Origin: Takakia lepidozioides
Taxonomy: Eukaryota; Plantae; Bryophyta
NCBI GenBank assembly: GCA_030704615.1
Contig: CM060731.1
Span: 19,654,001 to 19,718,000 of the forward strand
Length of the DNA: 64,000 nt
Direction of reading: 5' to 3'
Shown piece after piece: positions 1-64,000 of this stretch. The translations under genes and the position numbers were made by a program. The notes beneath the pieces are model-generated. The model was given only the letters and a program-made list of their open reading frames with translations, was not told where the DNA came from and searched no databases. Position 1 is the first letter of the stretch, and every line of letters starts with the position of its first letter.

Positions 1-1800
1 TAACAAGTTGTACAAAACTATCATTGTTCATATTATTGTACATTGACAATGCATCATTTTCCTCACGAGAGTAAGTTGTATTAACAATCCGGCCTTGAGT
101 TGGAAAATTATCGGAAAAACTGAATGGTTGCTCAAATTTGACAGCAAACCTTAAATCCATGCCAATAGAAATTTGAAAGGCTCAAGTTCTAGCACATTTG
201 ATAACCATTCCACGTGATGAAATATCAAGTGTAGATGCTGCTATGCATTTTAGAGATATTTCCTAGATGGATAGTCATCTAGATAATTTCATGACGTTGG
301 ACCTCAACAGTACAACAATTGTGGATGGAGTCATAATCACGGAGGATTAGAAGAATCATTTTATATAGATAACAAGTGAGATCAATTATTCGATTTGCAT
401 CGTAACAAATTGTCAAGTTTGATTCAGTGCAACTTGGAAATATATAGTGGAGGCGAGCTTAAAACAATATTATGATGATCATTTTGTAAACATAATGCAT
501 ACAAAGAATCAATGAGAAGGAGAGTTATGTATAAGTATTAAGAAGAAATAAAGAAAATGTTGGATGAAGTAGGTAATTTGACCTTCAGTCTTTCCTTGAT
601 TTAGTCTCATTGTATGCAACTTATGGTTTTATGAAGCAATTATAAGAGGCCAGCAGGAAGCAGTTTGTCCTTAAGAAGCCTAAAAAAAGCAGACATATTT
701 GCAAATGTTCCGATTTATAATAGTCAATAGCATTAGGAATACTTTTGTCTTCAATGATCTGAAATATGGAAACCAAAAGATGGAAACAATAAGATGGATA
801 AGTGGTTTGAAGTGGCATTGGCTTAGAGCAGTAAATCAAAACCTGAGAAGTACGCTCACTCTAGTATCACTGCAACCATGCCTAGCTTACAGATTCAATA
901 TCATGAAACATCGTTGCCAATGTTTCAATTTCACTTCCATTGTAAAGATTCGTTCTTGCTAGCCTTTCAATTGCAGATTCTTCTTTTCCTAGAAGTTCAC
1001 CCTCTTGATCCATGCATACCAAGGAAATCATCAATTAGACCAGCGAAGTCATCTTGGTCTTCAATACCCTCCCCATCAAGAATCTCAATATCCACCTCCT
1101 CATGTATATCCTCTTGTTCAAAGCTGGATTGTACACTGTACATGGTCGTTTCCAACATTTGATGGGATATTGTCGCCGTTGTCAAGCCATCTTCAACTGA
1201 ATTCACCACCTGAAGACAGTACCATGTGTGCTAAGTTTTCGAACCAGTAACCCCTTAAAGCTGTGAACTCCACATGCCTTGTCGTATTGAATACGAAAGA
1301 AACAACATCCAACATTTGATCAAGTCGCAATTTGAGGATAAATTGATTGCCAACCCATTTAGACGCAAAGCATAACATCTTGCGTTTAAAGCGCCTAAGA
1401 GATGTTTTTTTAGGACTAGAAGGGCATGGACAATGAGACTACATTGATGAAGTGTGATTGAGATGCAGATGCTCATAAACAGTCAATGTATTGAAATCCA
1501 AAGTTGCTGAGACTAAACACATACGATGGATTCCAGTTGCAAATGGAAGCATTAGCGATGTCCATCATAAACATCCACATGTGGTATTTTGAGCATGTCA
1601 AAGACTAGGAAAAAAACTACTGTGGTTTAAGAAAAAGATATATTTTTGTACAAGTTGATGACATCCACTTACACATAGCATCCATATTTGGTAAATATCC
1701 ATTAATTGAGATAAAACATGATGTATGTCAGGAAGAACGAATGACATCAAGGTGTTGGCCTTGAGAAGATGTTTACATGACTCTACTTGAGATTAAAAAG
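1..1800 (-). pseudogene. Degenerate Crinkler (CRN)/RHS-like protein fragment
   Basis: Joining minus frames across frameshifts and stops gives WNPSYVF...SLIVHA...KMLCFASKWVG...LRGYWFENLAHMVLSSGGEFS*RWL. This follows the order of CRN C-terminal motifs (GGIPRYV, SHxLxH, FASxYV, GxxFExxAHxxLxxGGxFxxRxL). Boundaries are approximate. Confidence 0.4.
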
Positions 1801-4800
1801 GAATTAACGTGTTTAGCATGTATAAACGCATCAGACACATACATTTTCAGTTTTCGTATTTTAAAATGAGAGTGTTTAATGGAAGATTATGTCAGATTTT
1901 GTGAGCTGAATGCGATGATGACAATGCAAAATAAAGCATGTCCAGTGACACCGGAGTGACGAATCGTAGGGCATAACCAAGTAATAATGATCTATTTGTT
2001 CGAGCTCATATTCATTATCAATTTCATCTCCATGTCGTAGTTGCAATAAACCACTTCCTGTAGCTTTCTCATCTAAGATGACTTCCACCTCGTACCTCAT
2101 TTATATCCGTATGTGACTGCACTCCAACTTGGTGAATTTTTTTTCATTGCAGTTTTAATTAATCTAGACCAAACTTACCAATATAGACATTAAGATTCAA
2201 AGGTCGTTAACATTTTGGCGCTCTAAATCCACTGCTGATGTTGCTATGAGTTATAAGAGCTTTACCCATCACACAACTAACTATCCCAGCAAAATAAAAA
2301 AAAATTCTACATTTCTAATCGAATGCTTCTATGTGGCCAACATTGCGCTCCTATCTAATTGTCATTTGGAATGACCAATAGTAAACTACATATAGTACTT
2401 ACAAAGCGTGAGATGTATGAAAAGGAATCACAAGCATGTCTAGACCCATATTTGAGTAGTTTTCTCAATTGCATTCAATAAAACGTGTGAACCCCGACCA
2501 CTAAAAAATAATAAATGACGATTTTGAGGACTTACTCCTCTAAACACAAATTGCTTGAAATTTTATAACCAATGAGAATATAAATTATTTCTCACCTGAT
2601 CAAAAAAAAAAAAATTCTCTCGAACTTGGATATTGGATATCTAATCATTTTCCTATCGTAAATCTATCGTCCAAACCATGCGGATGCACGCCAAAATGAG
2701 TCAACGTTTTCGTCTCGATCTTCGCCAATTGCTTAGATCAATCATCGATTGGTGGCATGTGAGACCCAATTTAGTCAATCTCCCTTTGTTTGGATCTGGT
2801 GCAATATGCCAACACTTAACACATTTCATCTAAGGTTTTTTAAACACACTATCAACTATAAATACGTTCAGTTTGTGGATGTACCCGTCTAAATGGGTAT
2901 GAATAGGGGTCGCCAGGCGTACTCTTGCTGGACAGCACAAGCAGCCCACAATGTCGTGCCACGTGACGACATGCTGCACAGCCAGGTAACAAGCCCAGAA
3001 TCAGCGCTTAGTCCATCTTTCTTACCCTCTCGGCAAACACATTTCTTCATACGTGAATGAATGACAATCATGGTTTCATCCTTGTTCGCCCAGTAACAAC
3101 AATCATTCTGTGGTCACTGTGGACGACATTCATCCATGTCTGCACGTTAGACTCCTGCCACAGTGCTCACCACGTGTATCAGAGTTGGATGTGGTAAGCA
3201 GGCTCAGGGGCATTTTGACCTGTGATGCAAGATCCGTTAAGACTTGGAACTAAGATTTGCTTAGTCTGCGGCGTTCCAAAATCACAATTTTGTCTTCATC
3301 CCAATACAAAAATACTTGTATTGCCAAAAACATTCCCTACAAGCAAGTACAAGAACATGTACTCATACAATAAAAAATCATGCCATTCCGGATTGTGTGT
3401 CCGTTGGTTCCATTCGACCGTCAGACGAATAATGTTGGGTCCCTATTATTATAACCCCACTGAGTGGCCCCACCAGGATCCACCCAAACTGGAAGCCACA
3501 ATTTTCTTAGACGAGAGTACGGGTGACGTACGGCAGTCTAATTGTATATACTTAGTATCGGGTCTTGAGCCGAGTTGAGGAATCTGTTATACGGTGAGCA
3601 CGTCAAATATGGTAAAAGTAGATGCCAAACACCGTATGATACAATGGATCCATGTTAGCATGTGGACTAGTGACTCATTTGCAATCTAATTTGTTTCGTG
3701 CTTTCTACTTATTGACCATGTCACACAAAAATTATTGGTTTAATCTTCAACAATGAAATTTTAGTCTCTTGGTTTAGCAATGCCCGAGAAAGCCCAACCC
3801 TATAAGGCTATATTTACCTATTGATTAAGAAAGAACGTCAAAAGGTGAAGTGATATAAGAGAAGAACACCAAATCCAACCATATTGTTATGTGTTGTTTG
3901 AGAAAGAATATAAATGGGTGCAACATTATGAATAAGATTATTAAAAGAGGCCATATGCAAGAACAACAAATTTCAAGAATTGTAAATTTACAATCCCCAA
4001 TATTATAGTTACTAGTCATTATTTATTTTCCGTTCATTTGCAATCAACACTTGCAATGCCGAGTTGACATTCAAAACATGATGCGAGTGCTAAACCACGA
4101 TGTAAAGTAAGAATACTAGACACATTTTTTGGGGCTCTTCTCACATGTACAACATTTAGAGCACTTCTACAGCAACCAACAATTACAACTAACCAAGTAA
4201 AGAAAGAATGAGGAAAGAAGATTGACGAAAGAGACAACATTGAAGCAAAAGACAAATCTAGCTACGTACATAATAAAACCAAAAAATCCGGCGGCAAAGA
4301 GGATTACTGTCAGGCTGACACGAATATTCGAACCCTCCCTTGAGGTCCCGTAATATTGCCGGACGACAATGCACTTGGATACATAGGGGATCACACTTGG
4401 ACTTAGATGACACTGGACACTTGGGCCAAGTTGAATATGGTAGAACTAAAGGAGTATCATTAAGGAAGGTAGTTTATTTGTTTGTTTTGTTTTGTAGCGT
4501 TGAGATCTCCCAAACCGCGGGGCCAGCCTTGGTGCTTGGTACCGATGGAACGCCCTTGATGAGGAGGGGTGCACACTGCACACCAACAACTCACTTCCAG
4601 CTTCACTTCAAGAAGCCAAGAAAACATTGACTAAGGTTGGACTATCGATGCAATTTATCCGCGCATGCAAAAATAAGTGCATTTTATTCAAAAGACGAAT
4701 TCAAGGCATTGACATTTTGTCCAGTATATGACCATTGGCCCGCTACTGCCAAGATCTATTTGGAAAAATAACTCCTCCATTTTGGACCTGCGATGTGGGA

Positions 4801-7800
4801 GATATGGAATTTCAAATGTTTTTGGTCGCCGGAAATATAGGGGATTGCACTTGGACTTAAATGACACTAGACACTTGGGCCAACGGCACATGCTACCCTA
4901 GTAAATCTGAAAGGAACTGAATATATATAGTGAAATTATAGCACTCACCAAGTTATGAACAATAGGGGAATGTATGTTAACACCTATCTATCAAGATTAT
5001 ACCTTCCTCAATAAATAGCCATTTTCAATATACTCTAGATTAACTGGACAAGGTACATCAGGAGAAAACAATGGATGCGTGGTCTCTCCTTAGGGAGAAG
5101 CCAATAAAGGAACCCAAAAACAATTGCCTTGCATACACCACCGGGCTACTACTATGGGCCGCCGAAATAACCCTTCAACATAAATACTTCATTTTACCAC
5201 ACCCTTCACCCAAGGACAAACATAAGATACACCTCAAAAATTTCAAACTTTCAACCCCCACGACCACTTGATTGCATGGCTGCCGTCTTTCAGTGGACCT
5301 GCCGCCATTTGTCACTCTTTTTGCTAATGAAGAGGTCCACGCCTTCAGTTCTTACTGATGAATGAAATCTTTCTGTAAAGGTGGGAAAAGAATGGCACAT
5401 CTACTAAAGTCTAATACTGATTTTCAAAGGCCTTTTCAAAGTACATCATAAGAAAATATAGTCGTATGAAAGGGAAGAGCTTTGGGTGGTTGGAATTTGA
5501 GATAGAGATGATAAAGCCTATCCACAACATTGACGATATCCACATGTGGGTTTGGTCTGAGAGGGCCCTATTTTATCTTCAATCTCTACTCCACCTTTTG
5601 TGTTGCTCCCTAAGCCCTAAAGTCGGGCCAAGCGACACATTGTGGTCGCTGCTTTGTTTATGTTTTTCAAATGAAACCTGGGAGCGATGGCACCTCTACG
5701 GAAATTTGTTGGCTCTCAACATGTTCAAGTCAATGGAGAAAATGTGGTCAAAGGACCTTACACCGTGGTCAAGGCTCGGATGGGTTTGTTATGCTGAGTC
5801 ATGCTCCTTACTCTCACCACCTTCCTATTATGTTTTGCCAAAGCAAGAGAGCCCATCGCTATTTTAGGCTTGTTCAGATGGCAGCTCCAGGGCAGTTTAT
5901 TTCTTAGAAGGCCCCCACCGGTTCACACGGCGGCATCGGCATCAGCTCCCACCTCACACGCCATCACCCTTTTAGAGTGTGGTTGCTGGGCAGAGCTCCT
6001 TTGAAATATTCTAAAGCACTTTTGATAAAACTTCCTGACATCATATCGCTTTTGGTCACGGGGTGGTATCCCCAGTATATATAAGCCTTCACGGCCTCAA
6101 TGGTGGTTATATTTTCCACCGTCTGCAATATATTCAGGGCTCCGTTCCCTTTCTCTAAATATAGATATATATATCGCTGTTGCAAATTACTATATTCCAT
6201 GAATTTGTTTTATCTTTTCTTTGGTTTTTTTTTTTTTTTCCATGGATTGAGCATTGCAAGTGAAATCTGAGGCTGCCCATCTGTTGACTCGCATTACTAG
6301 AGTGAAAAGCAACTCCAAATATTCTGAAAATTTGAGGTATTGAGTCAGAGAACGAGAATTTTTATCCCCAAAAATTTCTTTTTTGGATCACCATTGTAAT
6401 CTCTCAACTTTGGGCGGATTGTTTCTAGCGTTTTGTGAGGGTGGCGAGTCACCAACTTTCGGGTCAGTTTCTGATTTTCGGAAAGTTATTTGACCTTTTC
6501 TGTGGCTGAAGATGCTGATTTGCGAAAAAGGGGTCGGGTTCCAGAGTCCATGCCCATGGATGGCCAACTATGTTCCCTTCACGCGCTTTTACGCTACGCA
6601 GGCGGTGCGGCGGATGAATGTACACCGCAGGCGGTACCGGTATTTGCGATAACGGGATAAGCATCGCCGGCGATCACTTTATGAGGTATCAAACGCAAGG
6701 CAAATGATTCCTACAAAAGACAAAGCGTGCAGGCAGCAGGTAAGTAAGAGTCAATTTGTGAACACCTGATTGGGGTAATTAGTACAGAATCTCACTCCTA
6801 CCAAAACGCCACCAGGCAGGCAGACAAGGAATTGAACACTCGTCTGTAAGTTTGATGTTGGGGCTCTTTATTCTTATTTTCCTTTGTAAGTAGGGTCCTT
6901 CAATCTGCAGGACTCTTACTTCCCTCTTACTTCCCTTCCGAAATCGGCAATAAAGTTCTCTTTCATTCGTCTCTTACCAAATTAAAATGTCTGTAAGTTG
7001 CGATGATACATTTTTCTTACTTCTTTAGCCTGTTTTTGATTTAAAAATGGAAAAAAGGAAAAACAAAGAAAAACAATGGGAGTGATGTGTGAAGAATTAT
7101 GACTTAAAGGGCCTCTGTCCCCTTTCCTTTTAAAAAAAAAAATTATGTGCAGAAGTTCCATAACTTAGAAGGGGACACACCTAATATCATACACATTCGC
7201 CCATTTTTTACCTGGTGTGAAACTGTCGCCTCTCCACACTGGGGACGCAGGTTACGCGGGGAATCTGATTCCTGCACGACGGTTCCACGGGGATCTGAAT
7301 CTCGCTTTTGCACTTTTCACTGTCTGGATCCAACGCACTTCCCTTGTTCCCATACGCGCTCCCGAGTCCCGACGGAGAGAGCGGCGTTGCTAATGATTGG
7401 ATGGATGCCAACTCGACCGATCCTCGTGGCTATTGTTCGTCCATCCACGAACATTCATCCGGCGCTGTACTGGCGCGGTGGTGATGAAGGTAGGCAGGTG
7501 GGAAGGCGATCGTAAAGCGGCTTTAGGCAACGGAAGCGGCTCGCAAGCGACTTGCGCGGCTGTACGCGCCCTGCGAGCGTCAGACGCCAGCAATCCAACG
7601 CCTCCCCGTTGTCAGTCCTCTGTACCTTCGCATTCATCTCCGTTCATCCAACTCTGCGACGGAGGGCGCGGATGGATGGAAAGCTCCTGGCGAGCTCAAA
7701 GGGAACTTGGGAGGGAATGGTGCGTGAATGGTAACATTCCACGGAGGGAGTGCGATTGCGAGGGCGAAATGCGAGACGGCGTGGGTCGTTGCAACGACCG

Positions 7801-8209
7801 CGCGGCGTGGAGCGGAAAACACAGAGAAGGCGAATGAATGATGGTGAACGCGAGGCAGCCTCGTGTTTGCTGTTTGCGGCGTGCGGCTGTCGCTCAATGG
7901 AAGGCGGACACCTCCACATTCCCGCGCAGGGGAGGCAGCACCTGGGGGAGCTTGGGCAGTGGGGCTTGGGTAAGTCCGCGCCGCGCGGGCCGCTGAGTAA
8001 AGTTACCTTTGACTGCGGTGACAGAAAATTTACTGTGTAATTCGGGGACTTGTTTTAAAGGGCCGCGCTCGCCTAGCCATTTTCTCCATCTTCGGCTGCC
8101 TGTGTTTCTTCTTCTTCTTCTTCTTCGTCGTCGTCTCCACTCCGCGCCGTTGAGTTGGTTTTGATTGGCGCTTTTCTCTCGAAGCCGATTTGTGGTGCGC
8201 TGACGGAAG

Positions 8210-11200
8210 ATGAGTTCCAACGGGATGTCGAATGGGGGTGGGAAGGGAAGGGCCAACGGGAGCGCGGTGGACATGTTTTCCTTCCAAACTTCAAATGGCG
8301 CTGCCAGCCTCGTTCCAGATGGGTTGACGAAAATCAACACGAAGAAGGTGATGTCGAGCGAGGTGTGTAGCGATGACACCACGCCCCCGATCACCGCGCA
8401 GAATATCGATGAGCTACACGCTCTGCAGAAGAAGAGGTCCGCACCGTCGACGCCAAAAAATGCCACGCCCAAGGCGTACATGAGCGAAGAGGACAGGCAA
8501 AGGCAACAGATGCAATCTATCAGGTAAAATCGCCACAATTGATGGTGGGTTTGTTTTCCATATTATTTGTTGCGCGAGGACGATCATGCATGATTGTTTT
8601 GTTATTGATTTCTATCCGGCCTGACGGTTGTACATGTGTGTCCGGATTGCAGTTCGTCGCTGGCATCCCTGACTCGAGATGCCGGACCTCAAGTGATAAA
8701 GGGCGATCCTGCCAGGAAGTCGACTCCCCAGAAGTCGCTGGTTGCTCCCAGGCTTACCATGAGCGACAGCGCTCTCAAGTTCACGCATGTTCTTTACAAT
8801 TTGTGGCCTGGAGGTGCACACCTGGCCCTTGGTGTTTTCTTCCACTGCATGTTTCGGAATCTGGTATAGAAGTGCTTGCAATTCAAATATGCTCGTTTTG
8901 GTTATTCTTAGCAGCCAACGACCCCACCCGCAAAGGAAAGGAAATGGAATCATGTTTGACGATGGGAGAGAGAGCTACACTCGGGAGAGTCATGGGCTGT
9001 TTTGACAATTCAATTTTTTTGCTGCAGAGTTGTATGAGCAGGCTATCAAGTTTGAGAAGGGGTCACATATCACGTCATCTGGGGCTCTTGCTACCCTCTC
9101 TGGCGCTAAAACTGGCCGATCTCCTAAAGACAAACGTGTGGTCAAGGAAGAGACTTCCAAGAATGATTTGTGGTGGGGAAAGTGAGTGCAAGATCGACAC
9201 GAATCATTTACAATCTGAGTCGCTATAGGAGTTCTAAACCACCGACATGTTCTCTGCAACTGCAAAGAGTTGCAGAAGTTGATCTCAAATGTAACATTCT
9301 GGTTGATACTTGAATGTATTTTTTCAAAGGTCTGTATCTGTTTTGGTGTTGCCAGAGGATCGCCCAATATTGAGATGGATGAGGAGACTTTCCTGGTGAA
9401 TCGGGAAAGAGCAGTGGACTACCTGAACTCTCTGGAGAAGGTAAGGACTACAGCGTGTTGTGGCAATGTTTCTCCTTTAATTTTGCATGTGCAGAGGTTT
9501 GGGGACGGAAAGTGTTAACGAAGATCAGGACTAACATAAAAAATCCAAGGAGTTTTTGATGTTAGTCCTGATCTTCGTAAACAGTAGAATGGGGTTTTTT
9601 TTTGGGAAGGTTGCCGGTAGCTTTCAGTTGCAGGCATATGATCATTATGCAGTATCTGTCCACTCAGTTGGCCTGTCGAATTGTCATGGTAAATATGTGC
9701 AGGTGTTCGTGAATGATCAGTTTTTGAACTGGGATCCAGAGCATCGCCTAAAAGTTCGGATCATATCCGCACGCGCATATCATTCGCTGTTTATGCACAA
9801 CATGTGAGTGAATTGTAAATCTGAACCCCCTACCCTTAATCATCTGCTTCAGGCAATGTCCGGTATGAACCGCTAAACGCTGAACTCAGTATTTCTACTT
9901 GATCTGGTCACGTTCATGTGCGCTGTTTACGAAAGAGTGCAAAGATCACTGGCACTTCCCAAGAGGTAGAGCCTTGCGGGTGAAAGGCATGAAGAAAGGT
10001 TCTCACCTTGGTGGCCCAATCATGGAGGCTCTTGGCTCAAGATAGCCTCAAAAAAAGAGGGAGTACATGTGGTCTTGTATGTATCTGTGTTGGCATGGTC
10101 GGTGTCCTTAAGGATATGGTTGGCAGGTGTATCCGCCCTACACCTGAAGAGCTGGAGGACTTTGGGACTCCGGACTTCACAATTTACAATGCCGGTCAAT
10201 TCCCCTGCAATCGATACACTCACTACATGACCTCCTCAACTAGCATAGATCTGAATCTGAAACGCAAAGAGATGGTGATTCTCGGGACGCAGTATGCTGG
10301 AGAGATGAAGAAGGGTCTTTTCAGCGTCATGCACTATCTGATGCCAAAGAAAGGAATCCTCTCGTTGCATTCAGGCTGCAACATGGGAAAGGCCGGGGAT
10401 GTGGCATTGTTTTTTGGATTATCAGGTATCGTTGGTAAACGAACGAGAAGCTTCAGTGCTTTAATGGCTAAAATAGTCCCTATTTAAACATGAGAGTGAG
10501 AATTTGGTCTCATTTATGCCTGGTGTGGCTTTGCTTGCGTGTGGTGTGGCAGGGACTGGTAAGACGACTCTTTCCACAGATGAGAACCGGTACCTGATTG
10601 GTGATGATGAGCATTGCTGGACGAATAATGGTGTCTCCAACATTGAGGGGGGTTGCTATGCCAAGTGCATTGACCTCACCAAAGAGAGAGAGCCTGAGAT
10701 CTGGAATGCAATTAAGTTTGGTACAGGTAGGTGCCTTTGTTGGTGCAGCTGGATGTAGAGTTTTGACATTTGATAATGGTTGACACTCTTGAATTAGTCA
10801 CTCGCTTAACATTTGCTCGGATGTGGTTACCTCCTAAGGTTCAACTTTTGCTGACAGTTCACTTAGAAGTTTTAATGAAATGGGTACACACCAAAATGGA
10901 AGAAAAGTCCAAATTTTTACGGTTAGCTGTCTTTCAGTAGTTGCCTTCTCTCAAGTACAATGGGCTCCTTCATTTCTGACCCTGTTACTTTCATATGCAG
11001 TGTTGGAGAATGTTGTCTTTGATGAACTTACAAGGGAGGTGGATTACCTTGACAAATCTGTCACAGGTATTGTCCCAAGAATAGCCTGTTTGCATGCTTT
11101 TTGCTTTTCAGTTGGATCCGATATTTCAGAGGGATATGAGGTTGCTGGTGAAATTAGATCTATGTTTTGGAATCCTTACAGGTTGAATAACTCCGGCATG

Positions 11201-12476
11201 TAATCCGTGTAAGGTTCTGTGGTACAATCTAAAAGCCATTTTTTTTTTTCCTGTTCCTGTCTGCGTTGTATGAACAGAAAATACACGGGCAGCATATCCC
11301 ATTGATTTCATACCGAATGCCAAAATTCCGTGTGTTGGGCCACATCCAAAGAATGTTATCCTGCTTGCCTGCGATGCCTTTGGTGTGTTACCTCCAGTGA
11401 GCAAACTGACTCTGGCACAGACCATGTATCACTTCATCAGTGGCTACACTGCCCTGGTTAGTCTATCTATATAGCCTCCATTTTCGTACTCGTGCTTTCT
11501 TTGCTGTGTCTTGGAGATGAAGGAAAAGAAACTGCAGCTTGAACACTTGCTTGTTCTTCTGGCTATGCTGATCCTCAAGTTCTCATTTTTGTAAGGATTT
11601 TGGCAGATGGCGGGAACTGTAGATGGTGTTAAGGAAGCATCAGCCACATTTTCAGCATGCTTTGGAGCAGCTTTCATTATGCTGCACCCAACCAAGTATG
11701 CAGCCATGTTGGCTGAGAAAATGAAGAAGCATGGCGCCACTGCATGGCTTGTCAACACTGGTTGGTCCGGTGGCAGGTACGTGACTGGGTGTACACTCTC
11801 TATTGTGCCAGCCACGAACATGAATTTGTCTTCCCCTATGATGTACATAACACTTCAATCTTCCAGCATGAACCAGAGTCTAGCTACGACGTTTTGTAAG
11901 CATTCATTCACATATTTTGAACTCATGGCACAATAATAGAGACTAAACTGTTTATTCTTAAATTGCAGCTATGGTGTTGGGAAAAGGATGAAGCTTGCTT
12001 ATACTCGCAAGATCATTGATGCAATTCACGATGGGTCTCTACTGGAAAGTCAGTATGAGGCCACTCCCATCTTCAACCTGCATGTCCCAACATGTGTCAA
12101 TGGAGTCCCCTCTGAAGTGCTTCATCCTGAAAATATGGTATGTGGTTAGAATCTCAACACAGTATTGTCAATTGTATATTCTTTTACATCTTTGCATCCC
12201 TTTCAAAGGAGATTTGTATCTTTGCTTGAAGAGTATCTTTGAGGTATTACCAGTGCTGTTACTTTAAGCTGCGGGTACATGATGGCTTGGACTAATGTAA
12301 GTAAATGCTTGTGGGTGCAGTGGTCAGACAAAGAGGCATATGATGTTACCCTCAAGAAGCTTGCAAGGCTTTTTCAGAAAAACTTTGAGACATACGCAGA
12401 CTATAAGGTTGAAAATGACAGTAACCTCACCCAGGAAATCCTTGCAGCTGGGCCCCAGCTGCCAAAGGAAGTGTAA
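8210..12476 (+). CDS. PCK: Phosphoenolpyruvate carboxykinase (ATP), 12 exons: 8210-8523, 8653-8813, 9028-9181, 9356-9440, 9703-9803, 10127-10425, 10553-10726, 11001-11066, 11278-11456, 11607-11776, 11969-12137, 12321-12476
   Basis: GT-AG introns join in frame. Motifs include [20 protein letters not shown]-loop [31 protein letters not shown] and FSACFGAAF, plus the plant N-terminal regulatory extension with KKRSAPSTP. Confidence 0.97.
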
Positions 12477-12644
12477 ATAGCGTTTAACTGCATTGGGATG
12501 GCTGAAAGGTTAAGTTCTACTAGTAGCATACGACGACCTAGATAGATTGGAAGTTAAATTGGAGTAGATTTGCCGTAAAAACCGATGATGATGAAACTTC
12601 TGTGGGGTAGGATTTTTGTAGGGTGCAATACTGTAGGTAAACTT

Positions 12645-13480
12645 CCCTGGGAAGTGGGGCTAAGTTTTTGGCCGAAGGTCTTCCAAGACTCTCTGCTGTT
12701 CACATTCTTTTGATCTCTCTCAAACTGACTGTCAAATATTCTTTTATTTGTTCGTTACAATGGCACACTGGTAATTTATTGTTTTGTACTCAAGATGATG
12801 TATCCTTGATGTTATTTGGGTTGGTGCTGTAAATCCAGCTTCCACTTCTCTGGTAATTGTGGCTAAGTTTTTAGCCGAGTCTTCTAAAAGTATCTGCTGT
12901 TATTCTTTCAATCTTCCTCGAAACTTTCTCTGCTGTTCACATTCTTTTGATCTCTCTCAAACTGACTGTCAAATATTCTTTTATTTGTTCGTTACAATGG
13001 CACACTGGTAATTTATTGTTTTGTACTCAAGATGATGTATCCTTGATGTTATTTGGGTTGGTGCTGTAAATCCAGCTTCCACTTCTCTGGTAATTGTGGC
13101 TAAGTTTTTAGCCGAGTCTTCTAAAAGTATCTGCTGTTATTCTTTCAATCTTCCTCGAAACTTTCTCTGCTGTTCACATTCTTTTGATCTCTCTCAAACT
13201 GACTGTCAAATATTCTTTTATTTGTTCGTTACAATGGAATACTGGTAATTTATTGTTTTGGACTCAGATGATGTATCCTTGATGTTATTTGGGTTGGTGC
13301 TATAAATCCAGCTTACACTTCTCGGGTAATTGTGGCTACATTTCTGGCTAAAAATCTTCTAAAAGTATTGCCGTTCACATTCATATCTTCCTAAAATGAA
13401 TGTCAAATATTCTTTATTTTTTTGTTGCAATGTAAAACTGGAATAAGTTGTTTTAAGACTATTTATCCTTCATATTATTT
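12645..13480. repeat. Tandem repeat of a 237-bp unit, about 3 near-identical copies with degenerate flanking copies, just downstream of the PEPCK stop
   Basis: CTCTGCTGTTCACATTCTTTTGATCTCTCTCAAAC recurs at 12691, 12928 and 13165 (period 237). Confidence 0.93.
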
Positions 13481-13729
13481 ACTTGTAAACGCTATGATCT
13501 AATTTCCATGCTTGATCCTATATGCAGTAAAACCTGTCTAGGATACTATACAGAGGGAAAATAATAGGAATAATGTAAGAACGTAATGGACGCGTGTGAC
13601 CTGACAATACTTTCGCTGGATTCTGGCAACCTGGGCTCCTCCAGCGGGGCTCCTGTCAAATCTTCCCCACCCCACATTACCTCGGTTTCACTATTAAATG
13701 CTTATGAATCCAAATGGGTTGCAAGCCAT

Positions 13730-13800
13730 GGTAGATAGCCTGATGGTAAGGTTGATAGCAATGTAGGCGGTAAGGTTGTGGGTTCAATTCTTGATGGGAG
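13730..13800 (+). other. tRNA-derived Pol III head (SINE remnant or tRNA pseudogene)
   Basis: A-box-like TAGCCTGATGGTAAGG and B-box-like GGTTCAATTC at tRNA-like spacing. No complete cloverleaf. Confidence 0.5.
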
Positions 13801-13811
13801 GCTGTGGCAGG

Positions 13812-14105
13812 TGTAACCCAGATCGATGTAACTGTAACCCCGATTTCTCATGTAACTCTGGTTGGTCCATTTTATACTTACTTAGTCAAATTTCAAGACC
13901 AAGTGGAGTTACACTCCATTCTGTGTAACCCCGAGTGGAGTTACACACCTCGTTGAGTAACCCGATGTAACCCCAAGTGGAGTTACACACCTCGTTGAGT
14001 AACCCGATGTAACCCCAAGTGGAGTCACACGGCTTCGTCGTGTAACCCGATGTGTAACCCCAAGTGGAGTTACACGGCCCGATGTAACCCCGACTGGAGT
14101 TGAAA
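13812..14105. repeat. Minisatellite of about 42-bp units with palindromic core TGTAACCCCRAGTGGAGTTACAC
   Basis: Core occurs about 5 times between 13924 and 14101, with degenerate copies from 13812. TGTAAC/GTTACA are inverted ends. Confidence 0.85.
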
Positions 14106-14436
14106 CTCCTTCAGTTCCATGTCACTCTCAAGAGAGGGTGGGGAAGATTTGACATGCCAAAAACCGGCGTACCATCCTGTCAGAGGTTGCACGCATAAGT
14201 TCTTACATATTCCTATTATCTTCCTATATAGAGGGAGTAGCAATAGGAATTCCAACAGCCATGCACTTTGTCTGTATGCCTAATAATGAAATATGTGCCG
14301 AGTGTTGAGTGGGACTGTAAGTTATGGAATGGGTGAAGGATTTGTGCAACTTTACACCTTTGTGGCACTCGACAGGAACCCATTTCATATTTATCCATGC
14401 TATGTCAAGCCAACTGTAGCCTTGCAGAAAAGTTAA

Positions 14437-15219
14437 CCCTTAAAGGACGAGCTATTTTTTGGTGGGCCCACTAAAAAAGGGTGCATACCCTTATTGGGTG
14501 TAACTTCTTGCCCCCAATCATCCATGGAGATGGACCTTATACTTATGTGCATATCTACTAGATCCATGTCCTGTCAGAAATTTAGGCAAATTGACCGTTG
14601 CATTTGGGAGATTACAACAAACTAATATGCCCCAATTTGTAAATATATTCAAAAATTGCATGGAAAAAATTGTTTGACCACAAAATTGAAGTATCGAGTT
14701 GAATCTTTCTAGACAAAGGCCCTCCATAATATGATTATATGGCACCTAAACTACTGCCTCCCCAAAAAATCAGACCAAAATTCCAAAAATTCAGATAGGC
14801 TGCTTTGTATGTGAAATCTGGGGGGTAAATTATCTTGTTTTTGCTTCTTTCCCAAGTAAACCCATAAGGTGACATTTGTTTTCCAATTCCTCTGGTAAGT
14901 AAGTGCACAGGTGACATTTCATGATGCCTTGTCCAAATTTTTTGGCATTATGATAAATTTTCAGCCCTAGAATTTATCTTGTGCCTATTTGGCTGCCACG
15001 TCGGCGGGTCAACAGTGCTCTAACACTGGATTTCCTGAAACCCTGGCACTTTGCAAAATTCTAGGGAGCAGAGCTTTTATGATTTTTTGGCACTGTAAAT
15101 TCCCACATGTGATCCTCTCTGACATCTACAATTCATCTTCAAGGTTCACTTCCATCCACTATCATCCATGGGAACTGGAGCATGGCAAGTAATCTGACGC
15201 GACCTGAATCCGTTAGGGG
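14437..15219. mobile_element. Putative non-autonomous piggyBac-like element
   Basis: TTAA at 14433-14436 and 15220-15223. Left end CCCTTAAAGGA vs reverse complement of right end CCCCTAACGGA (9/11). No ORF. Confidence 0.5.
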
Positions 15220-15794
15220 TTAAAGGATAGGGCAAGTATGGTTGCTGCCTGGAGAAAGTAGACCCTACTCGCTTTGTAATTTTTTCTCTCTCCAGTAACA
15301 ACTACTATGATCTGGCAAAAGTCCAAAATATACTTCGGCAACAAAAATTATACAAAATGAAAGTGAAAAGGCAAATGGCTATTATTGCAAAATAACAATC
15401 TTACAAAACTAAATGCAAGCACCAGTAGAGTTACAAAACCTCCATTGTTATAGGAAAACAAAAAACTTCAATTTTCTCTGCACACCTTTGATTAAACAAA
15501 ACCAGTGTGTCTCTTGCTCCCTCTGCTGATCCTTGGACTCTCTCCTAGTGTGTATCTAAACATATGTCACAGTGGAAAAATGTTGTACGCAGCCAATGCG
15601 AACACAACAATCATAACTCAGTTCACAGTAACTACATATCCATAGAAGTACATTCTAAGCTTTGAATCTTATTGAGAGAAGCGCCCAGTTGTTTGGTTAC
15701 ACACATCATCAAACTTACAACACCTGATAGTTTGGATTATAGCCCAAAACAAAGTACACGTCCAGAATTGTGTAAAATAATCACCATGATGATT

Positions 15795-17290
15795 AAATAA
15801 ACAAATCATGCCAACCGAAGTTAGCGTAAATAAGAGCCTCTTCCCCAAGCGGGTACCGCCCCCTTTCGAGGAGGGTGGGCTCTATGAAGAAAAGACCAAC
15901 CGACCTATGAGCTGTGACTAGCTGGCTGCTTTCAATCCTACGTTTGTTGAGGATGAGAGCAATAGGTGATCTAATAGCTGAGAAGTGTAGGGTGTGGAGG
16001 AGGTTGGGTAGCGCATGAGCATGCTCACGTGAGCACAAGGGCATATTTCCCAAATTCCCATGAAATTTCCTGGAAATTTCCACAGCGAGATGAAATTGAC
16101 GAAATTAACAATTATGCGAAACTAACACATAAAGAACAAGTAGCCCCTATACCTGATGAACATGTTACCCTATAGGCACGACCTTTCTCCATAAGCTCAA
16201 CTTTAGGTCTTTTCCCTTGCCCAAGAAAAAAAAAAAAAAACAAAACAAAACAAAACAAACACCATGTATTATTTCGCACTACGAAATTTCGCCTGAGAAA
16301 CAATCAGATTGTGGCCACAACCAAAAAAAAAAAAAACCATGGATAATTTTGCACTGCGAAATTCCGCCCAAGAAGCAATCAGATTATGGTTAAAAGGACG
16401 AATATGTCACTTTTAAAGCCCCCACCCATTCCTTTTGGATGTAGGATTTTTGGGTGATGGGATTTTTGGGTGCGCTTGCTTAGTTTGTTCCCATATCACC
16501 AAGTATTTTTCAGTGCGAATTTCACCACGGCTTAGTTTGTGCCCATATCATCAAATATTTCTCAGTGCGAAATTCACCGCTGCTTAGTTTGTGCCCATAT
16601 CACCAAGTATTTTTCAGTGCGAAATTTACCGTTGCTTAGTTTGTGCCCATATCACCAAGTATTTCTCAATGCAAAATTCACCGCCGCTACTACAGGTTTA
16701 GGGTTTTTGGCTACACTACTGAAGGTTTCGCCTAGCTGAGTTGGCACAATTGTACTGTACAAATGCATCAGTCCTCTATACCCGCTTATGGTTTTAGTCC
16801 GTTTTGAAAACATATAACTCCGATGACCGAGGTTTAAAAAACATAAAACTTCCATGACCGTGGGTTGTGCTCACGTGAGCATGCTCACGCTGTGCTCACA
16901 GGATACCAACCTCCGGGTGTGGAGGAGTTTAATGGTGGTACAGGGTAATTCTAGGTTTCCTTTTAGGACATTAGGATTGTGGCTACGGCTGCCACCTTTG
17001 ACACTTAAAGTAATAATAGTTATTGGGGCGGTGTGCCAACCATGTTGGCGAAGGGCTAGGACCAATGGCTCATTATTTTTCTTGTGCATGTTTAGGATTG
17101 CTTGGTCTGGGTAGCGGTCATGGCAAAATGTGAATGGAATTATATGGATAGTGAAGGAGGGGCATGGGTCTGTCGGTGGTGTTGTTGAGGAGATAAGGAG
17201 TCCATGGACAAGTAAGATGTCATGGCAGAGACTCGCTAAGCACTGGCATAGGTGGGTGAAGCGCGTGTGTCATACACCTCACTTCGGTAA
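15795..17290 (-). mobile_element. 3' fragment of an RLE-type non-LTR retrotransposon (RandI/Dualen-like family), split by a MULE-like insert
   Basis: Minus translation CQCLASLCHDILLVHG...TIHIIPFTFCHDRYPDQA...EPLVLALRQHGW...IITLSVKG is homologous to the RLE region at 38034-38500. It ends in the structured 3' motif (15808-15882) and a T-rich tail. Confidence 0.75.
15999..16914. mobile_element. Non-autonomous Mutator-like (MULE) element
   Basis: 9-bp TSD GGGTGTGGA at 15990-15998 and 16915-16923. Terminal inverted repeats GGAGGTTGG...TGAGCATGCTCACGTGAGCACAA. Internal 52-bp tandem repeat x4 (16478-16685). Confidence 0.85.
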
Positions 17291-20169
17291 ATCATCTTCA
17301 TGTCATAGTTACTCGTTTGGTATGTACGCCTAACTTCCAAATTGGCCGCCGAGCCAACTTGGAGCTTCGACTGCTCACCGAGACATAACGGTCATTCCTT
17401 TGCTCCCCACGCAACTCTCAACTACGCGGGCTTAGTGGAGATTCCCTTTGGTTGTAGGCAGTCCGGAATAGCTCCCCAGCTTTCCGGCTCACTTGCTTGC
17501 TTCACTAGCTTTTGATCATTTAACGAGCTTGCATTGTTCTCAGGGTCATTATTCCCTATATATACTTTTGTAGGTATCGGCGGGGGTCTCACAAACAGCC
17601 TTGGGGAGGTCAATATATGTATTTTTTCCATATCACGTACGTACAAAGGTATATTTATACTAGGCTATATTTTTAATTATATTTTCTTCCACCTTATCTT
17701 TAGGTAATATTGTAAAACCCTTTGTTTAATAACACCCTATTTTTTATAATTTGTTTTTACAACAGTTAATTAGACCTTATTTTAAATTCTCTTTTTAAAT
17801 AATTACAAAATTTCAAAGCATGTACACAGACAAGTTCATTCCATATATAAGTCAAATGCCGACCCAAGAAAAAGCTTAATTTTCATTAGCCACGAACTCA
17901 TTCAAAGCCACAACATCACTTGGATCTAAAGAGTACAAGTTCTGAGATGGTTCAAATGTCATAGTCACCGTTGAGATTATGGTCTCAACCTCAATCCATT
18001 GTGTATCACTGGAATCATATTGACCTTTACTTGATTTCATCCTGATGGATTAGAGCTCGATGAAATATCAGAAACTTCCCAAGCATGGATACATTATACA
18101 GTAGATAAAACCCTTTATTACATTAATTTTTTAAGTAAAACTCTGGATTTTTTGTGATTTTTTTATAAAAGAAAATGGGGTGAAAAGATATTTCCCTGCC
18201 ATATTTTTTTAAGTAAAAGTTTTCTAAATTTTACCTCAAAAAAATAAACTACACCTTATATTTGTTCTCACGTGGTTTTGAAAATACAGTGAGTGACCTC
18301 CCTAGGCAAACAGCCCAAGTTTTTTTTGGTGAATCGCCACCGTGAACCTTGATTCCTTATGATGAGTCGCGGTAAGTCTTGGCCCATCCACCATGCCCCA
18401 ATGGACCATGGTGAGCCCCAAGACTCCTCACGACTCCCACCACAAGGGCTCAACCCTACATTGAATTATATGTCACCCCCACTACTACTCCCTAAGCAGC
18501 TACGACCACCCCACTTGGAGCCCGGCCCACTGCAATCCGGTTGCGAGGCTCCACCTAGTGAGTACCTCCGCCTTCTTGAATGTCTTCAGCACTCGAGAGT
18601 CGTTCAACCCCCACTCCTATTGCCGGCGCCACTCCTACTAGAGGAACATCAAGGGAACAACCCTTCTTGTGTCCCGATCCCCTGCCCTCAATGCAGACTT
18701 GGGTTGTGACATACACCCCTACGAACAAGGAATCGATGTCATCATCGACTTGTAATTCTTTTTTCTGGAAACTAACTTCCAAGACGACTTGTACCGAATG
18801 AAGCACGCACAATCGCGCGTGCTTCTTCAAATCATTCCCTTGCTGAAAGTGATTATTGACCTCGCTCCAAGACCTAACTAAACCATGTTTCACAATACTA
18901 TCAATAAATTATTATTCATAGGTTCAATAACGATGTGTCGAGACGTGCATCTGGGATTTGATCGGTCTGACGTTTTCTCTACCTACACCTTATCTACGGC
19001 CCCACGTTCATTGCGGCTATTTAATGCCATAGATGGCCGCCGGCTTATCACAATGGCCTTAAGATGCGGCCACTTTCGTCGTCGACTATACTTCTCTTGC
19101 ATTATTAATTCAACATTGGATTTGCTGCTTCTCTGGTGCTTTGGATGTCACATTCCAGATCTCGAATCAGTTAGTTATTCGCAGTGGCCGCAATAACTTA
19201 TGGACCCCTTAATGTTCGAAGGATTTCAGACTCCTACCTGAATTTCTGCTCTAGAGGACACATAATAGCCACTAGAATACATGAAAAAGCATATCAAGGG
19301 TGACATGTGTCGATCCATGACACTCCAAACGCACATCTGTAATGTGAACACAGTGACCTCAGACTGTTTGACAATCCGTATAAGAGCCTGCCCTGTGCAC
19401 GCATGCCATTTTTTCCTTCTCAGTTGCTCTGGCTCGCTGATCTTCAGGACTGTCTGTCTTACGTTCATTCTTCCCTTTGTACTCCTATCAATATTGAGAG
19501 CCTCTCCACTTTATCTGGGTTTATCTTCTGTCTCTCGGCTCCTCTGTTCCCATCCACTATCCGCAAAGATCTTACCTACACACCCGACCATTTTATGTAC
19601 TTCGAATGATCACTCGCACTACAGCTGTTTCGTTCATCCATGTTTTTATTCATTCATCCATTTTCTGTGTTGTCATCCAAAACTCATTTACCATTATTTA
19701 TCCGTCCTTCATTTCATCCATCTAAACCACGCGCGAACGCCCGTCGATTTAGTTATATTTCTGTTATGGAGTCGTAGACAATGTTGTACATTCGGGCCGT
19801 AGCTTTAGCAGATCCTTTTATTTTCTACAAATTTTTATTTCGACCAATAAAGACCTACATTCTACATTCTAGTACATAATCCGAGAGTTCGAGTTCTATT
19901 TTCAATTCATAAATCATTATAACCCTAAACGCGGGCGATCGCACGAGGTTCTTTTTCATCTTCTTCTTCAGTTTTTCTAAACAAACTTCAGTAACTTATT
20001 GTTTCACTCTTTCTTAGTGTCCATCGATATAGTGCCAAATCATTAATCACCAGCATCTCTACTGTAGGATATACGCGCAATTGCGCGAGGTTTGTGGAAA
20101 AGTCGTCGTTCCAAACTGGTCAAAAAAATTTCCTCACTCTTCAGGGCTCGAACTCTATCGTCGCAACAG

Positions 20170-23100
20170 CAGAATGTCTCAGGCTACGCCACAGTCAGAT
20201 TGGGCAGACAAAGCCCAAGAGGTTGTTATCTAGCAACCAAAGGATTTGTCTCCTACCTCCAAGCCTGATGTACCCAAGGTTGCAGTTACTGAGGACAATT
20301 GGGAACCAGATGTTGGACCTACAGTCACCGGAGGAGAGAGACGGAGGATCCAGCGATTTCTAAGGGCTTATAGAAATTGCTTTGCCTTCGGTTTGAAGGA
20401 TTTGGGGAGTTGAAGGGTCAGGAGATTCGTATTTATTTGGCAAGTGACACGCCAATCTTTCGAAGGCCCTACCGGTATAGTGACATGGAGAGGTCATTGA
20501 TCCAGTCACGGACTATGGAGTTGTTCGAAGCTGGATTGGTGGAGTTGTCAGGCGGGGAGTATGCCTCGGCAACGGTGATGCCAGCTAAGAAGGATATCTA
20601 TGGAAATTCCACAGAAAGAAGGATGTGTGGGGACTATCGTCCTGTGAACCGTCAGACTAAGTCCGATAGATATGTCATGCCAACTCCAGAGGAGATCTTT
20701 GATGCCATTGGACATGCTAAAGTGTTTAGCACATTGGATTTGCGATCCGGTTACCACCAGTTGCCAATCAAAGAGGCTGACAAGCAAAAGACGACATTCT
20801 GGGGGATTGACCAACATGGGAAGGATTGCTTGTACCAATGGCGGTTCTTACCGTTTGGGCTGAAGAATGCTCCTGCAGAGTTTCAGAGGGTCATGGATAG
20901 GATTCTCGCGGGGCTAGACTTCGCCCGGTGCTACATTGATGACATCATCGTCTTTAGTGCTACGGTTGAGGAGCATGAGAGACACCTTCAGGTGGTGTTT
21001 GAGCGCTTGAGAGCGCATGGGTTGAAATTGCACCCTGGGAAGTGCAAGTTCTTCCACAACCAGATTGAGTATCTGGGCCACATGATATACCCTGGAGGAT
21101 TGGGTGTTCAAAAGACGAAGGTGGAGGCCATTGCACGCATTCCACGCCCCATAGATGTTAGCAGAGTTCGTGCTTTCATGGGGTTGACAAACTATTATCG
21201 ACGGTTTGTCAAGGGATTTAGTAGCATTGCAAAGGCTCTTACCAAGTTGACCAAGGTGGGTCAGGAGTGGCAGTGGGAGGAGGAATAGGAGGAAGCCTTT
21301 GAGGAACTCAAGGCTCGATTGACTTCTGCACCTATTCTGAGGCGGCCTATTCGGGGGCAGCCTTTCCAGCTACATACGGATTGGAGTATGCTGGGAATTG
21401 GAGCAGTGCTCACACAGGTGGGGATGACGAGGGAAGAGGGTTCGTAGTGGCAATGCCAGCCGTTCGAACAATGATGCCGAGACGAAGTATAGCTCATATG
21501 AAGGGGAATGTCTAGCTGCGGTATGGGCAGTGACACATTTCAGATGCTACCTCTGTGGCAACCTCTTCACCCTTGTCACGGATCACCAACCATTGAAGTG
21601 GTTGATGGAGTCAGACAAGCTTAAAGGGAAGCTTGCACGGTGGATACTTATGCTTCAAGAGTACGACTTCCAGGTGGTGCATCGAGCCGGTATAGTCAAT
21701 CGGGATGCAGATGGGTTGAGTCGTAATCCATGCACGAGTGAGCATGATGATACTGGAGCTCGGTGGCATGGTGAGACGGATGAGGAGATGGTGCCAGGAT
21801 GGCACGCATTTGCCTTTTTGTGCATCCTAGCAATGGGAGCTCAAGCTGGTCTATCCCATAGCATTGGTCAAGTAGACAGTGTGCCTGACGATCCGGAGAT
21901 CAGTGAGGAGCTTGGTGGTGCTAAGGATGTGCACGAAGATGCAGCAGTGTTGGCCTACCTTCGTACAGGAGAGACAACAGTCAGTGTGACTGCTAAGGAG
22001 AGAGATCGGATCCTACAACGAGCCAAGAGGTTCAAGTGGGAAGGGACTCACCTACTTCGGGTATGGGAGGATGGACGTGTGAAAATTGTGCCTCATCCAA
22101 CACAACGAGCGCGATTGGTACGCCATGCCCATGAGGAATTGAGACATTTTGGGGTGCGGCGCACTCATAGTTTGCTGCAAGGGCAGTATTGGTGGCGGGG
22201 CATACACACGGATGTGCAACAGTTAGTGGCAAGGTGCATGGTGTGTGATAGAGTGCGGGCTTCTTTCAACGCCCCTACTCCACAATTGCATCCTTTACCC
22301 ATTATGGGTTTGGGTTATCGTTGGAGTCTTGACTTCGTAGGCCCATTGCCACTGACGATTCGCCATAACAAGTATGTGCTGGTGATGGTGGAACATTTCT
22401 CCAACATGACAAGGCAAGTGAGGGGGCTGCGTATGCATTCTTAGATCGAGTGCTTAGCCAATTTGGTGCTCCAGCCGAGGTACTCACGGATCAGGGGAGA
22501 GAATTTTTGGGGGAGTTTCAGGCTTTGTGTGAGCAAGCCTTGATAGATCACCGCACTACTTATCGGGATCATCCCGAGGCTGATAGCTTGGCGGAGAGAG
22601 TGGTTCAGACAGTCAAGAGAGGTTTGCGTAAGTACGGTTTGCAGAAAGGACACCTAGGAGATTGGGACCTTCAACTGCCTTGGCTAGCTATGGGCTATAG
22701 GTTCAGCAAACAAGCTTCACTTGCCTCCTTCTCACCTTACTTTCTTCTCTTCGGCCGAGAGCCGGATTTGCCTGCATCTATTCGTAGGGAGGCTGCAATA
22801 GTTCTCAACCTTGATGATCCGGATGTGTGGATACAAGCATGTGCCCAGCGGGCAGAGTTATTCAAGAGAGTCATGCCTATGGCTTTTGAGAACCTTGCTA
22901 TTGCCCAACGCCGAGACACATTGAGGTACGCCACTATACGTGGAGGGGGATATCGGCCAAGTGTTCGGCGTTTCCACCCTGGGGACTATGTGTATCTACA
23001 GCAGACAGCGCCTACGACCTTGGATGTCACAGCATGATGTGTGATTCTAAGGGTCAGGGAGGTGTTGCCTTCAGGAGTGTTGATTCTGGAAGGTCGAGAC

Positions 23101-23698
23101 GGCATGGTATTGAAGGACCATGTGCGCAATTGTGCGCCATGTCACCTTCCATATGTGGATGAGATGATAGATCCCAACCTTGCAGTGGTACCTGCAGGGT
23201 TATGTTGCATGCTATGTGGGCATGCTGGTGGCGCCGCAACCATGTTGGTGTGTGACAAATGCTCAAGGGGTGACACATGGGATGCTTGACACCGCCACTT
23301 GAGGAGGTTCCTATCGGAAAATGGTTGTGTCCACGATGCCTTGGACAGAGGTAGTGGGCATGACAATGGTGAGGCGGACAAGTGATCCAAGGTCTAGCTA
23401 GTGGGGCTTCAATGCCATGGATACTCAACTGAAGATCATGGATTGCATGAAGGCGACTAACGATAGGGCTACGTTTGCACCCGGCCTCTTGATCTATCGA
23501 CTTCAGGTGTTGGGACTTGTGCAATTGAAGACCAAGCGATGATCTTATTGAGATGGATACTTGTCAGCTATCCGGTGTTAGAGGGACCTAATCACCAGCT
23601 AGGGGGGCGATTGCGGCATAGCTGTCTAGGATTGTGTGCTTAGAATGTATGATGAACAACGATGTATGTTGTGGCACGATGCTTAGGTGCACGACAGC
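20170..23698 (+). mobile_element. Ty3/gypsy LTR retrotransposon pol (RT-RNase H-integrase-PHD), pseudogenised, with PPT and start of the 3' LTR
   Basis: RT motifs (RMCGDYRPVN, TLDLRSGYHQ, LPFGLKNAP, YIDD); RNase H (LHTDWS, TDHQPL, DADGLSR); integrase HHCC and DDE (SLDFVGP, TDQGREF, AERVV); PHD-like C-terminus. Stops and frameshifts near 21288, 21430, 22400, 23037 and 23270. PPT-like AGGGGGGCGA at about 23601, followed by TG. Confidence 0.95.
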
Positions 23699-24344
23699 TG
23701 TCATGGTTTTAGTCATGGTTAACTAGAATTACCTACTTCTAGTTAACTAGGACATTTTGGATATTTATATTTGTATTTTGTGTGTTGGGACTTCATTTGG
23801 TCTCACATGCCAAGTGAGGTATCAAACCACACTTGGGACATGGGGATGGGTTTTCCCCTTGTGAGTGTTGAGGAGGGCTCATCTTCTTGTAGTTGAGTCT
23901 CCATGAGCCTCTCCCACCTCCATAGCTCTAGGTATTGAGTGGGAGTGTGGTGAGGGCTCTGTAGGGTGGATTCCTTCAGCAAAGGTGCCCTTGGCTTGAC
24001 TTAGTTTATGTGATTGAGTGGATTCATGAGTGGAGTGTTTCCCTTGTGTTCACTTGCCCTTGGCTGAAGGAATCCACCCTACAAAGCCCTCACCACACTC
24101 CCACTCAATACCTAGAGCTATGGAGGTGGGAGAGGCTCATGGAGGCTCATCTACAAGAAGATGAGCCCTCCTCAACACTCACAAGGGGAAAACCCATCCC
24201 CATGTCCTAAGTGAGGTTTGACACCTCACTTGGCATGTGAGACCAAATGAAGTCCCAACAAACAAAATACAAATATAAATATCCAAAATGTCCTAGTTAA
24301 CTAGAAGTAGGTAATTCTAGTTAACCATGACTAAAACCATGACA
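23699..24344. repeat. 646-bp foldback: two ~287-bp inverted arms with a ~72-bp spacer and TGTCA...TGACA ends
   Basis: 23699-23985 is the near-perfect reverse complement of 24058-24344. Confidence 0.95.
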
Positions 24345-24349
24345 AACTC

Positions 24350-25520
24350 TAAGAGAGGTGTGGGAAGTGTTGAGTGTGAGTGTGCGATAAAGCTTGTTCA
24401 ATGTTTTGGGGCTTTTGCTGGGGAAGTCTGGTGTGTAACATTGTAGCAATCTAGAGTTAGGGCAACGGTTGTTGTAGCGGTCTACATATTTCTAGGGCAA
24501 AGGTTGTTGTAGGGGATATAAGTCATATGTTGGTTTTAACTGGGACTTTTTCAAAAGCGACGATAGCTTGTTAAGTGTTATATTTCCAATGTATGGTCCT
24601 AGTGATCCATAGACATGGGCCATGTTTGAGTGAATCTATATGTGGGGAGATGTATGTAGGATATCTCTGTCTGGGTTGCACTCCATAATAGTGAGATGTA
24701 GGTTTGGTAAATTTCTTGGTGGGTGGATGAAGCACTCATCTGTTTGCTATGGTTCTGTAGTATGTTGTTGGTGGGTGTGGGTTAGGGTAGGTTGTATCGC
24801 TGCAGCGGTGGTAGTCAGTTATTAGTTGGATGTTATGTCCAGGTCATAGTCTTCATGACAATCAAAGAGGTTGTCGTCTAAAGTACCCAAATACGGTTTG
24901 TATCAAGGCAATCTTTCTATTTACAGTGGTATAGGGTGGGGGTGCATGAGGATATACATGTATATATGTTTTTCAAGAAATGCCTTGGATTTCTTTGAGT
25001 TTATAAGCTTTGGGTGTATTGGTTTCTGTTGAGGGCATAGAGTTTGTGGGCACAATGGTGGTGTCTGCGGTTGTTCCTTCAGAGTGAGTGGGGCTTATCA
25101 AGTCATGCAGACTTATAAGCTTGGTGCCAGATCCATCTGTAAGATCGTATAGACATTGTATTTCATAAAGAATTTGAAGGTGTGTTTTTGCTATATTTTA
25201 CAGAACAGGGGACAGAGGGGTGTTTTGTTTGCGGCTGATATTGTTTGGATCAAAGATGGTTTGTTATGGGCTAGTATAGAGCCGCTTCTAGTGATGAGGT
25301 ATGAAGCATGTGGGTAGTGTGTATTGATGGTAATGTGCATATATTGAAGTATAAGAGAGTGGAGACTGTGTGCAAGCAAAGGGATTGATCGCATGCAAAT
25401 GTGTTAGGCCTTCATATTTAGAAGCAATATATAGGTGCAGGTTTACAATAGCTTTGACGAGGCGTACAGTTGAACTGTAGCCAATAAGATCCATTTGGAA
25501 ATCAGATGCTACAAAATTGG
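24350..25520 (-). mobile_element. Decayed internal fragment of the same non-LTR family as 41490-43755
   Basis: Minus strand reads DDNLFDCHEDYD...LPNLHLTIMECNPDRDILHTSP, matching EDDLFGSHDDCD...IPHIHVNTTECNPDKDIAHDSP at 41690-41925. Confidence 0.75.
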
Positions 25521-26098
25521 TCACTGCGGGAATCTGAAAATTGCCAAACACCCCAATCACTAACCACCATGGTTGACCCAGTTTGAGCTCGAGCACTGAT
25601 TTAATGGTGGCCCCTCAAATCCTGCCAATGTATTACTTAACCCAGTGCCTATTCAACATCGTACCACCACGCTCAAAAAGATGAGAAAAAATCTGGACTT
25701 TTTGCATCAAAAGGCATTCGCAATAGTAACGTTTATTTATATACTTCCAATCATTCTGAAAGCTTAGGAAATGAATAAAAGGCACAGGCTTCCACACACC
25801 CCCACCCCCGACCATACCAGTAAAGAACACCAGAAATGTAATTAAACATGTAGGATTATAAGCTGGTAGTTACACATTCTGTGGCAACGTGCAACAATAT
25901 ACACCAGATATTGACAAAGACACTTGACCACTCGCTCGAGCTTCTACTTACCAAATATGTTCAGGAACCAGATTCTTCACTGAATAATAGATAAAATTGA
26001 AGCAGATGACTAGTTTGAGCTAGAAACCAAATAACATCAGAGAGAGAGATTACACTACATATCAAGTGAACCAACAGACCTGCTTAATATGATCTCTC

Positions 26099-27979
26099 TC
26101 ATCCAACCATATGCTGCCACAGCTCAAATGGAAGTTCTTCATCACTGAGAAGGTCGTCCTCCTGAATAAACTTACTGTCCAGGCATGCCCCCATGATGCT
26201 AGATTCTGCATCTCCTGGCATCATTGAAAAACTTGGAATGCCCACCCTTTTCCTTCCGGGACGGATTGAATTCGTGCATACTTCTGCAGTAATATATCCA
26301 TCATAGAAATCGGCTTGACTATAGTCATCCTCCCAGGACTGGAATCTGTGAAGATCCAATGCAGGGTCCTGTGAGCACAGAACCAAGGGATTATGAGTGA
26401 GTGTATGTAACAAAAGTCATTTCATCACCATAACACATGTGATTGATCAACCAAACAAACTCAACTTGTTAAGAGCATGCTGACCTTCATTTCACAGTCG
26501 CTGTTCGCCATTCCTTGCTCATACAGCCATGAATTCCAGAGATCTTCGCTTGAGGCAATCAGCTGTTCAGTCTTAGAAGGTGAAGACCTCTCCAGGAGGT
26601 GGCCTTCATTCCAGTCGACAGGATAATAAGCCTTGCTTGTTTCACTACTGCGGAGGGGGGAGTCGTGCAGAATCGGCTCCAGGTTCATGGATTGTGGCGA
26701 TTTCAGTAAGGAGCTGTAGAGGTCCCAGACTTCGGAGTTTAAATCATGCCCATCATTTGATGAAACAGCGGATTTTCCCTCCATTGTGGAGGCCAACAAG
26801 CTGGGCTGCAACTCCTCAGAGATGCACCCATCAACTTGTACTCCCGCAGCAGGGTATGCAATTTCCTCAGCCTCAATATTGTGCTCCAAAGAGTGCACTA
26901 CATGAGAAGGCGTCACTTTAGCCCTCTTGGCAGCTTCTTGAGCCTGTTCCTGCACGAACACTTTGATCCTCTCCATCATTTCACGAGAGGAGTCCTGGAG
27001 AGACAGGTTGGGAGGAAGGGGAGGAAATGAGCCTTTGGAATCGGGAAAATTGAAAGGTATGCTCTTCCCAGTATAGAAGATTCCAGCGTCGTATGCACGG
27101 GCAGCTTCTAAAAGGGTGGAATAGCTTCCAAGCCAGATGGTCCGCTTCGACTTTCGAGGCCGAATTTCCACCAGAAATCCTTTCACCCCTGGACGTTTGC
27201 GGACTCCTCTGTACAGCCCCCGCTGGAATTCCGTTTCCGCCCCTTTCAAATCAGCCCCCCCAGGCTTCTTACGTCCAGAGCCTCGGGAAGACTTTGGCCC
27301 TGTTACTTGTTGAAGGTCTTGCTCCGTTTTGCATGATGCAGCCAAACTTTGCTTGCTCTCATGACACGGTAATTTAAGATCTCCGACTTCCTCAAGAGAC
27401 TTGACGCCGCGGTTAGTTGCCCTGGGCACCCTGCAAAGTAAAAAACACCAGTGATTTGCTTAGGACAAGCGCAAGGGAAGGAGCCAAGCAAGCAACGAGA
27501 ACAGAAACTGTTGAGGACGGGAAAAGATTTTGGTAATGGTCTTACACCAAATCCAACATTCAACCTACATATACACACCTTCATTCATGGGAAAAGGAAA
27601 AACAACCGATGACCTACGTAGAAGGATCTGGCCTGCTCTTGTTGAGACGACGCCGACGAGGTGTTCTCCTAGAGGCATTGCTGTTGCTCTTGCCCAAGTC
27701 GCTTCCTGCATTCGAGATTTCACAAGGATCACTCCCCAAGCCAGTTGGCAGAGGGACATTAGGACTATCCCCACAAACACCGACGTTGGCTTGCCCTTCG
27801 CTTGGCTTGGACAAATACGACGGCGATCTATCATGTAGGAGACAGCAAACGCGGTTCAGACATTCTTTTCGCAGGCCTGAACAATTGTGACACTTCGCCG
27901 CGGCAGGAAGGTGGTCGAAAATCTGTTGTAGCTCTTCACTTCTGCGACCAGAGGGAGACCGCTCCCTTGGATCCGGCAT
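26099..27979 (-). CDS. AP2/ERF-domain transcription factor (divergent), 3 exons: 27979-27618, 27430-26485, 26368-26099; 525 aa
   Basis: AP2 domain LYRGVRKRPGVKGFLVEIRPRKSKRTIWLGSYSTLLEAARAYDAG...NFP. GT-AG introns give an open 1578-nt frame. Acidic C-terminus ends ELPFELW. Confidence 0.88.
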
Positions 27980-30466
27980 CTTGAAAGGTTGAATCTACAG
28001 TTATTTCTCTCGTGTCCTAAAGCCACTCGAGCTTTCAGCGAGGATAAGGTGGCTCTTCGGAAAATCCGACAATCAAATCTTAGGTCCGTGGCAAAGGGTA
28101 CATGTCACCAGAGATTGCCATCGTCATACTCTGTGGAAGGCGGCCACCAATGCTAGCAGGGTAGCTGGATGCGCCATTTTGCCCAACACACCAAAACGTC
28201 TCACATTGTCACATCCAGGTGCTGCCTGTCTGCAGATGAGCATGCTTGTAGAGAGCGTGACTACTTATGGTCGCATATCCTTCCATATCTCCTTCACCAA
28301 CAACATACCATCCCCCAGCTTTTCCCGTGCCTATTCCCTCCATGTCCACCTTGTCTCTGGCCCCATCGCCGTCTCCAGAACTTGTATGTGACTACGTAGC
28401 CTACCGCTTTCAGCTATCCGCAGATTCGTTGGAGGCTGGCAAGTGCTTGGAAGAAGCGTGCGATCAGCGAGAGAGAAGCTGGCCCACCACCTGCGGCAAC
28501 GCGGGGGAGAGGAGCCACACAGACTACCGTATTCTCTCTCTATACACTCAACACTTTGGGTATTTACTACCTACCTAGGAGCTGGCCGACTATATATTTT
28601 TTTGTTTTTGTGTTGGGAAACGGAGGACCCTTGCTAAATTTGCATTGAAGTTGTCTCCTTTCCTTTATTTATTTTGTCTTCCTTTGCTGGATGGATGATC
28701 CATACAATCGACGGCCTGGTTATGTCGAGCCTGCAAATCCCAACTCGGAGTGTAATCCAGGATTTGGTGTTCTTTGTTACGCTTTTCCCCTCAAGCTGCC
28801 CCAAAATTACGACCCATCGCATTGTTGTGGAGAAAGTAACTGATTCTGGAATTTGGTGGAAGAGACAATCAATTCTTTTGATGCCAAGTCTTTCCACTCC
28901 CACTTTGGCAATTCTTCATCATCCAAGTGGCTAAGGATGCTTGGTTTTGTGTAAATTAAGCCGTGAGTACAACCAAGTTGCATGACTTTCTTTCCCTAGT
29001 ACATCTCCATTTAGGACTTCATATAAACATGTGGATGGATGTCAAGGAGAGCCCACACATAACAATAAGCTGGGTATCGAGTATGAAGGAGGGATCCCGT
29101 TTCCTTTAGAAGCAAGGGAGACTGAGTGCTTACTGTAGAATATAATGCCGGAAGGTTCTGCGGGCAAAGCTCGGTTCCGCTTCTTACAACAATTTCCATG
29201 TATATTTTAGCTAGAAAACATAAGAAGTTTTGAATAGCCTAGTACCTACCAACCGTATCCAAAACATCATACGGTGCCTCCCAAAGGCAGTCGCCGGCGG
29301 CCGTATTTGCATGATATGTATACAGTTTGACCCGTGCCACCCGGAGTTTCAACAGTGGCCCGGCACGGTGGCAGCTGCAGTCAACGTCCACGTTTGGTCA
29401 AAACTGTGGAGGGCTCTTTTAGGGCTTCTTTGCTGTGTAGCTTTTTCATCCGTCTCTGGGTCGGCAAAGTTTTGGCTTAGTCACGGAAAGGTGTGAAACC
29501 TCAAAGCTCCGTTAATTATTATTACTTTCATTTGCGCTCATAAGTGTATAACAACCCGAGTCCTTGTAAGTCCATTGCAGCCATCAAAGTCCCTTGGTTC
29601 TGTGAACGACATCCATTTGGTATTTCTCATTCGTTACCCCGCAGGGCAACAAGTTTGCCATAAGGTATGGATGATCGAAATAATCTACCGGAAGGGAGGG
29701 ACTTTCCCCTAAACTTTCTTGCAATTTCAGCCTTCATCATCCGCCCTTCAAAGCGACAACTCAAGACATCACTCTTCACTGTACCCCCTGCATTATGAGC
29801 CATCGGATCTGGTAGGCCCTCACTTCAGAGCCGTCCAAATTGTGGGTTGCTATATCTGAAAATGCGCTGGAAAATATTATTCTATTTTCAATAACATGAC
29901 AACATCCTCACCATTCACCTAAGAAATCCAACGGCTGGATTTCACTTGGTTACCTGAAGGTTTCCTGGTAGTAATTTGGACCGCTCTTATTAGTTAGAGC
30001 CCCATGAACGTAGTCAGGCTTTAAATAGGGCTCTCTGGCTGGCTCCCTCCATAGTTTAATGTATTATATGGTTGCCTAGAGGTTGCAAGCATGATTGCTC
30101 CGAGCCACTTGGGTGCAGTACATTGTACATACCCTATTTCTGACGGGCTTGGCCCCGACCCAAATTGCCTGTTTCACACAGCCATAACTTTGTTGAGCCA
30201 GGTCTGATTGATGAGCTGCAAATGGGAAAATTGGAGCCCAGACTGAGTACTTTCCAACGGCACCTGCCCGAGATTCCTTGGCCAATTTGGCAGAAAACTA
30301 TGGGTGCTCCAAGGCCCAAAACCACGAAATGGCATCACCAAAGATCCTCTGCCCGCTGCCCGAACGTGGGCACTTGGGGCCTGGCTGGCAGCCCCACCCC
30401 AGGTGGCAGTCGGCCCCGTCCCCTATAAATCTTGGCCGTACGGGAATCCCTCACGAGGCATCGTGG

Positions 30467-30668
30467 TCTGGATGAGAACGGGAATGGATGGATAAAGTGC
30501 AATGGCGGTAGATGAGAAGGGGTACGGATGAATGAAGAACAGTGGCACTGGATGAGAAGGGGAACGGATGAATGAAGTGCGGTGGCACTAGATGAGAAGG
30601 GGAAACGGATGAATGAAGTGCAGCGGCACAAGATGATAAGGGATTGGATGAATCAAGCGCAGTGGCAC
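30467..30668. repeat. About 40-bp tandem repeat x5, about 210 bp upstream of the PGK start codon
   Basis: Unit approximates TRGATGAGAAGGGGAACGGATGAATGAAGTGCAGTGGCAC. Confidence 0.88.
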
Positions 30669-30877
30669 GCGGCAGACAGTGGGTCAAAGCATTATCGACC
30701 ATCCGCAAGGCTCCGCGTGTCAGCAGCAGAGCAGCCCTCGCACGGGGAGGGTGCAGGTGGCAGGAGGTGAGGGATGATGGGGCGATCGCGAGTACGTGAT
30801 CAGCAATTCCCGTCTTCGGAGTTCGGAATTGGATTGGAGGGTTTTGTGAGAGAGGAAGGGAATTGCAGTGTGGAGAG

Positions 30878-33399
30878 ATGGAAGCACAGGTGATGGCAGT
30901 GGTGGGGAGTGCAGCGTGTATCCGAGTCGCACGTAATGTCCAGCAGGCATCTGTGTCGACGCCATTTTGGGGAAGAGCGCAGAGAATCCCCATGCTTGCC
31001 TGTAATGTGGGGAAATTATCGGGAAGGAGGAGCTCTTCTGGTGCATTGAGGCCTGGGAGATATGTAGCAGAGTTGCCAGCTGCAGGGAAGGTGGAGCAGC
31101 TGAGCCCTACGCAGCTCCTGCCCGGGGAAGAGGATGGAGTTAGTGACATTCAAAGGCCTGCTTCAAAAGCAGCGGATGGAAAGAAATCGCTGCGAGATGT
31201 GGATAAATCAGATTTCAAGGATAGGACTGTGTTTGTGCGGTGCGATCTGAATGTGCCTCTTGATGATAAACTGAATATCACGGATGACACGCGCATTCGG
31301 GCATCTGTGCCTACCATTAAGTACCTTGTGGAAGCTGGGGCGCGTGTGGTGCTGGCGAGCCACCTTGGCCGCCCCAAGAAGGGTCCTGAAGCCAAGTTCA
31401 GCCTCAAACCTGTCGCAGGTATACGTCTCACTTGGACGGCGATCCTCTAGTTGATTTACACTGGGGAACTAATTGAGATGCCTAATAGCGCACAGTGATG
31501 GATTCTAGTATCGTAGGCTATTCGATCCTTAGGAGGGGAAGGGAAGTTCGAATAAGGTGCATGTTGTTTAAGGCTGTCTGACACGGGAACCATGGAACAG
31601 AGAGATTGTCAAAGCTCCTCGAGCAGCCTGTGGATTTGGCCCCGGATTGCGTGGGCCCCGAGGTCGAGGCAAAAGTTGCATCATTGAAGGTACACATTCT
31701 TTCTTAACTCGGTGTTGGGTCTATTTGTTACTTTTTGCTAATTCTTGAAACCGGTATGTGACAGTGTTGGAATATCCGTAGGTAACCAGAAGTTAGTCAA
31801 TCCAAACTCTGCCCCGTAGTGAATGGGCCTCGAATAAATCAGATTTGCTCTATCAATGAGGTCGCGGGTTGCAGATCCCACGAATGCAACAGGTGGGAGA
31901 TAGTCCATGATGTTAATTTTGTTCGGTACAGCATGAGAATAATTATGTCTCTTTTTAAGTGTTTTACAAGATAGATAAGGCATGCGGTTGCATGTGGCAG
32001 GGTGGGGAGGTGTTGTTGCTGGAGAATGTCCGCTTCCACAAGGAAGAGGAAGCAAATGACGTAGAGTTCTCCAAGCAGTTGGGGAAGAACATTGACTACT
32101 TCGTGAATGATGCGTTCGGCACAGCCCACCGAGCACATGCATCCACTGCTGGCATTGCTAGCTACACATCGGCAAGATTGGCAGGCTTTTTAATGGAGAA
32201 AGAGTTAGCCTACCTTTCAAGTGTTATACAGAGGCCCAAAACTCCCTTTGTTGCTATTGTGAGCATCACCACACCATTCTGCCTGTTCCCGATTAAGTTA
32301 GCTAAATCTGCAGTTTGTCAATGCCAGATTTCTTGCATCCATAACTTGCTCATTCCGCATGAATTGACTTGCGATGTTGTCGAGCTGAAATTACTAGTGC
32401 TGATAAGCAACTGCATGAACTGTCTGCAGGTTGGTGGAAGCAAGATTTCGTCAAAAATAACTGTTATTGAATCATTGATGGGGGTATGTGACAAAGTGAT
32501 TTTGGGAGGGGGTATGGTGTTCACCTTCTTCAAGGCAGAGGGTTTCAACGTTGGATCATCCTTAGTGGAGGATGACAAACTGGATCTAGCAGTGCACTTG
32601 ACCAAAGTAGCCAAGGAGAAGGGTGTAGACCTAATCCTTCCGATCGATGTCGTGTGTGCTGATAAGTTCGCTCCTGATGCCAATACACAGACTTGCAAAT
32701 CTTCTGAAATTCCAGAGGGTACGAACTTCTTCTTTGTATCTCTTGAGTTTATGTGAACAAAATGCTTTGTCACTGCTACATCACCTGTGGAACTTCCAAC
32801 AAGAGAAACTAACTACAATTAATAAGAAAAGACTGTGCCTGGTACTTACTGTTTACCAGTAGAGATTGCATTTTCTGACTTATTCAAAGTTTCGGTGATT
32901 GGATGCAGGGTGGATGGGATTGGATATAGGCCCTGAAGCTATCAAACAGTTTGAGGATGCTCTCAAGGGTGCTAAGGTAATCTGCGGGAAGATCTTTTGA
33001 GTTCCTGTTGCCAAAATGTTCACCCTCGCATGATTGACATGCAAATCGAGCAAGTAGACTCGGCACGTACCAGAAATACCCGATGAGTTAGCTGGCTTCT
33101 CATGTCTGCTGACTGTTGTTGATGTGCAGACGGTGCTGTGGAATGGACCGATGGGAGTCTTTGAATTTGAGAAGTTTTCTGCAGGCACTTATGCTATTGC
33201 CCATGCTATGGCTAATTTGACCAAGGAAGGGAGTGTGACAATCATTGGAGGCGGTGATTCGGTAGCAGCAGTTGAAAAGGCAGGATTGGCAGAAGCCATG
33301 AGCCATGTCTCTACGGGAGGAGGAGCCAGTCTCGAGTTGTTAGAGGGAAAAGTACTTCCTGGAGTTGCATGTTTGGACGATGTACGTATTCATGCCTAA
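30878..33399 (+). CDS. PGK: Phosphoglycerate kinase with N-terminal extension (probable plastid transit peptide), 6 exons: 30878-31418, 31601-31689, 32001-32258, 32430-32718, 32909-32976, 33130-33399
   Basis: Motifs [60 protein letters not shown] and [19 protein letters not shown] introns join in frame. The N-terminal extension is about 95 aa and Ser/Ala/Arg-rich. Confidence 0.97.
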
Positions 33400-34514
33400 G
33401 CCAGCAAAAACATGCTTGGTTAAGGTCTTGCCTGCTCAACTAGAGCAGTTTTTTGCATTTCATATGTCATAGTGGGGTAGCATTTTATTTGCTGAAACAC
33501 TCCAATTGCTGTACAATTTCGGTGCAGCTGGTGTCAAATCTGTGGCACATGTAGCAGGTTATGTCTATAGAATCGCAGAAGAAGTGGTCCATTCTTTAGA
33601 AACTGAGTTGTCTATCTAAGGAGAGAAGAACAGAGGAAGAAAACGATGTGGAAGTATTCCCTGAGAACTGTGGAAGGCAGATGGGGCAAAAGCGATATTG
33701 TCATTTCACTGGCAGTGTCTGCACCCTTGGGAGCTGTAGATTTGCCACTCTGGTTGTACTGAAGCTTCACTTTTGCAATCTTGTAACATAAAAATGTGGC
33801 CACGTTTTGCTGGGATTTTTGAAGGTGTAGGTCTATGAGATATTTCCATCTTAGTGTTGTGAGACAGGTGTATCCAGGTTTAACTGTAGAGGGGTGATAT
33901 AAGAGGCTGAACTTATTGACAGGGAAATGGGTGACCTTTGAACAAAATCATTAGGAAGTGTCTTATAGTCAAGTGTCCCACCCCATTGCTAGCCCGCCAT
34001 TGCCTCTGCCACACTCCCTCTGTTTTGGACCTTCACAAATAACGCTTGCCAGAATTTGGGGCGTATATTTTTTGTTTTACATCCCTACTCTCCTTTCTCT
34101 TTTTGCCCATGTGCAAAGCCTCCTTGTGGTTTGTGCCTGAACTGTTGTTCGATTCAAGTACCCAACTGAAACCCTGATTAGCTTTTTCAAATTGTTTGAG
34201 ATAACAGAGCAATCAGTGTTAGCTTTCTGCATTTAGGTACCCACCAAATGGTTAACTCCTTCCATCAGAGATTCAGGGTCCTACACAGGAAATACCCTCT
34301 CACCATGGTTTCAGACCATGGATAGTTTGACAGATTCTACTTACCTGTAACGGCTGCAAAGGCAGATTTTTTTCCTCATGTTTTCTGTAGCAAGTCCTCC
34401 ACTTAACCTGAGTGCAGTTTGCTGTCCCACTTGCTTATGTGTACCTAATCTTCTGTATCTTCTTACCAAAAACTTTTAACTCATGATAATCACTAAATCT
34501 ACATCCTTCTGAGT

Positions 34515-35090
34515 CTGAGGTTCACATCACCAACTACTCCTGAAAACAGGCTTAAGCTTCGATACCATCATACATTTGAATTCACAATAGGATGCTACAC
34601 CATGAGCCTAGGCAGTGAGCCGAGGCTCACGATTTGATGTTGTGGCATGAGCCTAGGCTCTCGCTTGCCACATGGTCCAATACTGTGAAGAAGCCCCCCA
34701 GAAATGAGCAAACTTGAAACTCACGATATTCCCTAACCTACATCCCTGTGATGTTCAGATCACCAACTAATCTTGAAAACAGCAAAAGCTTCATTACCAT
34801 CATACATTTGAATTCACAGTATTCACAGTATTAGCAAAACTTGAAACTCACAATATTCCCATCCTTGTGATGTTCACATCACCAACACATTCTCCAATAT
34901 AATGGATGCAACAAAAATTGGCACCGCCACCATAGCTCAGAAAGTTGTCTACAAAATCCAAAACTATTCCTTTTTACTCTGCTATCTTCATACATTTGAA
35001 CTGACAGTTTTCCAATACAATGAAATCAACAATAATTGGCTGCCACCACCATGACTGAGAGAGAGTGGTCCACAAAATCCAACACTACAT
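34515..35090. repeat. Degenerate local segmental duplications
   Basis: CATCACCAACTA...GAAAACAG...AAGCTTC..TACCATCATACATTTGAATTCACA occurs at about 34525 and 34760. TCCAATA.AATG...AATTGGC...TCYACAAAATCCAA occurs at about 34893 and 35011. Confidence 0.7.
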
Positions 35091-38033
35091 GCTCTCCAAG
35101 TTGCTAGAGTTACTGTGAGGACTCTGATGTCCTTGCAAAAGCTCTCATAAGATGTCCTTTGATCCCTTGAAAATTGGTTGGTTCAATCTCAATGAGCGGG
35201 GAGCATTCTTTATGATCCCTTTTCTCACTCACCAGGGTTAGACTGTAAATAATCATCAAACTGATCTTCAAATGCACACTCACTACCCAATGAACATTCC
35301 ATTCTGCGGCTGCAACTAGATAGCTGCCTCTACTTAATTAAGTTGCCTTTCTGAGTTCCAACGAAACATGGTGTATGGGGACCTATGCGTGCATAGTTGA
35401 GTGCTTTTAAAGGTCCCCATAATAAAAATATGAACCTTCCGACTTGATGCTGGATCCCAGAACATTAAAGCCACTAGCTTTTACCTCAAGGAAGATGGCA
35501 AAAATTTCGTCACGGTCAGCAGCTGACCAACCAGGGGAGCCATCAGACCAGTGGCTTGTGCGCTGTTGCGCTGCACTCAGTTCTCTCCAGGTGTGTGCAG
35601 TGCTTCAAAAATTTGTTACACCAGGATTGTGGGACAATCCTGTACTATCCACTCCTCCACTTTATGATAACATACCTGAGAAACAGGACCTTGCAAAATA
35701 GTGGACGCGAGCTTGCAAGACCAATATGTGATCAACAAGAACCAGGAGACAGAGCCGTGTTCCCATTACCAACCAGGACGCCAGAGAGACAGGCAATTTC
35801 CAGAAACCAGAGAAATCAGAAAAAGTGGGAGGGGCCCTGGCCCCAAAACCACTGGAGATCAAATGACACAGGAGTTAGTTGCCAGAAAAGCTGTGGTCTG
35901 CTTCACCCTTCATGAAGCAAGAACCCTCACAAGTCTACACCTTGTGGAAGTCATCCGCCAAGACAGCCTGTGCATCAAAACTGTACTTCTCACGACCAAC
36001 CACACCGTCAAACTGAAGGTGTACAGACCTGGTCACGTGAGCGGGCATACTCTGATGAAAAATAGTGCTCCCACTCCTTTCCCTGCTCTAATTGCAGTGC
36101 TGCCTCATACAGAGCAGGCAGCTTCCACATTACCTTGCAGAGAATGAGTCCGGCTATCATCTTTTGCAACCTCCGAAAACTTCACTTTGGGCCCTCATGA
36201 TGTGAAACATTCAGTCAGCAGACAACCATTTCCATCATGTGTATCCTCCAATCCTCAGTCAATCTCGTGCACTGCATTTAATTATATCAGGTATAACAAA
36301 GAGTCGGCATGGGAAGTGACATAAAGGGTCTTCGGTGTACCAAGTGTTTTGAGGACCAGAAATAACAGGAGCACGGGTGGAATACCTGACGTTGCTCGAA
36401 ATTGGCAAATTTCACCATGGCCTCAACAACCCTGGAGGCACCTCTGAGCTCAAAAGCTCATACTTAGACCATGCACCTTTTATGTGCTGCTCTTCGGACC
36501 TAGCTCCAAACAAGATACAAAAACCTGTTCTTGGAATATGCAAAACTGCAGGAAGAATCTACTTTGCTTGTAATTTAGAGGGCATCCTTCCACATGTGAA
36601 CAATCACGGGCGCCTATTGCTGCTTGGGGGTGTACCTATGTCTCATTTACCTGCGAGAAGGAGCTTTGAAGAGCTCCCGACCAATCTATGCTTGATGTAT
36701 TTTTTATCACAAAATTGTAATGGGTGACGTGTTCAGCGCTGTTATATTGCAGGGTTTGATGATGTAATAGTGAAACGCATCTTGCAAGCCTTTATTCTGT
36801 TGGCTCCTCCCAACATTCTGCTACACGTGAAATGAATGTCTAAGGTGAGTCTCAAGTCTCACCTGATTTTGTGCCGTGTCCAATGATCGTGTACCATGCT
36901 CATCGTCCTCAACACCGGTGGGTGCTAGTCGTGGTGGCACGGGAATATCTGTTGTAGTGGGTGAGCTAGAGATGGACAACACCGGTGGGACGGTTCAAAG
37001 ACGCCCCCAAAAATATGACTTTTACATATGAATTTTTGCCAGAGCTGCAAGGAACATAATTTAGGCTTTTTGTCTTTCTGATCTTGTATGCTTCTTTCGG
37101 TCCTTACTTACTAGTCCATATTAGACAAAAGCCCCATAATAGCAGTGACAAAACTCGGAATGGTGGCCAGGTGTTGCGCATAGGCCTATGGACAAGAGAG
37201 CGTTTAATTTGTGAACCCTTCAAGGAGGAGGTCGGAAGTTGAGAAGAGCGAAGACCTTACTGAGTTGCACTTAAACATTTCAAGCATCATGCAACCAAAT
37301 ATCTAGTTGAGAGTATATATATATCCTTGGGATACAAGCGGCAGCGAAGGCAGGCCCTTCAGAAGCTAGCTACTTAGTTTCTCATCGACAACTACAAAAC
37401 AGCATTATAGATCCATCCGTTCTCCCAATTCATGATAAAGTTGTGATAAATTGTGATAAATCCGAATTTAGATATAGGATGGATCTGTAATTGCCCATAT
37501 CCCACTGTTTTCTGGTTGTCGAAGCCTGTTGATGATGTGGTCGAACCAACACGTTAAAAGCCGGAGCCCTGCCGCCTATCCCCTCCTAGATACTCAGGAG
37601 GAAGCTGAATGGAACATCAGAGGCAGCGGTGGTGGAGGCAAGTTGGCCACTTTCAATCCCACATTTGTTAGAGGATTAGGGATGTGAGTGGTGTGATGGC
37701 TCTTAATTGAGGTATGGTGTTTCCACCGGCCACACCGGGGGAGCCTCTGGCATTGTTTGTATGCCGTACTTGGGCTTTCCATAGAAGGGTGAGGTGTGGG
37801 GAGTTTGAGGTTTTTCTTTTAGGATGTTGATATTATGACATATCCCTTAATAGGGAGGGGCTGTGTTCGATGCCCGTTGTCTTAGGGCGATTATGAGAGG
37901 TTCTTATTTGTTATGTGTATTTGTATATATATATATTTTTTATATGTTATATAATAAATTAGTTAAGGTATTTGTCATGGTAGAATTTGAATCCAATAAT
38001 ATGGATTGTGAGAGAGAGTTATTTCCTTCTTTT

Positions 38034-38682
38034 TGGTCTGGCATATCCATAAACTCTTTCTGAGCTGCGCTGAAATCAGATGGTTCTCACTCATTGACAC
38101 TGGCACCTACCAAGGCCGACCACCAGCCCCTCTACCACCATGGTTGCTCCCATGTATATGTACCCCCTCACCATGCATCTGCCCCGCCAGACTTTGCCTT
38201 GATATTCTACTTGTTCAAGGACTGCCCATCAACACCCACCACCCACTTAGAAAAACGACAAAAATATGCTCCGCTCATCCTTGCAATTCGATGTAGGGGC
38301 TGGCTCACCGGCCCACTATCTGTCATCCCTGTTGGAACTAGAGGCGTCATACATAATGCCAGTATCAATGCTATACATGACAACTTCAAAATCCCCATCC
38401 CCCCATTCATAAATGTTTCAAAGCAATCCACCTCACGACACTTCGATCCCTCACAACTATTATTACCAACAAATGGCAACTGGAATCCAACTCTACGACG
38501 GTACCCTAGCTACCCAGGGTACCCCTGGGTGCCCTTTGATACCACAAATACCTCTATACCCAGGTTACTTGGTGTCCTACAGGACACCCTTTCTCTTATA
38601 GGGCCCACCCCCGAAATGGGGCAGTGGCCGTAAGGTGAAGTGGCTCTTAGTTACCCCGGCTTCGGCCGGAGTCTTCTCTCTC
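38034..38682 (+). mobile_element. 5'-truncated non-LTR retrotransposon copy (RLE C-terminus and 3' UTR) with TSD
   Basis: HIHKL...PPWLLPCICTPSPCICPARLCLDILLVQG...KYAPLILAIRCRGW...VIPVGTRGVIH matches an RLE region (RPD-like motif). Structured 3' UTR at 38601-38672, then a TC-rich tail. TTCCTTCTTTT is repeated at 38023-38033 and 38683-38693. Confidence 0.82.
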
Positions 38683-38812
38683 TTCCTTCTTTTCTTGCTC
38701 TCGTGGCGCCCTAGGTACAAACTGCAATATTCAATGCACTTCCATTCTCATATCGTAGTTTTCATTGCAGTAGAAAATTACGTCAAGCGGGCCCCTACGA
38801 CATGATACTGCT

Positions 38813-39282
38813 GCACATCAAGGAATTGCGTTGAGACAACGCATATGTCATCTGTTGCCTGGGATGACTCGGGAAAACCAGGGCCCACTTCAAGAGCAAG
38901 GGCCTGCCTTCACATACATGATGAATTGTCTGGGTCTAGTCTTTGACTTTCCAAGCTAATGAGTTGTAGGTGGTGAGTATAACTGGGGGATTTTGAAGTT
39001 TGTACGATGAGACAATGTCAATGTAGATTTATTGGCAGAACTGTGTTGCGCATCAAGGAACTGCGTTGAGACAACGCATATGTCATCTGTGGCCTGGGAT
39101 GATTCGGGAAAACCTGGGCCCACCTCAAGAGCAATGGCCTGCCTTCACATACATGATGAATTGTCTGGGTCTAGTCTCTTACTTTCCAAGCCAACGAGCT
39201 GTAGGTGGTGAGTATAACTGGGGGATTTTGAAGTTTGTACGATTAGACAATGTCAATGTAGATTTATTGGCAAAACTGCGCA
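38813..39282. repeat. Direct tandem duplication of a 235-bp unit
   Basis: CATCAAGGAAYTGCGTTGAGACAACGCATATG occurs at 38816 and 39051. Confidence 0.92.
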
Positions 39283-40843
39283 AAGGGTTTTGATGCTTAA
39301 CACCCATACTTGCGATTAAGTTTCGAATTAGATACATACAGTGTAATGGGAATATTTCATCCATATCTATAAATGAATGAAATCCATGGATGAATAGTTT
39401 TATGCACGCTTGAGTACGTCTACTAGCCACCACAGGCCGACATCCTCTCCCCAAGGAAGACAATGACTTGCATTTCCTCCTATCCTATTTGCTCTCGTTG
39501 AAATTTCTGATCCTCATAATGGAAGACTTATGTCAGACATGTGAATCGCCCCAGGATTAAAGAGGCCCTACTAGCTTAGAGAGAATATTCTGTAAGGGGT
39601 GCCCCACAGAATTGCCCTTTGTTAAGGGGCGCAAAAAAAGACGTCCTTCGCAAGGGTGGCCCTAACTAACACATTTGTCTTTTCCTATAACGGGGCCCGA
39701 ATCCTTAATGTTGTTGATTTCCTTTAAAACTAAGTTAGATTTTAGGAGAGGGAATGATTTTTGACATCTTCATCTAAAATTTATATTAATTATCATTTTT
39801 ATGTCGTGGGCCCACATGGCAATTGGTGCCAAGATTTTAGAAGGGTGAATGGAAAGGTGTCCATGAAACCACCCTTTCTCGTTTTTAAGCGGTGATTCCC
39901 TCTTGGGGCGGTTGAAGTGCAATAAATGTCAAAAGAGCAGGCAACCAAAGTACAAGGGAGAAAAAGAGAGGACCAAACTCAAAATAGCACCGAAATGAGC
40001 GTAAAATGCGTTTCACCCTATATTTGGTTTTTGGCATTCCTCTCCTGATACATGGCGCGGCGTGAAACCAAGCGGAAAAGAGGTTGGGTTGTGGGCTTGC
40101 TGCAGGCTCGCCCTATCCCTAGTTCCTCTTTTGGTACTACGTATGCTCGACTTATCGGATACGCAGAAAGTGCCCACGAAAGCATTGTGGAGATGTATTA
40201 AGGGGCGGAAGGCAATGTGACTTAACGGATAACTTTATTGTAAGCTACACAAGGATTTGAAGAAATAACCCGTGTGTAAGGGGGTCCAAAAAAAAACGGT
40301 AGGAAGACAACAGATATTAAATAGAGGATGGTTCACGCGCCAAGTAGAATACATGTGTCAAGTGGTGGTATGTAGGGGTGACATGTGTGGGGCAATCTTC
40401 TAAAAGGTCCACGACCACTTGAGTGGGTCCGGGGCCACCATCCTCCGAGGCTATATAAAGGAGGAGTGCTCTTGCTCTCCCTACCTTTGACTACTTACTC
40501 TCTTGTTACTTACTAAGTTAGTACTTACTTTAGTGGGCTCTGCATAGGCAGGCCCCCAAAAAGGAAAAAAGAGGCAAACATCATGGACCGTATCTATATT
40601 AATTAATAGAACAACTAAGCTGAATAAAGCCCCCACCAAGTGGCAGGGCTTGCATGGATTACATGCATTTGTTTTCAATACAGCAGAGACAGCAGGTGGA
40701 AGCTAGTCATCGATTTGTTATATGCCTCAGGCCATGCGATGGCACGAGTTTGCTACAAATGTAGCTAGGCAAATTTAGATTCATCCACATGCATAGAGGA
40801 CGAGCTGGATGGGCAGCAGTTAGTAGAAAGTTTGTACCAGACA

Positions 40844-41016
40844 ACCAAGTTGTAGCCCAGTGGCAACGGGCACATACCACCTCGGAAGTGGTTGTGGGTT
40901 CAATCCACCCTTGGTGTCACAAAAGTGTCCACCTTCCTAGCGGAAGGCAGTAAGCCTTCGGGGTGAAGAGACACCATAATTTACGCTTCTTTCCTTCGGG
41001 AGGCGTTGTATATATA
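40844..41016 (+). mobile_element. tRNA-derived SINE with a LINE-derived structured 3' end
   Basis: Acceptor-like stem ACCAAG/CTTGGT, A box TAGCCCAGTGG, anticodon-like arm ACCAC-CTCGGAA-GTGGT and B box GGTTCAATCC. These are followed by the three-way-junction motif, a UUCG hairpin and a (TA)n tail. Confidence 0.75.
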
Positions 41017-41019
41017 GTG

Positions 41020-43755
41020 TGTTGGACTGGTATATAGGTCTGGCCGGGTATCAACCTGGGTATTGAATAATCGACCGGGCTGGGGAGATGGTGGGGGGGG
41101 GGGGGGTTGAGTGTGCGAGTGAAGGGGTGGTGGACTAGCAGGGTCATGACTAGGGGTCTGGGTATGCGGGGATGAGTAGGAGGGGGAGGGAGCTGACATG
41201 GCGTAGGGGAGAGTGTCAATGGTATCAGTATCCTCGGCATGAGATGATTTAAGAATTTGTAGAATAGAGGGGGTAGGGGCGGTACGAAAAGCGGGGAGTA
41301 GATCTTGCGGACTGTGGGGAAAAAGAAGACATGGTAGGTCACATTCAAGGGTGCATGAGGCCGATGGGTGGCAAAATAGAGTACGGAGGTGGTTAAGGAA
41401 TCTGCAGGTTTTGGCAGTGGCTCTGGAGTGTTTAAGGGTGAATCCTATGGGGGTCAAGAGGCAGTTGCCGGTTTCTTACAGCACCGAGGTAGACGTAATC
41501 CCCCCCTCCCCCCCGCCATGTTCGCCGACTTTTAGTGCTGATCCTAACAACTCCACCGCCTTCATTCTTGAAGACATTCTCGGGGTCAGAACCCAGACAT
41601 CAACTGACGCGTTTGGCGCTACATGTCTGGAGACGTACTACCTTTGCAAATGGACCGGTTTTTCCTCAGATGACAACACTTGGCAAATTGAGGACGACCT
41701 CTTTGGTTCACATGATGATTGTGACCCCATCCACAACCTCGCCCTCCTTACTGCGTTCCATAAACGTACCAACATTAACTACCTAACACACACTCACCAG
41801 CAACATGTCTCTCAGGCACAACTCACAGATGCCCGCAACATTCCCTACCCGCTCGCCATTCCTCACATTCACGTCAACACTACCGAATGTAACCCTGATA
41901 AAGACATTGCCCACGACTCCCCCTTAATTTGTCAAGGCCCTCGGCAGTAAAAAATCTACGCCCTCAACGGCCGATACATTGGTCTCATCCCCAATGATCG
42001 GCTAGCGTGGCTCTGGCATAAATACTCTACTCCTAACCCAAAGGCATATCAAATATTGCTACCCAGACAGGATTTTTCTACTGAAATCTGCTAGTAATTA
42101 GACCGCTACCTTAAAGACATCCCCTCCAAAAAACCCCGCGTCCAATCCAAACTAATTCAAGCACACACTCACAGTACTATCCCCAAATAACTGTCTAGCC
42201 TTCTAATCTCCTCCTTCCAACTTACTCACTCCTACTACTCTAGCCTACTCATGTGCCCCATGGAACTTACCTCATATGCTAGCCCACACCATAGAGACTG
42301 CAGCTTTGGCGCCACTAGTCTTGCTACCCAGCATAGGTGGTCCGGTCACGGCTTTGCTCACCCCTCTTACTCCCAAATACAAGAAGCCCTCCAATGGGTT
42401 CGTATTGCTGCCCACTCATCCCCCTCTGCCTGTACTATTCTCCTACTCACACAACAACGGCCTCCCGACAACCCCCCACCCACTTCTACAACTCCCCTAT
42501 GGCGTTACCCTTCTAGCCACCTTTGAACCAAACCAGCTACTATATGAACACAACCTCTCATTCCCTAAATACCTCCGATGCTCAGAACCCACCACTACGT
42601 CACTGCTACTTGTCCAACACACCCATCCCACCTGCACGCCCATTACCCTCCCCTCTACCTTACACCACTTACTCGTACATACATGAGGGATGAAAGTCTC
42701 CATTACACCCAACACACATCATCTTCCCTCTACATCTTGCTCCTTACTCACCCTGTTTCCCAGAGTCAACCCAAGCAAGGCCTAGATAAGGGCGCTACCG
42801 CGCCCCTCTCCCGCCCCCTACTGACCCACCGGTCTCACATCTACGTCTGCCGCTCAAATTCTCTCCTTCACACTCCCATTATACAGATGGCTCCCAATCC
42901 GGCTCTAACGCTGGCTACGGTGTTTTTCACACTGCTAATAACGGTGGGGTAGCTCTTAGACTTCCAGGCCCAGCCACTATGTTATGCGTTGAGCTTATGG
43001 CAATCTTTGAAGCACTCTCCCAGCTGTCCTCCTTCTCCCCCCCATACTACATTTTCACAGACAGCCTTACCTCAATATTTCTTCTTCTCAACCACCTCTC
43101 CAGCCCCTCCTGCCACCTTCACCACCCAGACCGGAACCTCGTTGCAGCTATCATTAACCATGCGGCTTCCATTAATCACCCCATACACCTTTTCAAAGTC
43201 CGCTCCCACACTGGTATCACCGGTAACGACAACGCAGACCTCCTCGCCCAGGTAGGGGCCGCCCAACCCCCACTGGATCCCACGGCCGACCCCATCCATA
43301 TTGCTTGAACACTCACCCATTCTCGCTAATTCACCCAGTACCAAGCCCCCCTACTTACCAAACCCATACATAACCTAAAATCCACTCTCACACGCGAAGC
43401 ACACAAACAAGCCTCAACCTCTACCCGCCATACCAAAGCCCATCTCCAAAAATGGACACAATCTACATTCACCACAAATTGTCAAACTACTTTTGGCACA
43501 CCAAGACTGTCACCGACACGCAAATCCGCCAAACACTTAAATTTTGTTACGCCCAATACATGGGACACCAATGCAAGCACACCTTTTGGCCACGCCAATT
43601 CCTATCCCCCAATTGCCCGTTATGCTCACACACACATATAGTACGTGACACCTGGCCCCACCTCCTCAGTCAATGTACTCACCCCGTTATACATGGTCTC
43701 CGTGTCACTCGCCATAACCACGCAGTTTAGCACATCCATAAACTTCTCATGTCCA
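41020..43755 (+). mobile_element. Non-LTR retrotransposon fragment: chromodomain, RNase H, CCHC finger and start of RLE; 41020-41485 appears inverted
   Basis: Chromo-like FILEDILGVR...YYLCKWTGFSSDDNTWQIEDDL. RNase H: YTDGS, VELMAIFEAL, YIFTDSLTSI, KVRSHTGITGNDNADLLA. Then CPLC...HLLSQC and RHNHAV. Many stops and frameshifts. No RT domain in this copy. Confidence 0.85.
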
Positions 43756-44059
43756 GATCGGAACAACCAGAGGCTGCAAATGTGATCACAATAAAACAAC
43801 AAAAGTCCTAATGGACTGCATTAAAAGTTGAGGGCAATTTGGCTGCCCAAGGAGATTCTCATAATTCGGCGCAGTCAGGAATCATTACATTGAAGAGAAT
43901 TTGTTGTGCAGCATGCAGGGCGCTCAACCCTAAACGCCCTCTCCCTACTTGTACTTAGCTCCATCGCCGCTTGCGACCCTCAATAATGGTATCGCATGCA
44001 AATATCAACAACGACAACCCAGGCTCGTTTGGTATCGACGAGCAAATCCTTAACTCAAT

Positions 44060-45700
44060 ATCCACCCCAGTAGGTTATGGACCTGGGTATAATGTTCTTT
44101 CATACCAGTAGGGTATGTATGGTGCGTGCACATCGCGGAGAGTTACGAAGAACGTGCGCTCTTGCTTTTGGGGATAGGAACGTCCTTCCGTCAAACTCCA
44201 CCCCATGAGTAGCTTGGCGGGGCCCGATGGCGGGACACCGTTGGAGATGCTACGAGTAATGGTAGGAAGAACCATACTCCCCAGTGCTTGGGCGTGCAAA
44301 ACGTTGTTGTGGTGTTGTCGAAAATGGTCTAGGAGCTGTCAAATTCCAAAGCTTGTTTAGGTTGATTCAAGGTTATATGTGGGGCATTTGGATTGGTGCA
44401 TAAACTGTGGCTATGGGACCAAATAAGTGATTTAATAATTGTCTTTAATTGTGAGAAGAAAATGTATGGTAGTTGTGGATCGTTGGAATGGTGTATACAA
44501 ACGAGTTTAGCTAATGACGGTTCATGATATTCCATATAGGCCGGTAAGGGCAGGAGGGATTTATATATGACTGTGCGAGGGTCAAATATAGCAAATATGA
44601 GCACACGCGGGGGGTCTGCCAATAGAGGGTGATCACTGTTGACATGGTTGTTGTGTGGAATAAATAAGATGGTAAAAGCTTCATTGGATGCATGCAGGGT
44701 AGCTATGCGTGCTCAATGTATCGTTTCAGTAGCTAGGATTTTGTGGGGTGTACCTGCAGGGATTGGATTTGGAAGAGGACGCAACAATGCCACGCCTGGG
44801 TGCGGTGCGGAGGTTCATGTCAGGCCTCCATGAATGAAGGTGTTATTCGTCTTCTAAGTTGCCTAAAACAATCTTCCGCTTCGTTGTCCGAGTGAGAAGG
44901 TCGCCCTCGAGCCCAAGATTTCTACCATGGAGAGGAGTTCCCTCCACAAAACTTCTTACCGCCTCTGCCATCTTCAGAGGATCAGAAGACCGCGCTACCG
45001 CCCGATGTAATAATTGTTGGCGGTCGGGACCAGAACCCTTTGCACCACCCTTTAGATAAATATGGAAGGCCGATGACTGCAAAATAGCCCTTGTCATGTC
45101 GTCTTTGTTGGCTATTTACAAGTCCACTTTTAAGACACCACTCCCGGTCTGCCAGCTCACATGCACGGACTCAGACACGTGAAGGTGCCGGAGGACTAAG
45201 AGTGCCCACAACTACTGTTCAGATATCTCTAGAGATGTTGGAGGATGACCTTCCACTACAGAATAGAAAGCCGGTTTTAGAGACCGCCGTGTCCACAACA
45301 TGTTGGCACATCGCCCGGACGTCCGACACTTCAAGAGTAAAGTGTTGGGCAGTACGGTCTGACAGTGCAGATGCATGCAAAGAAGAAATCCGTCCACTCC
45401 ACAGTTTGGGTGTTCCTGCTCCAAGATATGTGGGTCACCACCATCCTCCGGCTTTAGGCACACTTGCCATTGATAGGATCTTGCTAAACCTAGGGAACCA
45501 AAACATCGATCAGTTTCGTATAAATTGGAATAGTTTGTCATTTCCAGTAGACATGTGAGAAGACTGGAGTAATATGAATGAGTGAGATGAAGTTTTGTGG
45601 TAAGGGAATCCACGAGGGGTGTGGGAAGTATTGAGTGGGAGTGCGTAAGAGACCCCATTGTATCACCACCTGGTAAATGGGGTTTACGGTTCAAACACAC
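44060..45700 (-). mobile_element. Decayed fragment of the same non-LTR family, interrupted by a ~670-bp insert (about 44797-45463)
   Basis: LHLTHSYYSSLLTCLLEMTNYSNLYETDRCFGSLGLA matches FQLTHSYYSSLLMCPMELTSYASPHHRDCSFGATSLA (about 42215-42325). ARIA...FTIL matches VRIA...CTIL. Confidence 0.78.
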
Positions 45701-46244
45701 TCACAACAGTATACCCACTTCTAAAAGATATAATCATGAGGGGACATAGAATGAATGCCCATGAACAATAAACCAATTCAGACTATGGCTGACCAGCCAC
45801 AATCAGTGTCATTCTAAGTCATGCAGGAGATGGAAAAAGAGCCAGCATGTAATGGAAGCCAAATGTGTCTGGTAAATGCATGACAGGGCTGGAAAACCTG
45901 AGTTTGGATGAGCATATTGCACATATTCTGCTGCTTTGGGCACAGGGCGGGAAAAATGGTGTGTTCCTGTCAAACCGCGAGATACATATCAGATATTCCT
46001 GCCCCCCTGTCATGTATGACAAGAACTTCCTTCAAACGCATACAATGCCAGACATAGCAGAAAATGAGACATGTCCACACGTTCTCCCTCGACTACATAA
46101 GTGGGTCGTAGGAACACAGCCACTTGTGTGTAGAATTGAGAGCTGCTTTGCATATTCGTCGTCATTTTTTGTATTACCTTTCAGACCTCAGACTTGTATG
46201 TGCCTTCAATCTGCCTTGCATTTCTTTCATTCCACTTCCTTACA

Positions 46245-46649
46245 ATGTCGGATGTGTTGCTTGAATCGGCTTCCTCCTGGTTACAAGAGCAGCCTGAATT
46301 CGATGAAGGCACAATGAGGGAGCTCTTGGGTGACCTCAGTGGCATCATGGGGTCCCGCATTCAAGTCTTGGAAGCCTTGGTGGACCGGTCACAACCAACA
46401 GTAGGGGATATAATTCTTAGGGGTCATGAATCCGTCGCAAGAGTGGGATGGTGTGGCTTCTACGACGAGAGCAACACGGTTGCTGCAAAAGAACCTAACA
46501 AGCTGGTCCTCAGGTCCAGATTCTTGTGTGCACCAAACAAGGAGTGGGGACCAGTGGCTTTGGGCTTGGACCCTGCTCAAGAAAACGAATGTTTCCATAT
46601 ACTCATTGTATTCCAGTGGCTAGATGGTGCTTGGGACTCCATAAGATGA
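46245..46649 (+). CDS. Hypothetical 134-aa intronless ORF (element cargo)
   Basis: Open ATG-to-stop frame MSDVLLESASSWLQEQPEFDEG...WLDGAWDSIR with protein-like composition. No recognised domain. Confidence 0.45.
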   Translation: MSDVLLESASSWLQEQPEFDEGTMRELLGDLSGIMGSRIQVLEALVDRSQPTVGDIILRGHESVARVGWCGFYDESNTVAAKEPNKLVLRSRFLCAPNKEWGPVALGLDPAQENECFHILIVFQWLDGAWDSIR

Positions 46650-48163
46650 TTGATGCACTTCCATCCCCCATACAGAGGTTGATTTAGAGGAGAGCTTCAC
46701 CATCAAGACCATGGACAACCGCAGGTGAAATCTGTGTTACTCTAGAGGGCAACACTATGCATGTAATGTTTGCTTCCATTATGCACATGCCCAAAAACAC
46801 CTCTTCTGTGTTTTTGCGAGTGTTGCCTAAGTGGGGGATGAATCACTTTCAGCATTCCATTCACTTTTTTCGGTGGGATGTCCATGTGGATGTGTGGAAG
46901 GAGAGAATGGTGAGAATGGAGACAAATGTGCCTACGTATGATTGGAACTTCAAGGAGGTAGACTGGTTAGAGATTTACTGAATGAGTGGTGCCTGGCCTG
47001 TTCGAGCATGGTACCATTGTCCGTTCCATCTTGGGAGAAGGCCAGTAGGTGGTATTCGTGAGGTACTGCAGGTGATTGCATGTGCCTTCTGTAGGATTCT
47101 TTGTAATCCACTTCTGTCTTTTATAAAATACTCCCTTCCCCTGTTGTCGCACACAATCTCCCTGTTTCAGTTTGCATAGTCTTTGCATTGGGTTTGTTGT
47201 GTTTGTGTACTGTGTTGTATACATGGATCCATGTGCGGACCTGAATTGCTCTGAATGACATATGCCAATACCTGACATTGAGGTGACAGACCTCGTCTTC
47301 TGCAAATCCTGTTGTGCCATCTTCAATTTGTACTTTATCAATCCACAATTATGACAAAGATATAGTTTTACAATTGGCATGGTATGGTATGGTATTTGGA
47401 AACCACTCCTCGTTTGGAAACCAATTAGCAGATGGTATGACATATGAACGATGGTACCAGCCCAAAGCCATGTTCAATTACAAGTTTATGACATTGCAAT
47501 GGTCCCCAAAATGTATCAGGTTTGTTACATACCACAGTGGGCCTGCAACAAAACTTTCATACCAGTCTGCTCCACATTATGGAGGATTGTTGTTTGGGCA
47601 CATACTGGTATACCATGATGACCACAATACCAACTGGTATGAACCCAAATGATGCCAACACCAGCTGATGTGAGGTATTTCCAATGATGTCATTTCGAAG
47701 CCATAAAAATAGTGATTATGAACAGTGTTAACAAATAAACTACACTTGAAGAAGTTAATATACATAACTACAAGTATGTGGTCACATGTGCCCACGCATT
47801 ATTATAGAACTCAAATGGAGAGGAGAGAAAATGGACACCACCTTCCTCTGGTATATGGCCAAGTATTATCCCAAATGATAGGAAGTGCTCTTGTATGCCC
47901 TCCCAGTGCATGTATTACCGCGCCATGGTTTTGAATTCTCAACTGTATTACATGTGATATTGGCGGGAAATGGAGCCCAGGCGGGTTGGGGCCTGAGGTT
48001 TTGCCTTTGTTGCGGTCTTTCACACGTCCTCCTCCTCTTCTTGTGTTTTTCTCTTTCCGCTGTACCAGACGTCCTCCTCCTCGTCCCCTTGTAGCCTTGG
48101 TTGCACATCTGTGTTGCAGACGTTCTGTATGTCGTGTTGTGTTTTCGTGCTGTGTTTTTGTCA

Positions 48164-48806
48164 ATGGACTATCCTCCCTCTCATTGCTATATGGCTTACA
48201 CCTCCGCCGCCACCGCTTCGCAGTTGAAGGTGTGTGTACAAGATGCCCGAGACATATCCGAATCTCTCCCGCATTCTTCCACATGTACACACACTCTTGT
48301 TTCTAGCATTGTTTTTGGTGCGGGGATGCTGAAGCACGTCTTGCTTGAGGGCGTAATGTATAAGGCCAATGCCCCGAAAACATATGGGCTGCAGTATGTA
48401 ACAATGGGCATCCCTGTAGGCATTTGGGATGTACTTGCCATGGCAGCGGAAGATAACAATTACCGTCTGGACAACACAGTGAAGGCTCGCAAATCTGGGG
48501 ACCATGTGTGAATGGAGGTGAATATTCGGAGTGGAGGAGAACATCTTCTGGATGGTGGAGGCTGATGTGTCCGGGGCGCTGGCAAAGATTGCAGTGTTGG
48601 ATCTGAGGAAGTGCCTATAAACTACAAGGAGCAACATCATCGTGAAGGGCAAATTCACAATGCGGTTCAAGAAATACATTGTTTCAAAAGGCCCAGACAG
48701 TGTACCTTGGTCACTGGGCACCACCGCAACTGAGGCTTTCTTTATGGACAAAACCAATATTGTGGAATATTGTGATGTCGATGAGGTAGCAGGGAAGTTC
48801 TTCTGA
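48164..48806 (+). pseudogene. Decayed ~210-aa orphan ORF (element cargo)
   Basis: MDYPPSH...YGLQYVTMGIPVGIWD...GDHV*MEVNI, frameshift at about 48525, then FGVEENIFWMVE...CL*TTRSNIIVKGKFTMRFKK...WSLGTTATEAFFMD...GKFF*. The stops at 48509 and 48618 are consistent with TGG>TGA and CAA>TAA. Confidence 0.5.
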
Positions 48807-49268
48807 AGTTGTGGATTGACAGGGCCTGTCCTCCATTTACCCACACTCATATGTCTTTGCTCATGCTTCTAGTGAGCATTTCATGTGGACAATAGCTTCA
48901 GCCCCTGACAATGTGTATTCAAATACCCACTGCTGCAGTGAATGTCTTCGTACAATGCAGGGATGTCCTTATTTTTGTTGATGTCTGAAATACAACAAGT
49001 GCGTGGACGATTTGTGTATGTTGCACCGTGTTAAGTCCATTGTACATAATGGCTTGTGACGATTTACGAATGTGAACAGACTCAAACATAAAAGGACACA
49101 TTGCAACCTTCCTGTCATACATGGTGACTCAGCATATCCCTGTGCATGATGGGGCTTCAGATTACTTGGGGTGCATGTGTGCCATTTGGGGTAGGCTGGC
49201 AGTGGGCGTCCCTCATAGTGATGCGTACTCTTATCCCTCGCTCATTCATACAGTGAACCCCTTATTGC

Positions 49269-49714
49269 ATGGCACTTGAACATGATGGAGACGAGGAATT
49301 TAATCCTTGGGATTACGTGAATGAAAGGCAATGTGCATTGGAAATGGGGGTTGGAGAGACATGTGTCTTGGAATACGTTCCACAAAGCCTCGAGTGGTAT
49401 GGTCCAGAGACACTTGCACGTCGGGTGTACATGCATAGGCGGTGGGCTGGTTTTTTCGAGAAGAACGATGTTGCATGGGAATTCATCATAAGACCCCATG
49501 CACGCTGCCCTGTATGCATGTATCACTACGGAAATCCTAATGGCAGTCATTGGGGACCTTACGTGCAACATATCGCAAGTATTGGAGGGTGGAGCACAAA
49601 ACTTTGGCATGCATTATATTTAATATCCTAACAGAAGATGACATTCGAGCGGTCTATCCGTTTTTACCATCAATGGACTATGCATATGAGTACGACTGGA
49701 TTGTCAATGGATAG
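49269..49714 (+). pseudogene. Orphan ORF of at least 120 aa, probably frameshifted near 49625 (element cargo)
   Basis: MALEHDGDEEFNPWDY...RCPVCMYHY...HW..., with a plausible continuation LTEDDIRAVYPFLPSMDYAYEYDW in another frame. Confidence 0.42.
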
Positions 49715-50129
49715 TTCTTATATGCATGTTTACAGGGTGCACACAATGTGAACTACAGTGAGTCAAAAGACAATGCAGGAAAACAATGTTGTGTTGTTTG
49801 CTTCAGTAAAGAACCACATGAAGCATTTTTGAGCACAAGCACATCATTGTAGACATGTGAGGATAGTGTGTACAATGAAATTAAGCATTGCAATGACAGT
49901 GCAAAACATTCATTTCATTTTGCTGCGACAACTATACCGAGTTCTGGTTCTAGGCTGCGAAAGGTGGGTAGCACGGACAGGAGGTTGCACAGGGTGTTCA
50001 GGAAACCTGACATGTGGTGGTCGTGCGTATGGGAGGCCATGTCCTTCTGCACCCTCCAATTCTGCCATAACCAAGTTGCGAATGTTCCCTCTCTTTGCCA
50101 AAGCAGTCTCAACGGGGAACCATTGGAGG

Positions 50130-52570
50130 TTCAGCTGCAAACAAGTTCCCACACTGAGAAATTGCACCGCAAAAATGGATGTAGGGGAAGCACGTCGAAA
50201 GAAATAGCCATGAGCACTTCAGCAAGCAAAACATCCATATTACGGTATTGGAAAAGTGTGCTTACCGGGCCTGCGCCACTTGGTTTTGGATTCAGAAATG
50301 TTTCCTCCAAGTACACATCAATGTAATGAGCAGTAAACATGCCACATTCCCAGTTGGAGACTTGTTGGGGCACAAGGGGGGTCACCCACCGCTTTGGGTG
50401 TGTGACCTCTGTCCATTTTGGGTTTGGAGGGTACAATCCTAGCAGTACAGCCCACACTCTTGCAAACAGAGGGCTTCAACATCTTGTGTTTATGCGTGCT
50501 TTTAATGAAGGTACCGCTCGTGTTCCAAAGTAACAACACTCTAGTGGTCGCTACACAAAACATTCACACCTTCAGCTTAGTCTTCATCAGGATGTGCATG
50601 AAAAGGAACCCATACGCACGCAAGTGATAGGAACAGAGGCAGGTTAAATTGAGAAAACTCACTTAAATGTAACAGGGACAACGAGCACTTTGACACCAAC
50701 ACAGTCAAGGGTAGGGAACCTTGTGTCCACCCAAGCCTGTATGGAGCTCACTCCGTTTCCGAATTTCTTGCAATGGTCGTGAAGGGAAATCTAGGCAAAG
50801 CTGTCTAGCACACGAATTTTACTGCACACATAATTTGGAAGGGAAATTTTTTTGCAACACACCCAAAAGTCCATGACACACTTGTCCAGCCCCTTTTATC
50901 TACCAGATCATCTGCATCTTCTAGTCTAAGAGGGATCTGAGGGGACAACGAATATTGGAAGAACCAGACGTCTGTCTTCTTGCTCACCACTACACCACAG
51001 CAAATCCTGAACAGACCCCACAGAGCATGTCAAGTGGCTGCATGGACAATGTAAGCACACATTGTAGTTTCAAACATGATTGAAGGTATACCATAAGATT
51101 TACGATAAAGAAGGGTGCACGAGCATTGAACTCACATCATGTTTTCCATCGCCTCATGAATTCTGCGCATCCACGAACACATCGCATTATCATAATAGCA
51201 CAATCTGCATAACAGTATCACTGTATGGGCCAAAAAAACATGTGCATGTGCAACGAATGCAAATGCTTACCTAGACAATGTTTTTTTTCGGAGGGCTGCA
51301 ACTACTTGTTTATCGGTGGATGGAACTTTACATAGCGGAGGAAGGTCTGCACTGGCAGGTGGAGTGGTATGGGTGGCAATGGGATTGGCAAAGGCAATAG
51401 AGCGAGAGCATTTAGGTCCTTTGTGCACACTCCCATGCACATCACCATTAGATCGTGTCGTGGCGTATGTGTTGTGAGGAGTATTGAGACCATCAAACAT
51501 CATCTTGAAACGACAAAGGGGGGAAGGCAAGGCCATAATCTGCCAATGCTGCATATCATACTGTTCAAGCAGTTCACCATTAGGGGTTCTCCAAGATCCA
51601 ACTTTGGTTACTGCAGGTTGCATCCTCATCAGTAGGATATCGGACACTAATGGGGGGAGGACTCACAAAGGTATGTGCTGAAGTGAAAGACTCCAAAGGG
51701 GGGGGCGGTCCAGCAAAGTCAGGGAATACTTGACTGCAAGACAAGTCCATTTCAAGTTGAGTCAGGGGACTTGTTTCCGGACAAAGAAGGTCGGCATAGA
51801 CTTCTGAAAAATGCACATTATGTTCGGGGAGGTGGTGGAGAAGTCATGATGCTTCATCATCAGGTGTGCATTCAATCGCTTTCCCATTGTTGGTTGTGGA
51901 TGCAAGGTCATCAGTATTCCCCTCTGAGGGCATGCCTGCTGGAACAAAGAGGACCAGTTTCCGCCGCCTGCTGCACCTCATTTTCTCCATTTTGTGACTG
52001 AGGCATGGTTTTGGTGGCAAGCTCCACAACATTGTACAATGTTGCAATATTTGCATTCGCGGGGATGGCTGCAAGGTGTGCGGTCGTCTGTGTGATGGGT
52101 GATGAATGCAGTTGCTGGATGACACCCCACTTCCCAACGTCACCAGCCGCTTTTGCAAAATGCGCTTCAGCCACCCCCTGCCTAGCTCTGATGAGAGCAT
52201 CTGCACTGTGTTCCACACTTTTCAAAGCCTGCAACACGGGGGATTCACCATAGTTGAAGCTGCCTGCACACATCCAAAGCAGAACTTGCACATGAGGCCG
52301 GGTTAAGGATGGATTCAGCACTCGACAACATGGTGGACAATATTATTTGCGAAATCAATGAAATCTTGCAGCGTGGACATTCAAAGCATTGTAATGGCAT
52401 ACCTGGTGGGCAAGGAAGCCACCCCATATCCAAGTCCTCGCGATACCTCAACATTTCAGTAAATTCAAGGATGGCTTTATCAACCTCCATTCCTGGTTGT
52501 CCCCCTCCAAGTCTGTCCTCAAGGTCTGCCACAGAGTCCAGGGTAGTTGCAACGAAGAGTGGACCAAAAA
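50130..52570 (-). pseudogene. Ulp1/peptidase C48 (SUMO protease) family gene, spliced and decayed
   Basis: IRVLDSF...VLVVPVTF|NDH*SVVTL gives the catalytic His at 50544-50546, with the following Trp changed to TAG. VPQQVSNWECGMF carries the oxyanion Gln and catalytic Cys (about 50345). The long upstream region has frameshifts. Confidence 0.75.
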
Positions 52571-53395
52571 ATTGAAGATGTGGCCTACATAAAAGTACAT
52601 AAGATAAAAAAACAAAAATCGTGAAAAAAAACCAAAACATGGATTCACTTGCACTATATCATGTGGAACGTCTATTGTTGGGATATTGTCATTTCAAATG
52701 GGAAAAAGAGAGATGTTATGGAGGATATATGCCGTCACGTGTCATCGGTGACGTAATCCAAACTTGACCATAATCACAACAGTACATGTTTTTGAAAATT
52801 TGACCTTGGCCCACCCTTCATCTATAATAAATGGTTGTATTTAATGAAGACAGTTCATGGGGTATTTTGGTTTTCATATTGTAAACTTTAAAGGACTTTA
52901 TGAAAATGGTTGTTATTGGTAGGTTGATAAAGTACATAAAATTTAGTTTAATGAGTAAAAATGTTAAAAAACTCTCACACTAGATTCTTTATCATAATAG
53001 CAAGGGAGGGCCAAGTCCCTTATTCCAATTATGTTACAAAATCTAACATATAATGAGTCCATAACAAGTTTTGTATGGAATGTAACAAAAGCTTATGGAC
53101 TTTTCATAAAGTCCATCACTTCTAGAGATAACGGTTTTTGGCGGCAAGTCTGAGAAAGTAGATACTACATGTAGATAGGTACAATGTTGTGAGTCTCTTT
53201 TAATAAATTTCATAGAAATATAAGATTGTAGATCAAAACCAACAAACTATGTACAGGAAAAATGACGCAGTTACGTCAAAAAATGGACACTGTAGGCTGC
53301 AATCACCCTCCAGCACCTCTGTTGTAGCTTGCTCATATGGTGCCATGCAACCATACAGAAAGTATCCAATGTCAAAGAAATTATTGGCTGCATTT

Positions 53396-55191
53396 CTAAT
53401 GGCCACGTGACCCTCGGTTGTGTCCAGAAGTTGGTGGAGGAGGTCGCGCAACAAAGAGTTCCTTAGTGTGGACAAGGGAGTGGTCTTCTGGACGTGACAT
53501 ATCCAAATGAGACGCAACACCCGCATGAACTGTGGTGTTTTCGGAGGTGGTGCTGTGTTTCGACTTCCTGCCAAAATGCGCCATGAACAAGTGGGCTTCC
53601 TCCCGTGAATGTGTGAACATATTATTAGAGAGCTCTGGGATGTCACCCGCCTTGATAATTTGGAAAAGAGGGGACCAGCCCCATTTACTCTCATATATTT
53701 CGTCATTGACCTGTCTGTCCTATTGAAGCCAACCTCCACAAATTGAGTTTTTCTACTCTCCAACGCAGCCTGAGCAGCAACCTCCTTCAGCTCACAGTCC
53801 ATGATGGCAGCCCTGTACTTGTGATATTTGACAACATCATTGCACTCAGCTTATTGAGCTGCATGGTTAGGAGTAAAACCAGGACGTATTGAAAAGCACG
53901 CCAATGTCTTACGAAGAAGTGCCTCCTCCTGCAGTGGTGCATCATGCTGCTACCACACCATGACAGAGAATTGTACTGACAATAGAACAGACCCCGAAAT
54001 GGTCATGGATACAAAAACAATCCAAACAAAGACATTGCAATGCATGAGAACAAAACCCATGCAAAACAATGTTTTCAAATTCAAATGCATATAAGAGAAC
54101 ATGGTGCTGCAGATCCTGAGTTGTAAATGAGAATATGCACACCTGCCAATGCATGGTGAAGAAAATGCCACGAGCTTCAGCTACAGGTAATACTTGTGCC
54201 TCCAAGAGGAACAACCTTACAATAAAGATGCTAGAATACAAATTTGCATGAGAACATGACCATTCCATATACTTAAATGCGTGCTCACAGATGGACAAAT
54301 AAACATAGAGAGAAGAGGGCGGTCAGTGCAGGAGAGGCTTAGAAGAGGTATTACCATGCGTCGGACGAACCATTGACCATAGGCTTTACCCATCATACTA
54401 TTAGCAAATTCCGCGCTCCCCACAAGTGCGGCAAGACTTTCTAAAAAACAGGGATCATCAGGTGAAGGGAACCCATCATGCAACAAATTGTAGTCCATGA
54501 GGTAGCTGAGACATGGGCGTGCAACAGCTGCTGGTTTGGGGGCACGACAATGTCAAATTTCAGTATCAGAGAAGCTGCCACAAAGGCTTGTTTGGCCTCT
54601 TCTCTAGTCGTGGATTGAAGCAAAGCTGACTTGATCAATTGATCCAGAGTTGGTGCCATTGTATGTGTCCTCTTTGGTGGGTCTGGGAGCATGATAGTTT
54701 CCTCGTCCATTGCCAAGTCCCCTGCCTGAAGAGGTACATGGGAGTCCTTAGGTAGCCGCAAATGCCTCCTCCGCTTCATTTCTGGCTGAAATTCGTCTTC
54801 ACCCCCACTATCCTCCCGGCCCACCTTCGCCCACAAGTTTTTGCGCGGCAGATGCCCATGGTCCTTCAGAACAGTCTCCATCAATGCCCTCTGACCAGCT
54901 TCAAACACATGGTACATTTTGAGTTTAGCCCCACCCTTCCCAATAGCAGCACACCCATTTATCCTGTGAACGTTTAATTTTTTTTTTGTCTTTATATACC
55001 AGTTTACAATAGATACATATGAAAGGCTTCCTGTTATTATCCCCGGGTTCATGAACCCTTGCCCTCATGTAAGCCTCGCAAATCAGTGCTTCCCACTCAT
55101 CAGTATCGTATTCCTCATGGATCCGACGCGCTTTAAGCATGGTGGATTTTTTCACCATTTCGGAAGTACAGGTGGACAGTGTACACCACAC
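53396..55191 (-). pseudogene. Spliced, frameshifted gene with a C2HC zinc finger
   Basis: KPFICIYCKLVYKDKKK/LNVHRINGC (C-x2-C-x12-H-x4-C) is restored by correcting a slip in the A-run at about 54980. Downstream exons remain protein-like. Confidence 0.6.
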
Positions 55192-55846
55192 CTAACCTAA
55201 AGAAGCGGACGTTCATGTTAAGGCACAAACTGAGAGTGGGAAAGGGTACTAACATGGGCCCTCACAACGAAGTATAAGCCATTTCCATTCTGGACGCCAC
55301 CATCTCGCACAACCGAAAGAAGCCATGCATTTGGCACACAAAGAATAATGCATTGAAGGGAAGAGCAAGACATTGGCATCACAATGCCAATGCGAACACA
55401 ATGCGACGAGCAAAAAAAATCCATCAAACTCACATTAATCTCTGAACCCCTGCAGCTATAAGTCCTAGTTGAATATTCGTGTCTCCATGAGTGTATATTC
55501 AGATTTTTATTACTGTATGCAAAATTCTTAGATTATGAATAGAGGGTTCTTGAAAATGAGGCAAGTTGGTCATCATTGTCTCATATGTGGGGCAGACAAA
55601 GATTGTTGGAGATAAAAGGCGGCCTCATGAGCCTCACGTTGTGCACTTCCCAATGAAACCCAACAATTTCACAACCCTCCAGAGATCGTACAACCCAGGC
55701 CTTGCCCCCAAGTAGTATGGTTTGATGTTTAGGGTGTATGGTTCAATATGGACAATGGATATGATGATGACATTTATTTAACAGAAATCCTCAAAGTACG
55801 TGACATAAAATAATTATCTTTGAATGTGATTGTCCCACTTATTCAG

Positions 55847-57539
55847 TTAATCACAATTACATACAAGAGCTTGTGTAATTAAAAGTTGGAGAGCTTCCCT
55901 ACTTAACACGGTATTACCAATGAGGTCCAATTGATCAAAATATCTATGTTCATGCGTTGCCAAACCACAATACCGAGACATGTAGTAGTGGAGATGAAAA
56001 CAAGAGATCGAATCCTTCCCAACCTTTCCAATTTCATAAGCTTGTGCACGGACACGAACCATGTCAGGAATGAGTTCAGCTCCTTTGGTAGGAAGGTCAT
56101 GCAAACCACCTGCACATCGCCACCTTTGATTCCCACGAGGCCCCAAGTCTTGGTTACCAATGTGTCGGGGGTCTTTCCTGAATCGTGGGTCATCAATGAG
56201 GTGGCTGGTCCATCTACATGATCAAACACATCACCACATTAGAATAACATTCCAATGTAAATTGTAGCTTAACAATGAAAGTACAAACAAGAGAAAACCA
56301 TGAGCTTACCCATGCAAACATTCATACTCGCGAAAGAAACGAGCAGGAACATGTGATCGACGATATCGACCGTTTTCATTAATCGTGCGAACTCGATGTC
56401 CATTCCAAATCTTCACGTATTCATCAACAGCTTCTTGTAGTATGGGCATATATACGTCAATAAAAGATTCTCGTTGCCACGGATCGTCCATATCCAATAA
56501 TCCATCATTGACCATTGCTTGGAAGCAATTTTTGTAGTAGAACATTACCTTCTCCCATAGATGCCGCCAAAAGTGTTCAATCCTCTAACGTGGTGATTAC
56601 ACCACACAAAGTATTAGGAATATGCACAACATTACACACTCAATGATTAATAAAGATGAACCAAGAAATATGACAGAAACGTAAAGTTGATATGCAAGAT
56701 AGAATTGTATAGAACACTAACCTGATTGTGTGTAGAAGACCCAATCAAGTACGGATTGGGTGTTTCATCACGTATGGCTTCAATGTGTTGTTTTATAAGA
56801 GAGTGCTCTACTGCAAAATCAGATCGAATTCGTAAAGGTGCTCCAAACTTGGAAACTGCATCGTGATATCATTTGAAAATGGTTTTTTCTTTCTTGTTTC
56901 TTGCAACGTTCGCCCATAAAACAAAATGAGAGGCCCCATCAATGCCAGCATGTACTCGAAGACAAATCATAATCAATTTGTCATAAGCTGCACCACGAAT
57001 TGCATACATGTTTTAGTTTGCCTACAATTTTGTGCGATATATAATACAAGAAAACGTCTTGCATGTGCATCTTCAAAGAACATTAAGATGCATGAGATAA
57101 AATACTTACAGTCAATGTGCCATAGAGCCATAGGCATTGTCACATTATACTGAGTCCTCCGAATTGCCTGTGCCCTTCTCCTACGCTCATAATGGTAGGG
57201 TGAGATGATTTTCAAAGCTTCCCCCACCTTCCTTCGAGGAATCCGCCAATTTGACCTCCTTAAGGCAGATTGCACTGTTCTCATTCCCCAATTTGACCCA
57301 TCCTCTTCAATAGGAAGTAACTCTTGAATATTTTCACACAAGCGTTGGACACTCAATTCATGATGAACTTTGAAAGGAGACCCTTGGACTTCTGATAGCA
57401 ATCTTCTCAATGGTCGTACATCATCAAAAGAAAGGGCAGTGGCGATTGATTTCATTGTGGCACCCTCATTCAACATTGCTTCCACATAAAGTACTAAATC
57501 ATCCACTACTTTGTCACCATCCAAATGGTTGTTTTCCAT
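55847..57539 (-). pseudogene. DDE transposase/integrase core (IS3/IS481-like, IS3EU type), 4 exons: 57539-57110, 56987-56722, 56584-56310, 56213-55847; one internal stop at 56869-56871
   Basis: Spliced translation: WGMRTVQSALR...RRTQYNVTMPMALWHIDSYDKL...VHAGIDGASH...FGAPLRIRSDFAVE...GSSTHNQRIEHFWR...WNGHRVRT. The D-D-E triad is intact and all three introns are GT-AG and in phase. Confidence 0.88.
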
Positions 57540-58959
57540 GCTCACATGATCTGTCTTATCTCTGCTTAATAGCCCCAGTGCCAATGCCTTCGACCTTGCC
57601 CTTGTTGTAATTGTTTGCTGTTAATTCTGTAGTCACTGCATCCACTCACACACTCCCCATAGGACTCACGTCACTAAAGTTCACATAGGCTATCAAGTAG
57701 ATGAACCAAATGTACTTTGAAACAACAACTACTCTATCCTAAAATGTATTAGCAAACCACAGTACACAGTGTGGGCAGGTTGAAGACAAACCATGTGATC
57801 AAGCTCTTTCTTTCAGTGTGTGTGTTGAGGAGTGTTTGGTAACCCACTCTACTACCCCTAAAGTTCTCTCCTCAAAACTCATGAGTCACCTGCACGTACA
57901 CAAGAACTACAGCTTTAGCTAATCGCAATTCAATTGAATTGGCATCTGATCAAGTGAATTGCGCTGCATTTCACATCAAGGCCTTTTTGGAATTCCCTAC
58001 ACGTAATACATGAAACGGTTTTACATCAACTATCAACTGTATTACCACCACGCATGCATCCATATGTGAAGGTTGTCATATATGCATGCATCGTCTCACA
58101 TGTATGCATGTCTGCTCATATATGCATTGTTCATAATACAGATTAGGACGTGATCGTGCTTTGCGGAAGTGATTGTGAGGTGCTTACACAGACGCTGAAG
58201 GCGACGCTTCGTATGCGAGGGAACATCTCTCAACAACCACGTCGCATCAAGCGTGCCACCGTCTCTATCGGTGCCGTATTGCCTGGTCTGGAAACATCAT
58301 GTGTAGATGAGTGAACGTTGTGGCAAGTTGAGTGAAAGATATGCCCCGGAGGAAAGCGCTTTCGAAGGAGTTCTCAGCAGCGTCAGTCTTTCCTGTTTCA
58401 TGGTAGTCATTTGCTTTGGTTACACACCCTTCGCCCACTTTTTTCATGTAAGTAGCGCTTGGATCCTGTGCAACACGATTCGGAAGGAAGTGTACGTATA
58501 CCAAAACGCTTTCCTTTTCATTTGTTTTGTTGCGCTACTGCTCTTCTCATGCTCGGGAGCTTCTGTTGATCGCCTATATCATTCCCGTGTTGCAGGTGAA
58601 GCTACAAGGCCTGCTAACTCCCTTGTCTCTTATATGCCATGTACCTTGAGTTTAAAATCTGATAACTTGTGTTCTGTTGATTGGAGTCATGGTTTCTCCA
58701 ACTGCTGTATACCTTCCATAGCCACCGAGAGGTCTATCTCTCCAGGTTCTGGAACACTCCTGTAGCCTGTACAACCACAAAGTAGAATTTTTTTGCTTCC
58801 ATGTACATTTATTTTTCTCACATAAGTGGTCAACAACCTTACACTTGGCATGATGATGATAGGTATGACAGGTATGATGATGAATGGTATCACTTGGCAT
58901 GATAGGTTAGGAGTCTACTTTGAGATGCCCAAGTCAAGTTTCAACCTCTACTGAATGGA

Positions 58960-59805
58960 CGCCCTTTGCGCAGGTGTAGCAGTATAGCGCTTGATTACAA
59001 CGGAACTTAGTTAGTTTTGGTAAATTAGTCTATATGCAGGTAGAGGTATCGTCATTGGGTACTAGCCCTGTTTGGTATACTCACAGAGGTACAGCGCTTG
59101 ATTCCAAAGAAACTTAGTCAAAACTACACCATCTGTAGGTAAGGGTATCGTTATGAGGTAGTTTCCCTGTTTGGTATACTCACAGAGGTACAGCGCTTGA
59201 TTCCAAAGAAACTTAGTCAAAACTACACTATATGTAGGTAAGGGTATCGTTATGAGATAGTTTCCCTGTTTGGTATACCTACAGAGGTATAGCGTTTGAT
59301 TTACAAATAAATTTGATGTCAAAAACAGTGTATATTTATGGGCAGAGGTAGTAGCCCTGATTAGTATACCGACAGAGGTATAACACTTCATTGACAAAGA
59401 AACTTAGTTATATATACTAGTACAGGTATCATCATTAGGTTGTAGCCCTGTTTGATATATCTGCAGAGGTATAGTATTTCATTTTACAAGAAAAGTTGGC
59501 CAAATTAATCTATATTTATGCGGAGGTATCGTCATGAGACAGTAGCCCTGTTTAGTATACCACCAGAGGTATAGCGCCTGACTTACAAAGAAACTTGGTC
59601 AAATCAGCCTATATGCAGGTTGACGTATCGTTATGAGGTAGTTCCCCTGTTTAGTATACCTACAGAGGTATAACGCATGATAGCCAAAGAAACTCAAGAT
59701 AAATCAGGCTGTAGGTATCGTTAAGAGGTAATAGTCATGTTTGGTTTACCTACAGAGATATACTGTCTGGAAGACAAAGAAACCTAAGATAATTCAGTCT
59801 ATATG
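58960..59805. repeat. Minisatellite, about 9 copies of a 91-100-bp unit
   Basis: CCCTGTTTRGTATA...CAGAGGTA recurs at 59066, 59165, 59264, 59355, 59446, 59546, 59645 and about 59736. Confidence 0.92.
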
Positions 59806-60570
59806 CCCCTGGTCGCAGCTGAAAAAATGACTTCCCGCACAACAAAAGCTCAGACATATCTGCATAAGACCATAGGAGTGCCCAAATTAGTGAACACATG
59901 TTACCTTACCCACTTTCTTATTGCCAATTGTGTAATGCTGCGGATGTTTCTAAACCTTAAAATGACATTGGATAAACCCTAAAACATGTGTGAGATTTCA
60001 CTAGCTTTCAAGGACAACAACAGGGCATGACCAATTCATCAAAGAAGACAATCTTGAACTGTGATACTTCTCATGGGGTGATATTTACAATGTAATAATG
60101 TCTTGAAGCTTTATATAAATCATACGGCAGGTGGGCCTCTCTCCCACCCTCTCCCCCAAGACTAAAACATATTAGAGCACTTCATACAGCGCATAAGAAT
60201 GTCAAACTAGCTAATAAACATTTTATAGTAGAGTACTCAACTTACCATATTAAATATGCAGTATAGCAACATTCCATTAATGGGTGCAAGAAGATAGGGG
60301 ACCGCAGCTATACCTCACTGTCAAAATCCTCATCCATTGATGACGTCTGTGCAAAAGTCACCAACAGCTGGAAATGTAACAACCGACAACAAAAATGGAT
60401 TCCCGTCCTTGGGCCACAACCAGATGGCACTACTCAGCGAACTTGTAACACTTAACATTCAACCAAATGTCACACTCACAGTACCACTCCAAGAGCATTT
60501 CAATTATCTATGATACCACAAAATCAACCCCTCTGTTTGAGCCATGATTCATACCCTTCACCTCCACATG

Positions 60571-63500
60571 TCATGCACAACCATAACTACTATCCATGGT
60601 AGAATAGTTAATCTTCGTCATCATCATTGAGGCATCTTTGTATGGGGGAAGATATAGAACTTGAAAGCAAGTGCTTGCTTGAATGCATGGATAGTCATGT
60701 CGATTGAGAAGTTGTATATTGATGTCTTTGCTGCCAAAGTACTCCAATCCAGTGATAAAAATAGCCAATCGAGACCTCTCAGCATAGGTCATTTGATCCA
60801 CACAATCTCGAAACCATTTTTGTTGGAGGGGCAATATAGATACATCAAATATGCACTTCCTCAAGAAATCACTTGCTTCAATTGCACAGGCACCATTGAA
60901 TACAACACGCATTGTATCAAGAGATATGCCTTTCAAACTGTCTTTCATTCGATCTTTTATGGTGGGTGCACATGGTGCTTGTTCCACAGCCATGTAAAAC
61001 CCCTCTTGCATTGCCTTCACAATCAAATGCGTCCATTGAAAAGATGACTCCAAACAATGGCTCCAATCTTGTGCTCAACTTCAGATTCCCAATTTTCTTC
61101 TGTCAGATTGAAATCCGAGAATGTCCAAGCCAAGTCTTCATGTGTTTCATCCTCTTGGAGTCTTCGAATCAATTTCATTGCCTCATCTCTTGATTTTCTA
61201 AGGCAATTTAAGATTGACCATTTTGCGGCCCAGCCCAATCGAAAATCACGTTCTAAATCCTTTTTCATTTTGGGCTCCACACCAACGGACATGTTTTTGG
61301 ACTCGGGGACTTGGTCACAAAACATGACCAAAGTTGCGAATGAAAAAGGTCTTGAGACTTCCAATTCGTTCGATGCGAGCATGAAGATCAAATGCCCTAG
61401 CATTTTGGCCTGCAATATGCACAAACAAATAGTAAGAATCAACAATGATACCTAACATTCAAACACAAGAAATGACTGTCATGGGAGTATCTTTAAAAAT
61501 AATTCATGCATGTCAATCTAAAACAAATGACTTTGCAATCCAAATCTCACCGCATCCAATTGAATGTCTGTGCGTATGACCTCAGAATCCAATTTTGGAT
61601 GCAACAACTTTCCTTGAAGATTATCAGGATATTCAAATATGGAATTGTAGCTCTGAAAACCAACAACAAAATCATCAGTCTTTGCTAGTACAATTCAAGT
61701 TTGTCATAAAATGCAAAAAGCACAAAAAACATTCATAAGTATGCAAAATGTGCATCAAAGCAAAAGATTACAAATAATCTTAAGACATGAAAAAAGTTTG
61801 TGTTTACTGCTTACGAAAGAGGTAGACCAAAATTGCTTCCAAGTATTTGTAAGCCATGCATCACGCAAACCATCTTCATCGATAGTCAATCTTTCAGCAA
61901 TGCCGCTGCAATGAATAAATTCAACCTTTGGTCTATAGCAAGCTCTTTCATGTTTGATCTCATTCCATTCAAGGTTGAAAGCTTGAAGCTCCTTCGTTTG
62001 GGTCACCTTGAAAAACAACACGGAAATTTCAACAACTTCGAAATGTCTAATTCTAAGTGAAAGCAAGCTTACAAAATTAAATACGATCATGACAGTGCAT
62101 GAACTCACCGGAATCTTGGTAATAGTGATGTTGGAAAAGCCCAACCATTTTTGTACGGCTTGAAAACAATTTGACTCATATAATACCGTTGGTATTTCAA
62201 TATGGCTTCATCAACCTTCTCTCTTGATTGCAAAAGTGTCGCCTCATCTTGGTGAGTCTCAATTTTGTCTGAGCAACACATAAGCTCAAGGTGGGCCCTT
62301 GAAAATTTGGTAAAAGCACATAACTTCAATGTCTCATGGATTCTTTGACTGAAGGTGTGATCTTCATCACCTAGAGAACCTCCATTGATGCTGTAGTGTT
62401 GTAGAATCTCTTCTGCTGTTGGGATACATAGACCAACATTCAAGGACTTAGAGATAGCTAGATCCCATGCATCCCAATATTTCCAAAAAGGTCGCGCCAT
62501 GAGCTCAAACTGAATTCGAATATCGCCAGGATTATACATGCTCATGGAAGGGTGCATAGTAACCCTACTGAGATTATCCTCAGATGTAGTGGAACCCCTA
62601 CGAAGCTCTTTTCTTTTAAAAAGCTCGTTACCAATACGTCTCAACACTTCATCATTGAAAGAATCTGTATGGAGCTCAACTTTAAACATGTCAAAAGCTG
62701 ACCAAAAAACTTGGGATCCCTGTTCATCCTTGTGGACATCGAGTGCTTCATATGCAGATTTAACATCACGTTCCCTCAATGCCTCGAAGTATGCCTCTTG
62801 ATGTTTGATCCATGTCTCTGCCATCTTGTTCAGAACTTCATCTTCAGCTGCCCATGTACAATGAGTGGGTGTTGAGGAGATTATGTCCATCTCATTAACA
62901 ATCATACTAGATGAGGAGGACATACCAACATGCGTTGTTGTGATTGGAGATGCAGGTAATGCCAGATTATAGTGACCTTGGACATTCCCCCGTTGCACGT
63001 TCCTACATCCACCTCGAGGCGGCTCACTCATAAAATCTGAATCAGAATCTCCAAGGCTGCTAGTCGGAATATTGCCACTTGATTGTTCCATCAATCCAAA
63101 CGAAGACACATCATTGTTTAATCTCGTGATGTGCAGGGTCGTAGAAGGCCTTACCCCATTTGAACCTCTGACACGCTTCGGTACTTGTGACGTACTATCA
63201 GCTTCAATGTGAGATGTTGTCATACCATAAGGCCTTTCGACCCTTCGAACATCTTGGGGCACTTGGGTGACATGAACATCTTGAACTTGTGATGGGGCCA
63301 TATGAAAAGGTTCACCATCGTTTGATGAGGATAGAGATTGAGAATCTTCAATCTCCATAGGCCTGATCTGTGCACTACCACATCGCCATCCATGGGCATT
63401 GGACCTTCTTTCATTGTCAACCTCCCTACACCTTCTATCCCTCTTCTTAGGTGGATTTCTTAGGAATTGTTGATAAGCAACAATTCCATCACTTGGGACT

Positions 63501-64000
63501 GTGCTTACATCAGGAACATATGAAACCTCGCTGCTATCAGGGATGTAAACAATAAATGTTGTTGCTGGCAATCGGCCCCATAGAGCCCCACGTTTTCGAA
63601 TCAATGGCTCGAGAAAATATTTGCCTGTTGCTCTCCTGGTCCGTTTGAAAAACACCCTGTCACACGTGGTATAGGTGTTTGACGATGAGGCTCAAGTTGT
63701 GCAAAGTGGGCAGCAATCTGAAACTCCATTGTTCCAAGATAGAATGGCTCGGGATAGATTTGCCCACCCCACTGAAGGTTTGCTTTGAGAGAGACCAAAA
63801 CAACTGGGTTGTCTGGAACCCAGTTGGAAATCAATGGCGTTAAAGCCTCACGATAGGTTGACCACTCTATTGACCTTGGAAGCATATGATGCGCCGTTGA
63901 ATATCTTTGGGAGGCACATTAGAAGATGCTTGAGGCTGTCTTGTTCGTTGTGTTCTCGACTCGCAAATGTTTCGAGGAACAGAAACATTCAAGTCATTGA
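60571..64000 (-). pseudogene. HECT-domain E3 ubiquitin ligase with a long novel N-terminus; spliced (exons to 62109, about 62052-61815, 61652-61551, 61409-60571); frameshifts near 63660 and 61030
   Basis: HECT motifs in order: VEF...TIDEDGLRDAW, SIFE, AKMLGHLI, KAMQEGF, VFNGACAIEASDF, KWFRDCVDQM...RLAIFITG, ASTCFQVLYLPPY (catalytic Cys) and terminal YGCA*. Confidence 0.85.

What the first reader, a model, noticed from the sequence alone, without database searches (positions are those of the whole stretch)
45784..64000. Candidate giant IS3EU-like DNA transposon carrying a ubiquitin/SUMO toolkit in a plant genome
Seen: more than 18 kb contains a spliced IS3/IS481-type DDE transposase, a complete HECT domain, a Ulp1 protease, a C2HC zinc-finger gene, at least four orphan ORFs and an internal minisatellite. 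The recognisable genes all carry similar lesions, unlike the intact host genes to the left. Known: Ulp1 is carried by MULE/KAONASHI, CACTA and Zisupton elements, and IS3EU transposons are described mainly from animals and fungi (from memory). Inference: this is one large mobile unit whose ubiquitin ligase and deSUMOylase could counter host silencing or control transposase turnover. I do not know of such an element being described in land plants.
Basis: partly seen in the sequence, partly recalled or inferred. Interest (0 to 1): 0.9.

Follow-up and report, generated by a model that had tools for sequence, protein, structure and literature searches.

The report
Moss transposon carrying a ubiquitin ligase
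This is a decayed moss DNA transposon of the known GingerRoot/IS3EU group, and its relatives turn out to carry their own HECT-type ubiquitin ligase gene, a cargo I found no description of, while the neighbouring SUMO-protease and orphan genes could not be shown to belong to the same element.

Summary
The genes are there. The window has a four-exon DDE transposase (Pfam rva_4, one stop), a spliced HECT E3 gene (two frameshifts, catalytic Cys kept), a broken Ulp1-type gene, a C2HC-finger gene, orphan frames and a 99-bp minisatellite. The host is a moss. The transposase is GingerRoot, already described from lycophytes and mosses (PMC6839031) and the same lineage as IS3EU (PMC10045372), so 'not known in land plants' is wrong.

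The HECT cargo is real and appears undescribed. Three related elements in two families, bounded by TA..TA ends and perfect 6-bp target duplications (10.2, 8.7 and 7.1 kb), hold the transposase plus the same HECT gene. HECT remains lie near 8 of 13 related loci, and HECT and transposase divergence co-vary (Spearman 0.85, Mantel p 0.025).

The 18-kb single unit is unproven. The window has no TIR or TSD, TATGG at 45784 is chance-level, no relative has Ulp1 or the orphans, gene order differs, and the 45.8-55.2 kb block has a different base composition. Likely role of the ligase: countering host silencing or turning over the transposase (inferred).

The parts
55847..57539 (-). GingerRoot/IS3EU DDE transposase, 4 exons (57539-57110, 56987-56722, 56584-56310, 56213-55847), one premature TGA at 56871
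   Evidence: Pfam rva_4; splice sites; 57-63% identity of exon 3 to transposases in L001-L005, L009, L013; about 46% identity by eye to the GingerRoot DDE stretch printed in PMC6839031
60571..63918 (-). HECT E3 ubiquitin ligase gene, 5 exons, 5' end unresolved at the window edge; frameshifts near 63650 and 61030; catalytic Cys kept; conserved N-terminal and middle regions of unknown fold
   Evidence: PF00632 E 1.6e-10; colinear homology of all exons to the HECT gene of complete elements L003 and L013; splice sites
59031..59797 (.). Minisatellite, about 8 units of 90-100 bp, upstream of the transposase
   Evidence: unrelated tandem repeats also lie upstream of the transposase in L004, L007 and L013
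58120..58900 (-). Decayed orphan reading frame, 7 stops
   Evidence: stop density below shuffles, p 0.04; no Pfam hit
53233..55160 (-). Decayed gene or genes with a C2HC zinc-finger pattern near 55.0 kb (across a frameshift); membership in the element not shown
   Evidence: frame 53233-53952 has few stops, p 0.0015; no significant Pfam hit, no homologue in related loci
49910..52584 (-). Broken multi-exon Ulp1/C48 (SUMO-protease-like) gene; His and Cys motifs kept; membership in the element not shown
   Evidence: Pfam C48 E 0.08; SENP2 and SENP1 among the best PDB hits, E 0.13-0.7; splice sites; C48 motif absent from the related loci scanned, L001-L013
49269..49631 (+). Orphan ORF, 120 aa, with a Cys-x2-Cys...His...His pattern; membership not shown
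   Evidence: no hits
48164..48880 (+). Decayed orphan frame; membership not shown
   Evidence: p 0.02 for low stop density
46245..47700 (+). Decayed orphan gene with a Cys/His-rich middle part; membership not shown
   Evidence: no hits
45784..45788 (+).
   Evidence: 40 TAYGG sites on this strand in 44-64 kb, no partner and no TSD

Best explanation
The right part of the block (about 55.8-64 kb) is a decayed copy of a bryophyte GingerRoot/IS3EU transposon of a subtype that encodes two proteins: an integrase-like DDE transposase and a divergent HECT E3 ubiquitin ligase. Shown in relatives: the pair sits between terminal inverted repeats with TA..TA ends and moves as a unit, leaving 6-bp target duplications. 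Shown: the ligase has evolved under protein-level constraint and diverged together with the transposase. Inferred: it is an accessory, trans-acting enzyme that takes ubiquitin from a host E2 onto its Cys and passes it to a substrate picked by its conserved N-terminal region. My ranking of substrates: a host silencing or chromatin factor (about 45%), the transposase or the post-integration complex (about 30%), other or none (25%). This copy is dead. The Ulp1-plus-orphan block to the left is either an added module of this family or a separate decayed element; I put single-unit status at about 45%.
For: L003:7678-17879 has TAGGG..CCCTA ends, a 422-nt TIR at 91%, TSD GGTGGC, transposase then HECT. 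L005:8415-15513 has TSD CCTGTG and keeps the HECT C-half. L013:7293-15961 is a second family, TATGG..CCCTA, TSD CAGGAG. HECT gene or remnant within 10 kb of the transposase in L001, L002, L003, L005, L007, L009, L011, L013. Pairwise identity of transposase and HECT across five families: Spearman 0.85, Mantel p 3/120. Window versus L013 HECT: 45-55% amino-acid identity with four-fold sites at 16-33%, i.e. saturated, as in the transposase. Catalytic Cys present in every copy that retains the C-lobe. Precedent for accessory enzymes in this lineage: TET/JBP and alpha-kinase in rust IS3EU (PMC12730594); anti-silencing VANC/KIU in MULEs (PMC13317346).
Against: In the window HECT lies upstream of the transposase, the reverse of L002, L003, L011 and L013; order does vary, being convergent in L007. 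No ends were found, so even the HECT-transposase link in this copy is inferred. Several relatives lack HECT within 10 kb (L004 Ceratodon, L008, L010, L012 Calypogeia), so it is dispensable or often lost. No activity, expression or substrate data. Structure predictions failed (pLDDT 37-44).
Confidence: 0.72

Rival explanations
1. The whole 45.8 to >64 kb block is one giant (>18 kb) GingerRoot element carrying HECT, Ulp1, a C2HC gene and orphans, with its other end beyond the window.
For: No second transposase domain and no host-type gene in the block (Pfam); no internal TIR pair, while positive controls were detected; all genes decayed; an unrelated retroelement remnant bounds the block at about 45.7 kb; L011 also has extra orphan ORFs around its HECT; TATGG is a real end type in L013 and medaka.
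Against: No homologue of any left-block gene in related loci with up to 10 kb flanks. CHG o/e 0.93 versus 0.58 and GC 0.449 versus 0.407 between the left block and transposase+HECT, permutation p <0.0002 and 0.0014. Complete relatives are 7-10 kb; published GingerRoot are 3.9-12.9 kb.
Confidence: 0.45
2. Two or more related elements lie in tandem or nested: the HECT is the tail of one element whose transposase is beyond 64000, and the minisatellite marks the left end of a second element.
For: The usual order is transposase then HECT then right TIR (L002, L003, L011, L013). Tandem repeats lie near the left end, upstream of the transposase, in L004, L007 and L013. L005 shows exactly this juxtaposition, a foreign HECT 2.7 kb upstream of another element.
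Against: No inverted-repeat signal in 59.8-60.6 kb, against itself or any other intergenic segment. HECT and transposase share low GC and strong CHG depletion and both are about equally close to L013 (62% each).
Confidence: 0.25
3. The HECT is a passively captured host gene fragment, as known for GingerRoot and Pack-MULEs, with no role for the element.
For: 29% of Selaginella GingerRoots carry host fragments (PMC6839031); some relatives lack HECT.
Against: Published captures are 84-1654 bp fragments at 79-98% identity to host genes. Here a whole multi-exon gene is shared by at least five families at 32-69% protein identity with saturated silent sites and is only distantly like solved HECTs (best E 1e-5). 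A search with the window's C-terminal piece found no host-type HECT (insensitive and length-limited).
Confidence: 0.07
4. The block is a run of ordinary host genes or pseudogenes.
For: The left block has CHG o/e nearer to host genes (0.93-1.0 versus 1.15).
Against: Transposase and HECT have homologues only in mobile, TSD-flanked contexts with different neighbours. Synteny could not be tested. Tenable only for the Ulp1/orphan block.
Confidence: 0.05

Closest known systems
GingerRoot (Cerbin et al. 2019, PMC6839031)
   Same: Transposase core (about 53 of 115 positions identical by eye to Sl-GR-005, sharing RSDxAVEH, GSSTHNQ and IExFWRHL); lycophyte and bryophyte hosts; TA..TA ends and 6-bp TSD in the relatives found here.
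   Different: Published elements are 3.9-12.9 kb with 100-150 bp TIRs and carry at most recent host fragments; no conserved second enzyme is reported. The elements here carry a full conserved HECT gene, with TIRs up to 400-800 bp.
IS3EU (Repbase; PMC10045372, PMC12730594, PMC8232023)
   Same: One lineage with GingerRoot (99% bootstrap in PMC10045372); TAYGG-type ends; 6-bp TSD; described as encoding two proteins; accessory enzymes known in fungi (TET/JBP, alpha-kinase).
   Different: No HECT cargo in the papers I could search. A medaka element fetched here (L014:8429-19694, TATGG..CCATA, no TSD found) has a convergent spliced gene with HECT-like motifs by eye, but this was not statistically confirmed, so the cargo may be older than plants and may be noted in Repbase records I cannot read.
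KAONASHI/VANDAL MULEs with Ulp1 (PMC13317346); Zisupton and Dada with Ulp1 (from memory)
   Same: Transposon-borne C48 protease; in VANDALs linked to anti-silencing VANC proteins.
   Different: Different transposase superfamilies; no MULE or Zisupton transposase was found in the block; membership of this Ulp1 in the GingerRoot element is unproven.
Plant HECT subfamilies I-VI (PMC3712016) and the divergent G2E3/GL families (PMC3673628)
   Same: C-terminal HECT domain with catalytic Cys.
   Different: No ARM, IQ, UBA or ubiquitin domain detected; unknown N-terminal region; neither survey mentions transposons. No HECT tree with host genes could be built.

Membership tests
GingerRoot/IS3EU | Integrase-like DDE transposase of this lineage | tested here: met
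   PF24764 on three pieces; D, D and E present; groups with bryophyte transposases apart from animal/fungal ones, support 92/95 on one exon; about 46% identity by eye to published GingerRoot
GingerRoot/IS3EU | No HHCC motif upstream of the core | tested here: met
   exon 1 translation contains no HHCC arrangement (read by eye)
GingerRoot/IS3EU | TIRs with TA..TA ends, in this copy | tested here: inconclusive
   no pair in the window; one end may lie beyond 64000
GingerRoot/IS3EU | TIRs with TA..TA ends and 6-bp TSD, in relatives with the same transposase and HECT | tested here: met
   L003, L005, L013
GingerRoot/IS3EU | 6-bp TSD or empty site for this copy | not testable with these tools
   needs sequence beyond the window and other host copies
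HECT E3 ligase | C-terminal HECT domain | tested here: met
   PF00632 above cut-off for the window piece and P0151; PDB hits are HECT ligases
HECT E3 ligase | N-lobe present | tested here: inconclusive
   motif seen and conserved, but single exons give no Pfam or PDB hit
HECT E3 ligase | Catalytic Cys near the C-terminus | tested here: met
   S/N-T-C-F in all copies aligned; aligns with the HECTD3 Cys motif
HECT E3 ligase | Ubiquitin thioester formation | not testable with these tools
   bench assay
Ulp1/C48 protease | His-Asp-Cys triad and oxyanion Gln | tested here: inconclusive
   His, Gln and Cys motifs in order; Asp region hit by a frameshift; E-values 0.08-0.7
Single >18-kb element | Shared ends and repeated gene order in other copies | tested here: inconclusive
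   no host copies reachable; no relative carries the left block

The most novel reading that the evidence does not exclude
GingerRoot/IS3EU transposons have carried their own HECT E3 ligase since before plants and animals split (medaka element with a HECT-like second gene), and this moss family added a SUMO protease and several more genes to form one >18-kb mobile unit that rewrites both ubiquitin and SUMO marks to escape silencing.
Probability: 0.22. Interest if true: 0.85.

Novelty: new variant of a known kind. Interest (0 to 1): 0.62.

Why it matters
Transposon-encoded counter-silencing enzymes are few (VANC/KIU, TET/JBP). A HECT ligase kept under selection as the second gene of a DNA transposon would be a new kind of such cargo, and it gives a testable handle: its substrate should be either a host silencing factor or the transposase. 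It also means some divergent 'HECT genes' annotated in bryophytes, and possibly fish, are transposon genes, which matters for HECT family surveys that report near-constant plant gene numbers. The complete L003, L005 and L013 elements make the claim checkable now.

Tried and rejected
TIR and TSD searches in the window: nothing. Homologue search with the 516-aa HECT exon: blank (length-limited, says nothing on full-length kin). Five scans of viral contigs with the transposase, HECT, Ulp1 and orphans: nothing, so no support for a viral origin. Rfam: nothing. AlphaFold on the HECT gene's N-terminal region and on the medaka C-terminal piece: unusable, so no fold search was run. A first medaka 'TSD' GAATTC was an artefact of a palindrome inside a longer TIR; the true ends are 8429-19694 without a TSD. 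The medaka gene as HECT: Pfam none, hhalign E 0.009 for the N-lobe motif but probability 4% and nothing for the C-lobe, TOM1 hit E 0.96, moss HMMs none; kept as a lead only. HECT presence on the transposase tree is not clustered beyond chance (few rows). Literature searches pairing HECT or ubiquitin with transposon, IS3EU, Ulp1 or G2E3 gave nothing relevant; Kojima 2019 and Repbase were not available. The published GingerRoot stretch has no reference here, so it was compared by eye and left out of alignments and the tree. No contig taken for human was met.
Full report
Host and setting. The window is eukaryotic, with intron-containing PEPCK (8.2-11.9 kb) and PGK (30.8-33.4 kb) genes recognised from their translations, an AP2 gene, a Ty3 remnant and a non-LTR-like remnant ending near 45.7 kb. 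The named strong hits of the AP2 frame are Sphagnum and Ceratodon proteins, E down to 1e-42, with angiosperms at 1e-6 or worse; no hit exceeds about 70% identity and the best cover a third to two thirds of the query. The host is therefore a moss, with no close relative in the database (inference).

Checking the observation. The transposase has four exons on the minus strand with GT-AG introns that keep the frame, and one internal TGA at 56871. Three pieces match Pfam rva_4 and the D, D and E residues are intact. The HECT gene has five exons from at least 63918 to 60571. Its last piece matches PF00632 at E 1.6e-10 and keeps the catalytic Cys. Two frameshifts break it; the natural protein P0151 runs in one frame across the second. 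The Ulp1 gene rests on motifs and weak scores: Pfam C48 E 0.08, SENP2/SENP1 at E 0.13-0.7. It has several stops and frameshifts. The C2HC pattern, four stop-poor orphan frames and the 99-bp minisatellite are present. The proposed terminus is not supported: TAYGG occurs 40 times on that strand in 20 kb, and no inverted partner or target duplication exists, although the same test detects the diverged TIRs of L004 and L013.

What the transposase is. Its best relatives are in Ceratodon purpureus, Calypogeia fissa and plant contigs of metagenome assemblies, with fish, mollusc and fungal proteins further away. It matches the DDE stretch printed for GingerRoot from Selaginella lepidophylla at about 53 of 115 positions, counted by eye (PMC6839031). 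That paper reports GingerRoot in lycophytes and mosses, with 6-bp TSDs and TA..TA ends, and PMC10045372 joins it with IS3EU at 99% bootstrap. So the lineage is known in land plants.

The HECT is transposon cargo. In ENA assembly ERZ25073694 (plant contigs with PsaD and RPL4 neighbours, species unknown), L003:7678-17879 has TAGGG..CCCTA ends, a 422-nt TIR, the duplication GGTGGC on both sides, the transposase, and a gene colinear with the window's HECT gene from its N-terminal region to the stop. L005:8415-15513 is a deleted member of that family with TSD CCTGTG. L013:7293-15961 is a second family, 64-77% identical in DNA where it aligns, with ends TATGG..CCCTA and TSD CAGGAG. L007, from a JGI metagenome, has the two genes convergent; L011 has a more distant HECT; L001, L002 and L009 have the gene or remnants. 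That is 8 of 13 plant-type loci. L004 (Ceratodon), L008, L010 and L012 (Calypogeia) show none, and L006 is too short. Across five families, transposase identity and HECT identity co-vary (Spearman 0.85, exact Mantel p 0.025, short pieces). Four-fold sites are saturated while protein identity stays at 45-63% among the three closest families. This is unlike the recent host fragments described for GingerRoot. A medaka element with TATGG..CCATA ends has a convergent gene with HECT-like motifs by my reading, but no test reached significance.

Is the 18 kb one unit? Not shown. For: no second transposase, no host-type gene and no internal TIR pair in the block. Against: no gene between 45.8 and 55.2 kb or at 58-59 kb has a homologue in any related locus. 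The left block also has higher GC (0.449 versus 0.407) and far less CHG depletion (0.93 versus 0.58) than transposase plus HECT, permutation p 0.0014 and <0.0002; this points to a different history, though codon use could contribute. The HECT-first order is also not that of the complete relatives, which leaves room for two adjacent elements, as seen in L005. I put a single unit at about 45%.

Mechanism. Shown in relatives: mobility as a TIR-bounded unit with a 6-bp staggered insertion. From established knowledge: HECT ligases take ubiquitin from an E2 onto their Cys and use N-terminal regions to choose substrates. Inferred: the ligase is accessory, since some relatives lack it, yet useful, since it is conserved. 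Fungal IS3EU carry TET/JBP and alpha-kinase genes (PMC12730594), and MULE KIU/VANC proteins with Ulp1 domains counter methylation (PMC13317346). I therefore favour removal of a host silencing factor (45%) over transposase turnover or disassembly of the integration complex (30%). This copy is inactive.

Novelty. Six literature searches found no report of a HECT ligase in a transposon. HECT surveys and reviews of giant or gene-capturing transposons do not mention it. Repbase and subscription papers were not searchable, so prior notice there cannot be excluded. Verdict: a new variant of a known superfamily, interest 0.62.

Limits. The published GingerRoot sequence has no reference here and was compared by eye only. 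Blank protein searches are length-limited and say nothing on full-length kin.

Noticed in passing
window 41243-43727 (+), with a related minus-strand piece at about 44330-45700: Non-LTR-like remnant with a chromodomain (PF00385, E 2.5e-7), then RNase H (PF00075, E 6e-13), then a CCHC knuckle and an RHN motif typical of restriction-like-endonuclease retrotransposons (motif reading from memory). A chromodomain in such an element is unusual; no reverse transcriptase was located.
   Followed up: partly
L014:8429-19694 and L015 (Oryzias latipes): 11.3-kb IS3EU element with TATGG..CCATA ends and a convergent multi-exon gene with G2E3-like HECT motifs by eye; not confirmed by profile searches; no TSD found.
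   Followed up: partly
L011:11449-18840: Distant GingerRoot family with a divergent HECT gene plus further orphan ORFs (for example a Cys-rich 294-aa frame at 16920-17801); ends not found. Possibly another large multi-gene variant.
   Followed up: partly
L005:4286-5709: A second, more divergent HECT gene (35-42% identity) upstream of the complete element, suggesting insertion of one GingerRoot into or next to another.
   Followed up: partly
L007:6108-6462 and 19376-19602: Inverted 21-bp subterminal repeat arrays 13 kb apart around a transposase and a convergent HECT; ends and TSD not found within the fetched DNA.
   Followed up: partly
L003:11045-12088 (also L001, L005): About 1-kb element with long inverted repeats between transposase and HECT; related sequence also lies at L011:4872-5675, so probably a nested MITE-like insertion.
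   Followed up: no
window 23699-24344: 287-nt inverted repeat at 97% with a 72-nt spacer, just right of the Ty3 remnant at 20374-23500; probably a young fold-back or MITE.
   Followed up: no
window 12690-13338, 13892-14094, 16013-16890, 30468-30668, 38809-39278: Other tandem arrays (237, 42, 52, 40 and 235 bp units); the 52-bp array lies between 26-nt inverted repeats at 16013 and 16890.
   Followed up: no
window 45784-45801 and 57926-57941: Small palindromes: a 6-bp stem at the proposed left end and a 16-bp perfect palindrome upstream of the transposase; both could be chance.
   Followed up: no
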